Below, in pieces: positions 1-64,000 of a DNA stretch of 64,000 nucleotides. Made by a program: the position numbers and the translations under genes. Numbering within the stretch: position 1 is the first letter of the stretch; the number at the start of each line of letters is the position of its first letter. Source of the DNA: a virus; the IMG/VR virus record IMGVR_UViG_3300008469_000001, positions 1-64,000 of that record, one strand, 5' to 3'. The notes below the pieces were generated by a model that made no database searches, was not told the origin of the DNA, and saw nothing but the letters and a program-made list of their open reading frames with translations.

Positions 1-996
1 AGGACCATCAGGACCATCTTGTGGATCTTGTGGATCTTGTCTTTGTGGATTTCCAGATTCACCACTATCATCAGGCATATCATCTCCCATCTGATCCATT
101 TGGTCTTGCATATTTTGGGCATCTTCATCTTTAAGTTTTTCCATCTCAGATGCAACTAAATCATACATATCTTGATAATTAACAAATTCATCCCAATTGA
201 TTTTATTATTATATAATCCAATTGGTAGTTGTGTATGTCCACTTTTAATCAATGTATGATTAATAATGTAATCCATAACATAGTTAGATAATTTAGGGTC
301 ATTACCATTATTTTTGGATTCTAAAAAATCACCATTAGCATAATGAGATAATTCATGTAACAATACAAATTCACAATATAGGTATTCATCAGGTATATCT
401 CCACCCTGTGATTCATACTTAGCACTATGTGCATTTTTAGGGTCTGCTTTTATACCCTTTATGTGAGCATGTGTTATCAATCCTTGCATAAAATCTTTAT
501 TGAAAACCATTTTTGCACCTGGTGTACAAGCAGCTGTACCAATACCATTGAATTCGGGCATTAATGGATCTGGAATAACCCAAACAGTAGGGTTTATTCT
601 CTTTGGTTGAAAACCATTTGATAATGGGTAAAATTGTGGTGAATCAGATTTTACTTCTTGGAATAAATCTTCAAAAATTCTCGTTTCAAATTTAATTTCT
701 GGTTCGAGTTTTGATGAAATTTCATAAGCAGCTGTTTCATACACATTTTTTAATGCAGTTTCACCTAATATTTTAGATTTACTTAATGTCTCGGTTTGTT
801 GTGCAGCAATATTTTCTATTTGTGCAATAATTTGTTCTCTTGTACCCATTTTTTGTTCAACAGCTTTATCAATAATTGCTTGGACAAAGAAATCATCCAT
901 AGATGATTCCAAATAGTCCACTTTCTTTCTACTGTAATCAAGTCCAGCTTCTGCTAGATATTTTCTTATAACTTTATCTATATCTTTTTCAAACAT
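1..996 (-). CDS. DUF2201-like HExxH metallopeptidase (probable vWA partner of the AAA ATPase), runs off the left edge
   Basis: Not in the ORF track; translated by hand from ATG at 996 (MFEKDIDKVIRKYLAEA...). Contains GTAACT..MVFNKDF, FVLLHELSH, NYVMDYIIN, then a QDP/DGP low-complexity linker; directly downstream of the AAA gene. Confidence 0.75.
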   Translation of the reverse strand, partial: MFEKDIDKVIRKYLAEAGLDYSRKKVDYLESSMDDFFVQAIIDKAVEQKMGTREQIIAQIENIAAQQTETLSKSKILGETALKNVYETAAYEISSKLEPEIKFETRIFEDLFQEVKSDSPQFYPLSNGFQPKRINPTVWVIPDPLMPEFNGIGTAACTPGAKMVFNKDFMQGLITHAHIKGIKADPKNAHSAKYESQGGDIPDEYLYCEFVLLHELSHYANGDFLESKNNGNDPKLSNYVMDYIINHTLIKSGHTQLPIGLYNNKINWDEFVNYQDMYDLVASEMEKLKDEDAQNMQDQMDQMGDDMPDDSGESGNPQRQDPQDPQDGPDGP

Positions 997-1001
997 ATCA
1001 A

Positions 1002-4000
1002 TTACCTTTTTGGTTTAATACCGAATTCTTCTAATAAATCTCTAATCTCTAATGCTAATTTTCTACCTTTATCTAAAGCAGTTTTATCCATAGTTGCTTC
1101 TTTTCTAAAGAAATCCAAAATACCTTGTTTAGTCATGAAATCTCTACCAATTTGTTGTAATGATGTATATAAGTTTCCTAAGTATTGACCAGTTCTTTGA
1201 GCTTCTCTAACTTTACTAGCATGTTCAGCTTTCTTAGTCATTACCATAAGAATAACTTTAACATATTCTAAGTAATTTGTATACAATCCAATCTTTTTAC
1301 CAGCTATTTTAGGTCTACTAACCATACTACCATCTGGTGTAACATACTCTTCTTCACCATTAGGAGTATTTTGTTCTAAATCAACTATTTTATCAGCCAT
1401 AAAGTCTGCAATTTCTTGAGTAAACTTTTGTGGTGCTGTTATATTAGCCGCTAAATAATTATCAAAATGTGTTGAGTTATAAAGTTCACTTGGATTATCA
1501 TAAAAAGCATTAAACATTTCATCAATTGTTTTAACACCTTCAATTTTTAATGATTTAATTGCTTCATATTGATCTCTTACAAGATTATTTTTCATAATAA
1601 AACCAGTTGTAATTGATAAGAAGTTTGCAGGATCAATTTCTTGTTTCTTACATGTAAAACTCATTTTACCAGCCCATGCATCTCTTAATTCATCAATTAT
1701 AGCATCAATAAATATATCAAAATCTTCTTCAGAATATGTATATTTTGGATTGAAAATACCCTTTTCTTTATCAACTTTTTGAGCTGTTGCATTCGAGTCT
1801 TCTGATTGAGCCATCATTGCAGCAATAAAATCATCATCACTCATATCAGTCATCTCATCATTAACAGTTGTATTCAATTTAGATGCTACACCTACTTTAG
1901 TTAATGTTGTTAATATTGCTGCATTTGTTGTTGAAACAATATCTGTAAGCTCTCTTGGTGATACATATATAACATTTCCACCTTCCATAAGATTAAACAT
2001 TCTTTCTTCTTTAACTACTGGATTACCTCTCCAATCTTCATCTCTTGATTGGTATTGTGCTAATACAGCTTTAACTGCACCTACAGTTGCACTATTACAA
2101 TCAAATCCTAATGCATCTTCTAAACCTGTTGGTCTTTCTTGTCCTAATAAGTAACTTTCAGTTTTTGCCCAACTAGCTCTTGCTGGAATAATATCAACAA
2201 CATCTCTTGTGTGTTTAGTTAATTCTCCAACTCCTTCATCTTCTGGATTAAGAGCACCAACAACCATAATCTCAGCTGGTAAATCATATTTTTCATTAAA
2301 TGATTTTTCTAATAATAATTTTCTAATAGAGTTAAATACTTGGGCATCAGCTCTTGTTAATTCATCAAATAATAATAAGAATTTGTATTTACCTTTACCT
2401 TTCTTTCTTTGATCTTCTGGGAAAATTGAATCTTCAGCTATAGCTTCTTCCATTTTCTTTTCAATTAAACCTAATAACTCAGGTTTTGAAAACTCTGTTT
2501 TCATAATTGGATTACCATCTTTATCAACCAAAGCATGTCCATCTTCTACAACTTGTGCAGCTTTTGGAATACCAGTTGTTGATTCTCTAGTTAATGTAGC
2601 AACATCAACATGAATAAAATATAAATCCAAATTATCAGCAACTTGACTCATATGAGCAGTTTTACCAATACCAGGCTCACCAGATACAACAGGTATATAT
2701 TTTCTAGCTTCATCTTCAACAGTTTTAGTATTCGAATCCATTTTGATTTTTGTTGCTAATTGTTGTTCTAAAACATCTTTCCATTCAGTTTGGTTATGTG
2801 TACTACCATCAAAATCTACACCAGATGTTTCTTTAACCAATTCTACAACAGCTTTTTGAATTTTAGGGAATAAATCCGATACTTCTCCTTCAATATAATT
2901 TCTAAAGTTTACTTCAACATTAGACATAAGGATTTTGGCTTCTTTAACATTTGCAACTGGTAAATTAGCATTAATATAAAGTAACAATTGTTCCCATCTT
3001 CTTGGTGAACTTCTTACATCAGCATTCTCATCATCATGAGATAAATCATTTTGATTTAAAATATCATAAAACTTATTATAAACCCTGTGGTCTAATTTAA
3101 TATCTGGATGTTTTTTATCATCATTTTCTTCATATTTTTTAAGTATATAATCAAACCATTGTTCTTTGTCCGGTGCTTTGAATTCCATTTCTTCAAAGTC
3201 ATTATTCATAGGAATATCTTCTAATCCATCATCATCTAAGTTTGATGCGTATACAATAAATGTTCCTTTTGGAATTCTGTCATTACCAATTCTACCATTT
3301 AATATATTTCTAAGAATATTTCTAATTTTCATATTGTCATTTCTGTAATACTCATCTAAGAATAATATACAGTTATATGAATCTCTAACACTATCAATAG
3401 ATCTTTTGAAATTACCAAATATATTTCTTAAATTCTTATCTTTTGCAACAGTAGTCAAATGTTCCATATCTTTCATTTTAAAATTTTTCATTGTTTTCAA
3501 CTTAGTAACTAAGTTTGATTCTGCTTGAACGATTTCAAATGATTCAGCTTCATCTTCTAAAGTATGATTGCCTGCTATTTCCAATGCAGCACTATCTTTT
3601 TTAACTTTATTACCTTTAATAATCATGAAAGGAATATTAATAATGTGTTCTTCTGTAATGTGTGGAGCTTCTACTGTTACTAATGGTAAACCTAATAATT
3701 TAGCAAAACTTCTAATGAATGATGTTTTACCAACACCAGGATCACCAGTAAGCATTAATGAGTTTTTAACACCATTTGCTGCTGCTTGACCTTCCATATT
3801 TGTAAGCATTTTTTGAACTTGTTTTGAAAATAAGTTATTGTTAGTTACTTTTGGTGCTCTAAATTTCCTTGCTTTTTTAGTTAAAGAATTTGAAATTTTA
3901 CCACCAGTAACCAATGTGCCTTTTGAATCCTGTGCATATTTAGTTGCAACAGACCCATCAACATTCAAGAATTTTTGTTTCTTTGCTACTTCAACATATT

Positions 4001-4181
4001 TCTCCAATGATGATTTACTAATACCTAATTCTTTTGAAAAGTTACTAATATTACTATCATCAATCTTTTGATCATCTGAATTAAGAATAGTGTCAATCAA
4101 TCCACTAAATGTTATTTTAGCTCTTGATGTAATTTTATCTGTAATTTTTGCTTCTGTTAATAACGATGTATATATACTCAT
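1002..4181 (-). CDS. Tandem double AAA+ ATPase (MoxR/AAA_5-like) with N-terminal HTH-like segment
   Basis: Two Walker A/B sets: GDPGVGKT/LFLDE and GEPGIGKT/LLFDE; SPRRW and SPREL sensor-like motifs; N-terminal FSKELGISKSSLEKYV. Confidence 0.85.
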   Translation of the reverse strand: MSIYTSLLTEAKITDKITSRAKITFSGLIDTILNSDDQKIDDSNISNFSKELGISKSSLEKYVEVAKKQKFLNVDGSVATKYAQDSKGTLVTGGKISNSLTKKARKFRAPKVTNNNLFSKQVQKMLTNMEGQAAANGVKNSLMLTGDPGVGKTSFIRSFAKLLGLPLVTVEAPHITEEHIINIPFMIIKGNKVKKDSAALEIAGNHTLEDEAESFEIVQAESNLVTKLKTMKNFKMKDMEHLTTVAKDKNLRNIFGNFKRSIDSVRDSYNCILFLDEYYRNDNMKIRNILRNILNGRIGNDRIPKGTFIVYASNLDDDGLEDIPMNNDFEEMEFKAPDKEQWFDYILKKYEENDDKKHPDIKLDHRVYNKFYDILNQNDLSHDDENADVRSSPRRWEQLLLYINANLPVANVKEAKILMSNVEVNFRNYIEGEVSDLFPKIQKAVVELVKETSGVDFDGSTHNQTEWKDVLEQQLATKIKMDSNTKTVEDEARKYIPVVSGEPGIGKTAHMSQVADNLDLYFIHVDVATLTRESTTGIPKAAQVVEDGHALVDKDGNPIMKTEFSKPELLGLIEKKMEEAIAEDSIFPEDQRKKGKGKYKFLLLFDELTRADAQVFNSIRKLLLEKSFNEKYDLPAEIMVVGALNPEDEGVGELTKHTRDVVDIIPARASWAKTESYLLGQERPTGLEDALGFDCNSATVGAVKAVLAQYQSRDEDWRGNPVVKEERMFNLMEGGNVIYVSPRELTDIVSTTNAAILTTLTKVGVASKLNTTVNDEMTDMSDDDFIAAMMAQSEDSNATAQKVDKEKGIFNPKYTYSEEDFDIFIDAIIDELRDAWAGKMSFTCKKQEIDPANFLSITTGFIMKNNLVRDQYEAIKSLKIEGVKTIDEMFNAFYDNPSELYNSTHFDNYLAANITAPQKFTQEIADFMADKIVDLEQNTPNGEEEYVTPDGSMVSRPKIAGKKIGLYTNYLEYVKVILMVMTKKAEHASKVREAQRTGQYLGNLYTSLQQIGRDFMTKQGILDFFRKEATMDKTALDKGRKLALEIRDLLEEFGIKPKR

Positions 4182-4184
4182 TTT

Positions 4185-4577
4185 CTACTCCCAATTCATA
4201 ATCTTTTTGAAATCTTCTGGTGTATTAACCAACATCTGCATATGTTTTGAATAAACATAAACATAGTCTTCTGTGGCATAATCCAACCCAGGAATTACAA
4301 ATCTTTTTTGTGTCTGTGGATTTTTAATACCACCATACATACCTATAATTATTGATCTTCTATCTTTTCCATTTGTGTCTATTGAAACAACCGAATCTAA
4401 TACTTCTGAGTATTCCTCATCAGTTAGATCAAATGTTATATCATCATACTCTTTAGTTGATGAATCAATTGGATTATATTCCGGAATTGATGCTATTCTA
4501 TTCTCATGCAAATGTTTAATTTTTGTTTTAGATTGAACTGTTTGCTTCGATTTAAGTAAATCTGTAAGTTTACCCAT
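4185..4577 (-). CDS. Hypothetical protein
   Basis: 130 aa ORF, AGGAG RBS, upstream TATAAATA, abuts the AAA gene. Confidence 0.7.
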   Translation of the reverse strand: MGKLTDLLKSKQTVQSKTKIKHLHENRIASIPEYNPIDSSTKEYDDITFDLTDEEYSEVLDSVVSIDTNGKDRRSIIIGMYGGIKNPQTQKRFVIPGLDYATEDYVYVYSKHMQMLVNTPEDFKKIMNWE

Positions 4578-4618
4578 ATTATGCTCCTATTTTATCAATT
4601 TTAATCTTTAATTTCACT

Positions 4619-4626
4619 TATTTATA
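4619..4626 (-). promoter_or_regulatory. T4-type late promoter TATAAATA
   Basis: Exact motif ~40 bp upstream of 4577; gp55 is encoded in the window. Confidence 0.5.
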
Positions 4627-4676
4627 CAGAAATTCTTTTATTTTTTGATATTTAAAGTTAATATGGGATTTTTTAA

Positions 4677-5366
4677 TTAATCACCAAATATTGTTTCTTT
4701 AGTGGTTTCTTTAACCTTATCCTTTACAGTATCAGTTGCAAGTTTTTTGATTTTATTAGTTGTTTCATCTATCTTTTCAACAGATATTGTAACCGTATTA
4801 TCAAATCTAGCTTTTAATCCTTTAACAAAACTTTTTTTATTTATTGTGTCTATTTGGTTGTTATAAGTTTCTCTAGCAAATTTATTTCTCTGTAATTCAG
4901 TTACCATTTCATCCAATGTTATCACTACATAAGTTGTATTTGATTCTGGTGTAAAATTGTCTGTAAGTTTCTTTGCTTTTATATTTGGTTTATAAATGAA
5001 TTTAGGACAAATCCTATCTACCAAAATCCTCTTTTTAACTCTTTTAAAATGTGATGTTTCAGGTTCACCTAAAATAACTAATGCTTTATTAGATTCTTTT
5101 ACACCAGAATTGAATGTCTGTCTTGCTAGTTTGTTTCTTTCTAATGATTCTATAAATGAATCTAAGTCAGTAACAACTGATGTTACCGATATATCATAAT
5201 TAGTTGAATATTTTTTTCCATCAATTACTAAATTATGTGTAAATTGAGGACACTCTTTTGGTATATATTCCCTATCAACAACAGTTTCCAATCTTTTAGT
5301 TGTATCAATTCCGGCACAACCCAAAATAAAAAATGGTATTAGAATACTAATTATATAATATTTCAT
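4677..5366 (-). CDS. Lipoprotein, possible outer-membrane spanin, with internally duplicated domain
   Basis: Likely start at MKYYIISILIPFFILG-C (signal peptide plus lipobox); two copies of CP.F...ERNK.AR.T.N. Confidence 0.55.
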   Translation of the reverse strand: MKYYIISILIPFFILGCAGIDTTKRLETVVDREYIPKECPQFTHNLVIDGKKYSTNYDISVTSVVTDLDSFIESLERNKLARQTFNSGVKESNKALVILGEPETSHFKRVKKRILVDRICPKFIYKPNIKAKKLTDNFTPESNTTYVVITLDEMVTELQRNKFARETYNNQIDTINKKSFVKGLKARFDNTVTISVEKIDETTNKIKKLATDTVKDKVKETTKETIFGD

Positions 5367-5370
5367 AGGA

Positions 5371-5790
5371 TTATCCACCAAAAGAGATTGTTTTACCATC
5401 ATTGAAATCTGTAGATGCAGTAACTTTTTTCTTTACCATAGATTTTCTTTCTTTAAGAGTTTTAGCAGCTTTAATTTCTCTTGCTCTCTTAGTTTGGTCA
5501 TCTTCATCTTCAATTTCATCTAATTCTTCTTTTACTTCATCTTCAGTTAATTCGGCATCTTTTAAATTAGCATCTCTAATTGCTTTAACTTTATCTTTAG
5601 TTTCATTAACTTTATCTTTAGTTTCTGATAGTTTTTCACCAACAACTTTATCTTCTTCAAGAGCATCTGCTCTCTTTTCTTCTTCATATCCTTTTCTTAT
5701 AGTATTTTCAGTATCTTTTTTATCCAAAAATCCCATAACTGATGTAATTGCTCCTAAAGCATTACTAATTAAACTCATTATTGCACCCAT
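5371..5790 (-). CDS. Coiled-coil protein with weakly hydrophobic N-terminus, possible inner-membrane spanin
   Basis: AAGGAG RBS; N-terminus MGAIMSLISNALGAITSVMGFL followed by a charged helix; directly upstream of the lipoprotein. Confidence 0.4.
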   Translation of the reverse strand: MGAIMSLISNALGAITSVMGFLDKKDTENTIRKGYEEEKRADALEEDKVVGEKLSETKDKVNETKDKVKAIRDANLKDAELTEDEVKEELDEIEDEDDQTKRAREIKAAKTLKERKSMVKKKVTASTDFNDGKTISFGG

Positions 5791-5805
5791 AACTTTCTCC
5801 TTGTA

Positions 5806-8800
5806 TTAATTTTTATTCTTTAAATAATCTATCCAATAAGGTATCATAAAGAAATCATCATATTCATCAATAGCTTTTTGTTCCACTACCTGAATATAAT
5901 TACCTAAATTAGATAAATCATCATTTGTTAAACCATTACCAAATAACTCTTTCTGTTCTAATATAACATCTTCAATCATTGGTATATAATTCGCACCCAT
6001 TTCTACTTTTTCACTTTCCCAACCAAACACCATTTCTAGTTTCTTATTAAGCAGATAGAAATCATGATTTTTAGCTTCAAACCATTCACCAGTTGATTCA
6101 TTCATCTTTGGTCTTGTGAAAATTTGACTAAATAATATATGTTTTCCTTCACTAAGAATAGGAAAATCAAGCAATATTTTTATTTTGAAAATAAAGTCTC
6201 TTATTTTTTCAACTAACATCGATAATTTAAATGTATAACTTTTACCTAATGTTTCTAACTCTTGAATGTCTTCAATTGGAAAATATTTTAATTTATGTAA
6301 TTGCATTTTAAAGTGATTGATAGAATCATATTTTTTGAAATTATATGTATCTAACAATATTTTCATTGCTAATAATTGTTCTTCATATAATTCATTAAGA
6401 ACAGTTAAATCTACAATATTTTTAGTGAAATCATAAGCATGAATACCATTCATGTATAACTGAGAACCAATAGTGTTTTGTATTTGTGTTTTAAATTTGT
6501 TGTTTTTAGTTTTTAATGTTTCCAAACAACTTGTATCACTTACATTACATTCTCCCCACAATATTTCTCTATATTCTTTTAACCCAAATATCTTTGCTTC
6601 TAATTTATTATATTCTTCAAATAGATAATATGATGAGTTTTCTTGTTCTAATTGCAATATTTCATTCTTTATAGTTAATTGTTTTTCCATATCATCAGTA
6701 GAATTCAATTCAATATTTAATTCATCTATTCTTTCTAAACTTGCAATTAATCCTGCAAACATTTCTTTAACATCTGATTTAAATACCAATGTAGGAACAT
6801 TCAATGTTGTTTCATTTGGTTTAAATACCATTCTATCATATTTGTTTAATGAAATATTAACATGCACCTTAAATTCTATTTCAAAATAATAAGATTGTTC
6901 TTCTGTATCAGTAATTTCTCTCATATTAACAATTTCAACAACAGCATATCTTGCCATTTTGTTTTTTATAATAAGTATGTCACCTACTAAAACAGGTAGT
7001 ATATTTGATGTTATTGGTTGGAATACACTAGCATCTTCTATCTCATATACAGAATTAATTTTACTTTTTGGAGCTTTTGTAATATAATCAATAAATTTTG
7101 ATTCACTAATGTCAATACTACTTCTACCCATAATCGGATCACTTATTTTAAAATCAAATAAGAATTCTGCTTCTTCAGGCATCTCAAAATCTTCTGTAAA
7201 AATAGTATCATTATTAAATGGTAATCCAGCTATTTCTGTACCTTCATAACCCAATATAACTAAGCCTTGTTTTATAGCTAATAGTTCTGCTTCACTTTCA
7301 CTTACTGGAATAGAACCTTCATCTAAAATATCAGTAATAGTTTTATCTGCAGGTATATCAATGTTAATTGGTATAGTTATTTGTTTTCCTTCTTCACTAT
7401 CATAGTATGTAATTTTAGCAGTACTATCAATCTTAGTAATAGGTGAATACTTAAATGTTTCTGTTTTAACAGATTGACTGTTTGTAGCACCATCAACTTT
7501 AAACTCTAAGAACCTTGTTACAGTTTTACCAGAAGGATATGTCATTGTACACTTAACTTTTTGTAATCCTTCTTCATAAAATGTGTAGAAAGTTTCTTTT
7601 CCAGATTTTAAAATACCATTACCAAAATCCCACTCAAAGGTACATTTCTGCACCGATCCATCAGAGGATATATCAACAGTTTCTTCTTTTGCCTCTAATT
7701 CAACCGAAAATGGTACTGACCCAACAAATGTTTCTTGGTCAGTATATGAAACTTTCTTAGGTTTAGATATTTCATTATTAAATATAAAACCAGACCATTG
7801 GTTTTTATGTGTTGAATACAATACATCAAATTCACTTTTTAACATTTCATACTCTAATAGATTTTCGACCTTTTGAATATTATCAATATATGAATTTATA
7901 TCTAACAATGTCATATTATTATATGATTCAATATTCACAATACTTTCAGACGATACATCAACTATATTGAAATTATTATCAGATGTATATTCTACAATCA
8001 TTTTTGTTATCTCTGATAATACTCTATTCTGATTCAAAATCAATGTTTCTAATCTTTCTTTATAATCAAATTTTTCAATAATATTTTTTAATTCTGGAAA
8101 CCATATATATGATGAAACATCAATCTTTAATTTGTTGTATCTTTCTCTCATACCAATAACATTGTGATACAATCTTATGTAGTTAAGTTTCATAATTTGG
8201 TTATCAAAATAAACTTTCTTTAGGTTTTTTTCATTTATTAAAAATGCTTTTTCATTTGGTCTCTCAACTAAAACAAATTCATAATATATATCTAACTGAC
8301 TAAATAATTCATTTCTAACAACTTTATATGTCTCATCATCAAATAAATCTATAACGAAATTTAATTCAGTTTGATTTTTAAATGATTGTTTTTCACTAAT
8401 TTGTTCATCGATATAAGTATTATTCATTTTCTCAATCTTACTGAAAATACTTTCAGTTGAGATAGATAGTCTTTCTAATGAAAATAACATATTAAAATCA
8501 AATATTGATTCCTTATAAAATGTATCATAATCACTTATAAGTTTGATATACTCTTCTTTATTAAAAGAAACTTTTATATCTTCATAAAATGATTTATATG
8601 GTGTATAAATCGTTTCTTCGATAAAGTTTGTCATATCAATGAAAATATATTTTCTACTTAGATACAATATATGTTCTAATTTATCCATATGTTGTTGAAT
8701 ATCTCTTAATTTTGTTAATGCATTTTCTCTATCAGCATTAGAATTAAGTTTTATAATGTCAATACTATTTTTCTCTCTTTGGTAATTTAAATCAAATTCT

Positions 8801-10254
8801 AATTTATCTAATAAAGTTCTGTAATTATTTTCAATTGCTTCTTCAAATGTTGCCGGTGAAGTTTTTATAGCGGCATCAAAAAAGTTCATAGCTGATATTT
8901 TTAACTTTTTTTGTAATGATTCTAATGTATTCAAATACTTTTGAATTTCAAAATCATTCATAAAATCTCTTTCTTGTGCAATAAATTGGTTATATTTAGA
9001 TAAAGTTGATTTATATATAACTCTATATTCATTTATAGTATCATCACCATACTCATCTATTGTTAATTTTGAATGGGTTGCAAGATTCATTGTCATCAAT
9101 TCATAATAATAAATTTTAATATCTTTTAAAAATTGATTTGTTTGGTAAAATTCATATGTCATAACAGTAGATATACCAGTTTTATGATATTTTTGAGTAT
9201 AGTAAATTTTTCTTTTCTTATCTTTAGATTTAGAAATTAAATTTTCAACCAATGATTTAAAATTTATATCCGTTAATATATAATCTTTGTCTTCATTAAC
9301 TTTTCCATCTTCTAATAAGTACACAAATTCCTGCAATTTATCAAGATCATCAACAAATGATTTATTATCCACATAGGTTACATATAAATCATTATTCACA
9401 TAATCTTCTATTAATTCAGTATATTGAGTTTCATTTGTTTTGAATATTTTAGTTAAGGCATAAAATCTATAAACACCACTTTCGACAATTTCATACAGTT
9501 TATCAGCTAATGGTTTTTTTATTGAATTAACTTTTTCAAAATATTCTTCAGGTGTTGTTCCATATATAGCATGATATTTATTTTTCTGAGCATTTCTTAA
9601 ATCGTCTGCGAAACCATATAATTTTTCACTCAATGTTTGTTCTAATGCATCTAACTGTATTAGTGCATCTTCATTTTCAGACTTGTATAAATTGTATAAC
9701 CCATACATGTAATTATAAACACCATTAATAAATTTATCAGCAGTATCATATTCTAATCTTTGTGGGATGACAATACCTAAATCTTCATCAATATTGAATG
9801 GATTATTTGTGAAAAAGTAATATTTTTCTGTAGCTGCTGCAAATTCTCTAACATAAACCAATATGTCTTGAAGAATCTCAGAATCAATCTTCTTTAAAGG
9901 TTGTTCAACTAACATTCTCTCAAATTTATATATTCTCTCAAAGAAATTATTTTTTTCATCAAAAGATTCTAATTCTTTAATATAACTTTTAACAATAAAT
10001 TCATCTTTGTATTTTTCAAAATTAGCGTCTAATTCGCCAAGTTTTTTTTCTATTTCCTGTAATAAACTAACATTAGTTTGATCAATACTATTCAAAACTA
10101 AAACTAAATTATGTCTAAGTGTATTGTATTCATCAACCACAGTTCTATAGAATTTTACTTGGTCAGCAGTAGTTTCAAAATTAGGAGTTAATTTTCCTTG
10201 TAATATAAAATCTTCAATAGCTACAACTAAAGTGTTAAATTTTTCTTTAAACAT
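5806..10254 (-). CDS. Very large helical protein containing a PKD (Ig-like) domain
   Basis: Likely start MFKEKF (GGAG RBS); PKD signature GSVPFSVEL...FEWDFGNG...YTFYEEG.QKVKCT at ~7490-7730. Confidence 0.65.
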   Translation of the reverse strand: MFKEKFNTLVVAIEDFILQGKLTPNFETTADQVKFYRTVVDEYNTLRHNLVLVLNSIDQTNVSLLQEIEKKLGELDANFEKYKDEFIVKSYIKELESFDEKNNFFERIYKFERMLVEQPLKKIDSEILQDILVYVREFAAATEKYYFFTNNPFNIDEDLGIVIPQRLEYDTADKFINGVYNYMYGLYNLYKSENEDALIQLDALEQTLSEKLYGFADDLRNAQKNKYHAIYGTTPEEYFEKVNSIKKPLADKLYEIVESGVYRFYALTKIFKTNETQYTELIEDYVNNDLYVTYVDNKSFVDDLDKLQEFVYLLEDGKVNEDKDYILTDINFKSLVENLISKSKDKKRKIYYTQKYHKTGISTVMTYEFYQTNQFLKDIKIYYYELMTMNLATHSKLTIDEYGDDTINEYRVIYKSTLSKYNQFIAQERDFMNDFEIQKYLNTLESLQKKLKISAMNFFDAAIKTSPATFEEAIENNYRTLLDKLEFDLNYQREKNSIDIIKLNSNADRENALTKLRDIQQHMDKLEHILYLSRKYIFIDMTNFIEETIYTPYKSFYEDIKVSFNKEEYIKLISDYDTFYKESIFDFNMLFSLERLSISTESIFSKIEKMNNTYIDEQISEKQSFKNQTELNFVIDLFDDETYKVVRNELFSQLDIYYEFVLVERPNEKAFLINEKNLKKVYFDNQIMKLNYIRLYHNVIGMRERYNKLKIDVSSYIWFPELKNIIEKFDYKERLETLILNQNRVLSEITKMIVEYTSDNNFNIVDVSSESIVNIESYNNMTLLDINSYIDNIQKVENLLEYEMLKSEFDVLYSTHKNQWSGFIFNNEISKPKKVSYTDQETFVGSVPFSVELEAKEETVDISSDGSVQKCTFEWDFGNGILKSGKETFYTFYEEGLQKVKCTMTYPSGKTVTRFLEFKVDGATNSQSVKTETFKYSPITKIDSTAKITYYDSEEGKQITIPINIDIPADKTITDILDEGSIPVSESEAELLAIKQGLVILGYEGTEIAGLPFNNDTIFTEDFEMPEEAEFLFDFKISDPIMGRSSIDISESKFIDYITKAPKSKINSVYEIEDASVFQPITSNILPVLVGDILIIKNKMARYAVVEIVNMREITDTEEQSYYFEIEFKVHVNISLNKYDRMVFKPNETTLNVPTLVFKSDVKEMFAGLIASLERIDELNIELNSTDDMEKQLTIKNEILQLEQENSSYYLFEEYNKLEAKIFGLKEYREILWGECNVSDTSCLETLKTKNNKFKTQIQNTIGSQLYMNGIHAYDFTKNIVDLTVLNELYEEQLLAMKILLDTYNFKKYDSINHFKMQLHKLKYFPIEDIQELETLGKSYTFKLSMLVEKIRDFIFKIKILLDFPILSEGKHILFSQIFTRPKMNESTGEWFEAKNHDFYLLNKKLEMVFGWESEKVEMGANYIPMIEDVILEQKELFGNGLTNDDLSNLGNYIQVVEQKAIDEYDDFFMIPYWIDYLKNKN

Positions 10255-12439
10255 ACTTTTTCTCCATATCATTCCATATTTTATTTACTTTGTCCATATT
10301 TTCAATTTCAATATCGACCAACCTAAATGATTTATTTTTTTCGAATACATATGATTTTACAACCATTGTAAATTCACTAAATGTAGATATAATATTTTCT
10401 CTAGTTTCAATATTTTCACTTATTCTAAAAATTAAGTTATCAGAATAATCAAAAATATCTGTGTTTATTTCTATATTTTTATTGGCATCAAATGCATAAT
10501 CAACCAATTTAGAAAAGTTTTTGAAAATATTCTCCAATTCTACTGAAACATTTTCATAGAATACTAAATCATAGGTTTTGTCGAGTATAAATTTATGAAT
10601 TTTCACATATAATTCTCTTAATTTGTTATCAATGTAATAGCTATAATATTCCACTTTTTTTATGGACATTATTTCATGATTAAACTCTATTTCCCATTCA
10701 TTCATCATACTCATATTCAATTTATCAAGGATAGTTTCATAATGGGTAAATAATTTATGTTTATTATCGACATTCCACCACAATATATTTGAATTATAGT
10801 TTTTTATAATATCAAATTTTTCATTAAATTCTTTATAAAAATTTCCATCAATTAAATCAGAGATACCATCTTTCTCAGTTATTTCAATATTCTGTGTAAA
10901 AAATGTTATTCTCGAATCAAAATATACTAGGTATTCATTGATTTTATCAGAAATTAATTTTTCAACTTCAAATAATTTCGATTTTAAAAGTGTCAGTTCA
11001 TCATTATTTGCATTTAGTTCTATTTCTATCTTATCTTTTAATACCGTTAGTTCTGAAATTTTTCTTTTAATATCTATTTTTTCTTCTTTATAAAAATCAA
11101 TTTTCTCATTTGTATGTTCATTAGATCCTGACTCTTTTTGAAAATCTCTAGATATAGCTAACACAACTATATCATACTTTCTTCTAATATCTGTTAATAA
11201 TGATTGGTATCTCTCCAAATCATAATAATAATTCCAATAAGTTGATTGAGACATTTTTGTTTTTACAAATTCATAATCCGCTTTAAATGTTAGCATTTTT
11301 GATGTATATGCATCTAATAGATCTTGATCTATAGTGTTATTCAATATATTTTTATATATATGCTCTCTTTTAAGTTGTATTAATTCAATATATTTGTAAT
11401 AATTTTGCTCTTTAGTAAGTGATATAACCGATCTTAATGCAGAGGTTTTATCTTGAACTAAGTTCTCTATTAATGGAATATCAATATTTAATATTTTTTT
11501 TCTTTCTTCTTCTACAGCTCTTGTGAAATCTAATTTATCAAATGTTTCTCTTTCCTGGAGCCAAGCCATAGAATACTCTTTAAGCTGTTTTTCATATTTG
11601 AATTCATATGTCTTAAATAATGTTTGTTTCCATAATGAATAAACATTTTCTATCTCTTTTTTCTTAGCATCAACATGTGTTATTTTTTCACCATATGCTA
11701 AGCTTTGACCGTATGTCCAAGAACTTTCATATTCATCTTTAAAATAAGATGTTAGTGCTTGGTAATACTCTTCTTGTCTATTTTTCCAAGCTTCATAATG
11801 ATTTCTTAATGAAATCTCTTCATACCCACCATATGAAGCAACAGTAGCAAGTTCATTAATATAATTTGATACCTTATTAGATACAGAATCAGCATAATAA
11901 GCTTCATCGGTTGTATTCTGTAAAATTACATCATCAATAATTTGTAATCTTTCGGTTGTTTCATCTATATACCCATCACTATATTCAAAGGTTTCATCAA
12001 TCAATTGACTTTCATAAAATAATATGAGTGCATTGATCTTTTCCAAATCAGAATTCATAACAGCAATATTATTTGAGGAATAATCAAAATCATTCTGAGA
12101 TGTTTCAACTGTTGTCGTATAAATTTCTACTTGCCCTTTAAGGTTTTTATATGATACTTTTAATTTTTCATAATCATCAATAATCAATTGACCTTCATTT
12201 TCAAAACCTTTTATAAATGATGATAGTTTTATAATAAATGTGTGTAAATCTCTATCAAATTTTAGAGTTTGATTTTTGTGATTGTTTATATTGATAGCAT
12301 CTTCATCAGATAGTCCATAGTTACTAATAAATTCATCAGATAATCCTTTGAAATATTCATCAACACTACTATTATAGGGATAACCTGGTACAAATTTGTT
12401 ATTTTGTCTTATTTCAATGCTAACCACAATTTTCTCCAT
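10247..12439 (-). CDS. Large coiled-coil hypothetical protein
   Basis: 730 aa helical ORF overlapping the next gene. Confidence 0.7.
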   Translation of the reverse strand: MEKIVVSIEIRQNNKFVPGYPYNSSVDEYFKGLSDEFISNYGLSDEDAININNHKNQTLKFDRDLHTFIIKLSSFIKGFENEGQLIIDDYEKLKVSYKNLKGQVEIYTTTVETSQNDFDYSSNNIAVMNSDLEKINALILFYESQLIDETFEYSDGYIDETTERLQIIDDVILQNTTDEAYYADSVSNKVSNYINELATVASYGGYEEISLRNHYEAWKNRQEEYYQALTSYFKDEYESSWTYGQSLAYGEKITHVDAKKKEIENVYSLWKQTLFKTYEFKYEKQLKEYSMAWLQERETFDKLDFTRAVEEERKKILNIDIPLIENLVQDKTSALRSVISLTKEQNYYKYIELIQLKREHIYKNILNNTIDQDLLDAYTSKMLTFKADYEFVKTKMSQSTYWNYYYDLERYQSLLTDIRRKYDIVVLAISRDFQKESGSNEHTNEKIDFYKEEKIDIKRKISELTVLKDKIEIELNANNDELTLLKSKLFEVEKLISDKINEYLVYFDSRITFFTQNIEITEKDGISDLIDGNFYKEFNEKFDIIKNYNSNILWWNVDNKHKLFTHYETILDKLNMSMMNEWEIEFNHEIMSIKKVEYYSYYIDNKLRELYVKIHKFILDKTYDLVFYENVSVELENIFKNFSKLVDYAFDANKNIEINTDIFDYSDNLIFRISENIETRENIISTFSEFTMVVKSYVFEKNKSFRLVDIEIENMDKVNKIWNDMEKKYV

Positions 12440-12543
12440 TAGATTTATTTTTCTTTATTTATTAATTAAATCACTATTTTCAATTAAACATCTTTCTCTA
12501 ATCTATTTATTACAGCATACACTCATAAACAGAAACTTTTCTA

Positions 12544-12552
12544 TTGTATAAT
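12544..12552 (+). promoter_or_regulatory. Sigma70-type -10 motif TTGTATAAT
   Basis: Recurrent motif, 20 bp upstream of 12573. Confidence 0.55.
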
Positions 12553-12572
12553 ATACAATAAAAAGGCTTATA

Positions 12573-13118
12573 ATGTCATATTTGATAAATTTTATAGCTG
12601 GTCCAGGGGTGGGCAAGTCTGTTATGACTTCTTTAATTTTTGCTAAACTTAAAATGAAAGGTTATAATGCTGAAATTGTACCAGAATATGCTAAACAATT
12701 AGTATGGACTGAAGAATTTGAATTATTAAATAATCAATATCATGTGTCATATTATCAAAATAAATTGTTAAAATCATTAGTTGGTAAAACTGATTATATT
12801 GTAACTGATGGATCATTAGTTCATGGATTAGTTTACAATATGGTGAATACAGATAATACATCAGATAAAGATAAAACAAAAAGTGCCATACTAGAGTGGC
12901 ATAATAGTTTCAAAAATATCAATATATATTTAGAAAGAAATATTAAGTTAAAATACCAACAAGAAGGTAGAATTCAAAGTTTAGAAGAAGCGACCCACAT
13001 CGATAATTTAATTAAATTCCAATTATTTGATAATAAACTTGAGTATAAATCTTTTTTAAGTGCTGAAGATAGTGTTAATAGTATCATTGAATATATTGAA
13101 GAAAAGACTAAAAATTAG
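12573..13118 (+). CDS. P-loop kinase/ATPase (AAA_28/NadR-like)
   Basis: GPGVGKS, EYAK, IVTDG and GRIQ motifs. Confidence 0.75.
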   Translation: MSYLINFIAGPGVGKSVMTSLIFAKLKMKGYNAEIVPEYAKQLVWTEEFELLNNQYHVSYYQNKLLKSLVGKTDYIVTDGSLVHGLVYNMVNTDNTSDKDKTKSAILEWHNSFKNINIYLERNIKLKYQQEGRIQSLEEATHIDNLIKFQLFDNKLEYKSFLSAEDSVNSIIEYIEEKTKN

Positions 13119-13443
13119 AAGTCTTTTCTCCATTTGATTTTTTTCTCTGTAAATCTGCTTCACAGTCATATATAAATTCTGCTGTAACAGTACCACATTC
13201 TTTAATAACTATTGAGTTTTCTTTCAACTCATGAATCTTACCATCATAAGGTACTTGTACTTCATCTTTATCAAAGTGATGGTCTTCCTTAAATTCAGCA
13301 ACAGTATAAACCTTTTCAGGCAACATATGTATTACACAATTTTTTGGAAAATCATCCATATGACTAAAAACATTTTTAATTTGACCATTTTCAATGTGTA
13401 TATGGAAACAACCTTTAATACCAGTTTCTTCTCTTCTTGGCAT
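13108..13443 (-). CDS. Hypothetical protein
   Basis: 111 aa ORF with AAGGA RBS. Confidence 0.6.
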   Translation of the reverse strand: MPRREETGIKGCFHIHIENGQIKNVFSHMDDFPKNCVIHMLPEKVYTVAEFKEDHHFDKDEVQVPYDGKIHELKENSIVIKECGTVTAEFIYDCEADLQRKKSNGEKTSNF

Positions 13444-13493
13444 ATTTTAAATCCTTTTTTGTCTCCTATTTTACATTTTTATAAAAATAGATG

Positions 13494-15392
13494 TTAATCA
13501 GAAATCTCAGCATCAATAATATCTTCATCAACAACATCATTTGTGTTTGCTTTTGCAGTTTCAGGTTGTGCTTTAGTTTGTTGATTTTCATATATTTTAG
13601 TACCAACTTCTTGATACTTAGTCATCAGAGTATCTTTAGTAGTTTCTAACTCAGATTTTGTATGATTTTCATTAGCAAGAATTTCTTTAGTTTTTTCTAA
13701 TGCTGTTTGTAACTCAGAAGTATCTACAGATTCATTCTCTTTAATAAATTTTTCAACTTGTGAAACGGTTGCATCAACTTCATTTCTAACTTTTATAGTT
13801 TCCACTTTATCTTTATTTTTTTCATTATCAGCTTCTGCATCAGCTACCATTTTAGCAATTTCTTCATCTGATAATCCAGATGATCCCGAAATAGTAATTG
13901 AGTTTTCTTTACCAGTTGCTTCATCTTTAGCAGAAACATTAAGAACACCATTAGCATCAATATCAAGAACAATTTTTATCTTTGGAATCCCTCTTGGGGC
14001 GGGAGCAATACCACCTAATTCAAAATTACCTAATAATTTATTAGATTCAAATAATTCAGCTTCACCTTGTGCTATTCTAACAGACACAGCTGGTTGGTTA
14101 TCTGCAGCAGTTGAAAATGTTTCTGATTTCTGTACAGGTATTGTTGTACCTTTTTCAATAAGTTTAGTCATAACTCCACCCATTGTTTCAATACCAATTG
14201 ATAATGGTGTAACATCAAGCAACAATACATCTTTAACATCACCTCTTAAAACACCACCTTGGATAGCGGCACCAGCAGCAACAACCTCATCAGGGTTTAC
14301 AGATTTATTTAATTGTTTACCATTAAAATATGATGTAACTTTCTCTTGAACTAATGGGATTCTTGTTGAACCACCAACCATTACAATTTCTTCAATATCA
14401 GTTGTTTTCATTCCTGCATCTTTTAAAGATGTTTTAACATGTTCAATTGTTTCATCTACAATGTTTTCAATCATAGATTCAAATTTTGCTCTAGTCAATT
14501 TTGTTACCAAATGTTTAGGTCCACTTGCATCAGCAGTGATAAATGGTAAGTTAATATCAGTTTCATTTGTTGCAGATAATTCTTTTTTAGCTTTTTCCGC
14601 TTCATCCATCAATCTTTGCATAGCCATATTGTCATTTCTAATGTCAATACCATTTTCTTTTTTGAATTCATCAGCCATATAATCTACGATTAATTTATCT
14701 GCGTCTTTTCCACCAAGAAAAGCATTACCATCTGTTGAAAGAACCTCAAATGTACCATCACCAGCTTCAATAACTGAAACATCAAATGTACCACCACCAA
14801 AATCGTAAACTAACAATGTTTCTTCTTCTTTTTTATCAATTCCATAGGCTAATGAAGCTGCTGTAGGCTCATTGATAATTCTAAGTACATTTAATCCTGC
14901 AATTGTACCGGCTTCTTGAGTAGCTTTTCTTTGTGCATCATTGAAGTATGCTGGAACTGTGATAACTGCATCAGTTACCTTTTGTCCTAAGTAAGACTCT
15001 GCATCTTCTTTAAGTTTTGAAAGAATTTTTGCAGAAATTTCTTGAGGTGTATAAATTTTATCCCCTACTTCAACTGCACATGCACCATTTTTATTAATTA
15101 TATTGTATTGTGTTTTCTCATCTGCTTCTTTTGCTTTTGGTTCAGCAAACATCATACCCATAATTCTTTTAATAGAATCAATTGTTTTCAATGGATTTGT
15201 TACAGCTTGTCTCTTTGCAGATTCACCAACTAAAACTTCACCCTTATCTGTGAAAGCTACAATTGATGGTGTTGTATTTTTACCTTCTTTATTAGGAATG
15301 ATTTTATATGTACCTTGTTCATACACAGATACTGCCGAATTTGTGGTTCCTAAATCCACACCAATGCATACACTATTAATTTTGTTACTCAT
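13494..15392 (-). CDS. dnaK: Hsp70 chaperone DnaK
   Basis: [57 protein letters not shown]. Confidence 0.98.
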
Positions 15393-15453
15393 TTTAATTT
15401 CTCCTTAATATTTTTAAAAAACATATTATAATTGATTTAAGTTCAAATGAACC

Positions 15454-15963
15454 TTAAATCAAATATTCTGGATGCTCAGTAATCAAATTTTCTAAAAAAT
15501 TTGGATTAACTTTTTTTCCATACCTATACCTTATCAACTCATAATAAATTGGGTCAATATCTTTGATATAATTACTTAATTTACCTGTCAAATAAATGGC
15601 CTCTATTAAATTACTTTTAGTGTAATTTAATTTTAGTTCATCTATAGGTTTTAGTTTTGAAACATCTATAATGGTTTCAAATAAGGGTTTTGTTTCTTTT
15701 GGTAAATTTGTAGCTTCATTACCACCACTCACATCATATCTATTTTTATAAAATTGCTGGTTGGATATATCATAAATCATTTCTGCTTTATACATAAGAT
15801 CCATTGGTCTTATAAGCATATCGCCAGATTCATGATAATTATCTCTAACAAATTTCAATTTTATTATGGTATAACCATTTTTAACTCTTTTAGAGTAATC
15901 ATTATAACATTCTATATTTCTTGAGTGATTTTCATTAACAACAGCTACAAATATATTTTTCAT
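15454..15963 (-). CDS. Hypothetical protein
   Basis: 169 aa ORF between hsp20 and dnaK, ending HPEYLI. Confidence 0.65.
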   Translation of the reverse strand: MKNIFVAVVNENHSRNIECYNDYSKRVKNGYTIIKLKFVRDNYHESGDMLIRPMDLMYKAEMIYDISNQQFYKNRYDVSGGNEATNLPKETKPLFETIIDVSKLKPIDELKLNYTKSNLIEAIYLTGKLSNYIKDIDPIYYELIRYRYGKKVNPNFLENLITEHPEYLI

Positions 15964-15972
15964 TCAAAACCT

Positions 15973-16386
15973 TTATTTTATCTCTATTTGTTTTGGTTTC
16001 GTTTCCTCTGGTATAAATGGTACTAACTTTATTTTTAATATACCATCATTAAACTCAGCATCAACAGATTCTACATCAAACATCAAACTATAAGACTTTT
16101 CAAAATTTCTTGTAGCAATATCTTTTTTGATATAGTTTCTATGACTTGTATCTTTTTTCAAAGATTCACCTTTAACAGTTAAAGTATTCGAATCAACTGT
16201 AATCTTTATCTCATCCTTTGAAAATCCTGCAACAGCAATTTCCATATAAGCAATTCCATCTTCATCATAAACATCTGTAAGTGGATACTTAGAATTGGCT
16301 TTCTGATTATTAAAAGCATCTCCAAAAAATTGTGCTATCATATCATCAAGCATAGCGTGTTGTGGGTATAACATTGTGTGTCTCAT
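15973..16386 (-). CDS. Small heat-shock protein (Hsp20/IbpA family)
   Basis: YPLTDV, EIAVAGFSKDEI, IATRNFEKSY, AEFNDGILKI. Confidence 0.93.
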   Translation of the reverse strand: MRHTMLYPQHAMLDDMIAQFFGDAFNNQKANSKYPLTDVYDEDGIAYMEIAVAGFSKDEIKITVDSNTLTVKGESLKKDTSHRNYIKKDIATRNFEKSYSLMFDVESVDAEFNDGILKIKLVPFIPEETKPKQIEIK

Positions 16387-16452
16387 CCCAAATTCCTCCT
16401 TTAAGCGAATTTTTTAAAATATTCTTTGAAGCGACTCATATGAGTACGCCTC
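16387..16452 (-). ncRNA. ROSE-like RNA thermometer in the hsp20 5' UTR
   Basis: AAAUUC-G-CU pairs with AGGAAUUU over the SD with a bulged G; upstream hairpin GAGGCGUACUCAUAUGAGUCGCUUC. Confidence 0.65.
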
Positions 16453-16785
16453 ATTTGAACATTCTAATAGGTTTTTATAATGTTAATTATATTGAAAATA
16501 GTCTTAAGAAGGGATTAATTGTATGTATAGACAGTTTAGTAGTGTTTCATTTTCTACTATTTTATTTTTATCTCTATGATAACATCGACCAAAATCATTA
16601 CCACATATCCAAAACAATAACTAATAAGTCTATTGTGTTTACAATGAATCTCTTAATTAAGACAATTCACAAATTTTGAAGACCACATTGTGCATCTCCA
16701 TATTATTATTTATATTTATTTTACAAAAAATTTCAAATAATAATGAAATTTTTTGTATTATATACACTAGTTACCTAAATTAACT

Positions 16786-17403
16786 TTAACCAACTAATTT
16801 TTTTATTGCTTTTAAAGCCGCTAATTCAACTTCAGATGGTTTACCATTTGCCAATTTATCTTGGATCTCACCTAATAATGGTAAAATACCAATACCTTCT
16901 TTTGATGTTTCAACTTCTTTTTTTGGTTCTTCAGATGCATCTCCATCTGCATCTCCATCTGCATCTGTTTCAGTTGGAGTTTCTTCTGATGGTGCATCTA
17001 AACTTAATTCTTCTCCATCTGTTTCAGTTGGAGTTTCTTCTGATGGTGTATCTAAACTTAATTCTTCTCCATCTGTTTCAGTTGGAGTTTCTTCTGCTGG
17101 TGCAGCTAAAGTTAATTTTTCAGTTGCATCTGTTTCAGTTGGAGTTTCTTCTGATGGTGTATCTAAACTTAATTCTTCTCCAGTTTCTGATGGTGCTTCA
17201 GTATCTAAACTCAATTCATCTGCTTCTTTTAATTTAATTTGCATATATTCATCATCTTGTGATGCATTAGTTAGTACCCACATATCTTGTTCTGATAACT
17301 CAACATCTGCATAATTTTTCATTTTTAATGTTTCTAAAAAAAATGCTCTATCATCTGTTTTCGTTTCAGATAATACTTTTAAGTATTCATATACTTTTTT
17401 CAT
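16786..17403 (-). CDS. Acidic repeat-containing protein (possible head/internal protein)
   Basis: EELSLDTPSEETPTETDG repeats; AGGAG RBS. Confidence 0.7.
   Translation of the reverse strand: MKKVYEYLKVLSETKTDDRAFFLETLKMKNYADVELSEQDMWVLTNASQDDEYMQIKLKEADELSLDTEAPSETGEELSLDTPSEETPTETDATEKLTLAAPAEETPTETDGEELSLDTPSEETPTETDGEELSLDAPSEETPTETDADGDADGDASEEPKKEVETSKEGIGILPLLGEIQDKLANGKPSEVELAALKAIKKLVG
16964..17220. repeat. 54-57 bp coding tandem repeat, 4 copies plus a partial
   Basis: tctgtttcagttggagtttcttctg... at 16964, 17018, 17072 and 17129. Confidence 0.9.
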
Positions 17404-17469
17404 ATTGATCTCCTATTAATCATTTATATTATATCTATTTATGTTAGAAATATTTTTAATTCAATTTAA

Positions 17470-18114
17470 TTATATAAGGAAACCTTTTTCTTCTAATTCT
17501 ATTAATTGGTTTGGTGAAAGAGATGTATAATATTTCTTACCAGAATCCTTTACAACAGCTAGGTTTTCACCCAATGAAATTACTTGTGAACCATAAGGTA
17601 TCTCATTTGAGAATTTCTCTTCTAAATCTTTTTGTTTGAATAAACTAATATGTAGATTGTGTGTATCTTTCGAGAATATAGTTGTTGATACAAAATAATC
17701 CTTACCAGATGATTCATTATCAGCTTCAACTAAATATTCAATTTTTTCCAATTCTTCTTTAAGAGTGTAGTAATTTTTTTCTAAGTGATTTACCGATGTA
17801 GATATTGAATCATTTATAACTACATCGGCAAATTTTTGTAAGTGTGAGTATTTTGTTTCAAATAATCCATCAACAAATTCTTTTTGATTTTTATCATTGA
17901 ATAAGGTCATTACTCTTTCAATCATCAAATTATATTTTTCCATTTTATCTTTGAATACATCAAAATGTGTAATAACAGTTTTTTGTTCATCAATTATTCT
18001 TTGTTTTTCTTTTAGGATTTGAGTTTGTTCTTCTTTGATAAGTTTTGGTAGAGGGTTTTCTACTGATTTTGTTTCCTGTAAACCAGCTAAAATTCTTAAA
18101 TCTTCTGTTAGCAT
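17470..18114 (-). CDS. Hypothetical protein (possible virion protein)
   Basis: 214 aa; N-terminal DLRILAGLQE; TATAAATA at 18151-18158. Confidence 0.65.
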   Translation of the reverse strand: MLTEDLRILAGLQETKSVENPLPKLIKEEQTQILKEKQRIIDEQKTVITHFDVFKDKMEKYNLMIERVMTLFNDKNQKEFVDGLFETKYSHLQKFADVVINDSISTSVNHLEKNYYTLKEELEKIEYLVEADNESSGKDYFVSTTIFSKDTHNLHISLFKQKDLEEKFSNEIPYGSQVISLGENLAVVKDSGKKYYTSLSPNQLIELEEKGFLI

Positions 18115-18179
18115 TATCTCTTATCCCTTATTTTTAATATTTGTTTATGTTATTTATAAGGGAAGAAGAGATTTTTTTA

Positions 18180-18911
18180 TTAAGAAGCTTTTTTAATCAT
18201 ATAAAATTGGTAATCTGCTATGTTATTGGACTTAATAATTCTTACTAAATTTTGTTTTTCAGAAACTGCTAATGTAACACCCTCAGAACCTACTTTTAAG
18301 ATTGCCATTAATCTTTCTAAGTCAATTTTAAATGGTTCATCTAAGATCCCATCTTCAACATCATAATCAGTATCAAAATCTACTGTATCGACATCATTAG
18401 TCAATTTAAATGATAGTTTACCTTTAGAACTCTTAGTTAAAAAGACGCTTGCATTAAAAATTGATAAGCTTAAGAACTTAGTTATTGCTGCAATATCTCC
18501 ATCTGTTAAATCAACAGTAATATCACCTTCAAATGCACTTAATTTGCTTGGTGTAGCTGGTAATAATGATTTAGCAACATTCTTTGCTTTAATTGTTGCT
18601 GTATCAATTTTGAATGTTGTTTCAACAGCTATTTCATCATTCTCTTTAAATTTAACAGATGATTTACTACCTGCTGATTCTAAGTTAATGATTTGTTTAA
18701 TAAAATCTAATTGTGAAAAACCTTGAATCTGAGGCATATCAATATTTGGTATATCCTTATAGTTCGCAACAATAATCAAAGATCTTGTAGCTTCATATGC
18801 AACTGCTAATAATTCATTGTTTTCAACATCCTGTTCTACTTTGATAATCTCAATCATTTTAGATACTCTAAAGTTGTTGTTTATATCATCTAGGAATTCA
18901 AAATATGTCAT
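18180..18911 (-). CDS. Putative sliding clamp (gp45-like)
   Basis: Likely start MTYFEF (AAGG RBS), ~243 aa; beta-rich two-domain pattern with C-terminal ADYQFYM; next to gp55. Confidence 0.55.
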   Translation of the reverse strand: MTYFEFLDDINNNFRVSKMIEIIKVEQDVENNELLAVAYEATRSLIIVANYKDIPNIDMPQIQGFSQLDFIKQIINLESAGSKSSVKFKENDEIAVETTFKIDTATIKAKNVAKSLLPATPSKLSAFEGDITVDLTDGDIAAITKFLSLSIFNASVFLTKSSKGKLSFKLTNDVDTVDFDTDYDVEDGILDEPFKIDLERLMAILKVGSEGVTLAVSEKQNLVRIIKSNNIADYQFYMIKKAS

Positions 18912-18954
18912 GTGGTGTAACCTTTCTTTTTTAATTTGTTTTATATTATTATAC

Positions 18955-18988
18955 AAAAAAACTAGTGAAAAGTTTATCTTTCACTAGT
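18955..18988 (-). terminator. Intrinsic terminator after gp55
   Basis: ACTAGTGAAA-loop-TTTCACTAGT followed by a U run on the minus strand. Confidence 0.55.
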
Positions 18989-19621
18989 CATTTCCATTCT
19001 TTCTTTCTTTCTCTTAATAGATTCAAAATCTACATCAACATCAGAATGTTGATCAAGTGCCATTTCTATTGCCTGATCTTTAATTTCTCTATTCTTTTTT
19101 TCTTTTTTAAGAATTTGTCTGAATGCATTTGTAATAATTTGTGTTAAGTAAGAAAAAGATGAACTTTTCTGACCTGCATCATTCACTTTATCAAGAGAGA
19201 ATTTATTAATACCTCTAATAGATTGATATATTGCTTCAGCTTTCATATCATCTAAGTAAGTATAGTGTCTAAATTTTGTCTGTGTTCCCACTCTATCAAC
19301 AGTTAATACAACAATCTCACCTAACCTTGCAGTACAGTAAGTTTTTGTTTTAGCTCTTGCTATGTCTTCTTCAGCTTCTTTTCTTAAAGCTTCTTTCTCT
19401 ACATCTGTAGAAACGGCATCTATTTTCTTCTCCCAAGAAGCTTCTAATTCGGTGATAGTTTTTAATGCTTTAGCTTTTGATAATGCAATTTCATCTCTCA
19501 ATTCACTCTCTTTAACATAGTGTTCTGATTTAGGTCTACCTTTCTTCTTTGGTTCCGGTTTAACTTCTTCTGTATTAGTAGTATCTGTACTCACAATACC
19601 TCTCCTTTTTAATTTTTCCAA
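18974..19621 (-). CDS. Late-transcription sigma factor (T4 gp55-like)
   Basis: HYV..., FRHYTYLDDM, FSYLTQIITNAFRQILKKEKK. Confidence 0.85.
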   Translation of the reverse strand: MEKLKRRGIVSTDTTNTEEVKPEPKKKGRPKSEHYVKESELRDEIALSKAKALKTITELEASWEKKIDAVSTDVEKEALRKEAEEDIARAKTKTYCTARLGEIVVLTVDRVGTQTKFRHYTYLDDMKAEAIYQSIRGINKFSLDKVNDAGQKSSSFSYLTQIITNAFRQILKKEKKNREIKDQAIEMALDQHSDVDVDFESIKRKKERMEMTSER

Positions 19622-20115
19622 AAATTTTTATAATCTAAACTAAATTTTAATGGATTAACTTTATTCAATCCTAAAGCATAAAAAATAAATGATGAAATTC
19701 CAGAACCTCTCATAAGATAAACACTTTTATTTTTACTATCTAAGTGTCTCTTTAAAAGAAATGCAATTTTTAATAACAAAACATTGTGTTCAGCATTTTT
19801 AATATATTCATATTCTTCTAAAATAAAATCTTTGAAATCTGGCATGTCTGTAATTAATCTCTTTATTTCCATATCAACATTAATCATACCATCTAAAGAA
19901 TAGTTAAATTCCTTTGGTTGTTCATCAAATATTTTTATCCCTAAAGATTTAGCATAAAGTAGGTCTCTTTCATCATCAGATAAATATTCTGCATATACAC
20001 CAAGGTTGTCGGAAACGTGTTGTAAATTCAGGCCTGAGTTCATGATGAAATCATTTGAATAGAATAACTTATTTAGTTCTGGGTAAAACACAAGTCCTGA
20101 TGCTAATTGATTCAC
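19609..20115 (-). CDS. DNA polymerase III alpha (DnaE)-like N-terminal fragment
   Basis: RGSGISSFIFYALGLNKVNPLKFSLDYKNF corresponds to DnaE GRGS.AGSLVAY.LGIT.IDP.KY.L.FERF. Confidence 0.75.
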   Translation of the reverse strand: MNQLASGLVFYPELNKLFYSNDFIMNSGLNLQHVSDNLGVYAEYLSDDERDLLYAKSLGIKIFDEQPKEFNYSLDGMINVDMEIKRLITDMPDFKDFILEEYEYIKNAEHNVLLLKIAFLLKRHLDSKNKSVYLMRGSGISSFIFYALGLNKVNPLKFSLDYKNFWKN

Positions 20116-20174
20116 TTTATTAATCCTTTAGTTAGATTTACATATATTTTACAATAAATTATTTTTTATTATGT

Positions 20175-20525
20175 TTAAAGGTATTTTAATAAGAGGTCTG
20201 GGTCTGTTTCAGTATATAAGTTTAAAAGTTGTTTGGCTTTTTTTGCTGCTATTTCATATTCATCGGTTAAAAACATATCTGGATATTTAAGTGTATTCTC
20301 ATAGTCTTGTAAAATCATTATAGACCAGAAAATATCTGCTGTTTTTTTATCGGGATACACATCTTCTTCCCTTAATTCAAATTCTCTATTTTTATATTTA
20401 ACTAGGTAATCTCTTTTCTCACCATATACATTACTAAATGAAGAAATAGTGTTAATAACTCTTGTTTCTTTTGGGGTATCAAAGGGGTGAATAACTACCC
20501 ATATGGTTTCATCTATTTGGTACAT
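20175..20525 (-). CDS. Hypothetical protein, paralogue of 20509-20883
   Basis: Likely start MYQIDE; shares W.V..P, K..A.I and C-terminal PD motifs with its neighbour. Confidence 0.6.
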   Translation of the reverse strand: MYQIDETIWVVIHPFDTPKETRVINTISSFSNVYGEKRDYLVKYKNREFELREEDVYPDKKTADIFWSIMILQDYENTLKYPDMFLTDEYEIAAKKAKQLLNLYTETDPDLLLKYL

Positions 20526-20883
20526 TTCCCATCCAATGATATAGGAATCTGTCAGGCATTTCTTGTTCATAGTATTCCATTAATCTATGAGCATCAATTA
20601 GGATTTCATCATCAACACCTTCAGATATAGTGAATGGGTCAAATGAATAATATAATTTTATTAGATTTATCGATGAGTATATTTCTGCTTCTTGTTTTGT
20701 ATCAAAGAGCAAATGGTTAGGTACACATACTCTTTTTCCATCAAGTAAAACAAATGAAAGTTTCTTCCCTTTATCAGATTCTTTACTAACATATTTTACT
20801 TGTTTAGGATATAACATTTTTTCTATTTGTTGAACTACTATCCATAATTTATCATTTTTATTATATTCATTAACATTTATCAT
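20509..20883 (-). CDS. Hypothetical protein, paralogue of 20175-20525
   Basis: 124 aa ORF. Confidence 0.6.
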   Translation of the reverse strand: MINVNEYNKNDKLWIVVQQIEKMLYPKQVKYVSKESDKGKKLSFVLLDGKRVCVPNHLLFDTKQEAEIYSSINLIKLYYSFDPFTISEGVDDEILIDAHRLMEYYEQEMPDRFLYHWMGNVPNR

Positions 20884-20913
20884 AAATCTATTTATGATAA
20901 AAATGGTGATAGA

Positions 20914-22734
20914 TTAATACTTTGCGAAATCATCTACATCTAAGAAACCTTTTCTAATTCCATTGTCAACCATTCTTTCCATTTTACCTTTATAAAACAG
21001 TTCACTCATATCTGAATTTGGTAGATCCCATATACATAAATTAGTTTTTGGTCTTGTTACAGCTGTGTAAACAACTCTTTTTTCTTCTTCTAAGTCATAG
21101 AAATCATTCTCAACTTGTTCCAATAATGAAAAATCATATATGAAAATAACACTATCCCATTGTAAACCCTTAGATTTATGAACTGTCATTAATTGTACTT
21201 TTCCAGCTTGTTTTTCTTCTAAGAATTGTGCTTCAAATAACAATTCTTCAAGAGCTTCCATCCATGATGATAATCCTTCTTTGGTTTTAACTTCATTTAA
21301 ATCTCTATAAAATCTTTCCAAAGATTGTTTAATAGCTTCAGCCGGTTTCTTAGGGTTTTCCATCATTTTAGCGATTTTAGGAATAGCAGAATTAAACTGC
21401 CCTTTTTCTAAATCTGCATAAGCACTACATAACTCTGGTATCTTCTTAATATCTCTAAACATTCTATCTACCATTGCTACATTATCACATTTGTTAATTG
21501 ATGAAGCTATTTTCATAGGTACACCACCTTTAACAGCTTTAATCATATCAATCATAATTGATTTGTTATATCCATGACTAACAATTGATAACATACTCAT
21601 TAATAGTTTAACTTCTGCTCTTTTAAGTATATCATACTCAGTATGTAAGTAGTATGGTATATTCAATTTTCCAAGAATCTTTGCAAGTTGTTTAATCGCC
21701 TGATTTGTTCTTGCTAATATACATGTTTCGTGGAGTGGAGTCTCAATTAGTTTTAATTCATCTAAAAACTCTTCTACATCATAAATGTTGTATACTTCAC
21801 CCTCTTCAATACTTGAACCATGTTTAGCTTCTTTTGATGCATTTAAAGCATCATTTCCTAAATCAATTGTTTCAGCAATATCATTTGCCAAATCAACTAT
21901 CTCTGGAGCACTTCTGAAATTATAACTCATAATTTCAACAGATGGATTAAATTCTTCTGTGAATTGATTTATAATTTTTGGGTCACTTCCTCTAAATCCA
22001 TAAATAGATTGTTTAAAATCACCAACCTTTATAAGATTAGTTTTTGAATTTTCAGTAGTAAATAATGTTTGTAATAATTTAGTAAACTTATATTGTGCTG
22101 GATTTAAATCTTGAGCTTCATCAGTAATTACATATTTTATTCTACCTATAGATAATGCTACTTTAGTTTTGTGTTCATCAGTTTCCAATACAAAGTTTGA
22201 TAAATGAATCATAAAATCAAACATTACTAAATTATGTTCCACTAGGTATTGTAGTAATCTAATTGTTTCAGGTTCAGAAAAATCTTCATTCTGTAAATCT
22301 TTTGAAACTGTTTTCATAAACCTTTTGTTAAATGCACCTTTCTCCATTTTTTTACCATGGGTTTTAAATTCTTTTTCCATAAAATCTTCTGGAAATTCAT
22401 GAGTAATAGTAGGTATTTTTGTATATCCTACTTCTTTATAGAATGGTTTAATGAGCTCATTCCAACAAAAGGAATGAATAGTAGATATATATTTAAAATC
22501 ATAGTTTTCTTTAGCAAAAAACTTATTAACTCTATCTTTCAATTCATTTGCAGCCTTTCTCGTAAATGAAAATGAGATAATTTCATGTGGTTTAACACCA
22601 TTCTTTATTTTATCATTTATAAAAAAAATGATGGTATGTGTTTTACCTGCACCAGCAGATGCAAGAGCTATTATATGTTTATCTTTGGTTAATGCAAATT
22701 TTTGTTGTTCATCTGTTAAATCTGTAAATTTCAA
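20914..22734 (-). CDS. UvrD/Rep/PcrA superfamily 1 helicase
   Basis: AGAGKT, FTRKAA.EL, STIHSF, DEAQD, VGD.KQSIYGFRG, NFRS, ARTN, TVHKSKGL.W, EEKR..Y.AVTR. Confidence 0.95.
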   Translation of the reverse strand: MKFTDLTDEQQKFALTKDKHIIALASAGAGKTHTIIFFINDKIKNGVKPHEIISFSFTRKAANELKDRVNKFFAKENYDFKYISTIHSFCWNELIKPFYKEVGYTKIPTITHEFPEDFMEKEFKTHGKKMEKGAFNKRFMKTVSKDLQNEDFSEPETIRLLQYLVEHNLVMFDFMIHLSNFVLETDEHKTKVALSIGRIKYVITDEAQDLNPAQYKFTKLLQTLFTTENSKTNLIKVGDFKQSIYGFRGSDPKIINQFTEEFNPSVEIMSYNFRSAPEIVDLANDIAETIDLGNDALNASKEAKHGSSIEEGEVYNIYDVEEFLDELKLIETPLHETCILARTNQAIKQLAKILGKLNIPYYLHTEYDILKRAEVKLLMSMLSIVSHGYNKSIMIDMIKAVKGGVPMKIASSINKCDNVAMVDRMFRDIKKIPELCSAYADLEKGQFNSAIPKIAKMMENPKKPAEAIKQSLERFYRDLNEVKTKEGLSSWMEALEELLFEAQFLEEKQAGKVQLMTVHKSKGLQWDSVIFIYDFSLLEQVENDFYDLEEEKRVVYTAVTRPKTNLCIWDLPNSDMSELFYKGKMERMVDNGIRKGFLDVDDFAKY

Positions 22735-22836
22735 TACTAATTCCTAATTATTTTTATAGTTATTATACAATTTTTATAATTTTCACTTTTTCTATCATAA
22801 ATACTAATATAGATAACTTATAAAGGAGAGTAAAAA

Positions 22837-23082
22837 ATGACTAATATAAAGAAAACCCCATTTACAAATGTTGATGATGATGTAATTAGTATGGATTTTG
22901 AAGGTAATCCGAATATTCCCACTGCAAATTATGGAAATGATACACTTAAAAATATTGATGAGGTAATCAAGAAAAAGCAAAGAGCTGAAAAGCTTAAAAA
23001 AATAATTGATCAAGAATTAACACCAGAAAAAAAAGCTCAAGAAGATGAAATGTCTTTCGCTTTTAATTTTGGTAGTATGTAA
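22837..23082 (+). CDS. Hypothetical protein
   Basis: AAGGAG RBS, CATAAATA upstream. Confidence 0.6.
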   Translation: MTNIKKTPFTNVDDDVISMDFEGNPNIPTANYGNDTLKNIDEVIKKKQRAEKLKKIIDQELTPEKKAQEDEMSFAFNFGSM

Positions 23083-23098
23083 AGGTTGAGTTTATAAA

Positions 23099-23329
23099 AT
23101 GAATAATAATATGGATATTGACAATAAAGAATTGAACAAAATAACATTGAATAGAATGTTGTTCTCGGAAAGTATGAAAGACCACTTTGAAATTGATGAA
23201 GTACTAGAACTACTAGATGTTGAAACACTTCCAATCAATATCCCAATAAATAATAATCAAATCTTTATAAGAGATTTAACTAATTATTTTATTGATAATA
23301 ATTTAAAACCAAATATCCACAAAAAGTAG
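23099..23329 (+). CDS. Hypothetical protein
   Basis: 76 aa ORF following 23082. Confidence 0.5.
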   Translation: MNNNMDIDNKELNKITLNRMLFSESMKDHFEIDEVLELLDVETLPINIPINNNQIFIRDLTNYFIDNNLKPNIHKK

Positions 23330-24067
23330 TGATGCGATCTTGTTATCTAAACAGATAACATTTTCTAACATCATTATTTTATATTCCATATCAAATAACC
23401 TTTTTACTGGTATTTGAATCTTATCAGGAACATTTATTCCACCAAGAATTTCAATTGGTGTATCTAACATATACTCCAGATATATTCCATCTGATGTTTC
23501 TTCTAATGTTTTATTATCTGCTAAAATTTGTTTTAAAGGTAAATATAATTTTTCAATACTATCTTCTATAGCTCTTTCTGCTTCTCTAATATAAAATTCT
23601 TTAGGAACAAATTGTTTCTCTTTACCAACAAATAAACCCCTAGGATAAGTTACTAATTTACCATCTTCTTGTTTTGCAGTATATAGATTCGTTCCATTAT
23701 ACATTTGGGTTTGTTCAACAATAGTAACCATATCCCCATTGTTAATATTAATAAAATCTTTATTTTTAATAGATGATGTTCTCATTCTTCTTTCTTCTTG
23801 TTCATCTAAAACAATATTAATATCTTCTTCACCACCAATAACATCTTTGGAAATTTGTATTACTGTAGCCCCAGAGCCAGGAGTAGCTATTGCTTCTTTT
23901 GTGAGAGTTTTGGCTTTTTCAGCAATGTCTTGTGAAATTTGACCTAGATTAACTTTTCCACCACCATTCTGCGGAGTGGTATTGGTTATAGGTTTTCCGC
24001 CTTTTTTGAAGAAAATATCATTTATATCACCAAATGATTCTCCACCAGAATCTAAATTAAATCCCAT
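23303..24067 (-). CDS. Hypothetical protein
   Basis: 254 aa ORF, GAGGA RBS. Confidence 0.65.
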   Translation of the reverse strand: MGFNLDSGGESFGDINDIFFKKGGKPITNTTPQNGGGKVNLGQISQDIAEKAKTLTKEAIATPGSGATVIQISKDVIGGEEDINIVLDEQEERRMRTSSIKNKDFININNGDMVTIVEQTQMYNGTNLYTAKQEDGKLVTYPRGLFVGKEKQFVPKEFYIREAERAIEDSIEKLYLPLKQILADNKTLEETSDGIYLEYMLDTPIEILGGINVPDKIQIPVKRLFDMEYKIMMLENVICLDNKIASLLFVDIWF

Positions 24068-24070
24068 TAA

Positions 24071-24778
24071 TTAATCCTCAGAGGTGTCAGTTTTTTCACC
24101 AATTATAGTATTCAACATCAATGAAACCTTTTTATCATCTTTTATATTTTCAATAATTGAATTTTCATTATGACTTATGAAACCATTAGAATTTGCTGCT
24201 TGTTGAATTGAGTTATTAATAATAACTTCTTGTAAATGTCCAGGCAGCATAAAAATAGCATCCAACACACCTTTACCTATTCTACCATTGGTCATAATAT
24301 CAACTTGTGCTTCTTTTATGAATTTATTAACCCAATAAATTTCTTCACCAGTTTCATCATTTAAAATTTCTTCAGGTGTTTCATCTACTCTTTCTTTAAG
24401 TGCTTTATAATTTTCTTCCATAATTGATATTTCATATTCATGATTTGATTTTGTTTTATAAAAGGCGGATAGGTTATTTTTTCTTTTTTTAATTTGTAGA
24501 TTTAAAATCTTTTGTTTTCTATCAGATAAAGAATTAGCTTTCTCTTCTAAATCTTCTATTTCCAATTCTTCAATTTCAATATCTATTTTAAGATCATCAT
24601 AAGCTCTGTATCTTGTACCTAATTCGAGAAGAATTTGTTTCAAAATTTTGAAATCAGTCATCTTCTCATTAATAACAAAGTTGTCAATTTGGTATTTTGA
24701 CATTGTTGTAGGTTGTTTTTTTATAAGTTTTTCGATTTCTAATCTTTCTGATGTTTTCTGTACTATTTCTGTACTCAT
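24071..24778 (-). CDS. Coiled-coil phage protein of the fibre-associated cluster
   Basis: MSKYQIDNFV..., EEIYWV...EAQVDIMTNGRIGKG; resembles a recurrent T4-like phage hypothetical family (recall, unverified). Confidence 0.6.
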   Translation of the reverse strand: MSTEIVQKTSERLEIEKLIKKQPTTMSKYQIDNFVINEKMTDFKILKQILLELGTRYRAYDDLKIDIEIEELEIEDLEEKANSLSDRKQKILNLQIKKRKNNLSAFYKTKSNHEYEISIMEENYKALKERVDETPEEILNDETGEEIYWVNKFIKEAQVDIMTNGRIGKGVLDAIFMLPGHLQEVIINNSIQQAANSNGFISHNENSIIENIKDDKKVSLMLNTIIGEKTDTSED

Positions 24779-24801
24779 TAAAGATTCCTTTTTAAATTAT
24801 A

Positions 24802-25494
24802 TTATACAATTTTTATTTCATCAAAAATAATATTTAATTCCTCATTTGTAGTAGCAGATTTTATTCTATCAGTAAATAATTGTTTATTACCAATCAATGT
24901 ACTTATATTCCTTTTATACTCATCAGATTTACTAAGTATTTTGTTTACTAATGTTTCGATAGAAACTTTCCTAATTGCAGCTATATTAGTTAAAAATGGT
25001 GTATCCACCATATTGTCTTTCTTGAATGATTGTGCTTCTTCTAATTGTATAGCCCAAGTATCTTTCTCTAAACCATATGATGTATATAAATCTTTTATCT
25101 TAATATCATATAATCTAACTAATTCATATTGTAGTAAATATTTTTTTGCTTCAATCTGTTTAGCTACATCTTCATCAGACATAATTATTTCTAATTTCTC
25201 ATTATTTTCATTCATCTGATTATATTGGTTATATCTTTTCATGGAATGATTGATAATATTAAATGATTGAAGTCCCTTAGCAATATCATCTGGAATTTCT
25301 AACATATTAAAACCATCAATTATTATAGGTGTATAACCCACAAACCATTCTGCATCAATAGGAATACTACTAGGAATGAATGTCTTCATGAATGTATTCG
25401 GAAATTCACCCTTATTATTTGCTGTATATATAACTACTTTTTTGCCTTCTATTAAATCTGTTATTGGTAAATCTACCGCTGGTATTTCTTTCAT
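24802..25494 (-). CDS. Putative tail-fibre assembly/accessory protein
   Basis: C-terminal EKDTWAIQLEEA...TPFLTNIAAIR...LVNKILSK...I.SATT.EEL resembles fibre-assembly-type domains. Confidence 0.55.
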   Translation of the reverse strand: MKEIPAVDLPITDLIEGKKVVIYTANNKGEFPNTFMKTFIPSSIPIDAEWFVGYTPIIIDGFNMLEIPDDIAKGLQSFNIINHSMKRYNQYNQMNENNEKLEIIMSDEDVAKQIEAKKYLLQYELVRLYDIKIKDLYTSYGLEKDTWAIQLEEAQSFKKDNMVDTPFLTNIAAIRKVSIETLVNKILSKSDEYKRNISTLIGNKQLFTDRIKSATTNEELNIIFDEIKIV

Positions 25495-25503
25495 TTTTTT
25501 CTC

Positions 25504-25725
25504 CTAATTAAATAAATTATTAACTTTTTCTTCTAAACCATCAATTGCAGTTGTTAATGAACTAATTCTTGAATCCACCTCTGAATGTGTATAGTATCTG
25601 TCATTGTGTGAATGATTATTATCTGTAATATTTATATGAGGAGTATTTTTAACAATACCCCAATCTATATCTCCAGCTTCACTAACTATCGACTGTCCTG
25701 AAATTTCTAATTCTAATACTATCAT
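25504..25725 (-). CDS. Short fibre-adaptor-like protein (shared N-terminal module only)
   Basis: IDW..VKNTP...HSHNDRYYT plus coiled coil; AGGAG RBS. Confidence 0.6.
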   Translation of the reverse strand: MIVLELEISGQSIVSEAGDIDWGIVKNTPHINITDNNHSHNDRYYTHSEVDSRISSLTTAIDGLEEKVNNLFN

Positions 25726-25735
25726 ATTTTTACTC

Positions 25736-26722
25736 CTAAAATTCTATTGAACTTGCGCCATTTTTATTTGTAGTTAAATCCGTTGCTGAAGAAACTGCCA
25801 ATGTCAACCATGTCAATTTATAAGCTGCAGTAGATGACTGTCCACCTAGTATCATACCATAATATTCAGTTGTTCCAACATTTGAATTGTTAGCATCCGA
25901 AACCAAAGTATTAAAAGATTGCACAACATCTGTATTATATGTATGTTCAAAATTACCATTGAGTTTTGATAACCAATATCCCTTAAATGAACTTTTATTT
26001 AAACCAATAGTAGTATCAACAGTTGTAAACTCGATAATATCTCTTGAAATACCAGATGAATATTGATATTCTCTTAACATACCTGTCCCATTACCTTTTG
26101 TATATCCAGTAACAATACTTGATAATTGTTGTCTACCAGATGCATTTACAGTTGATGATGGTTTGATAGTCCATGTATCCATCTTTATATCTAATGATGC
26201 CCATTGATTAATTCCATCATTTATAAATCCTTTTGTTTGAATAGCAAAATCAATCATTGAACCTTTAGGTATTATTGGTGCATTTGAAACATTAGTATTA
26301 ACTAATGTGAATTTATCAAATTTTGAAGCAGCTTTAGAACTATTTAAAAAAAACCCAGAATCTTTTGATGTAATCCCTGGGGTATTATTTGGTGAATTAC
26401 TCAATGTAGTTGATATTTGGCTAGTTGTTTCATTTGAAAAATTATAGTTATGTATGTTGTTGCCGGTTGATCCACCACCACCCATCATCAAATCCGTTTT
26501 ATATGCCAATTGTTCTATTTGTTCTTCTAAATCAGAAATTCTATCTTCTTGAGTTTTGAATTTTGAATTAACAATTGATGTTAAATAATATACACTATCA
26601 TGGTTATGACCACTTGCAGAAACTAAAGTTGATGGTGTATTCTTAAATCTAGTCCAATCAATTCTCTTTGAACTATTTAAAAGTTCTTTACCATCTATTT
26701 TTATTTGTGATACTTTTGCCAT
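25736..26722 (-). CDS. Putative tail fibre/receptor-binding protein with beta-propeller-like C-terminus
   Basis: Shared N-module IDW..FKNTP..HNHD; S/T/G-rich repeats with KGF/KGY and GG. Confidence 0.55.
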   Translation of the reverse strand: MAKVSQIKIDGKELLNSSKRIDWTRFKNTPSTLVSASGHNHDSVYYLTSIVNSKFKTQEDRISDLEEQIEQLAYKTDLMMGGGGSTGNNIHNYNFSNETTSQISTTLSNSPNNTPGITSKDSGFFLNSSKAASKFDKFTLVNTNVSNAPIIPKGSMIDFAIQTKGFINDGINQWASLDIKMDTWTIKPSSTVNASGRQQLSSIVTGYTKGNGTGMLREYQYSSGISRDIIEFTTVDTTIGLNKSSFKGYWLSKLNGNFEHTYNTDVVQSFNTLVSDANNSNVGTTEYYGMILGGQSSTAAYKLTWLTLAVSSATDLTTNKNGASSIEF

Positions 26723-26734
26723 TTTATTAATCTC

Positions 26735-27811
26735 CTATGATTCTGCCATACCAGCAGATGATTGAGGTATTGCTAAAGAACCACCTAAAACATTTGAAGC
26801 AGCTTCTGTCGCCCAGACCATTTTTTGTACTTTACCATGTTGAGCACCATCATATCCACCCATCATAAAACCTACTTTTTCAGACCCTAATGCATTAGAC
26901 TCTCCAAATCCTTCTGTAAAACAAACAACATTTGAAACAGAATTATTAATCATATCAATTCTCCAATTATTTGCTGTACCATAATCAATCCAATACCCTC
27001 TATCTTTATCTTTTGATAAGCCTGCTGCGTGTTGTCTTATATTTTGGGTTGTTCCAGATGAAGTACTAACAGTTAAATATTCATATTTTAGTGTAGTTCT
27101 ATCTGCCTGACCAGCTTGTGTTACATAACCAAAATTCTCAGAAGACAGTCCTTGTCTACCCATTCCATGTCCTCCAAGTGATGAAGATTCTAATGAACAA
27201 GTATCAGTCGTTACTGTTAATTTTGACCAACCTGCTCCTTCATTACAAAGATATAATTTAGATTGAGAATATATATTATATAATGTAGATTTTGTATTAT
27301 GATGTGTTATGTTACCAATGTATGATTCAACTTCTGTGAGATAAATAATTTTGTCCACATGCCTCCCAGTTCTAGTGTGTATAGAGGTATCATTTGCAGT
27401 ACTAGTCGATGTATCACCAAAATAATAACCTTTTAACTCAGAACTACCACCAGGGGAATATTGTGATGTTACAGAACCAATTTGTCCAATTTCTGTACCC
27501 GTTTCAGTAACAGTATTAAATCTTTGGACTCTTTGGGCATAAACATATCCACTTTTATATCCACCATTAATAAATCCTTTTGTTTTTAATGGTCTAATAG
27601 TTAGTGATTTCGTCATTATTGCAACTTTATTCATAATATTAGTAAATTCATCTTCTATTGCCGCTTTCGATGTGTATCTATCATCATGGTTGTGTGTACT
27701 TGTATCTACCATTGATGATGGAATTCCATGTATAGCACCATATTCAATTTTACCATCATTTCCAATAATTACTTGTCCATCAGATGATGTTATACCTTTA
27801 AGATTAGCCAT
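26735..27811 (-). CDS. Putative tail fibre/receptor-binding protein with beta-propeller-like C-terminus
   Basis: N-module HNHDDRY; repeats KGFINGGY, KGYYFG, GFMMGGY. Confidence 0.6.
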   Translation of the reverse strand: MANLKGITSSDGQVIIGNDGKIEYGAIHGIPSSMVDTSTHNHDDRYTSKAAIEDEFTNIMNKVAIMTKSLTIRPLKTKGFINGGYKSGYVYAQRVQRFNTVTETGTEIGQIGSVTSQYSPGGSSELKGYYFGDTSTSTANDTSIHTRTGRHVDKIIYLTEVESYIGNITHHNTKSTLYNIYSQSKLYLCNEGAGWSKLTVTTDTCSLESSSLGGHGMGRQGLSSENFGYVTQAGQADRTTLKYEYLTVSTSSGTTQNIRQHAAGLSKDKDRGYWIDYGTANNWRIDMINNSVSNVVCFTEGFGESNALGSEKVGFMMGGYDGAQHGKVQKMVWATEAASNVLGGSLAIPQSSAGMAES

Positions 27812-27827
27812 TTATTTTATTCCTCAT

Positions 27828-28457
27828 TCAAAATATGATAACACACAAACCATTCCAATAATCATTTTTGGATTCGCCTTTTGTTTTCATATCTATTTTT
27901 TCTTTGTATTTCAATTTAATATTTTCCAGACCAAACTCAATACCAACATCAACGGTTTCAAAATTATAATCATCAAATACCAACACAGAGTCTTTAAACA
28001 AACTTTCATACATCACAATAAATGTTACTATATCGTTCAATTGATGTGATCCATCATAAAAGATTATATCAAATTTACAACCATACAATTTTTCAAAAAT
28101 TCCTTTTGAAAATATGTTTCCATCAATTTGTGTTATATTATCAAGACCAGAAATATTATCTAAAAATACCTTCTTTGGTTTATTTATATATTTTTGATAT
28201 TTTTTTTCAATACTTACAACTTCTTGTTCTTCCCAACTATCTATTGTTGTAATGGTTGATGCAGATAAGGCTATTGGGATAGTGCAGGCACCACAGAATG
28301 TCCCTATTTCCAATACATTCATATCACTACACAATACATTTAAAAAGTTTTGTGTTTTTGGGCTTGTCAAACCATGAATATCATAAACCCATTGTCTTAA
28401 TTCAATTTTGTTATTTAAAGCATTTTGAACTCTATCTTGTAAGTTTATCACATTCAT
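27828..28457 (-). CDS. Class I SAM-dependent methyltransferase (Methyltransf_24-like)
   Basis: VLEIGTFCG, TIDSW, DIIFYDGSH, LVFDDY; likely start MNVINL. Confidence 0.85.
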   Translation of the reverse strand: MNVINLQDRVQNALNNKIELRQWVYDIHGLTSPKTQNFLNVLCSDMNVLEIGTFCGACTIPIALSASTITTIDSWEEQEVVSIEKKYQKYINKPKKVFLDNISGLDNITQIDGNIFSKGIFEKLYGCKFDIIFYDGSHQLNDIVTFIVMYESLFKDSVLVFDDYNFETVDVGIEFGLENIKLKYKEKIDMKTKGESKNDYWNGLCVIIF

Positions 28458-29451
28458 CACATTTCCAACAATCAAAATTACAGTTTTTTGTAGTTTCAAT
28501 CCATACATTAAATCTTTTATCACTTATATTATATTTATCTTTTAACAAATGAAACTCATCATATATTGGTTCATTCAATCTAAACCTTTCAATGATACCA
28601 ATACTATTCTTGAATACATTTTTAGATTCTCTTCCATGCAATTTAAATACATCAATCATACTTAAACCATCTATAAATGATTTATTAAATGGTATATTAC
28701 TTTTCTTAAATTTATAGGAGTTATCATTCTTTTCCCATTCAGTACAACTAATTTTATTCATTGATGAATTAAAAAATACATCTGATTGAGTTTCTAAATT
28801 ATTATGAGAATTATAAAGAAAGTGTTCTTCCTGAATTGGACAATTACCGACACAATTTTCATTAAACAATATACTCAAATACAATTTTTTATTCAATTTT
28901 GTTTCTGCTACTTTTCTAGCTTCATCAATAATTTTGAGTTTATTTTGGTTTCTCATTAAATTTCTATCTAAATTCACATAATCAAAACCATTCATAAAAG
29001 CATCATACACTTGTCTTGGTTCATCAAGAGCCCAAAGAACAGTATTTTTAATAAACATATCAGGAAACTCTTTTTGAATTTCACCAAACATTAACCAAGA
29101 TGTAAAAGGAATTGTTATGCTTCTAAGACCCATATTATAAAGCGGTTTTAAGTGGGTTATAAAGGTTTGTAGGTTATTGTAGTTTGGGGATATAAATTTA
29201 TTATTGAAAACTGCAGAAACAGTTACATTAGTTGCTTGTTGAATTATCAAAGCATTACCTATCATTGATACAATATCATCTTCTGAAAAGATTGTTCCCA
29301 TTGCATCTTGATCGAATGGTGGTATTCTTACAGTAAAATAAATGTCATAAATTAAATCTTTATTTTCAAAAATAAATGGTATAAGCTCTGTTTCTATATA
29401 TTCAGGTGTTAAATCAGGGTATAAAGGTAGAGAAAAAGTTTGATTTATCAT
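28432..29451 (-). CDS. U32 family (TrhP/RlhA/UbiU-like) Fe-S protein
   Basis: LDRNLMRN, NENCVGNCP..EEH, DVFKLHGRE, C-terminal CNFDCWKCDEC. Confidence 0.75.
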   Translation of the reverse strand: MINQTFSLPLYPDLTPEYIETELIPFIFENKDLIYDIYFTVRIPPFDQDAMGTIFSEDDIVSMIGNALIIQQATNVTVSAVFNNKFISPNYNNLQTFITHLKPLYNMGLRSITIPFTSWLMFGEIQKEFPDMFIKNTVLWALDEPRQVYDAFMNGFDYVNLDRNLMRNQNKLKIIDEARKVAETKLNKKLYLSILFNENCVGNCPIQEEHFLYNSHNNLETQSDVFFNSSMNKISCTEWEKNDNSYKFKKSNIPFNKSFIDGLSMIDVFKLHGRESKNVFKNSIGIIERFRLNEPIYDEFHLLKDKYNISDKRFNVWIETTKNCNFDCWKCDECDKLTR

Positions 29452-29454
29452 GGA

Positions 29455-29486
29455 AAAATAACCCCTAGTTTTTTAAGGGTTATTTT
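29455..29486 (-). terminator. Hairpin/terminator after the long fibre gene
   Basis: AAATAACCC...GGGTTATTT inverted repeat followed by a short U run on the minus strand. Confidence 0.45.
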
Positions 29487-29491
29487 ACAAT

Positions 29492-32400
29492 TTATTTAAT
29501 TAGTTTTTTTAACTCATCAATTTGTTTTTGTTGATCTTTAACTACTTCAACTAACATAGATGTTAGTTTAGAGTAATTCATACCTTCAACTGTTCCATCT
29601 TCTGACTTTTCAACCAATTCTGGAATAACTTTATCAACTTCTTCAGCAATAAAACCTATATCAGATTTTCCACTTTTTTTCCAATCATAAGTAACACCTT
29701 GTAATTGTGATACTTTTTCAAATGCATTTTCAATTGGTTTAACATTTTCTTTAAATCTTATTGAAGATGTTTCAACAATAGATGTTGCACTCATTGTTCC
29801 ATTTATAGTTACATCACCTGTAACAGTTCCACCAGATAAAGGTAAATAATCTAAGTTGTCAACACCTAAAGCAGTTTGTACTTGAGAAATCGTACTAGGT
29901 CTAATATAATTATCATCATCCGTATTAACTTGTGTCATAATATAACCGATTGAAGAATTAGTAGTATCATATTCACTTCTAAATAATCTAGCAGTAATAT
30001 CACTTGATGAATCCCTTATAACCACAGTTGAAGCAGTTGATGCTGTTGCTGAATTATAACCATCTAGTTTATCTGAATCTGCCGCTTTCGATGTTAATCC
30101 AAGTTTATTATCTAATGCTTCTTGTAAACCATCAACATTCGATATTGTATGATTGTGTGAATCATCAGCAACTGTTGCAGTAATAGTTATATTACTACTT
30201 CCATCAAAACTAGCAGAACCCGATAGATCCCCACCAAATGCTATAGTTCTAGCAGTTGTTAATGTATCTGCTTCTGGGTGATAATGATCAGCATAAATTC
30301 TTTGGTCGTATTTCCCAACACCATCCCAATTTGTTGTACTATCTCTTGAAATTCTATAATAAAGAGCATCTCCATCATATTCTGCATTCAACTGAATATT
30401 TGATGTAGAACCACTACCAGTTAAATTTACCATCATTCCACTATATCCTGAATAACTTACAGAATAAATACCTTGTGCTCCAACTGTATCTTCATCACCT
30501 GCATCAATATTTCCTCTGTAGTGTAAAAATTTATTATCTGATGCTGTTTGGTGATTAGATAAATTTGTTTCGATAGCACTAGATCTCGCATCATTACTTG
30601 ATACATATCCAGCAAATGATTCATCATTAGTTGTATCAACAGAATTAATTAAAGTAACAATTTCAGCAAATGAATCTTTATCTGCATCAGATGATGAAAG
30701 TATTGCATCGATTCTTGATTTTTCATTATCAATATTTGTTTGTAAAGTGTTATCTGCTGCAATTCTTGCACTTTCTTCTGAATCAATATTTGTTTGTAAT
30801 GTATTCTCACTATCTTTTGCTCTTGTGATTTCATTTGAAAGATTTGTTGTTAGTGTACTTTCACTAGATTTTGCTCTTGTGATTTCATCATTTAAATTAG
30901 TTGTTAATGTATTATCTGCTGCAATTCTTGCACTTTCTTCTGAATCAATATTTGTTTGTAATGTACTCTCACTATCTTTTGCTCTTGTGATTTCATCAGT
31001 AACTGATGATTCAATTGTAGAACTTCTAACATCATTACTAGAAACATATCCTGCAAATGATTCATCATTAGTTGTATCAACAGAATTAATTAAAGTAACA
31101 ATTTCCGCAAATGAATCTTTATCTGCATCAGATGATGAAAGTATTGCATCGATTCTTGATTTTTCATTATCAATATTTGTTTGTAATGTACTCTCACTAT
31201 CTTTTGCTCTTGTGATTTCATCATTTAAATTAGTTGTTAATGTATTATCTGCTGCAATTCTTGCACTTTCTTCACTATCAATATTTGTTTGTAATGTACT
31301 CTCACTATCTTTTGCTCTTGTGATTTCATTTGAAAGATTAGTTGTTAGTGTATTATCTGTTGCAATTCTTGCACTTTCTTCACTATCAATATTTGATTGT
31401 AAATCATTATCTGCATTTGTTCTTGCTGTAATTTCATTATTTAAATTAGTAGTTAAAGTATTATCTGCTGCAATTCTTGCACTTTCTTCTGAATCAATAT
31501 TTGATTGTAAAGTAGTTTCAGATGTTTCTGCTCTTGATTTCTCAGTATCTACATCAGTATGTACTTCATTAATTGCATTAACTAAATTTGATTGTGTATC
31601 AGTATCTAATGCAATAAGTTGTCCTTCTACATCTTTAGCTCTATCTATTTCAGCAGTTAAATTTGATGTAATAGTTATATTTGCATTTGTTCTAGCAGTA
31701 ATTTCATCATTTAATTTTGTTGTAGCACTATTACTTAAATCTGTAATAGCATTATTTAAATCACTATCAGCATTTTCAAAAGCAGTGGTTACATTTTGAA
31801 TTGCTGCTAGTCTTTCAGCATCACTAGACATTGCTGACGAAATAGAATCAAGTTGTGTTTGTAATCCATTTTCAATATCAGTTGCTCTTGTTATTTCTGA
31901 AGCTAAATCACTTGTAATTTCATTCTCTTTTGATTGTGCTCTTGATTTCTCAGTTGTTAAAGCTGTATTAATTGTATTTTCTGCAGATGTTGCTCTTGAA
32001 ATCTCTGAATCAATTGAATTTTCTAAACTATTTTCTTTAGATGTAGCTCTACTAGTTTCACTAACAATACTAGAACTTAAATCATTCTCTGATTGAGTGG
32101 CTCTTGTTATCTCATTAGATATTGTTGTTGTAATACCACTTTCAGATGTTGTTGTATTTGATACTACTTTGTTTATAGCAGAAACTAAAGATGTTGGTAA
32201 GTTACCATCATTATCTTGTAACTTATTTGATAACCCTGTTAATAATCCTTCTGTTGAAATTGCTCTTGAAATCTCATTGGTTATGGTTGTTTCGATTTGT
32301 TCTTCTTTACTTGTAGCTCTAGTTACTTCATCATTAATTAAAGTTTCTGAATCTGTATTCATTTCTATTATTTTATTATCCAATGTATCCATAGTTACAA

Positions 32401-35400
32401 TTGTATCTTGAATAATATTACCTTCACCATCAATATATGGAATTTTAACAGATGAATTAACACCTAATTCTTGCCATGTTAAAATTGGTTGAATACCAGA
32501 TGTTCCTCTATCAACACTAATAATACCATCTAAATATGGTGTATCAGTTGTTCCATCATTTAATATAATTTCATTATTTTCTACTGCAAGTGTTACAACA
32601 TTAGTTACATTTTGATCACCAATAATATTTAAATCACCTTCTATTGTAACATTTGTAGCAAAACTAACTTCACCAGTTACACTTTGAGGTGTTGTTTGAC
32701 CTTTACTCAATGAATCATCTGAAACTGTTTGTACTAAAGTATTATGTGCTGTTTCTAAATCAGTAATTGTTGCAGCTAATTCAGTTTCTACACCATCTAA
32801 CTTTGTATCCACAGTTGATTTATCATAAATATTATCTGCTGTTATATTTGTTACATTAATTTCTGATGCATTCAACGAACCATTTAATGCTAAACCAGAC
32901 TCACTAATAATTGTATTTTCACCAAGGTAAATTGTATTTGAACTTACATAAACTTCACCAATTTTCTTATCTGGTGATCCAATATTTAATATACTGTCTG
33001 TTTCAGGAACTAAATTACCTTTAAATACAATATCATCACCAGATTTAACAAACATACTATCAATTGTAGTTGATGTAGATGTTGCATTGGTATCAATCTC
33101 AGACTTTAATGAATTAATAGCTTTAGTTAAATCAGTTTTATCATTTGTTGATAAAGTTGAAATATCACCTTCGACTGTCGTTGCTCTTGTAATTTCATTT
33201 GTTAAACCATCTGTTAATGTGGTTTCAGCAGAAGTTGCTCTATCTATTTCATTATCCAAATCTATTCCAATTTGATTATCAAAATCTACTGCTCTACTAA
33301 TCTCATCATTTAATGATGATGTTAATGTGGTTTCAGAATTTGTTGCTCTTGATACTTCACTATTTACTGCAGATACAATGTTTGTAGTTACAGATGTACT
33401 TAAATTTGCTAAATCCCCTTCAACAGATTTTGCTCTGGAGATTTCATTATCCAAATCAGTTGTTAAAGTATCAGTTGTTGTATCATTTTCTAATGTTGAA
33501 ACTCTTAAATCCAATGATGAATTAAGTGTTGAAATTTCACCATCTACATAGTTTTGTGTTGCAACTGTTTTATTAACAAATTGTGATGTACCTAAATCCC
33601 ATTCAGAAATTTGAATATTAGATTGATTACCATTCTCATACCATTTAATAACAGTTTGTTCACCTTCATCACCTCTTCTAATTAAAATAGAACCATCTTG
33701 TGTTGGTGCTCCAGTAGTAACATTAGAGTTTAATATAAGTTTATTATCATCAACATCAATAGATGTTGCGTTTACAGTAGTAGTAGTTCCTTCAACGGTT
33801 AAATCTTTTTTAATAACAACACTTTCATTGATTGTTAAATCCGAGTTTAATTCTTGTTCATTTGTTGTTTTATTACTAATATAATCATCAAATTTAGTAT
33901 TCAATGTAGATTCTACATTTGTTGCTCTTGTTGTTTCAGTATCAATATTGTTTTGCAGTGTTGTATCAGCATCTGTTCTATCAGTTTTTTCTGTTGTAAT
34001 AAGACCTTGTAAATTTGTATCACCTGAAATTCTTGCATCTATCTCATTATCAATATTACCTTGTAATGATGTGTCTGCAGATGTTCTATTTGTAGTTTCA
34101 CTTGATAAATCAGTTGATATATTTGTTTCACTTAATTTAGCTCTAGATATTTCTTCATTAACTGCATTAACTAAATTTGTTTTATCATCTGTTGTCAAAT
34201 TTGTTAAATCACCTTCAACTGTTTTAGCTCTTGTAGTTTCATCAGTAATTGATGATTGTAAATCTAATTCAATTGATTCGGCTCTTGCTTTTTCTGTATT
34301 GATTGATGATTGTAGTGTTGCATCAGAATTTGTTCTTGCATCACTTTCATCTGAAAGTTGTGTTGTTAATGTATTAACATCTGTTTCTCTTTCAGAAATT
34401 TCAGTATTTAAATCAGTTCTTATGGTATCTTCAACATTTGTTGCTCTTGTTGTTTCAGTATCAATATTTGATTGAATAGTGTTATCTGATGATATTCTTG
34501 CAGATTTCTCATTATCAATTTGTGTTTGTAAATCATCAATACTATCATTAGATGTGTTTTGTAAATCAGTAATATCGTTAGCTAATATAGTTTCTTGACT
34601 TATTGCTCTTACTTTTTCTTTATTAATTTCATCTAATGTAAAAATCTTTCCAGATACTTCATCTTGTAAGAATGAACCATTTTGTTGTTTAACTGGAATT
34701 GTAACTTTATCATTTGTTTCGTCAAAAGTAACTAATGCTAAAACACCTTCATCTCCTCTATCAATCTCTAATCCAGCGTCATCTGTTGGTATACCTGAAA
34801 ACCCTTTATTAATAGTGATTATATTGTCTTCAACTGTTAATGTTGTAGTTTGAATATCTACATTCTCACCTTTGATTGTTACATTACCATCAATGTTAGT
34901 ATTTCCATCTATTTGTAAATCACCGTGAATAGTTTGATTACCACCAACTGTTACATCACTATCAATTGAAACTGTTCCATTAATAGTTGTATTATTAGGA
35001 ATATTTGTTACATCATTAGTTTCATCCCATTGAACTATAGTTGTTTTAGTTTCATCACCTCTTTCAACTTCAATCCCTGCATTTTGTGTTGGAGTTCCAA
35101 CAGCATTAGCATTTAATGTTACAATATTATCATCAAGTTTGATTTCTTCTGTTTGAATTGTTGTGGTTGTTCCTTTAACAGTTAAATCACCATTAATAGT
35201 TTGATTACCACCAACTGATAAATTACCTGTTATAGTTTCATTAGCATCAACTGTTACATCATTATTTAATGTAGTTATACCATCAACAACTAAATTGGTA
35301 TCAACATTTAAGTTACCTTTAATTTCTGCATCAAAATCAGCAATAAATTTATTAACAATTGTTACAGTTCCTTGAACTGATAAATTACCACCAATATCAA

Positions 35401-36013
35401 CACTTCCACCTAATGTTTGATCACCAGTGAATGTTGTTGCACCTTCTACATTAAAACTACCTTTAACATCTAAATCTTTTCTTAATGTAGTGTTACCATT
35501 CTTCAGTATTTCAACATAGTTAGTATCAACCTCTATGAAATAATCATTAGGGTTATTTTCATCTTCTGTTACAGCAAAGTTTCTATCGGCAACAATAAAT
35601 CTTCTATCAACCCAGTCAAATGCTTTATTAATAACTATGTAACATTGTCCCGATACTGCTTCTTCAAAAACTATTTCAATTTGATTCTCATCAACATCAA
35701 CAGTAAAATTTTTTACATATATCTTATCATTTTGATCATATATTATAATTTGTATGTTATCAGTTTGAAAATCAATTGGAATTGACCAAATTTCTGAGGC
35801 ATCAACTTTTTCATATGTAAAAATCTCTTTTCTATCTGTTAATGGAAACCATCTACCATGATTACTACTATCTAAATCAGCATAAATGAAAAGAATTCCA
35901 TCAACAACATACAATTCTCCATGTCTTGCATATCTTGGTAATTCTTTATCACTAAATGCTGCAGTTATTCTATTGTCCGTCACAATAGATTGAATCATCA
36001 ATTTTTCAGCCAT
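29492..36013 (-). CDS. Giant tail fibre with C-terminal intramolecular chaperone (peptidase S74)
   Basis: 2173 aa; E..RA...E..L coiled-coil repeats, GDLTV.GTTT beta modules, HNH; C-terminus SSIRFKENV...GFIAEEV..VIPELV...Y. Confidence 0.9.
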   Translation of the reverse strand: MAEKLMIQSIVTDNRITAAFSDKELPRYARHGELYVVDGILFIYADLDSSNHGRWFPLTDRKEIFTYEKVDASEIWSIPIDFQTDNIQIIIYDQNDKIYVKNFTVDVDENQIEIVFEEAVSGQCYIVINKAFDWVDRRFIVADRNFAVTEDENNPNDYFIEVDTNYVEILKNGNTTLRKDLDVKGSFNVEGATTFTGDQTLGGSVDIGGNLSVQGTVTIVNKFIADFDAEIKGNLNVDTNLVVDGITTLNNDVTVDANETITGNLSVGGNQTINGDLTVKGTTTTIQTEEIKLDDNIVTLNANAVGTPTQNAGIEVERGDETKTTIVQWDETNDVTNIPNNTTINGTVSIDSDVTVGGNQTIHGDLQIDGNTNIDGNVTIKGENVDIQTTTLTVEDNIITINKGFSGIPTDDAGLEIDRGDEGVLALVTFDETNDKVTIPVKQQNGSFLQDEVSGKIFTLDEINKEKVRAISQETILANDITDLQNTSNDSIDDLQTQIDNEKSARISSDNTIQSNIDTETTRATNVEDTIRTDLNTEISERETDVNTLTTQLSDESDARTNSDATLQSSINTEKARAESIELDLQSSITDETTRAKTVEGDLTNLTTDDKTNLVNAVNEEISRAKLSETNISTDLSSETTNRTSADTSLQGNIDNEIDARISGDTNLQGLITTEKTDRTDADTTLQNNIDTETTRATNVESTLNTKFDDYISNKTTNEQELNSDLTINESVVIKKDLTVEGTTTTVNATSIDVDDNKLILNSNVTTGAPTQDGSILIRRGDEGEQTVIKWYENGNQSNIQISEWDLGTSQFVNKTVATQNYVDGEISTLNSSLDLRVSTLENDTTTDTLTTDLDNEISRAKSVEGDLANLSTSVTTNIVSAVNSEVSRATNSETTLTSSLNDEISRAVDFDNQIGIDLDNEIDRATSAETTLTDGLTNEITRATTVEGDISTLSTNDKTDLTKAINSLKSEIDTNATSTSTTIDSMFVKSGDDIVFKGNLVPETDSILNIGSPDKKIGEVYVSSNTIYLGENTIISESGLALNGSLNASEINVTNITADNIYDKSTVDTKLDGVETELAATITDLETAHNTLVQTVSDDSLSKGQTTPQSVTGEVSFATNVTIEGDLNIIGDQNVTNVVTLAVENNEIILNDGTTDTPYLDGIISVDRGTSGIQPILTWQELGVNSSVKIPYIDGEGNIIQDTIVTMDTLDNKIIEMNTDSETLINDEVTRATSKEEQIETTITNEISRAISTEGLLTGLSNKLQDNDGNLPTSLVSAINKVVSNTTTSESGITTTISNEITRATQSENDLSSSIVSETSRATSKENSLENSIDSEISRATSAENTINTALTTEKSRAQSKENEITSDLASEITRATDIENGLQTQLDSISSAMSSDAERLAAIQNVTTAFENADSDLNNAITDLSNSATTKLNDEITARTNANITITSNLTAEIDRAKDVEGQLIALDTDTQSNLVNAINEVHTDVDTEKSRAETSETTLQSNIDSEESARIAADNTLTTNLNNEITARTNADNDLQSNIDSEESARIATDNTLTTNLSNEITRAKDSESTLQTNIDSEESARIAADNTLTTNLNDEITRAKDSESTLQTNIDNEKSRIDAILSSSDADKDSFAEIVTLINSVDTTNDESFAGYVSSNDVRSSTIESSVTDEITRAKDSESTLQTNIDSEESARIAADNTLTTNLNDEITRAKSSESTLTTNLSNEITRAKDSENTLQTNIDSEESARIAADNTLQTNIDNEKSRIDAILSSSDADKDSFAEIVTLINSVDTTNDESFAGYVSSNDARSSAIETNLSNHQTASDNKFLHYRGNIDAGDEDTVGAQGIYSVSYSGYSGMMVNLTGSGSTSNIQLNAEYDGDALYYRISRDSTTNWDGVGKYDQRIYADHYHPEADTLTTARTIAFGGDLSGSASFDGSSNITITATVADDSHNHTISNVDGLQEALDNKLGLTSKAADSDKLDGYNSATASTASTVVIRDSSSDITARLFRSEYDTTNSSIGYIMTQVNTDDDNYIRPSTISQVQTALGVDNLDYLPLSGGTVTGDVTINGTMSATSIVETSSIRFKENVKPIENAFEKVSQLQGVTYDWKKSGKSDIGFIAEEVDKVIPELVEKSEDGTVEGMNYSKLTSMLVEVVKDQQKQIDELKKLIK
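30591..31510. repeat. Near-identical internal duplications within the fibre gene
   Basis: ~155 bp block at 30591 and 31032, plus several 54/108 bp units encoding LQTNIDSEESARIAADNT and LTTNLxxEITRAKDSEST. Confidence 0.9.
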
Positions 36014-36032
36014 TTTCTTTATCCCCTTTTAA

Positions 36033-36677
36033 TTATTTAACTTCTAATACTTTAAAGATTTGTTTGATTTCATCAATTAATCCATTCATATTATCACTTT
36101 TAGTCATTTGACTTTTAACCATTGTTTCAATTAAAGTATCAATCGATTTCCAATACTTTGTCTTGTTTAATGATTTACCAGTAATCTCATCTTTACTATC
36201 AGCAAATGATTTCTTAACATCTTTAGTAATCAATTTAATAATTTCATTTAAAGTTTCTGTTTTCATTGATACCATTGGGTGTACAAACATTGTTTGTCCA
36301 CCATCTTCAAAATCAATAATTGTTGAACTAGTAGTATGTTGAATTTCAGTCATACCAACCATTTCTTCTATTGTTTTATCAACATCTTCAAAATCTTCAT
36401 CATCTGTTTCATCTGTTGGTTCTGATGTTTCACTATCAGTTGTTTCATCTGTTTCTTCCTCAACACCAGCATCATCATTTGCTTCTTCTGCTCCCTCTAC
36501 AGGTGCTTCATCTGCACCAGAATCTTCTGATGGTGTATCATCTTCCAAAGATGCCTCTGGGTCATCAGGTTTTTTAGCAGGTGTTTCAGCAGGTGTTTCA
36601 GCAGGTGCTTCTTCATCTGCTTCTAACAGTTTTTTATTCAAAACTGTTTCTTCAAGAATTTTATTTAATCTAGACAT
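36033..36677 (-). CDS. Acidic hypothetical protein (possible head protein)
   Basis: Likely start MSRLNKILEE with GGAG RBS; D/E/P-rich linker. Confidence 0.65.
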   Translation of the reverse strand: MSRLNKILEETVLNKKLLEADEEAPAETPAETPAKKPDDPEASLEDDTPSEDSGADEAPVEGAEEANDDAGVEEETDETTDSETSEPTDETDDEDFEDVDKTIEEMVGMTEIQHTTSSTIIDFEDGGQTMFVHPMVSMKTETLNEIIKLITKDVKKSFADSKDEITGKSLNKTKYWKSIDTLIETMVKSQMTKSDNMNGLIDEIKQIFKVLEVK

Positions 36678-36797
36678 ATTAAACTCCAATTAACACATTT
36701 TTTCTTTATTTATTACAACAAACTATATTTTTTTATTAAAAAGGTATTTGACTAAAATTGTATAATAGATAATAAATAAAGAAAAAACGAGGTTTAT

Positions 36798-37508
36798 ATG
36801 AAAATTAATAAAATTATAGCTGTTGAGGGTCTTGATAAAACTGGAAAATCAACTTTTTGTGATAAATTTGATGTTATTTTCTCAAGTATGCAGGGTATAA
36901 ACTCTCAAGAACTAATGAGATACTCTTTTCCTAATGTTGAATCACCAATTGGTAAAAGAATAAGAGATGAGTTAAATTCATCATCACCAAATTTAGATAT
37001 TGTAAATACACCAAATTTCTTATCTGAAATGAGTCATTTTTGGATGGAAGAATTATTCAATAATACTAAATCAATTAAAGATAATGCAAACAGTAAAGAA
37101 CATCATATTGTTAATACAAATATTATATTCAATAAAAATTATATTTTTGATAGATATTTTATTTCTACATTAGCATATCAAGCATTTCTTAATAATAGTA
37201 GAACAGACTTAGAATTTATAAAAACAGCTTTAAGAAATAATTCTTTTCTTAAATTACCAACTGATATTATTCTATTAGATATACCAAATGATATTATAAT
37301 TGAAAGAACATTAGCTGATCATGCTTCAGGTTCAAATGACCACAATGATACAATTGATGTGGATTTAATCAATAAAAGAAGAGATGCTTTTGTACAAGCT
37401 GTTAAATTCTTTGAAGGTTCTGGGGTTAATGTTCATTGGTTTGAAGATGTTAGTAAATACACAACAGATGATTTAGTTAAAATTTTAATGGGGAAAATAT
37501 TTGGTTAA
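36798..37508 (+). CDS. tmk: Thymidylate (dNMP) kinase
   Basis: EGLDKTGKST, FP...IG..IR, DRYFISTLAYQ; TTGTATAAT at 36758. Confidence 0.85.
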   Translation: MKINKIIAVEGLDKTGKSTFCDKFDVIFSSMQGINSQELMRYSFPNVESPIGKRIRDELNSSSPNLDIVNTPNFLSEMSHFWMEELFNNTKSIKDNANSKEHHIVNTNIIFNKNYIFDRYFISTLAYQAFLNNSRTDLEFIKTALRNNSFLKLPTDIILLDIPNDIIIERTLADHASGSNDHNDTIDVDLINKRRDAFVQAVKFFEGSGVNVHWFEDVSKYTTDDLVKILMGKIFG

Positions 37509-37520
37509 TCCCCATTAATG

Positions 37521-37718
37521 TTACATTACTTTCAATACTTCAATCACGGTAGTTTTTCCACCAAGTTTCTTAGCAATATTTTGTAATTGTCCATATAATG
37601 ACATATCTTTTTCAGATGCTTCTCCACTTTGACACTTTGAAAGCCATGCTTTAGCATCTTTGCTTGTAGTTTTACCTTTAAATCCTGGCGCACTTTCTTT
37701 TAAGTCTTCTAATCTCAT
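37521..37718 (-). CDS. Small hypothetical protein
   Basis: 65 aa, AAGGA RBS, N-terminus MRLEDLKES. Confidence 0.6.
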   Translation of the reverse strand: MRLEDLKESAPGFKGKTTSKDAKAWLSKCQSGEASEKDMSLYGQLQNIAKKLGGKTTVIEVLKVM

Positions 37719-37740
37719 ATTATATATCCTTTATTTTTAT

Positions 37741-40578
37741 TTATTTATCCAAATATTTTGTTTTCATTAATTCATCAAGTTCTGGTAAATTTTCAGATAA
37801 CCATTTTGATTCAGCTTCTATACTATCTATAAACAAATGAGTTTTCTTAATATCATTCATAAACATATCAAATTGATAAGCATAATTTATATAATCACCC
37901 ATTGTTTTTGGAAGAACCTTTCTAAACAAATTCATATCATCAAGTCTTTCATCACCATTAATATTCATAAAATATTGATCTAAAAACTTACCCATTACTA
38001 TTTTATCAATATCTAATCCTTTTTTCATATACAACATTCTTTTACTTTCTTCATTCATATCAGGAACATAGTAAATTATGAAATCTCTTTCCTTAACCAT
38101 AATATATTTTATAGATTCAACAAACAATCTCATAAATATCAGTCTGTCATCTAACTCTTGTAAATCATAACCTAAAGCTTTAATTTCTTTCTGTTTTCTT
38201 TCATCATCCAAAATATCAAACCCATTACTTACTAAACCTTTTCCATACAAAATAATATAATCTTTCAGTCCTTGCATATTTGTTTTTTCAGTTAAATAAA
38301 ATAAAACTTTAAGCGAATCTATAATTTTCTTAACTCTATCTTCACTTACTTTATCAGGATCAAATCTCTTATACCATATACCATATTTTATTTCATAATC
38401 AAATTCTTCAGGATTATCAACAACTGAACCTAATATTTTTAAATCGGTTTGATTAATAAAACCATCTTTATTAACATCATATATTGGTTTACCATTATTA
38501 TCAAATGATATTGCTTGAGATAAATCAGGTACATCATTAACTTGTCCAATAGCCATATCAGTTGGACTAACTCCATCTGGTGGACTTATAATATCTATAT
38601 TATCAACAATACCATCTATAACATTTTTTAAACTACCATAATCACTTAACATGGTTTCAAATGAGCCTCTATATCTTTTTTCATAAATATCTTTATTTTT
38701 ATTTTTATTATATGATTCTAATAAACTTATATTTTCTTTTTTTGATAATCTATCAACCTGTTTACCAAGAAGAGTTGAAATAATGTAATTATCAATATTT
38801 AAAAATCTATCATTCAGAAATTCATATCCTGAATACAAGCTACCTAAATCATCTATATCTATAATGTCAAGCAATGAATAAGTTTCATCTCCTAATAATA
38901 AATCAAGATCACTTAATTTTGGTAACTCATCTTCATCAACTAATAGAACACCTATTGGTTTGAATTTTGGTGAATTGCTATCAGAAACCATAATAGCCAA
39001 TGGTACACCAACATTTATTTCAATAGGAATATCTATACTGTCATCTAGATTCTTTTTTATATTTGGATAACTATTTTTATCAGTAGTTAAGTTTAAAGTT
39101 ATATTTGATATACTTGAAAATACTCTTAATGTTGTTTGTATTTTATCTCCCACATATTCACTAAATGAATCAAGATATGTTATATTAGAACCATCATCAG
39201 ATACACTTTTATTATTAATAATTTTGAATTCTTCTGGAAACGATTCAAATGGTATCTTGTTCAAACTAAAAGTATAAACCCTTAATTTTTTATTAACAAA
39301 CTTAGATTTAATAAGTTTATCTTTATTCAGTTTTATATTTTCAACTGCAGCTAAATATGATTTCAATCTATCCAATTTATCATCAATATCAATTCTAGTC
39401 GAACCAAACATATTAAGTTTATCAGAATTACTAAAGTTTATATCAGTTTTATTAAACCCAACACTAACAACATTATGATCTAAAAGTGTCATATAAGTAT
39501 TTAAAGTATCAGTATCATCACTAAGAATTTTTTCATAAATTTTTAGATTATCTCTTTGATTATGTTTTTTAAGTGAATCTATTAACAACTCATTAGTATA
39601 TAAGAAATCAATATCTGCCATATCATCAATCAATAATTCCATCATCTGTAAACCCAATACTCTTTCTTTCCCTTTATATTCGATATTTAAAGGAGTAGTG
39701 TCAATAATTTTTGAGTCTCTAATTCTGGAATTTTCTACTAATAGATTATAAAGGTCAAGTTTTTCTCCATATTCATTAATCAATGGAGATTTTCTTATAA
39801 ATTCATCAATAGAGTTAAGTTTCTCTTCTGTTGGTAATCTTTCTGGTGGTAGGGTATTATAATCTACAATTTCATGTCCAACTGAGAAATCAGTATCATC
39901 TAAATTAGCAGGGGTATCAACACCTTTATAGTCTTTATCCAGCATTTGAAACTCAAATGACATATTTGTTGACCAAATTCTTGGTTGTGTTAATAACCAA
40001 CCATTAAGATTAAATGACATAGTTATCATAGCAGAATATTTCTGTGATTCTGGTTCTGTATCAATTTCAATACTGTCTAAGAAGACTTCACTAGTTGAAA
40101 CAGGACACTTTGGTAATGGTTCTATGGTTACTTGTTGAGGTGAATTGAAATATGGTATTATTTGTTCTGATATTTCAAATGCCTGATAATCAGATGAAGC
40201 CCAACATATTAACTCCATAGTAAATCTTATTGGTGATGGTCTCATAGCCACATAACCAGTACTATATCCTAATGGTCTTAAATCAACGGTAATAGTATCT
40301 AATGGAGCTCTTCTTTTTTCAGGATTTCTTTCTAAAGCTGTCATCCTAAAAGAGAACATTGGTACACTAATATCTTTAATTCTGTTTCTATTTTTTGTTT
40401 CCTCATTATCAACATTCATTTCTAAATGCGAAATAATATCTGATGGTGAGCCATAGTGTATAGGTACACTTTCTAAAATACCTCTTCTATTTTTGTAAGG
40501 AATTTCAGAAAATAAGCTTGCGAAACCAACTAAGTAATTTTTTATTTGTCTACCATCAAAGTAAAAATTATGATTCAT
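37741..40578 (-). CDS. Tail terminator/sheath stabiliser (T4 gp15-like) with ~700 aa C-terminal extension
   Basis: FYFDGRQIKNYLVGFASLFS.I, VPIHYG, P.FSF, EQIIPYFN in the N-terminal ~200 aa. Confidence 0.75.
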   Translation of the reverse strand: MNHNFYFDGRQIKNYLVGFASLFSEIPYKNRRGILESVPIHYGSPSDIISHLEMNVDNEETKNRNRIKDISVPMFSFRMTALERNPEKRRAPLDTITVDLRPLGYSTGYVAMRPSPIRFTMELICWASSDYQAFEISEQIIPYFNSPQQVTIEPLPKCPVSTSEVFLDSIEIDTEPESQKYSAMITMSFNLNGWLLTQPRIWSTNMSFEFQMLDKDYKGVDTPANLDDTDFSVGHEIVDYNTLPPERLPTEEKLNSIDEFIRKSPLINEYGEKLDLYNLLVENSRIRDSKIIDTTPLNIEYKGKERVLGLQMMELLIDDMADIDFLYTNELLIDSLKKHNQRDNLKIYEKILSDDTDTLNTYMTLLDHNVVSVGFNKTDINFSNSDKLNMFGSTRIDIDDKLDRLKSYLAAVENIKLNKDKLIKSKFVNKKLRVYTFSLNKIPFESFPEEFKIINNKSVSDDGSNITYLDSFSEYVGDKIQTTLRVFSSISNITLNLTTDKNSYPNIKKNLDDSIDIPIEINVGVPLAIMVSDSNSPKFKPIGVLLVDEDELPKLSDLDLLLGDETYSLLDIIDIDDLGSLYSGYEFLNDRFLNIDNYIISTLLGKQVDRLSKKENISLLESYNKNKNKDIYEKRYRGSFETMLSDYGSLKNVIDGIVDNIDIISPPDGVSPTDMAIGQVNDVPDLSQAISFDNNGKPIYDVNKDGFINQTDLKILGSVVDNPEEFDYEIKYGIWYKRFDPDKVSEDRVKKIIDSLKVLFYLTEKTNMQGLKDYIILYGKGLVSNGFDILDDERKQKEIKALGYDLQELDDRLIFMRLFVESIKYIMVKERDFIIYYVPDMNEESKRMLYMKKGLDIDKIVMGKFLDQYFMNINGDERLDDMNLFRKVLPKTMGDYINYAYQFDMFMNDIKKTHLFIDSIEAESKWLSENLPELDELMKTKYLDK

Positions 40579-40587
40579 TTATATTCC

Positions 40588-41343
40588 TTATAGTTTCATA
40601 GTCATAATATCTAGACCAGTATCAATAGATCTCTTTCTAGGTTTATTAGGTCTTGCACTATCAGTTTTCTTTTTTTCTTGTTTTATTTCTTCATTTGAGG
40701 CAGGTTTTTCAGTTCCATCCATTATGTCCAAAACAGATTCTAATTTGGTGTAAGTATCTTTGTAACTTTCATCTTCATCATATTTATCCAATTGTGATGT
40801 ATAATTATCATAAGTAACTTTAGATAATGTTACCATACAAAATATATTTTCCCAAAGGTTTGCATGACCAAAATATACATCTGCAATCTTATATCTGGTT
40901 TTATCCAATACAGTTTCAATAATATCACCAATAAGTGGTTTTCTACCCAAAATTTCTTCTACTTCATCAACATGAATGAATAATTGTTGGTCACTACCAT
41001 TTGGCATTATTACACCCCATTTAGATAAATCCATTTGATATTCTTGAGGAGTCCAGGTAGCCATCATTTCCCTTGGAGGACCTAGTTCTAAATGAGTGTG
41101 ATCTTTTAGGGAATTATCAAAATCTAATTTTAGTGTTGAGTCATTAGACTCAGGTTTTATAGGGAAGTATAGAATAGGTGCACCATCAAGTTTAACTTTT
41201 TCTCTAGCTACTCTCTTTATAAATGTTACATCTTTAGGTTTATTATTATAAACTTTTCTGGAATTAGGACCAGATTCAACTAATTCTGAATCTAGTTTAA
41301 AACCAGTTGGCATAATTTCATTTAAAAAATCGGTTCTATTCAT
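40588..41343 (-). CDS. Neck/head-closure protein (T4 gp14-like)
   Basis: LSKWG....DQQLFIH...LGRKPLIGDII; located between gp13 and gp15 homologues. Confidence 0.7.
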   Translation of the reverse strand: MNRTDFLNEIMPTGFKLDSELVESGPNSRKVYNNKPKDVTFIKRVAREKVKLDGAPILYFPIKPESNDSTLKLDFDNSLKDHTHLELGPPREMMATWTPQEYQMDLSKWGVIMPNGSDQQLFIHVDEVEEILGRKPLIGDIIETVLDKTRYKIADVYFGHANLWENIFCMVTLSKVTYDNYTSQLDKYDEDESYKDTYTKLESVLDIMDGTEKPASNEEIKQEKKKTDSARPNKPRKRSIDTGLDIMTMKL

Positions 41344-41408
41344 AACTTTTCTCCCTTATCATACATCTATTTATTACAGATTTTAATAATTTTAGAAAAG
41401 GTTATGGA

Positions 41409-42083
41409 TTAACCCATCCAAACTCCACCACAATCAATTACAGATTTATCAAACAATTCCTGTTCTAATCTTTCAATTTCTGTTTGAGCTTGTGAAATTA
41501 AATCAGAACCATTCATTGAAACATCATTTGGTGATGATACTCCAGAAAATTTGCTTCTTATTATTCCTAGATTAAATTTTGCTTGTGCTATGGCATATTT
41601 TTGAACCCAAGGATCACCATATATTGGTGCTAAGTCTTTATATCTCATAACCTTAGCTGCTACATTTTCATCAGTTGCTGGTTGAATATCTGTTTGAACA
41701 TATCTTTTACCATCTCTATGAATAATTCTACTAGGTATTGGATTAGTTACCTTTTGTAATTCATTATCTTGCAATATCATACCTAACATGGTTATTTCAT
41801 ATGCTTGACCAGTAGTTTCAGGTATCAATGTTTGTCCCATTCCACCTTTCATTTTATTCATAGATATAATAAAATCTACATCTTCTGGTACTTCATGATA
41901 ATTCTCACCAGCTTTCAATCTGATTGCAATATTTTCTTCATTCCATGCTTCAGATGAATTATGTCCATAGTAATTAATGGTGTGGTATATAATCATATCT
42001 AAATCCGAATCAGATAATTCTACATCAGTTTGTGATGCACCTAACATACCAACAATATATTGTTTTAAAAAATCTTTTGTCAT
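41409..42083 (-). CDS. Neck/head-tail adaptor (T4 gp13-like)
   Basis: LKQYI..MLGA...DVEL, WVQKYAIAQAK..LG.IRSKFSG, NGSDL..QA..EIERLE. Confidence 0.85.
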   Translation of the reverse strand: MTKDFLKQYIVGMLGASQTDVELSDSDLDMIIYHTINYYGHNSSEAWNEENIAIRLKAGENYHEVPEDVDFIISMNKMKGGMGQTLIPETTGQAYEITMLGMILQDNELQKVTNPIPSRIIHRDGKRYVQTDIQPATDENVAAKVMRYKDLAPIYGDPWVQKYAIAQAKFNLGIIRSKFSGVSSPNDVSMNGSDLISQAQTEIERLEQELFDKSVIDCGGVWMG

Positions 42084-42119
42084 TATTATACCCCCAGAGT
42101 ATTCAAAAAAAGAAAGCTT

Positions 42120-42491
42120 TTATTCAGCTTTCTTTCTTCTGCCTCTTCTTTTTGGAGCCGGTTTTTCTTCTGATTTTTCTACAATTGTATCTTCAATTTT
42201 AACTTCTACTTGTTCTATAGGTGTTTCCACTACTTCTTCAACTTTAGTTATTTTATCAGCTACCTTTGCTTTTGGTTTATTAGTAGTCACTTTTGTTGAT
42301 TGAGTTTTTTTAGGAGTTTCTTTTACTTCTCCATTGATTTCTTCAACTAATTTTAAAACTCTTAAATAACCACCTGTCAATTTTTGTTCTAATGTTACTT
42401 TAGAACCTTTAAATAATGTTACTGTTTGATCTTTACCAGGAATTGTGAAATTAAACACACCAGGCTGTATACTTTCATAAACATATTGCAT
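42120..42491 (-). CDS. Hypothetical protein with basic tail
   Basis: AAGGAG RBS, TATAAATA at 42524-42531. Confidence 0.65.
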   Translation of the reverse strand: MQYVYESIQPGVFNFTIPGKDQTVTLFKGSKVTLEQKLTGGYLRVLKLVEEINGEVKETPKKTQSTKVTTNKPKAKVADKITKVEEVVETPIEQVEVKIEDTIVEKSEEKPAPKRRGRRKKAE

Positions 42492-42545
42492 TAATACTCT
42501 CCTTAAAACACATTGTTTTCTTTTATTTATATTTTAAACGACTTT

Positions 42546-42893
42546 TTAACTTAACTCAGCTATTTTAGCATTCATGTTTTTTAAAAACCTTCTGAATTTA
42601 GATTTCTCTCTTTTTGCCTGAGCTAGATCTTTTTCTTGATTTTTTATATATAAATCATTTTTTTGCTTATGTGTTAATTGGTCTTTTTTATTAACCGTAT
42701 TGATAGTAGCATGAACAGATTTAATGATTCTATCATAGAAATGTAATAATTCATTCAGTCTAGTCTTCGCTCTTGAAAGCTCATTTCTTGTTGGATTTCC
42801 ATCCAACAACAATCTTATTTCTTTTTCATTAATAAGTTTTCTTTGAGCTTCTGCTTCAATTTCAGAACTTGGTCCACTAACACTTACTTTCAT
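42546..42893 (-). CDS. Hypothetical basic protein
   Basis: 115 aa, AGGAG RBS. Confidence 0.6.
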   Translation of the reverse strand: MKVSVSGPSSEIEAEAQRKLINEKEIRLLLDGNPTRNELSRAKTRLNELLHFYDRIIKSVHATINTVNKKDQLTHKQKNDLYIKNQEKDLAQAKREKSKFRRFLKNMNAKIAELS

Positions 42894-42905
42894 GATAATC
42901 TCCTA

Positions 42906-43187
42906 TTATTCAAATAGGCTTTTACCTTCTGACATCACTTTACAACCAAGCTCATCTCTAGCCTCTTTCATAAAAGTTTCACCAGTTTTAGGATTTCTAA
43001 CTTTTCTGGCATTTTTATGTTTTTTGAATACTTTGAATAGTGAACCAAATTTTACTTCACCACCCTCTTTTACTTCATCAATGATTACTTCTAAGAAACC
43101 ATTCCAAATTCTTTCACATTCAGCTTTTGAAACTTTTTCTTCACCAATTATTTCTTGTAGTTGAACTACTATATCTGCTTTTGTCAT
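42906..43187 (-). CDS. HU/IHF-like DNA-binding protein
   Basis: MTKADIV..., G.EVKFG, ARKVRNPKTGE. Confidence 0.9.
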   Translation of the reverse strand: MTKADIVVQLQEIIGEEKVSKAECERIWNGFLEVIIDEVKEGGEVKFGSLFKVFKKHKNARKVRNPKTGETFMKEARDELGCKVMSEGKSLFE

Positions 43188-43323
43188 TTTATTGTCCTTA
43201 TTTTAAATTTTTAAAGAGGAAACTTTTCCCCTTATTTTATTACATTTTTATTTATATTGAAAAAAAGCCTATTTTGGAAACTTTCTATCAAAACACCTTT
43301 TAAATATACCTTTTTTTATTTTT

Positions 43324-43965
43324 TTAGTTATTTTTTAAAAAATCAATCAAAAGTACATATGCATATCCTATAGAATGCGGTTTTTTATATCTATATTTAC
43401 CATCATCTCTACCCAATTCCTTAAATTGTTCATCAAAAACTGGTATACCATAAGTTTCTCTTAGAATTTTTTGAGCTTCTTCTGATTTCTTTTTCAATAG
43501 TTTATCAGTATGAATATAATTTTTCATCTTATCATAATTAGCTACGGAACCAGGTCTAATCAACGCTAAAATAATAGCAATGTCATTTACAGATGAAACT
43601 TTAAACTCTCTAAGAATACCAGGATACTTACTCAATTGATATGGTTCATCATATTCCCACAATGTTGACCATTGGATATTTTCATTTTCTATCAGGTGTA
43701 TATATTGTATTAATTCATCTGAGGATATATCATCCAAATAACTATTATTAAGAATATCAATCTTTTGAAAATGATTTTTTTCCATTGATTTATAATCTAT
43801 AACAGCTAAATCTTGATAAGCTGGAATTGATTTATAAAAATAAACGCCAGCTGGATGAGGTTGATAATCTCCTCTATCATTCAAAACAGAAGCCCTTAAC
43901 AAACCATTTCTAATTTCATCTGAGTCCTTTGCAGGTATATCCAAATCTAAATCTGAAAATTTCAT
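43324..43965 (-). CDS. DnaE-like catalytic (palm/fingers) fragment
   Basis: SDLDLD (PDIDID), HPAGV, KIDIL, LALIRPG, YGIPVFDEQ, YKKPHSIGYA (FNKSHA.AYA). Confidence 0.8.
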   Translation of the reverse strand: MKFSDLDLDIPAKDSDEIRNGLLRASVLNDRGDYQPHPAGVYFYKSIPAYQDLAVIDYKSMEKNHFQKIDILNNSYLDDISSDELIQYIHLIENENIQWSTLWEYDEPYQLSKYPGILREFKVSSVNDIAIILALIRPGSVANYDKMKNYIHTDKLLKKKSEEAQKILRETYGIPVFDEQFKELGRDDGKYRYKKPHSIGYAYVLLIDFLKNN

Positions 43966-44012
43966 ATTAACCTTTCCAACTAATGTTTATTATTATTTTA
44001 CAATTTTAGTCA

Positions 44013-45860
44013 TCAATCTAAGTCCGGATTCACATCTAAAGTTGAAATCCCCCTAGATTTTGTAACTAAAATAACTTCTTTTGATTTTTCTTTTATCTCT
44101 TCTCTGTGAGAAATCATATATACTCTCATCTTTTCTTGTTTTGCAACATTTTTGATAAAGTAATATACAGATTCTAATAATGTACCATTGATACCACTAT
44201 CCAAAACTTCATCCATAAACAGTGCATTAAATTCAACATTATTTTTTAGTTTAAACACTTTCATAAGTGCCAACATAATCATAATATTACCAATCCTTTT
44301 TTCACCATTTGAAAGAGTACCTGATGATACCTCTTTACCAAGCTTCATAATTCTTATTGTGAAATCTGGATTGAATTGTAAATGAATGTTAAAATCAGGA
44401 ATCAATTTTTTAAAGTTTTTGAGTATTTCATTTGATTGTTTGATAAATTTTCTTAGAAATTTTCCTCTTATTTTTTGATCATCATTCTGTTTTATAAATG
44501 ATTTAAACAACCTAACATTCTCTGAAACCCTATCAATCTCAGTCATATCTATGTTTCTAATTAACTTTGAATTAGCTTCTATTTCTGATAAGAAATGGTT
44601 GTCTTGACCTTCAATATTTGTTAATTCATTTTCTAGATTTTTAACAACAATATCAATATTATCAAGTTCTTTCTTATCAACTTTTGTTTCAACTTCTTCC
44701 ATTGCTTCTTTTATTTCAGATAATAATTCTCTTTTATCAGAAATGGAATGTTTAAGTTGTTTTTTACCTTTATCATGATCGGTAATACTTTTTTCATATA
44801 TAAGAATTTGTTTTCCATAATCAGATAATTTTTTATCACTTTCTGTTATAGCTGTTGCATCTTCCCAATCTTGATTACAAGTAGGACAAATATTACCCTT
44901 TAAACTAACATTCTTCTTTTCTTCTCTTTCATATTTCTCAGATAGAATTTCTATTTCTCTATCTTCTTTATCAATAATGGATTGTACATCTTTTAAATCA
45001 CTTCTTAATTCAGTAATTGTTTCTGTCAATTTCAATTTATGTTCTTTCAACTCATCTAAAAATGAAAATTTATCAAGTTCTTCTGCAACATTAACTGTGG
45101 TGTAATATTCAATAGATTCAACTAAACTATCGATTTGTTTTTTTCTTCTTCTCTCAAATTTTTCTGACGATTCATTTAATCTTTCTAACTGGTGGGTTAT
45201 TTGTTCATTTGCATAATTAATTTCTTTTATACTTGATTCTAATTCTGTTAATTTTATTGTATCATCTCTTACTCTATCTTTAACATCTGTAGCCATTTGA
45301 TTAGCAGCTTCAAAACTAAATATGTTTTCAAGAACTTTCTTTTGATCACCCGGTCTCATATTCAAAAATGGTTTATTATGCTCACTTGCAACTGAGAATA
45401 AAGTAGTTTGTAGGAAGGTTTCATATTTCATTCCAACAATAGATTCAATAAGATTATTGTTATCTCTTATGTCTGCTTTTGAGATATTGTCCCAAGTATC
45501 TTCTACATTTTCAACTGTTTCAACTTTTTTATAAAGATTAAGAATGTTTGGTTTTCTTCCTCTTTCAACTTTAAAACTGTGTTTATCAATATCAAATTCT
45601 AAAGTAACTACACAGTCTTTTCCTTTTATATAATTAACAACCTCATTAGCTTTAACATTTGATACAGTTTCACCATATAGTGCAAAAGTTATACCAGCAA
45701 ATATAGTTGATTTACCTGTTCCAATTTTAGCACCTTCAGTATCTTTATCAATTCCATCAATAAGTATTACTGTAGAACCAAACTCATTAAATTTCAGTTC
45801 TTGTTTACTTCCATAACTATAAAAGTTTTGCAATTCTAATTTTCTAAATTTAACTTTCAT
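44013..45860 (-). CDS. Recombination nuclease ATPase subunit (gp46/SbcC/Rad50)
   Basis: NFYSYG, GTGKST, zinc hook CPTC, LSNGE, LFMDEVLD, ISH. Confidence 0.95.
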   Translation of the reverse strand: MKVKFRKLELQNFYSYGSKQELKFNEFGSTVILIDGIDKDTEGAKIGTGKSTIFAGITFALYGETVSNVKANEVVNYIKGKDCVVTLEFDIDKHSFKVERGRKPNILNLYKKVETVENVEDTWDNISKADIRDNNNLIESIVGMKYETFLQTTLFSVASEHNKPFLNMRPGDQKKVLENIFSFEAANQMATDVKDRVRDDTIKLTELESSIKEINYANEQITHQLERLNESSEKFERRRKKQIDSLVESIEYYTTVNVAEELDKFSFLDELKEHKLKLTETITELRSDLKDVQSIIDKEDREIEILSEKYEREEKKNVSLKGNICPTCNQDWEDATAITESDKKLSDYGKQILIYEKSITDHDKGKKQLKHSISDKRELLSEIKEAMEEVETKVDKKELDNIDIVVKNLENELTNIEGQDNHFLSEIEANSKLIRNIDMTEIDRVSENVRLFKSFIKQNDDQKIRGKFLRKFIKQSNEILKNFKKLIPDFNIHLQFNPDFTIRIMKLGKEVSSGTLSNGEKRIGNIMIMLALMKVFKLKNNVEFNALFMDEVLDSGINGTLLESVYYFIKNVAKQEKMRVYMISHREEIKEKSKEVILVTKSRGISTLDVNPDLD

Positions 45861-45959
45861 TTAAACTCTCTTTTTACCTTTCAAAAATGTCTTTTCAACA
45901 CCTTTTACATAATTATACATTAATCAACTTTTTTACCCTTATTAATAAAGGATTAAAAT

Positions 45960-47018
45960 CTACTCTTGGTAAGAGTTAGATAATTCCTTTAAAAATTTTA
46001 TTGCTTCTTGGTCTTCATCAACTTTTTCGGTTGTTACTAAATTATCAATAACATAATCTGTATATGATTGATTTTCTAATTTATTAGATGTTTCTTCATC
46101 ATCTTCATCATCAAGATCATCTAAATCATCCCAAGGTGACATTTGATCATCAAGAACTAAATCATTTATTCCATATTCTAAAATCAATGATGTTTTAAAT
46201 TCTTCCAATTCACTATATTTGTATTTCTTATCAATAACTAATTTAAGATTATCTCCTTGATTAAATACTGTAGTTAATTCATCTTCCATCTCTTTCAATA
46301 CTGACATTTTGAATTTATACATTCTAGGGTGTTGGTACTCAATAAATTCATCTTCACCATTTTCACAATCTAATATAGTCCATCCTCTCTCATCATCATC
46401 TTCACCATAAAAAAATCTACACAAATTTCCAATATATGCTATTTTACCTCTTGATTGTCTTTTATGAAAATGTCCCATAAACACTTTATCATAATTTTTT
46501 GTAATTGCATTTGCATTAAGACCTTCTTCAGCTTTAACAAATTGGTTTAGCATAAAACCTTGTATTTCAATGTGACCCATTAAAAAGTTTGCATGTGGGA
46601 ATTCATGTCCTTTCATTATTTCATTTGGAAAATAAGGTAACATATAAAATGTATTATCATGAATTTCTAGTGTTTTAGGTTCATCTACCAAATGAATATT
46701 TGGATAACCAGCAAATATATGTAGGTTATGTCCATTTGAATCATATGTTTTTTTTGACATGTCATGATTACCAACCAATATATATACATTATCAAATGTA
46801 TCATTAATTTTAATAAATGCTTGTGCTAGATAATTTAAGGTTGAAGTGGATATTGATTGTTTTACATCAAGTGTATCACCTAAATTGATCATTGTAGTTA
46901 TACCATTTTGTTTCGCATGTTCACATTGTTCATAAATACCTTTAAGTATAATATGGTCAAATTTACCATTTGATTTACCAAAGTGCCAATCGGTACTAAT
47001 TGTAATTTTCTTATTCAT
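45960..47018 (-). CDS. Recombination nuclease subunit (gp47/SbcD/Mre11)
   Basis: TDWHFG, LGD, GNHD, MGH, GHFH. Confidence 0.95.
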   Translation of the reverse strand: MNKKITISTDWHFGKSNGKFDHIILKGIYEQCEHAKQNGITTMINLGDTLDVKQSISTSTLNYLAQAFIKINDTFDNVYILVGNHDMSKKTYDSNGHNLHIFAGYPNIHLVDEPKTLEIHDNTFYMLPYFPNEIMKGHEFPHANFLMGHIEIQGFMLNQFVKAEEGLNANAITKNYDKVFMGHFHKRQSRGKIAYIGNLCRFFYGEDDDERGWTILDCENGEDEFIEYQHPRMYKFKMSVLKEMEDELTTVFNQGDNLKLVIDKKYKYSELEEFKTSLILEYGINDLVLDDQMSPWDDLDDLDDEDDEETSNKLENQSYTDYVIDNLVTTEKVDEDQEAIKFLKELSNSYQE

Positions 47019-47346
47019 TCATAATTGCCTTTCATCAAGAATATATATTGATATATATTATACAAAATTTAATCAGTAATAATTTCATAGAAAATCATAT
47101 ACAATTTGACATTAATATAATGGTGTAATTTTATCATAAATTCTTGTGTGAAAATCAAACATAATTATGACCTAAATTATAAGTGTATTTCAAATCAATT
47201 TTTTTAAAAAATAAATTCAATGGCTATGCCAGAGGACGAAGTCCAAGGTACGAAGTACTATATCTATCTTTATATCATATTTAGGCACTTATAGCGGACA
47301 ATTCACTAGGCAATAATAAGGGGGTTTATAGCGACACCCCAAAAAA

Positions 47347-47954
47347 ATCGTGTAAGCTTTGTGGAATTGTCGTGTAAACTTTGTGAAAGCATTTTTTCAC
47401 CTTATTATTAAGGTCTTAAAATGCGAAAAAAAAGGCATGTTTTAACTCAAAAAATTTTTCTGATGTTTTTAGGGTACTAAATAACTCAAAATTTGAAGTT
47501 GATTAATTTTAAGTTTTTTTTAAGGTGATGTTTTAACTCAAAATTTGAACTTGATGAATTTTCTAAAAACAGTAGTGTATATAGTAGTTCGAGCAGTCTT
47601 ATCGTGTAAGTCTTGTGGAGTTAAATCGTGATTGTAACCAAAAGTTTCTCTATTTGTAAATAACTCAAAATTTGAACTTGATGAATTTTCAAAAATAACT
47701 CAAAATTTGAACTTGATGTATGAGGGTTTTTTAACTCAAAAATAAAAGTTGAGTTATTTAGACCTATTTTTCTTATAAATAACTTAGAAATTAAAAAATC
47801 GTGTAAGTCTTGTGGAGTTTAAAATTTATTTAGTAAAGTCTTAAAACACCTTATTAATAAGGTATTAAATAAAATCACCATTTGATAAATGTTAAAAAAT
47901 CGTGTAAGTCTTGTGGAGTTTAAAATCGTGATTGTATAATAGGGTATACACGAT
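47347..47954 (+). repeat. Repeat family A, 22 bp ATCGTGTAAGTCTTGTGGAGTT (iteron candidate)
   Basis: Exact copies at 47601, 47798, 47899; variants at 47347 and 47369 (22 bp apart); partial copies at 47625 and 47925, and inverted at 47947-47954. Confidence 0.85.
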
Positions 47955-48004
47955 AATTTGATAAGATTTCCAATGTAAATAACTCAACTTTTATTTTTGA
48001 GTTA
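47443..48004 (+). repeat. Repeat family B, TAACTCAAAATTTGAACTTGATG, plus a 29 bp inverted pair
   Basis: Exact copies at 47534, 47661, 47696; variants at 47443 and 47482; 47732-47760 is the exact reverse complement of 47976-48004. Confidence 0.85.
47932..47940 (+). promoter_or_regulatory. Probable rep promoter -10 (TTGTATAAT) overlapping family A partial repeats
   Basis: Same motif as before other replication genes; flanked by ATCGTG half-sites. Confidence 0.55.
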
Positions 48005-48056
48005 TTTTCTAAATCTATAGAATTATAAAAAAAACTTATAAAAAAGGTATTAAAAA

Positions 48057-49388
48057 ATGACAGTAAAAACAACAAAAAAATCACTCCAAAAATCGGCTGG
48101 TTTGAACCTAGAATTGAAGAAACCATCTCAACTTTGTCAAGTACTATTTTATAAAGATTTCAACAAGGAAGAATATGCAAATCTTACACCATTACAAATT
48201 GATATTATCAATGTAACCTTTAGATTTGTTTCTGATATTATGGAAAAACAAGACTTAACTAGAGAAGAATTATTTGAATGGGCTAACTTAAATCACTTTG
48301 AAATAAATTTACAATCGATTTCTGATGTTCTTGGTAGATATAAGAATGGATATTATGAACCAATAGTACATAATTTACAGGAATTAACTAAAATTCAGGT
48401 TTTAACAAATACTCTACACAAGAATAAAACACAAGAATCAATTTTATTTCACTTTATTAGAAAGATAAGTTGGTTAAAAGACAAACAAACAACCAGTAAA
48501 AGAGTTAAAGTTTGGATTGAACCAGAACTTTTATCAATGTTTTTAAATCTCAAAGACTATTACAGTAAAATGTATTTACCTATTCAATTAGGTCTTAAGT
48601 CCAAATATTCTAAACTATTATATGAAATTCTTAAAGATTATTCTAAATTAAAAGAGATAACTTTAGATTTTGATATGTTGAAAGCATTACTTAATGTTGA
48701 TGTAAAAGAGAAACCTAGTTTAGATGCTTGGTCTAATTTTAATAGAGATGTATTAAAAAAAGCTGTTAAAGAAGTTTCTGAAAAATCAGATATTAAAATT
48801 GAGTATACTCCAATAAAAGAAAAATTAGATAAAAAAAGTGAAGTAACTAAAATTAAATTTACTATGAGGAAACAAAGATCTATATTAATTGATGAAGATG
48901 ATATTGATGAAATGTCATTAGATACACATATTGTTTCTGATGATGATGTTAGAACAAAAGAGTTATCAGCTGAAGATATTAAATATATTGAATTAGCACA
49001 ACAAAGGTTAGATGATGCTAAAGTATTTGGAACTCAGATAAAAAATGAACAAGCTTATTTAGAAACCATAATTGAAAATCTTAAAAAAGAGAAAAAAGAT
49101 ATTCCAAATATGCTTCTTATAGATGATATTATCTTAGAATTAAGAGAAGCTTTTGAAGAATTTAAAAATAATAATAACCAACTTATTGTTTTAGAAAATA
49201 TTGATTCGTATCCAGTTGTTTCTATTAGTAGTGAGTATTTACTATATTCACCAGTAGATAAATCTAATATTACGAAAAGTGTTGAAGAAACAATAAATAA
49301 GATAAATAAATTCAAAACAGAAGATGGGAAATTTAATATTATTGAGACTCCAGCAAAAATAAAGGAGCTTGATATTTCTTATCTTTAA
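48057..49388 (+). CDS. Plasmid-type replication initiator (Rep_3/RepB family)
   Basis: LKSKYSKLLYEILKDY, FDMLKALLNV, NFNRDVLKKAVKEVSEKSDIKI, VTKIKF: tandem winged-helix initiator pattern. Confidence 0.9.
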   Translation: MTVKTTKKSLQKSAGLNLELKKPSQLCQVLFYKDFNKEEYANLTPLQIDIINVTFRFVSDIMEKQDLTREELFEWANLNHFEINLQSISDVLGRYKNGYYEPIVHNLQELTKIQVLTNTLHKNKTQESILFHFIRKISWLKDKQTTSKRVKVWIEPELLSMFLNLKDYYSKMYLPIQLGLKSKYSKLLYEILKDYSKLKEITLDFDMLKALLNVDVKEKPSLDAWSNFNRDVLKKAVKEVSEKSDIKIEYTPIKEKLDKKSEVTKIKFTMRKQRSILIDEDDIDEMSLDTHIVSDDDVRTKELSAEDIKYIELAQQRLDDAKVFGTQIKNEQAYLETIIENLKKEKKDIPNMLLIDDIILELREAFEEFKNNNNQLIVLENIDSYPVVSISSEYLLYSPVDKSNITKSVEETINKINKFKTEDGKFNIIETPAKIKELDISYL

Positions 49389-49409
49389 TATATAATATGG
49401 AGCGCAGAT

Positions 49410-50381
49410 ATGGGAAACAATATGAATGAAACGCAGATTGTAACTGATATAGAACAGAATACAATCTTGAATATAGACCCAAGTATTATTAGTGAAAACA
49501 AAATGGCTATTAATCTATTTGGTGAAGATTTATCTGAGATGGCACCAGCTATTAATGAAAATTTCATTAGATTGATACAAAATTTTTATGGTGAATCTTC
49601 ACCGCTTAATCCATTAATTGGTCAACAATGGTTAAATAAAGAAGATAATATTTTGTATAGATGGATTGGTAACAATTGGGTTCAAACAGAAAGAGATAAC
49701 ACATTTGATTCATTTATGTTTGTTATGTATAACATTGGTGATACTAGTGAATTTGTTTTAGATGAATTTGTATTTAACTTTACTATTGAAAATATCAAAT
49801 TATATAATCAAGATATGAATGATGTTAAATTTGTTATTGACCCATTTGATTCTAGAAAGATAATTTTAAAAGAATCAAATATAACTACATTATATATAAT
49901 GGTATTTCATCCAGAAGATAGAATTACAAATCCTTTTAAAAACAGAAAAGTTGAAATTTTTACAGAATCCGGACAAACCCAATTCGATATTGAATCATTT
50001 TTATTAGGTTCAGATATTAATACTCTGAGTGTTTCATTAAATGATGTAATGTTAAAAAATAATGAATTTACTGTAACTAATAATATATTAAGTATAAATG
50101 GTATGATTTATAGAGTTAGGGAAAATGATAAATTAACAATTTGGAAACATGGTGGAAGTTTGTCTTCATATTATTCAACATTTACTACAACTGTTAATTC
50201 TAGAGAAAGTTATGTTAGAATACCAAAGTTTTTCAAAAATATTATGACTATGGAAATTTTAGATTTAGATACAAATACTATTATTAATCCTATTGAAGTT
50301 AATGAATTTGATGACTATTATCACTTTGAGTTTTTAGATAAGAAAAATATTAAGATTAATTCTAAAATAAGAATTATATAA
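49410..50381 (+). CDS. Virion structural protein (baseplate/fibre-associated)
   Basis: INENFIRLIQNF....P.NP.IGQQW motif; GQTQF..V.LND module. Confidence 0.6.
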   Translation: MGNNMNETQIVTDIEQNTILNIDPSIISENKMAINLFGEDLSEMAPAINENFIRLIQNFYGESSPLNPLIGQQWLNKEDNILYRWIGNNWVQTERDNTFDSFMFVMYNIGDTSEFVLDEFVFNFTIENIKLYNQDMNDVKFVIDPFDSRKIILKESNITTLYIMVFHPEDRITNPFKNRKVEIFTESGQTQFDIESFLLGSDINTLSVSLNDVMLKNNEFTVTNNILSINGMIYRVRENDKLTIWKHGGSLSSYYSTFTTTVNSRESYVRIPKFFKNIMTMEILDLDTNTIINPIEVNEFDDYYHFEFLDKKNIKINSKIRII

Positions 50382-50392
50382 GGAGAGTTAAA

Positions 50393-50788
50393 ATGGTATA
50401 TCCTTTTGTAGCTAATAAAGTTGAACAATTAGAATTAGACCCAATAAAAAAAGTAGATGGGTATATATGGTATAATACAGTTGAAAAAGTTTATAAAACA
50501 TGGGTTGGAAATACAATTCAAATTTTCATTACAGACTTTAGTTTTGGTCAAAATGTTGATGAGATGGTGCAGGATAAACTTGATACTAAACAATTTACTG
50601 TTGGATTTGATTCTGTATATAGTTTGATTATAAAACATAATAAAAATTCACATTTCTTTAATTACACTATTTTTGACACTATTGATAATGTTCAAATAAA
50701 TTCATCAGTAGAAATTATTAATGATAATGAAGTTAAAGTTGACTTTACAGATCCAGTAACTGGTCATATTTTTATGTATTTCCAATAA
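50393..50788 (+). CDS. Small virion/fibre-associated protein
   Basis: GYIWYNT and IIKHN...V.F..PVTG modules. Confidence 0.55.
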   Translation: MVYPFVANKVEQLELDPIKKVDGYIWYNTVEKVYKTWVGNTIQIFITDFSFGQNVDEMVQDKLDTKQFTVGFDSVYSLIIKHNKNSHFFNYTIFDTIDNVQINSSVEIINDNEVKVDFTDPVTGHIFMYFQ

Positions 50789-50843
50789 TAATAATAAATT
50801 GAATAAATAAATAAAAATATAATCTAGGGGAAAGGATATTAAC

Positions 50844-52448
50844 ATGATTAAAAGTAAATTACATAATCCAATAATTGCAAATAATTCACACATTGAAAAT
50901 GCAGTTGTAGAAAAAGTAAACTTAACAAATGAAAAAGTGTTCTCAGATTTGGGAAATGCAACACCAATCGTACCAGAAACTGGTAGAGTTTGGTTTAATA
51001 CTGAATCAGGAACATTTAAATTTGCTAATATAGGTTTAGGTGGAGATGGTGAAAATTTTGTAGATGAATTTTTATCTAAAACAGATTTAAGACCTCAAAC
51101 AGTTGATTCAAAAGTTGATTTTAAAGATACTGTTAAAGTATTAAATACAGATGGAAGCGAACAATTAGTTATTGATTCTACAAGTAAAATTTTAACTATT
51201 GATAATTCTATCGCTGTGCAAGTAACAAGTGATAATATCACAACAAATGTTATTGGTAAAGTATCGGTGACAGATGGGACAAATGATAAAATTGTTGCAG
51301 ATAATACAGCTAATTCATTTGATTTAAATTATAATACTATAAACACATTAGGTCAGGATGTAAAGTTTACATCATCAAACTCTGTAGTTATAAATGATGG
51401 TGTTTCTGATAAATTTATTATTGATAACAGTAGTGATAGTGTAACATTGAGTTATGCTACTGTAACTGCTAATACTACATCAACAACATTAAATGCAACT
51501 GATACAACTTTTAATGTATCAAATACATTAAAATTAACAGATGGGACAAATGATAAAATAGTTGCAGATAATACTAATAACGCATTAAATGTTACATATG
51601 CTGAAACTACTGTAACAGGTAATGCAACAGTTGATGGTAATATGGTTGTAACTGGTGATTTAACTGTAGGTGGTCAAACTACTAAGGTTGATGTTGCCTC
51701 TGAAAGTATGGTAATCGCAGATAATGTAGTTGTATTGAATAGTAATTTAGATGATACAGTTGATCCTAGGTTAGCATCTGCAATTGTTGATGGTACAGAT
51801 GTAGATCATGATGCAGGTATCGCTATTAATAGAGGTAGTGAAGGTATTTTAGATTTAATTAAATGGTTAGAGTCAACTGATACTACTACAACTGAAACTT
51901 TAAAAGAAGGAACAGCAAATATTTCTATATGGAATTATGAAGCTGCAACACCTGCTTATGAATTACACCAAATCATTGATGAATATACATTAGGTAGACA
52001 AGTTAATGGTTTGTCTGGTTCTGGTTGGGTTGGTTACGATGGTGAGATTGGAACTAATTATGCTAATGCAATTGGTGCAGGAGCAACAGATGGTGAAGCA
52101 TCAGAATATGCATTTAAAATTGATGCCGGAAAGCTAGATGATACAATTGATCAAATTGTTCAAGAAATAGATACTGTTAAATTTGATGGTATGAATTCTG
52201 CAAGAGTTGGTGAAACACCATCTGCTGGAACAGAATTTGTAATAACTCATAACTTAGGTACAGTATTTGTTGATGTCAAAGTTCAAAGAGAGGAAGATAG
52301 TAATTGGTATTATGATGTATTACCGATTCAAATTATTGATGCTAATACAATTAAAATTGTTGCTACTGAAACAACAAAAATAAGATATATGATTTCTGCT
52401 ATTCAAGGGTTTGATGTTAATCAAGCAACCGAATTAACAATTTCTTAA
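50844..52448 (+). CDS. Tail fibre-like structural protein
   Basis: GRVWFNT, TDGTNDKIVADNT repeats, GDLTVGG.TT...DN.V.LNS..AGI.I.RG module, C-terminal ITHNLGT. Confidence 0.65.
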   Translation: MIKSKLHNPIIANNSHIENAVVEKVNLTNEKVFSDLGNATPIVPETGRVWFNTESGTFKFANIGLGGDGENFVDEFLSKTDLRPQTVDSKVDFKDTVKVLNTDGSEQLVIDSTSKILTIDNSIAVQVTSDNITTNVIGKVSVTDGTNDKIVADNTANSFDLNYNTINTLGQDVKFTSSNSVVINDGVSDKFIIDNSSDSVTLSYATVTANTTSTTLNATDTTFNVSNTLKLTDGTNDKIVADNTNNALNVTYAETTVTGNATVDGNMVVTGDLTVGGQTTKVDVASESMVIADNVVVLNSNLDDTVDPRLASAIVDGTDVDHDAGIAINRGSEGILDLIKWLESTDTTTTETLKEGTANISIWNYEAATPAYELHQIIDEYTLGRQVNGLSGSGWVGYDGEIGTNYANAIGAGATDGEASEYAFKIDAGKLDDTIDQIVQEIDTVKFDGMNSARVGETPSAGTEFVITHNLGTVFVDVKVQREEDSNWYYDVLPIQIIDANTIKIVATETTKIRYMISAIQGFDVNQATELTIS

Positions 52449-52473
52449 TAAAATTCCACTAAAAGTATAATTT

Positions 52474-52510
52474 AATACACCCATCAATTCATTGGTTGGT
52501 GTATTTTTAT
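52474..52510 (+). terminator. Intrinsic terminator
   Basis: AATACAC..CAAT/ATTG..GTGTATT stem followed by a T run. Confidence 0.5.
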
Positions 52511-52593
52511 ATTCAAAAAAATTAATATTTATACTAACAAACTTTTTTTCAAAAAAACACTTTTTCAAAAAACACATATTTTTACATTATACT

Positions 52594-52601
52594 TATAAAT
52601 A
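52594..52601 (+). promoter_or_regulatory. Late promoter TATAAATA for the sheath gene
   Basis: Exact T4 late motif 45 bp upstream of ATG 52647. Confidence 0.6.
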
Positions 52602-52646
52602 AAATTGAAAATAAAAAAACAATCTTTAACTATAAGGAGAAATATA

Positions 52647-55217
52647 ATGTTAGTAGGTGTAGAAACAAAACTAATCGACAATTCACCATCATTTGTAGGT
52701 GGTGGTTCGAGCTTTATTCCAACTATTGTAACATTCGCAAGCAAAGGTCCAGTAAACCAACCATATTTATGTGGTTCTGCTAGTGAGGCATTACAAATTT
52801 TTGGTGAAGCAGATTTAAGTAAAAAACAATATGGTATGTTCGCAGCATACGAATTTTTTAAACAAGGTTCAAGTGCTTGGATTGTTAGAGCTGGTGCGGA
52901 TACTCCGGGCTTTGCTGAAACAACAATCAAAGCTAGAGATGGTAAACCATTAATGACAATTAGAAGCAAAAATTCTGGTGAATTTTATAACTCATTTAGA
53001 ATTGTATTCCAAGATATTAACCCTATCAATTTTGATGGTGTTGTAACAATGCAAATCTTAATTGAAATGAAAAATCCATTAACTCCAGATGAGTGGGCAG
53101 AAACTGAAACTACTCCATTCCCAGAGTATATTCCTATTCCAGGAAAAAACAGATTTAATGTTGATTTTGCAACTCAAAGAGTTTATTCAGCAATTGATGA
53201 TGTAGATCAAGTAAACCATTTTGGTGAATATTTATATGATGCAGTATCTGATTCTTGTATTAAACAAGTTAATGAAATTGTTAAAATGAATGAAACTGAA
53301 GATTTTATGTTTATTTTTGAAAGAGAACCTTTCACATCAACTATTGTAATTGAAAAATTAAAAGCACAAGTAAACTTTGCTGGTGGTTCAAATGCTATTG
53401 AAACTGCATGGGCACCAATCTTCAACTTAGCTGGATTTAAAAAATATGATGCTGCTAGAAGAGAATTTAGAGCTGAATCTGATTTATATACTATGGCTAA
53501 AAATGAGTATGTTCAATTACCAGTAAATGTACAAAAATATAACAAAGATAATAACATTTTAGTAATTGGTGGATTAACTACCAATGGTATAAAAAAAGAA
53601 GTTGTTTACCAAGATAAATTAGTTGATTGGGGAACATATAACAATGTAGATACTGTTAAAGGTTCTGTAGCATTTGCAACTGCTGAGCCAGTAGTAAGTA
53701 ATCCAAATGTTGGAGATGATGCAACAGTAACACTAAGAGATAATGATGGTGTTGAAATTGATGTAAGAGTTGGTGATATTAGAGAATTTGTTATGCCATT
53801 AGGTGGAGATGTAAATACACATAATTACTACTTAAATATTGATGAAGATAAATTCTTATTACAAGAGTTGTATAAAAAAGATTGTCCTCAAGTTGATGAT
53901 GGACCTGAATCTTTACCTGCTATTGATGGAACAGGTAGATATTATAATGTTACAGTTCAATTTGCAAATGCAATGGAAAAATTAGCAGAAATCATTGAAA
54001 AAATGAATAACATTAAAAAAGATGTAGCGAACCAAGCATATAGAGTAGATGCATGGTCTCCAGGTGAATGGGGTAATAAATATCAAGTATCTGTTGATTA
54101 TGATCCAGGTGTTGATGAAGTTACTATTCATATATTTGAAGAAAGAGGTGCTGAATTAGTAGAAGTTGAAAATGGTGTTTCTCAATCATTTAAAGCTGAT
54201 CAATTAACATTTAAAAATGCTAAAATTTATATTGGTACACCAGTAGAAGTAGCAGTATCTAATACTTATCCAGTTAATGATGTTGATCCTGATACAGGTG
54301 CTGAACAACCTATGCCATTAATGGGTGGTGCTGATATGTTTACTGATAAAGATTATAATAATGATCAAAAATTAGCTCCTTACATTGCTGGTTCAGTTGC
54401 ACATCAAACTGGTGTATGGGCTGTATTCAACTTTGAAGAATTTGCATATAAAGCATTAGCTTGTCCTTATTTCTCACAATTTGGTATGGTAAGTGGTGAA
54501 ATGGTTTCTATGGCAGAAAACAGAAGAGATTTCCATTGTATTATTGACACACCTGATTTAATTGCTCCAGCAGCAGTTAATTGGAGAACAAGTGGTAATC
54601 ATAATTCTAAATTTGAATCAATTTATTTCCCATGGTTAATGAAATTAGATACTTATACTAAGAAAGTAGTTCCAGTTCCACCAAGTGGTTCAGCATTACA
54701 ATCTATGGCATTAACTCAAAGGAATGGTAAAATCTGTGATGCTCCAGCAGGAACAACAAGAGGTATGATTTTTGATGCTGTTGCAGTATCAAAAGATATT
54801 AAATTATCACAAGTAATGAGAGATAGATTATATGGTATGGGTATCAATCCAATTGTCAAAGGTTTAACTACTGGTATTTGTGTTATGGGTCAAAAGACTA
54901 CATATGCTAAAACATCTCCAATGCAAAAAGTTGGTACAATGATTATGATTGAACAAATTGTAAGAGATTTAACTTTATCTGGTAAAAATTACTTATTTGA
55001 TTTATCTGTTCCAAGTTTATGGAATACAATTCAAGGTGATTTTCAATCATATTTAAATACATATATAGCAAATGAGTGTTTATCTGAAGCTGAAGCGAAT
55101 GTAAGTGCGGAATTTAACCCACCAATCGTATTAGCACAATCTAAGTTAAATGCATTAGTTAGAATTAAACCAAGTCCTTATATGGAACATTTAATAATTC
55201 CGATTTCTTGTGAATAA
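52647..55217 (+). CDS. Contractile tail sheath protein (gp18-like)
   Basis: Likely start MLVGVE (AAGGAG RBS); ASKGPVNQP, FG, WIVRA; C-terminal YFPW, VPPSG, APAG..RG, RD.LY..GINPI, GQKT. Confidence 0.92.
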   Translation: MLVGVETKLIDNSPSFVGGGSSFIPTIVTFASKGPVNQPYLCGSASEALQIFGEADLSKKQYGMFAAYEFFKQGSSAWIVRAGADTPGFAETTIKARDGKPLMTIRSKNSGEFYNSFRIVFQDINPINFDGVVTMQILIEMKNPLTPDEWAETETTPFPEYIPIPGKNRFNVDFATQRVYSAIDDVDQVNHFGEYLYDAVSDSCIKQVNEIVKMNETEDFMFIFEREPFTSTIVIEKLKAQVNFAGGSNAIETAWAPIFNLAGFKKYDAARREFRAESDLYTMAKNEYVQLPVNVQKYNKDNNILVIGGLTTNGIKKEVVYQDKLVDWGTYNNVDTVKGSVAFATAEPVVSNPNVGDDATVTLRDNDGVEIDVRVGDIREFVMPLGGDVNTHNYYLNIDEDKFLLQELYKKDCPQVDDGPESLPAIDGTGRYYNVTVQFANAMEKLAEIIEKMNNIKKDVANQAYRVDAWSPGEWGNKYQVSVDYDPGVDEVTIHIFEERGAELVEVENGVSQSFKADQLTFKNAKIYIGTPVEVAVSNTYPVNDVDPDTGAEQPMPLMGGADMFTDKDYNNDQKLAPYIAGSVAHQTGVWAVFNFEEFAYKALACPYFSQFGMVSGEMVSMAENRRDFHCIIDTPDLIAPAAVNWRTSGNHNSKFESIYFPWLMKLDTYTKKVVPVPPSGSALQSMALTQRNGKICDAPAGTTRGMIFDAVAVSKDIKLSQVMRDRLYGMGINPIVKGLTTGICVMGQKTTYAKTSPMQKVGTMIMIEQIVRDLTLSGKNYLFDLSVPSLWNTIQGDFQSYLNTYIANECLSEAEANVSAEFNPPIVLAQSKLNALVRIKPSPYMEHLIIPISCE

Positions 55218-55232
55218 CAAAATTCTAATATG

Positions 55233-55262
55233 AAAAAAAGGTGAGTTTAACTCACCTTTTTT
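55233..55262. terminator. Bidirectional intrinsic terminator
   Basis: AAAAAAAGGTGAGTT-T-AACTCACCTTTTTT between convergent genes. Confidence 0.85.
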
Positions 55263-55269
55263 ATTGACT

Positions 55270-55500
55270 TTACTTTGAAGACTTCTTAATTTCTTCACTT
55301 TCTTTTTCTCTTTGTTTAATTAATTCTTCGATCCAAAATTTTCTTTCATTTGGTGTCATCATCATAGTTTCGCTTCTTTGTGTATTCATATGATAATTCA
55401 ATGCCCATATTTCAAATAAAATATTATCATTTTGATTTTTTAGTGACTCGAGGACTGGAACTACATCTTTTGCTGTAAAGTTCTTCAGTCCTCTTCTGAG
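55270..55500 (-). CDS. gp51-like baseplate hub assembly/tail chaperone segment, probably reached by -1 frameshift
   Basis: Not in the ORF track; 76 codons LRRGLKNF...MMMTPNERKFWIEELIKQREKE; no convincing start codon. Confidence 0.65.
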   Translation of the reverse strand, partial: LRRGLKNFTAKDVVPVLESLKNQNDNILFEIWALNYHMNTQRSETMMMTPNERKFWIEELIKQREKESEEIKKSSK

Positions 55501-56276
55501 AAAAAATTAGTAATGTCTACCACAACATCAGTTTTCTCTTTGAATCCACAATTAGCACATTTTACATCTAAATCCATAACAGTACCAATCTTATTTACTT
55601 CTGTAAAGTGATCTATGATAAATTTAAAATCTTTTGGATTTACTTGTTCCACCCATTGTGCAATAAATCTTTTATCTGTAACTGATTGTTTACCATCATC
55701 AGTTTCAACATCAACTCTTTGAATACAACTAACAATCTTGTCTAACTGTTCTGCAACATCATTGTCATTTGCTTTTTGAATTTCAACCGCTTCTTTAAAA
55801 ATTATTGGAATCATATATATTTCAAAGTTCTTAAATTTTAACATAAGTTCATCAAAGCTATTTAACATTTTTATTGGTAATTTAGTGTAATCAACATTTA
55901 ATTCATTTTCATGGTTGCACTCAGAACATGTCCAACTAACTTTTGTCATTTTACCATAAGTTAAAACCCTTGCTTGTAATAACATAGCTTCAACATCGGC
56001 TCTAATTAACAGTTCTGGTTTTTTTAAACCCAATATTGTATTTTTTAAAACAATCATTGGTGCTTTTAGTTCTTCAACTAATTTTTGATCTGTCCAAATA
56101 AGTTCATCTTTAGTTGTTAAGGCTCTAACTTGAACCATACCATCAGATGAAAGAGCACCTTGCTCAAAAATATCATCTAATACACCATCTTGGGCGTATG
56201 GAATACCTTTAGATGGTAATTTCATTTCGTAATATGTTGGTTCTTTTGACTGTAATAATGGATTATAATTACTCAT
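55485..56276 (-). CDS. Baseplate hub assembly protein (T4 gp26-like)
   Basis: MKLPSKG, VRALTTKDE, D...LL..R..TYG, CSEC and CANC, C-terminal NFF. Confidence 0.85.
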   Translation of the reverse strand: MSNYNPLLQSKEPTYYEMKLPSKGIPYAQDGVLDDIFEQGALSSDGMVQVRALTTKDELIWTDQKLVEELKAPMIVLKNTILGLKKPELLIRADVEAMLLQARVLTYGKMTKVSWTCSECNHENELNVDYTKLPIKMLNSFDELMLKFKNFEIYMIPIIFKEAVEIQKANDNDVAEQLDKIVSCIQRVDVETDDGKQSVTDKRFIAQWVEQVNPKDFKFIIDHFTEVNKIGTVMDLDVKCANCGFKEKTDVVVDITNFFSEED

Positions 56277-56433
56277 ATATCTCTCCTGAATTAATTTTAG
56301 TACTTATTATACAATTAATATATGAAATATTTATATTAAAAAAAGACAGAATTCTGAAATTTGTATAAATAAATAAAAAATAAAGGTTAATTCTTTATAA
56401 ATAAAATAAAGAAAAATGTAAATCCCAAGGAGA

Positions 56434-57483
56434 ATGATAATGAAATTTGTTGAAATCGTAGAGACAGTAGAGAGTATTGAAAGTAAATTAGATACTTTAT
56501 CTGAAGCAAAATTAGAATTGTTAGAAACAATTTTAGAAGAGGGTGCAGATATTGAATTTGATACAGTACACCATATGGATTATTTAATTGAGTTTGTTGA
56601 TGCTCACACAGATGATAATGCAACAGTAATTGCTGAGTCAGTTGATTGTGGTACTGTTTTAGAGACTATTTTAGAGTCAGCTAGAAAAAACCCAACTGAT
56701 ATAGAAACATTTATTGCTGAAGCTATCGAAGCTGCTGGAGAAATTGAGATTGCTGAGTTAGATGATGAAACAGAAACAGCATCTGTGACATTATTATCAA
56801 TTGTAACTAATACTTTAACAGAAATGTTAGGTGAAGAAGCTGTTGAAGCATTACCTGCTGAGATGGTATTCGATATTGTTTCTGAAGCAAAAGATTTAGA
56901 TATTTCTGATGATGCAACTGATATGAATTTAGTTGAATTAGTAGAAGAAATTTCTACAAAATTGGAAACAGCTATTTCTGAAGGTGTAATAGATTTAGAT
57001 TCTGAAGATTATGAAACAGAAACTTTAGCTGAATTCTTAAATGATTATGCTGATACAGAAGATTTATTAGAAGAAATGGCACAAGTTAATGAAGAAATTT
57101 TAGCAGAATCAGAAGATGAAGCTGGTGCAGATTTAATGAGAAAAGCTAAAGAAGCTACAACAATAGTTGAAGCAAAAATGGAAATATGTAAACCAAGTGA
57201 TATGAAATGTAAACAAGAGAAAGCTAAAAAAGCTAAAGCTTACTTTGCTAAAAATGAAATGCCTGGTGGGGGAAAAGCAAAAGATTTTGCTATGGATAAA
57301 ATTTCTGGTGACTTAGCTAAGCATGTTAAAAATGCTGCTAAAGCATCAAAAAAAGCTACTGGTAAACCACTTTCCAAAGAATATATTCAATATGTTTTAG
57401 TTCCAGGAATAATTAAAAGAATGAGAATGAGAGGTATGAAATTAAAAGCAAAAGATATGAAGAAAAAAGCAGGAATGAAATAA
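56434..57483 (+). CDS. Highly acidic protein with basic C-terminus, possible prohead core/scaffold
   Basis: Many (I/L)xE sites; TATAAATA at 56364 and 56396; AAGGAG RBS. Confidence 0.5.
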   Translation: MIMKFVEIVETVESIESKLDTLSEAKLELLETILEEGADIEFDTVHHMDYLIEFVDAHTDDNATVIAESVDCGTVLETILESARKNPTDIETFIAEAIEAAGEIEIAELDDETETASVTLLSIVTNTLTEMLGEEAVEALPAEMVFDIVSEAKDLDISDDATDMNLVELVEEISTKLETAISEGVIDLDSEDYETETLAEFLNDYADTEDLLEEMAQVNEEILAESEDEAGADLMRKAKEATTIVEAKMEICKPSDMKCKQEKAKKAKAYFAKNEMPGGGKAKDFAMDKISGDLAKHVKNAAKASKKATGKPLSKEYIQYVLVPGIIKRMRMRGMKLKAKDMKKKAGMK

Positions 57484-57500
57484 TCCTAACTTTTTCTTTC

Positions 57501-57530
57501 TGAGAGAGAATTTCTCTCTCAACCTTTCTT
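57501..57530 (+). terminator. Hairpin/terminator
   Basis: TGAGAGAGAA-T-TTCTCTCTCA after 57483. Confidence 0.5.
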
Positions 57531-57567
57531 CAAACTCTACAATAAATAAAACAAAGGAGAATTTGTT

Positions 57568-58239
57568 ATGATTGTGAGAGTAAAACCCAAATTAGACCCC
57601 AAATTAAAAAAACTTTTTGATAGATTACTCAACACAGAAGATAAAACTCTACCCCTGCACTTTAAATTCCTTAAAAATATGACATCAGAGTTGAGAGATC
57701 AGTTTATGGAATATTTCTCATATACTACAAAATATGACCTTAAAGAATACGAATTAGTCAAAAGAAGATTTAAGAATAATGAAAAACTGTTGATTGATAA
57801 TATGCTGGATATTGTTACTGATTATAAAGATAGTGAAATATGGAAAACAGATCAACTTAAACAAGTAAGAGGAATATATTTAGGGTCTATGTACCAAATC
57901 AAATATAAAAATTATCAACATGATCCGTTTCCGTTGGCTTTATTTCTAAATACTTATGATAATACCCATCAGAATTTCCAAGCTATCAATTTGCATTATT
58001 TTGTTCCTCAATTTAGAACTTATTTTATTGATAGAATCCTACAACTTAACAAACCTAGGATAGTAACAGATAAACCACCTATTTTAACTATGGATATGGT
58101 TAATACTATTATTCCTAATTTAGGTGTTGCATTCAGAAATTATAAAGCAGAAGAGATAAAGGTTATAGAAAAAATTAATCATTCTAGATGGAAAACCTAT
58201 CTTGAAATTGATAGAAGAAATATAAAGATTAAAAAATAA
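57568..58239 (+). CDS. DNA end protector (T4 gp2-like)
   Basis: GSMYQIKY, HDPFPL, FQAINLHY..P.FR, C-terminal W. Confidence 0.75.
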   Translation: MIVRVKPKLDPKLKKLFDRLLNTEDKTLPLHFKFLKNMTSELRDQFMEYFSYTTKYDLKEYELVKRRFKNNEKLLIDNMLDIVTDYKDSEIWKTDQLKQVRGIYLGSMYQIKYKNYQHDPFPLALFLNTYDNTHQNFQAINLHYFVPQFRTYFIDRILQLNKPRIVTDKPPILTMDMVNTIIPNLGVAFRNYKAEEIKVIEKINHSRWKTYLEIDRRNIKIKK

Positions 58240-58308
58240 CTTCTTAATATAAAAAACACAATTTTTTGAATAAATAGAATAAAGAAACTATTTTTAAGGA
58301 ATATTATT

Positions 58309-58788
58309 ATGGGTATATTTAATAAATTAAAACATATGACAGGATTTGATGCTCAAAGAAATGAAGATGGTAAGATTATTGATATTAAAAAATGTCTTAT
58401 TGAAGTTAAAATGAAAAAAGCTGAATTTATAATGTTAGCAAAATACTATTATAGAGGACATACTTCATACTCATCATATTATAAATTTGTATACCTTAAA
58501 AGAGTTAAAAAAATTATTGCTATTATGGATGCTGCTAAGAAAAAGGCTGATAATGGTTGTGCTATGGATGCAACTTATATTAAGTTTTATTACAATTCTA
58601 CACATTTTATAGAACTACCTTTTGAGGTATTTGCTGATAAGAGAAATATGAATATCAATATTAGAAATACTAAAAGATGGAATGAATTAAATATAAAGAG
58701 AATTTTAAAATTGTATCCTGATTTTATTGAATATGAAAAAAGTTTAATATCGGAAAATGACATCATCTCAATATTAGAAATTGACTAA
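58309..58788 (+). CDS. Hypothetical protein
   Basis: 159 aa, AAGGA RBS. Confidence 0.6.
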   Translation: MGIFNKLKHMTGFDAQRNEDGKIIDIKKCLIEVKMKKAEFIMLAKYYYRGHTSYSSYYKFVYLKRVKKIIAIMDAAKKKADNGCAMDATYIKFYYNSTHFIELPFEVFADKRNMNINIRNTKRWNELNIKRILKLYPDFIEYEKSLISENDIISILEID

Positions 58789-58799
58789 AATAGGATCAA

Positions 58800-61700
58800 A
58801 TGATGAGTAATTATAATGATAAGCAGGGTACAGCAACACCAGAAATTATGGCCGCAGAATATAAGGGATTATTTTCTAAAATACAAGAATTAGCTAAGGC
58901 TCAAAAAGCAGAAACATTAGATATTAGTTCTGATGCTGATATTCTAAAAGAAATATTAACTCAAAAAATTGATGATAATGCAGAAACAACAAAAACTATT
59001 TCTGATGAAATTGGTACTCTATTAGGTGCTAATAAAGTTAGTGATAAAGTTGGTTTTGTTAAAAAAATTCTTGAAAAAATAACTGATGAACAATCAAAAG
59101 AATTATATGACAAATTTAATGAAAGAGATACATCAACACAAAATATAAATATAAAGGACTTTGTTGATGATGTAGTCAATGAAATTCAGAAAAAATCTGA
59201 TAATACTCCATCTTCTAATCAGGTTGAAAATGTTTTTGATGCCGAAATAGGTATGTCTTTTGATAGTGTTAGTGAAGGTTTCAGAAGTGAAACAGAAAAT
59301 GTATTTAATATTTCTGATGATGGTAAAACCATTGAAATAACAGACAAAGATGCTGCTTATGCACATGCTGGTGATATAGCTGAAAAGGCGTATGCAGAAA
59401 TAGAAGAAGCTGATGCACAGAAAATAAAGTTACAAGAAGAACTTAATAAAACTTCTGATGATGATTTAGAAGAACAAAAAAGAATAAGAGCAGAGATGGA
59501 ACTGCTTACTAAAAAATCACAAACTGCAGAAAAAATACTATCAAGTGTACAAGGACTTGATAAGACACAGATGAAATCAGATCAAGCAGGAAAAATTAAT
59601 GGAGCAACTAACAAACAAGAAATAAAAAATCAACAAAAAATGGCTAAAGCTTCAAAAGAAACAATTGGAGCATTTGGCAGAATAGTTCAAGGTTCAACAG
59701 GATTTTCAACAGCACTTAGTGAAGCTAATCAAGCTGTAGGTGGATTAACAGATGCATTAGGTTCAGCAGGTGGGGCTTTAGGTGCCCACACTAGTACCCT
59801 TTCAAGTAATTTTTCAGGTTTACAACAAACTGTATTGATGACTGGTGGTGTTCTTGGTATGTTTTTGGGAGCTATGACGCTTGCAACTACAGCAATAAAA
59901 GGTTTTTATGAAAAATTAGATATTGCTAGAGATATGGGACAAGGTGAAGAATTTGTTGAATCACTTAGAGGAATGGAATTAAATACCCTTCTACCACCAG
60001 ATCAACTTAAAGCTATGTCTGAAACAATGTCTAAAAATTTAGGTATGTCATTAACAAACAATTCAAAAAAAATGGAAAGATTGGCTATCAAACAAAGAAT
60101 GTATGAAAGAATGAATGGTAAAGAAAATGCTGCTCAAATGTTAGATTCTTTAGATTCATTAAGACATGTATTAGGTTCAAACAGTGCTGATGGAATGATG
60201 GCAGAATTATCAGCACAAACTAACTCGTTGGCTGCTACTTTAGGTATAAGCAATAAGTTAGCATTGGATCAAATAAAAAGATTAGCTGAGAATACAGAAA
60301 TATTAACAAAAGGATTGGATAAAGATACAGCTGCAGAGATCCAAAAAGTTATGAAAGATGAATTTGCTGGATTATCCAAAGTATATGGTCAGGATGCTGC
60401 AGAAAGAATTACAAAAAAAGCAGCAGAGGCTATTTCAAGTAAGGAGAATGTTAGAAACCAAGCAAATAAGATGATACAAATAAAAGGTCTTGGTGGTAAA
60501 GGTGCGGAAAAGATAGATGAAACAAGAAAAGAATTACATCTGAGTAAAAAAGATGTTAATGCTTTATATGCTAGAGCATCTACAATGGATTTCAAAGCAT
60601 TAACACCAGAAGATCAAAAACTATTGGAAAAATTATCTGTAGCCATGACAGAAGCAGAGAATATTACTGTACAAGATTTACAACAAAGAAAGAAAGAGAT
60701 TAATGCAAAACTTAAAAAAGATCCACAAAATAAAGCATTACAAACTGAGTTACAAGGTATACAAACTAAAATTCATTTAGCATCGAATATTGGACTTGAG
60801 GGTGATCAGGATGTAGCCAATGCACTTAACACCATGTCTGTTAAACAAATTAATAAAATGGAAAAACAAGGAAAGGTTGAATCTGCACAAAGATTGGTTG
60901 GTAACACTGCCATGATAGAAATAAATAAACTTATTGGTATGCAAGGTCCAAAAAATGTAAAAGATTCGGCAAAAATGCTCAAAGCATTAAAAGAAACTCA
61001 GATTGCAAAAGCAGCAAAAGATGATCCAAAAAAACTTGAACAATATAAAAATACAAAACAGAGTTTATTAGCAAGTAAAGCTCAAAAAATGGGAATCAAA
61101 GATACAGATGGTAAATCATCTGAGGAACTTATAAAATTATTAAAAGAAAAAAAAGTTACATCTGCTGAAATAGAAAAAATAGACACTACAGCTTTTGCTT
61201 CAACAATTGGTCCAGCATTAGCTAAACAAATTAAAGATGGTAGGGAATCTGGAAAGGGAACAACAAAGATAGCAGGTGCTAAAACTATAGATAATGCTAA
61301 ATTTAAAAAAGCAGATGAGGATGGAACATTAGCGAAAAATCAGACTAAAGGTAAAAGTACACAATTGGAAAATGATCATGATAAGGCAGCTAGATTAGTT
61401 ATTGAAGCAAATCAGGCTATGGAAAGAGGTGTTATGTCATTAGTTAATAGTGTTTTACCAGCTTTACATGATGCTCTTGATTGGGTAAAAGATAATTTTC
61501 AACTAATAGGTGCTATTCTAGGTAGTGTATTTGCAGCTAAATTATTATGGATGATAAAAGGACCATTAGGATTTTTAGGAAAAGGTATTATGGGTATAGC
61601 AAATACTATTGGTGGAGCAGCATTCACTATTACTAAAGGTATCGCAAAAGGTATTCTAGCAGCACCCAAATTAATAATTTCTGGTATAAAAAATGGTATG

Positions 61701-64000
61701 TCTCTTCTTGGTAAAACATTTAGTATTGCCGGACAAGGTATGAAAGCTGCTTGGAAAGCAAGTAGTTTGATGATAAAAGGTGGAGCAAAACTTGCCAATG
61801 CTGGAATGTCTATTCTAAAAGCACCAAAGAAATTATGGGATGGAATAAAGAATGGTTTTTCTGGATTTACAGATAAAGCATCAGGATTATGGGATAGTGT
61901 TAAATCAGGTGCAAAAGGTATGTGGGATACTGTCTCTAAAGGTGCAAAAGGTATGTGGCAAGGTATCAGTAGTAAATTACAAAATATTGGTGGTGGAGCT
62001 ACCATAACTAAAGATTCTGATGGAAATGATGTTGTTAATGAAACAATGTTTAGTAAATTTGAGAAAGACTCAGATGGAAACGTAAAAAAAGATAAGAGCG
62101 GAAAAGCTATAAAGAAAGGATTATTTTCATCTGTTGGTGAAGGTCTTAAAGGTTTGGTTGGACCAGCAGCCTTAGCTGGTGTAGCACTGAAAGCATTCCA
62201 AGGTGGTATGGAAGGTTGGGGAAAAGCTAATAAATGGTTTGGTAATTCTCTTAATGATACTGGTGATGCATTAACTAAAAATACAAAATATTCTGAAAAT
62301 TTAGCTAAATCAATTAATGTAAATGCAAAATGGGATGAAAAGAAAAAACAATGGGTTGATGAAAATGGTGAAGCTATAAAATCACAAGGAGATTTATTAA
62401 AAGAAAATACAGCTGATGGTTTAAAAATGGCAGAATCACTATCTAAAACGGGTAAAGCGATGTGGGATGGTACTAAATATGTTGATGATTTGGGTAATGC
62501 TATAGTTCCATCAGCTTCATTAGCACAAAAATCTGCATCAGCTGTTGGTGGTGCATTAGAAGCATTATCATTTGGTATGTTAGATGGTAATGAAATGGCT
62601 CATAAAACTGCTGATGCATTTTCATGGATTGGTAAAAAAATGGATGAACTTGGATTAACGGAAACTTTTTCTGAACTCGGTGCATCATTAGCAGCTATTG
62701 GTAAGGTTATTATGTCTGTTGTAGGAAAAATTTTCAATGTTTTATCACCAGTATTTGATGTTGCTGTTCAAGTTTTCTCAGGTATATTTAAGTATATAAG
62801 AGGATTCTTCCAAATATTAACTGGTATATTCTCAGGAGATTTATCAAAAATTGGTGAAGGTGTTAAAACCATTATGAGTGGATTTGTAGACTTAATATTA
62901 TCACCAATAACATTGGTCACTGGATTTATTGATAAAATATTTGGTACGGATATTACCACTAGTGTAACAAATTTTGGTAAATACATTAGTGATTTCTTTG
63001 GTGGATTGGTTGATTTTGTTATGTCACCATTTGAAAGTATTAAAAAATTGTTTGCTGGTTTTGGTGTTGATATAATGAAACCAATTGAGGCTGTAAGTAA
63101 CTATTTCTCAACAATATTTGATAGTGCTATTAAAGGTGCTTTTTCAATTTGGGATGGTTTAACAGATATGGTTACTAAACCATTTGATTTAATCATGGGT
63201 TTTATTGATGGAAAATTTACATTTAAAGAAATGGTTTTGGGTATATTTGATTCTGTTATAAATGGTGTTACTAATATATTTGGTGGTTTTATAGATATAG
63301 TAACAGCACCATTTAAAGGTATACTTTCATTTATAGATACTATGTTTGGAACAAATTTATTAGGGTCATTTTCAACTGTTTTAGGTGGTTTGGTTGATGG
63401 TGTAAAAGGGTACTTCACAAGTATATCTGATGGTGTTATGAATATTGTTGGTGGTTATTGGGATATTATTACTTCTCCTTTCAAAAGAGTTATGGCCTGG
63501 ATTGATGGTGAATTAACACTAGGTCAAATGGTTAAAGGAATTTTTAGTGATATGGTTACTGGTGTTACAGAAATTTTTACTGGCTTCTTGGATATTATTA
63601 CTGCACCATTTAAAGGTATTGTAACATTTATTGATAGTATATTTGGGACTGATTTACTTGGTTCATTCACTCTTGTTAAAGATAATATATTGGGTGTATT
63701 TGATGGTTTTATAGATTTAGTAACAGCTCCATTTAAAGGTCTTATTTCATGGATTACTACTGATATGTCATTTACTGATGCAATGAGTCAAGCATGGGTA
63801 GATGCTAAAGCAGCTTTATCTAAAATATGGAATAGTATTACAGATGTTATCATGATACCTGTTAATAAAGCTATTGATTATATAAAATCATTAAATCCAT
63901 TTGCAGATAGTAAGGAAGATGAAACTACTGATAAATTACAAGAAAATGCTACAGATGACCAAAAAAAATTAGGTGCAGATTTATATAAGAAATTAGGTTT
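58800..64000 (+). CDS. Tape measure protein (partial, >1730 aa)
   Basis: Not in the ORF track; start frame from ATG 58800/58803 matches the open frame at the window end; A/G-rich helices, 11-residue W-repeats (GMWDTVSKGAK) and repeated DIITAPFKG...IDSIFGT units. Confidence 0.8.
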   Translation, partial: MMSNYNDKQGTATPEIMAAEYKGLFSKIQELAKAQKAETLDISSDADILKEILTQKIDDNAETTKTISDEIGTLLGANKVSDKVGFVKKILEKITDEQSKELYDKFNERDTSTQNINIKDFVDDVVNEIQKKSDNTPSSNQVENVFDAEIGMSFDSVSEGFRSETENVFNISDDGKTIEITDKDAAYAHAGDIAEKAYAEIEEADAQKIKLQEELNKTSDDDLEEQKRIRAEMELLTKKSQTAEKILSSVQGLDKTQMKSDQAGKINGATNKQEIKNQQKMAKASKETIGAFGRIVQGSTGFSTALSEANQAVGGLTDALGSAGGALGAHTSTLSSNFSGLQQTVLMTGGVLGMFLGAMTLATTAIKGFYEKLDIARDMGQGEEFVESLRGMELNTLLPPDQLKAMSETMSKNLGMSLTNNSKKMERLAIKQRMYERMNGKENAAQMLDSLDSLRHVLGSNSADGMMAELSAQTNSLAATLGISNKLALDQIKRLAENTEILTKGLDKDTAAEIQKVMKDEFAGLSKVYGQDAAERITKKAAEAISSKENVRNQANKMIQIKGLGGKGAEKIDETRKELHLSKKDVNALYARASTMDFKALTPEDQKLLEKLSVAMTEAENITVQDLQQRKKEINAKLKKDPQNKALQTELQGIQTKIHLASNIGLEGDQDVANALNTMSVKQINKMEKQGKVESAQRLVGNTAMIEINKLIGMQGPKNVKDSAKMLKALKETQIAKAAKDDPKKLEQYKNTKQSLLASKAQKMGIKDTDGKSSEELIKLLKEKKVTSAEIEKIDTTAFASTIGPALAKQIKDGRESGKGTTKIAGAKTIDNAKFKKADEDGTLAKNQTKGKSTQLENDHDKAARLVIEANQAMERGVMSLVNSVLPALHDALDWVKDNFQLIGAILGSVFAAKLLWMIKGPLGFLGKGIMGIANTIGGAAFTITKGIAKGILAAPKLIISGIKNGMSLLGKTFSIAGQGMKAAWKASSLMIKGGAKLANAGMSILKAPKKLWDGIKNGFSGFTDKASGLWDSVKSGAKGMWDTVSKGAKGMWQGISSKLQNIGGGATITKDSDGNDVVNETMFSKFEKDSDGNVKKDKSGKAIKKGLFSSVGEGLKGLVGPAALAGVALKAFQGGMEGWGKANKWFGNSLNDTGDALTKNTKYSENLAKSINVNAKWDEKKKQWVDENGEAIKSQGDLLKENTADGLKMAESLSKTGKAMWDGTKYVDDLGNAIVPSASLAQKSASAVGGALEALSFGMLDGNEMAHKTADAFSWIGKKMDELGLTETFSELGASLAAIGKVIMSVVGKIFNVLSPVFDVAVQVFSGIFKYIRGFFQILTGIFSGDLSKIGEGVKTIMSGFVDLILSPITLVTGFIDKIFGTDITTSVTNFGKYISDFFGGLVDFVMSPFESIKKLFAGFGVDIMKPIEAVSNYFSTIFDSAIKGAFSIWDGLTDMVTKPFDLIMGFIDGKFTFKEMVLGIFDSVINGVTNIFGGFIDIVTAPFKGILSFIDTMFGTNLLGSFSTVLGGLVDGVKGYFTSISDGVMNIVGGYWDIITSPFKRVMAWIDGELTLGQMVKGIFSDMVTGVTEIFTGFLDIITAPFKGIVTFIDSIFGTDLLGSFTLVKDNILGVFDGFIDLVTAPFKGLISWITTDMSFTDAMSQAWVDAKAALSKIWNSITDVIMIPVNKAIDYIKSLNPFADSKEDETTDKLQENATDDQKKLGADLYKKLG

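Follow-up and report, generated by a model that had tools for sequence, protein, structure and literature searches.

Beyond the models of T4 and lambda, it is mostly unknown how large phages start their replication, and the locus described here raises this question in a particular form, namely what a plasmid-type initiator gene preceded by an array of repeats does between the recombination genes and the virion genes of an uncultured giant T4-like phage. The phage stems from sediment and is represented by a contig of 87.9 kb with a GC content of 28%, the first 64,000 nucleotides of which are the stretch of DNA that was analysed (the window). The label "jumbo" is based on a CheckV completeness of 30% for these 87.9 kb, and on relatives sized 290–306 kb. 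The T4-type genes identified with PHROGs comprise gp46, gp47, the tail sheath, a sheath stabiliser, a head-tail adaptor, a baseplate hub and a DNA end protector, and hence the virion and recombination core of T4-like myoviruses in the broad sense, albeit with merely ~23–27% identity to cultured T4-like or other large myophages. For genes of the gp43 and gp41 types, the relatives give weak and short PolB matches alone and, in one of them, DnaB_C, the contig itself being less than a third complete, and no tRNAs were found within the 64-kb window. The locus is probably a phage-owned, iteron-type replication origin together with its own initiator gene, which would serve initiator-dependent early replication (Table 1).

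The open reading frame downstream of the repeats had been read in an earlier note on this DNA as a Rep_3-family initiator, and the profile search bears this out, as both winged-helix domains score above their cut-offs, namely Rep3_N/WH1 (PF01051; 36.8 bits vs a cut-off of 22.4, residues 40–193) and Rep3_C/WH2 (PF21205; 43.4 bits vs 21.1, residues 205–269). The profile of the Rep family matches π of R6K (2nra) with an E value of 1.7e-8, and the AlphaFold model of Rep (pLDDT 74) resembles π over residues 25–280 (Z 15.4, 222 residues aligned, rmsd 3.9), RepE (Z 12.6; RepE54 by Foldseek with E 1e-7 and a TM of 0.71–0.74 on the target) and the WH1 domain of pPS10 RepA (Z 8.2). WH1, WH2 and the two-winged-helix fold of π and RepE, which mark membership in Rep_3, are each found, and the protein is a bona fide member of this initiator family. 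Beyond WH1–WH2, a conserved C-terminal domain extends over about residues 296–443; modelled alone, it is of poor quality (pLDDT 53), a wide structure search returned generic helical matches alone (Z about 5), and an Atlas search stayed at chance level (0.80).

Homologues of Rep number 38, with identities of 50–83%, and the closest (72–83%) are encoded on contigs of up to 347 kb; the IMG/VR relatives were recovered with an alignment as query, while a single-protein query matched nothing. Plasmid Reps in PLSDB are all remote: even the nearest align with just a third to half of the protein and reach no more than about 36% identity. Among GenBank phages (50,697 records), no homologue of Rep or of two paralogues was found at E ≤ 1e-3, and beyond this threshold two Clostridioides phages alone appear (E 0.01–0.03). 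No paper describing such a module in these phages was found either, in keeping with the earlier statement that no well-described example exists in this phage group.

The placement of Rep between gp47 and virion genes was likewise described correctly, with gp47 on one side and weak virion-protein matches followed by the tail sheath on the other, and a search for syntenic Rep genes in related phages recovered the order gp46–gp47–repeats–Rep–virion–sheath in five other assemblies, which represent four distinct phages (L002, L003/L004, L029 and L030) and come from several samples and projects. Pairwise identities of Rep give the same groupings as those of gp46 and gp47, and Rep has been kept intact in this sub-clade across ~35–45% divergence. 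For comparison, gp46 is 62–66% identical across the syntenic relatives, and the HU-like DNA-bending protein 81–86% in relatives. When contigs of at least 120 kb were retrieved by means of the tail sheath instead of Rep, 4/4 encoded at least one Rep_3 protein.

The ~1 kb before rep (47019–48056) contains no open reading frame of note, and the dense repeats noticed there earlier resolve into two families, both confined to this gap with no further copy in the 88-kb contig. A 17-nt iteron core occurs five times in the gap (0.24 copies expected in 64 kb) and a 21-nt element four times (0.04 expected), and either family is a candidate binding site for Rep. The direct iterons stand beside the gene, as is characteristic of Rep_3 initiators, with all copies upstream of rep and none inside it. 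Their consensus yGTGAww-N-TTTGTGrA (iteron sequence CGTGTAAGTCTTGTGGA) consists of two halves, each with a GTG, that are spaced by about one turn of the helix, and the copies are dispersed over 570 bp. Iteron number and spacing are kept in the four other lineages while the motif sequences change: the distal 22-bp pair is also present in L002, L003, L029 and L030, and the proximal spacing is 101–102 bp in L002, L029 and L030 and 90 bp in L003. In the second family, too, the layout is the same in the relatives and the arm sequences are quite different. The perfect dyads of this family could act as hairpins or terminators; none of the four hybrid copies folds into a hairpin (z +0.14). No IHF consensus was found in the hybrid repeats and no Rfam family in 46900–48200. 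The idea that the 3′ half of the iteron is a DnaA box was not adopted, since even a relaxed box is matched at just 6–7 of 9 positions.

On the far side of the iterons, the segment adjoining gp47 ranks in the top 0.05–0.07% of the 64-kb window for ease of melting, much as several promoter regions elsewhere in the genome (28% GC) do, and is a candidate unwinding element. The two C(GAA)G mini-hairpins between this segment and the iterons are the only ones with a stem of at least 4 on the + strand of the 88-kb contig; comparable ones with different stems occupy the same place in 3/4 other lineages, and with generic DNA parameters their folding energy does not reach significance (z −0.2). The best-conserved columns in an alignment of six loci lie in the region of the box TATCTATCTTT.

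Table 1. Features of the Rep–iteron locus and its neighbourhood (positions in the window).
Feature	Position	Strand	Basis or remark
HU-like DNA-bending protein, 4 kb from the putative origin	42906..43187	-	PF00216 E 2.3e-16
gp46/SbcC-like recombination nuclease subunit, left neighbour	44013..45860	-	phrog_77 E 3.7e-83
gp47/SbcD-like nuclease subunit, points away from the putative origin	45960..47018	-	phrog_100 E 8.9e-59; Metallophos
Stretch of the gap that melts most readily; candidate unwinding element	47019..47215	.	nearest-neighbour melting scan
gp47 promoter TTGTATAAT	47057-47065	-	inside 47019-47215
Two adjacent C(GAA)G mini-hairpins, GGACGAAGTCC and GTACGAAGTAC	47234..47258	+	
Conserved box TATCTATCTTT, then second conserved box and A-run into first iteron	47261..47271	+	
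Distal iteron pair, cores 47349-47365 and 47371-47387, 22 bp start to start	47349..47387	+	
Second repeat family on arm TAACTCAA	47443..47756	+	four "hybrid" copies at 47482, 47534, 47661, 47696
Second repeat family, other members	lone arm at 47443; one perfect dyad 47732-47756	+	
Third iteron, then half-iteron at 47624-47636	47603..47619	+	
Two proximal iterons, 47800-47816 and 47901-47917, 101 bp apart; second abuts rep promoter	47800..47917	+	
rep promoter, extended -10 TTGTATAAT	47932-47940	+	overlapped by half-iteron 47924..47940
Perfect dyad (TAACTCAA, 9 nt, TTGAGTTA) in rep leader, 53 nt before ATG	47980..48004	+	
rep, Rep_3 initiator, 443 aa	48057..49388	+	Pfam domains, fold, homologues
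Right neighbours: three conserved genes (two with weak virion-protein matches), then tail sheath	49410..55217	+	synteny, profile matches
Tail sheath	52605-55217	+	

The motif that the earlier note had seen ahead of other replication genes also withstands scrutiny: it occurs in eight copies (4.0 expected; 3/100 shuffles reach eight), each of them upstream of an open reading frame and in the correct orientation, so that rep, like gp47, has a promoter motif that it shares with seven other phage genes. A generic sigma-70 scan did not rise above shuffles, and the T4 late motif TATAAATA is not enriched. The −10 element of rep is abutted by an iteron and a half-iteron, and the same overlap of half-iteron and promoter is found in L002. 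The leader dyad forms an 11-bp hairpin with its flanks (z −4.5) and has a counterpart at the equivalent position in both L029 and L030. It is built from arms of the second repeat family, which have no more than a TTG-G core in common with the iteron, and is not an inverted iteron copy. It is a candidate operator or attenuator.

Because related phages carry such modules too, the locus is most likely where replication starts during infection, and the π/RepE fold, the gap-confined repeats, the conserved layout, the co-divergence with gp46 and gp47 and the iteron arrays beside distant Rep paralogues support this reading. In the proposed course of events, host RNA polymerase would transcribe rep early from the TTGTATAAT promoter, Rep monomers would bind the five direct iterons, and the bound Rep, perhaps with the phage HU-like protein, a possible accessory factor, would open the AT-rich segment next to gp47. 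Loading of the replicative helicase would then lead to bidirectional theta replication, followed by a later switch to recombination-dependent replication served by the adjacent gp46 and gp47 as in T4, while the iteron abutting the promoter and the leader dyad would limit the synthesis of Rep. Judged by its distribution, the module seems to be a portable origin cassette, which this sub-clade has passed on stably between gp47 and the virion genes and which stands at other sites, with other types of Rep and iterons, in related jumbo phages. Theta-type initiation before recombination-dependent replication was one of two possibilities raised by the earlier note, and it agrees with the inheritance of Rep along with core genes, with the presence of a cassette in every long relative examined and with the early-type promoter. 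T4-type phages can replicate without any initiator, and hence the cassette could be dispensable.

GC skew was considered as evidence of an origin and rejected. The raw cumulative skew has its minimum at the locus both in this contig and in one relative (G001), but skew follows gene orientation, and the minimum therefore does not count as separate evidence for an origin. In the collinear relative G003, genes switch strand in the same way although the junction lacks Rep; after correction for orientation, the step was reached in 16 and 21 of 200 permutations and is thus not significant; and a further relative (G004) shows no skew step.

Among known systems, the R6K γ-ori with π, the mini-F ori2 with RepE, and the pPS10 and pSC101 replicons with RepA are alike in having a WH1–WH2 initiator and upstream direct iterons that include a 22-bp-spaced pair. 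AT-rich DNA beyond the iterons, a putative initiator site at the rep promoter and a dyad ahead of rep would be further points of resemblance. In contrast to these replicons, the locus lies in a ~300-kb T4-like phage genome in which no partition genes were found, its Rep carries ~150 further conserved residues as a C-terminal domain, its iterons are scattered instead of forming a single tandem array, and they are interleaved with a second, fast-evolving dyad family, whose leader dyad is no inverted iteron. Lambda ori with O can serve as a working analogy, as a phage initiator acts there on repeated sites beside AT-rich DNA in early theta replication that later gives way to another mode, although O does not belong to Rep_3 and its own gene contains the iterons, whereas the sites described here precede rep. 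With T4 and its R-loop origins oriF and oriG, the phage shares the T4-like virion and gp46/gp47, and here too an origin-driven phase would be expected to come first, ahead of recombination-dependent replication; T4, however, has no sequence-specific initiator protein and primes from transcripts, whereas an initiator with iterons stands beside gp47 here. An initiator–origin pair that is conserved in a group of uncultured T4-like jumbo phages offers a sequence-defined object of 2.4 kb that can be cloned.

The other possibility raised by the earlier note was a plasmid-prophage or carrier state, in which Rep and the iterons would maintain the ~300-kb genome as a low-copy episome in the manner of P1 RepA/oriR, with lytic replication achieved otherwise. 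P1 likewise has an iteron-binding initiator in a myovirus genome (oriR/RepA, with incA, ParAB and Cre-lox), but it also partitions its plasmid and resolves dimers, has addiction and immunity systems, and keeps a second replicon (RepL) for lytic growth; of the families of this kind that were sought in this phage, none turned up. ParA (PF13614, PF01656) and ParB (PF02195) were matched in 0/5 records searched with positive controls, namely the contig and four relatives that are 61–87% complete (partition types covered: ParA and ParB, not ParM or TubZ), and neither tyrosine (PF00589) nor serine (PF00239) recombinases nor an S24 repressor (PF00717) were found in the same five records. Of the features of phage-plasmids of the P1, N15 and SSU5 types, the plasmid-type initiator is thus present, whereas partition and lysogeny or resolution genes are missing among the searched families in these incomplete genomes. 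A pattern scan of 185,579 species-representative bacterial genomes detected no relative, with a host that has possibly not been sequenced, and the two or three different or relocated cassettes in related phages are ill-suited to strict copy control. The split iteron clusters, the iteron at the promoter and the leader dyad, on the other hand, are control features of low-copy plasmids, non-temperate jumbo phages have been reported to persist in bacterial isolates (bioRxiv 10.1101/2024.12.31.630880), and RepL genes have led to the proposal that crAssphage lives as a phage-plasmid (bioRxiv 10.1101/2024.03.20.585998). Taken together, a carrier state finds no support in the searches and is unlikely, and the more elaborate version, in which the clade would consist of giant T4-like phages that persist as low-copy episomes by means of an autoregulated Rep_3–iteron replicon and host replication proteins, and in which interchangeable cassettes would determine the incompatibility between phages resident in one cell, is a shade less likely still. 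A plasmid-family Rep in a viral contig is, by itself, no mark of a phage-plasmid.

The cassettes might instead spread for their own sake, or serve competition between phages through origin specificity and incompatibility in co-infection, and not be the main origin. The collinear relative G003 (306 kb) has 194 bp at the junction where this phage has the 2.2-kb module, and two other Rep–iteron cassettes elsewhere in its genome, from which it follows that the module is portable. Across related genomes, cassettes were seen at four or more different sites, with two or three different ones in some phages; at the same junction, L042 encodes a Rep of 37% identity beside a virion gene of 58% identity; and the dyad family is entirely different between phages whose Reps are ~60% identical. 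All of this would suit a selfish element, and origin modules appear to be swappable between giant phages, as plasmid replicons are. However, Rep has diverged together with gp46 and gp47 without loss in the sub-clade, every long relative examined retains at least one cassette, and no nuclease or transposase accompanies the cassette at this locus, so that a purely selfish role is improbable. The earlier remark that no insertion scars are visible is to be qualified in view of G003, where the whole module is lacking at a collinear junction.

A third reading, according to which a Rep_3-derived protein has lost its initiator role and regulates the divergent gp47 and virion promoters or organises phage DNA, is very unlikely. 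Winged-helix Rep proteins do repress their own promoters, and the repeats lie between two divergent promoters, yet the protein has kept its full WH1–WH2 architecture, and the locus its iteron arrays with AT-rich DNA alongside, and 1 kb of sites exceeds the needs of a promoter switch. Moreover, paralogues have classic origin layouts: distant Rep paralogues on related jumbo contigs adjoin textbook arrays of 3–4 iterons at 31–32 bp, two of which have an inverted copy at the ATG, and the iteron of L042 is similar to those found here. Finally, an assembly chimera or a recent plasmid insertion, for which nothing but the plasmid-type family name speaks, is barely conceivable, as it is contradicted by the synteny shared across five other assemblies at the same junctions and is at odds with the distance of the nearest plasmid Reps, with a promoter motif common to other phage genes and with a GC content that is AT-rich like the neighbouring DNA, as had been noted earlier (0.25 vs 0.28 overall); to go by these comparisons, the locus is neither.

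The locus between gp47 and the virion genes is a real Rep_3-iteron replicon, conserved within the sub-clade of the phage. Its initiator (Rep, 443 aa) has two Rep_3 domains, each exceeding the Pfam cut-off, the family profile matches R6K pi (E 1.7e-8), and the predicted structure (pLDDT 74) resembles pi (Z 15.4, residues 25-280), the RepE dimer (Z 12.6), RctB (Z 9.0) and the WH1 domain of pPS10 RepA (Z 8.2), so that domains and fold both bear out the Rep_3 identity proposed in an earlier note. For an additional conserved domain (residues ~296-443), modelling together with structure and Atlas searches returned no recognisable fold. The nearest plasmid Reps share at most ~36% identity over one third to one half of the protein (E 1e-4 to 1e-6), GenBank phage records contain no homologue at E ≤ 1e-3, and a literature search found no publication describing such a module in these phages, in line with the earlier remark that the group offers no well-described example. 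Among 4,321 Rep_3-like clusters, a profile search of the full library retrieved 31 at E ≤ 1e-30, which are a small long-form subfamily. One Rep_3 relative of NCBI source (P0047, 552 aa) is a fusion protein with a T5orf172 domain (PF10544).

The 87,921-bp IMG/VR contig (sediment metagenome, CheckV completeness 30%; the window, its first 64 kb, has 28% GC) encodes gp46/SbcC, gp47/SbcD, tail sheath, sheath stabiliser, head-tail adaptor, baseplate hub and DNA end protector. This gene content marks a very distant T4-like myovirus, with T4-type genes only ~23-27% identical to those of cultured T4-like and other large myophages; the label "jumbo" is justified because relatives attain 290-306 kb at 85-87% completeness. 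The order gp46, gp47, gap, Rep, three genes, sheath recurs in five assemblies of related uncultured phages from several projects (L002, L003 of 290 kb, L004, L029 of 156 kb, and L030), which represent four distinct phages, since L003 and L004 are near-identical. Identity to these relatives is 58-61% for Rep, 62-66% for gp46 and 63-71% for gp47, and the three pairwise matrices give the same groupings; judging from this agreement, Rep is inherited together with the phage. Synteny and co-divergence contradict an assembly artefact or a recent insertion, and to that extent the reported lack of insertion scars stands, whereas in the collinear 306-kb relative G003 (gp46 61%, gp47 66%, sheath 80% identity) gp47 and the first virion gene are just 194 bp apart, with no Rep there.

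The 1,038-bp gap upstream of rep holds two main repeat families that are absent from the rest of the contig, which agrees with the ~1 kb of repeats first noticed there. Family B comprises five copies of a 17-nt core, CGTGTAAGYYTTGTGGA, in a single orientation, and is fairly conserved between phages (yGTGAww-N-TTTGTGrA). Family A is built from the arm TAACTCAA, as four "hybrid" copies and two perfect dyads, and its arms differ wholly between phages (TAACTCAA, TAACTAAG, AACCGCA, ATCCCTCAA); in a folding test the leader dyad folded as a hairpin and the hybrid copies formed none. In other jumbo contigs, distantly related Rep paralogues (33-40% identity) adjoin simple arrays (3-4 repeats, 31-32 bp), with an inverted repeat copy at the ATG in L008 and L009, and the repeat of another such locus, L042 (TTGAGATTAGATTGTGGGT), is similar to family B; family B is hence likely to represent the Rep iterons, and family A would be a second site set, for Rep dimers or another factor. 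Eight copies of the motif TTGTATAAT lie in the window, each upstream of a correctly oriented ORF, and two outward-pointing ones at the gap face gp47 and rep, so that rep does share a promoter motif with other genes, as had been claimed. Intergenic DNA of the phage group repeatedly contains the palindrome CCTTATTA(A/T)TAAGG (also in G003 at 44.3 kb and 68 kb, and in L006 and L007); since even the Rep-less G003 junction has it, the palindrome is a general element of intergenic regions (terminator or regulator site) rather than a component of the origin itself.

Features of the replicon and other window genes (numbers give the order of the layout shared by five lineages)
Feature	Position	Strand	Remarks
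Gap between gp47 and rep	47019-48056
rep	48057-49388	+
1. AT-rich DNA adjoining gp47	47019-47215		top 0.05-0.07% of window positions for ease of melting
2. One or two GC-rich mini-hairpins	47234-47258		loops mostly C(GNA)G
3. Conserved box TATCTATC(T/C)TTT, second conserved box
4. A-run
5. Putative iteron pair			22-bp spacing
6. Family-A elements			two pairs
7. Two putative iterons			90-102 bp apart
8. -10 element TGTATAAT			immediately past last iteron; window, L002
9. Final dyad			57-77 bp ahead of rep ATG; window, L029, L030
Family B pair	47349, 47371		22 bp apart
Family B single copy	47603
Family B pair	47800, 47901		101 bp apart
Family B half-copies	47624, 47924
Family A hybrid copies	47482, 47534, 47661, 47696
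Family A perfect dyads	47732-47756, 47980-48004
Palindrome CCTTATTA(A/T)TAAGG	47400-47413, 47849-47862, 45937-45950
HU-like protein, PF00216	42906-43187	-	4 kb from candidate origin; 81-86% identity across relatives
DnaE finger domain, PF17657	43324-43965	-	213-aa ORF, E 2.4e-11
Part of DnaE NTPase domain, PF07733	19609-20115	-	168-aa ORF, E 6.9e-6
SF1 helicase, UvrD/Rep-type	20914-22734	-
Sheath stabiliser protein	37741-40578	-	945 aa

One layout, with varying motifs, is common to the five lineages (window phage, L002, L003/L004, L029 and L030), and the locus is quite probably the origin from which the phage starts its early, initiator-dependent replication. A pair of C(GAA)G mini-hairpins, side by side and with a conserved TATCTATCTTT box after them (47234-47271), could act as a single-strand priming signal; a different-stem hairpin lies at the equivalent place in three of the four other lineages. 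In iteron plasmids, origin opening is assisted by HU and IHF. The cumulative GC-skew minimum falls exactly at the locus in this contig and in the related contig G001, but it mirrors gene-orientation divergence and was not counted as origin evidence, because the identical orientation switch exists in G003 with no Rep there and correction for orientation leaves no significant step.

The Rep-iteron module is portable. One G003 cassette separates the homologues of a gene pair that are direct neighbours in this contig (79-bp gap, 68038-68115), and a second sits at 186 kb, while at the gp47-side junction of L042 there is a Rep of 37% identity, adjoining a virion gene of 58% identity. Several related contigs encode two Reps each, and each of the four contigs of 120 kb or more that were recovered by way of the tail sheath encodes Rep_3 at least once. 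Two or three Rep_3 genes are present in the jumbo contigs G003 (loci L005 and L010), G004 (L009), L032 and L034; a separate, distinct iteron array accompanies each member of the G003 pair and also the first L009 copy, which suggests genomes with several origins.

The earlier note further proposed a plasmid-prophage or carrier state, and such a plasmid life is improbable. Cases of persistence are documented for non-temperate jumbo phages (bioRxiv 10.1101/2024.12.31.630880) and a phage-plasmid claim for crAssphage rests on RepL (bioRxiv 10.1101/2024.03.20.585998); however, searches with positive controls detected no ParA (two families), ParB, tyrosine or serine recombinase or S24 repressor in this contig and four relatives, all incomplete genomes, and a scan of species-representative bacterial genomes revealed no relative.

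Besides the candidate origin, the window encodes an SF1 helicase preceded by its own TTGTATAAT promoter, the homologue of which in G003 (25265-28074) is interrupted by an inserted 325-aa ORF. Pieces of bacterial Pol III alpha (DnaE) lie in two small separate ORFs, 23 kb apart; the finger-domain ORF is 69-73% conserved among relatives, in which family B polymerase matches are short and weak. In the sheath stabiliser protein, residues 1-195 match the T4 gp15-type stabiliser and are followed by ~750 further residues.
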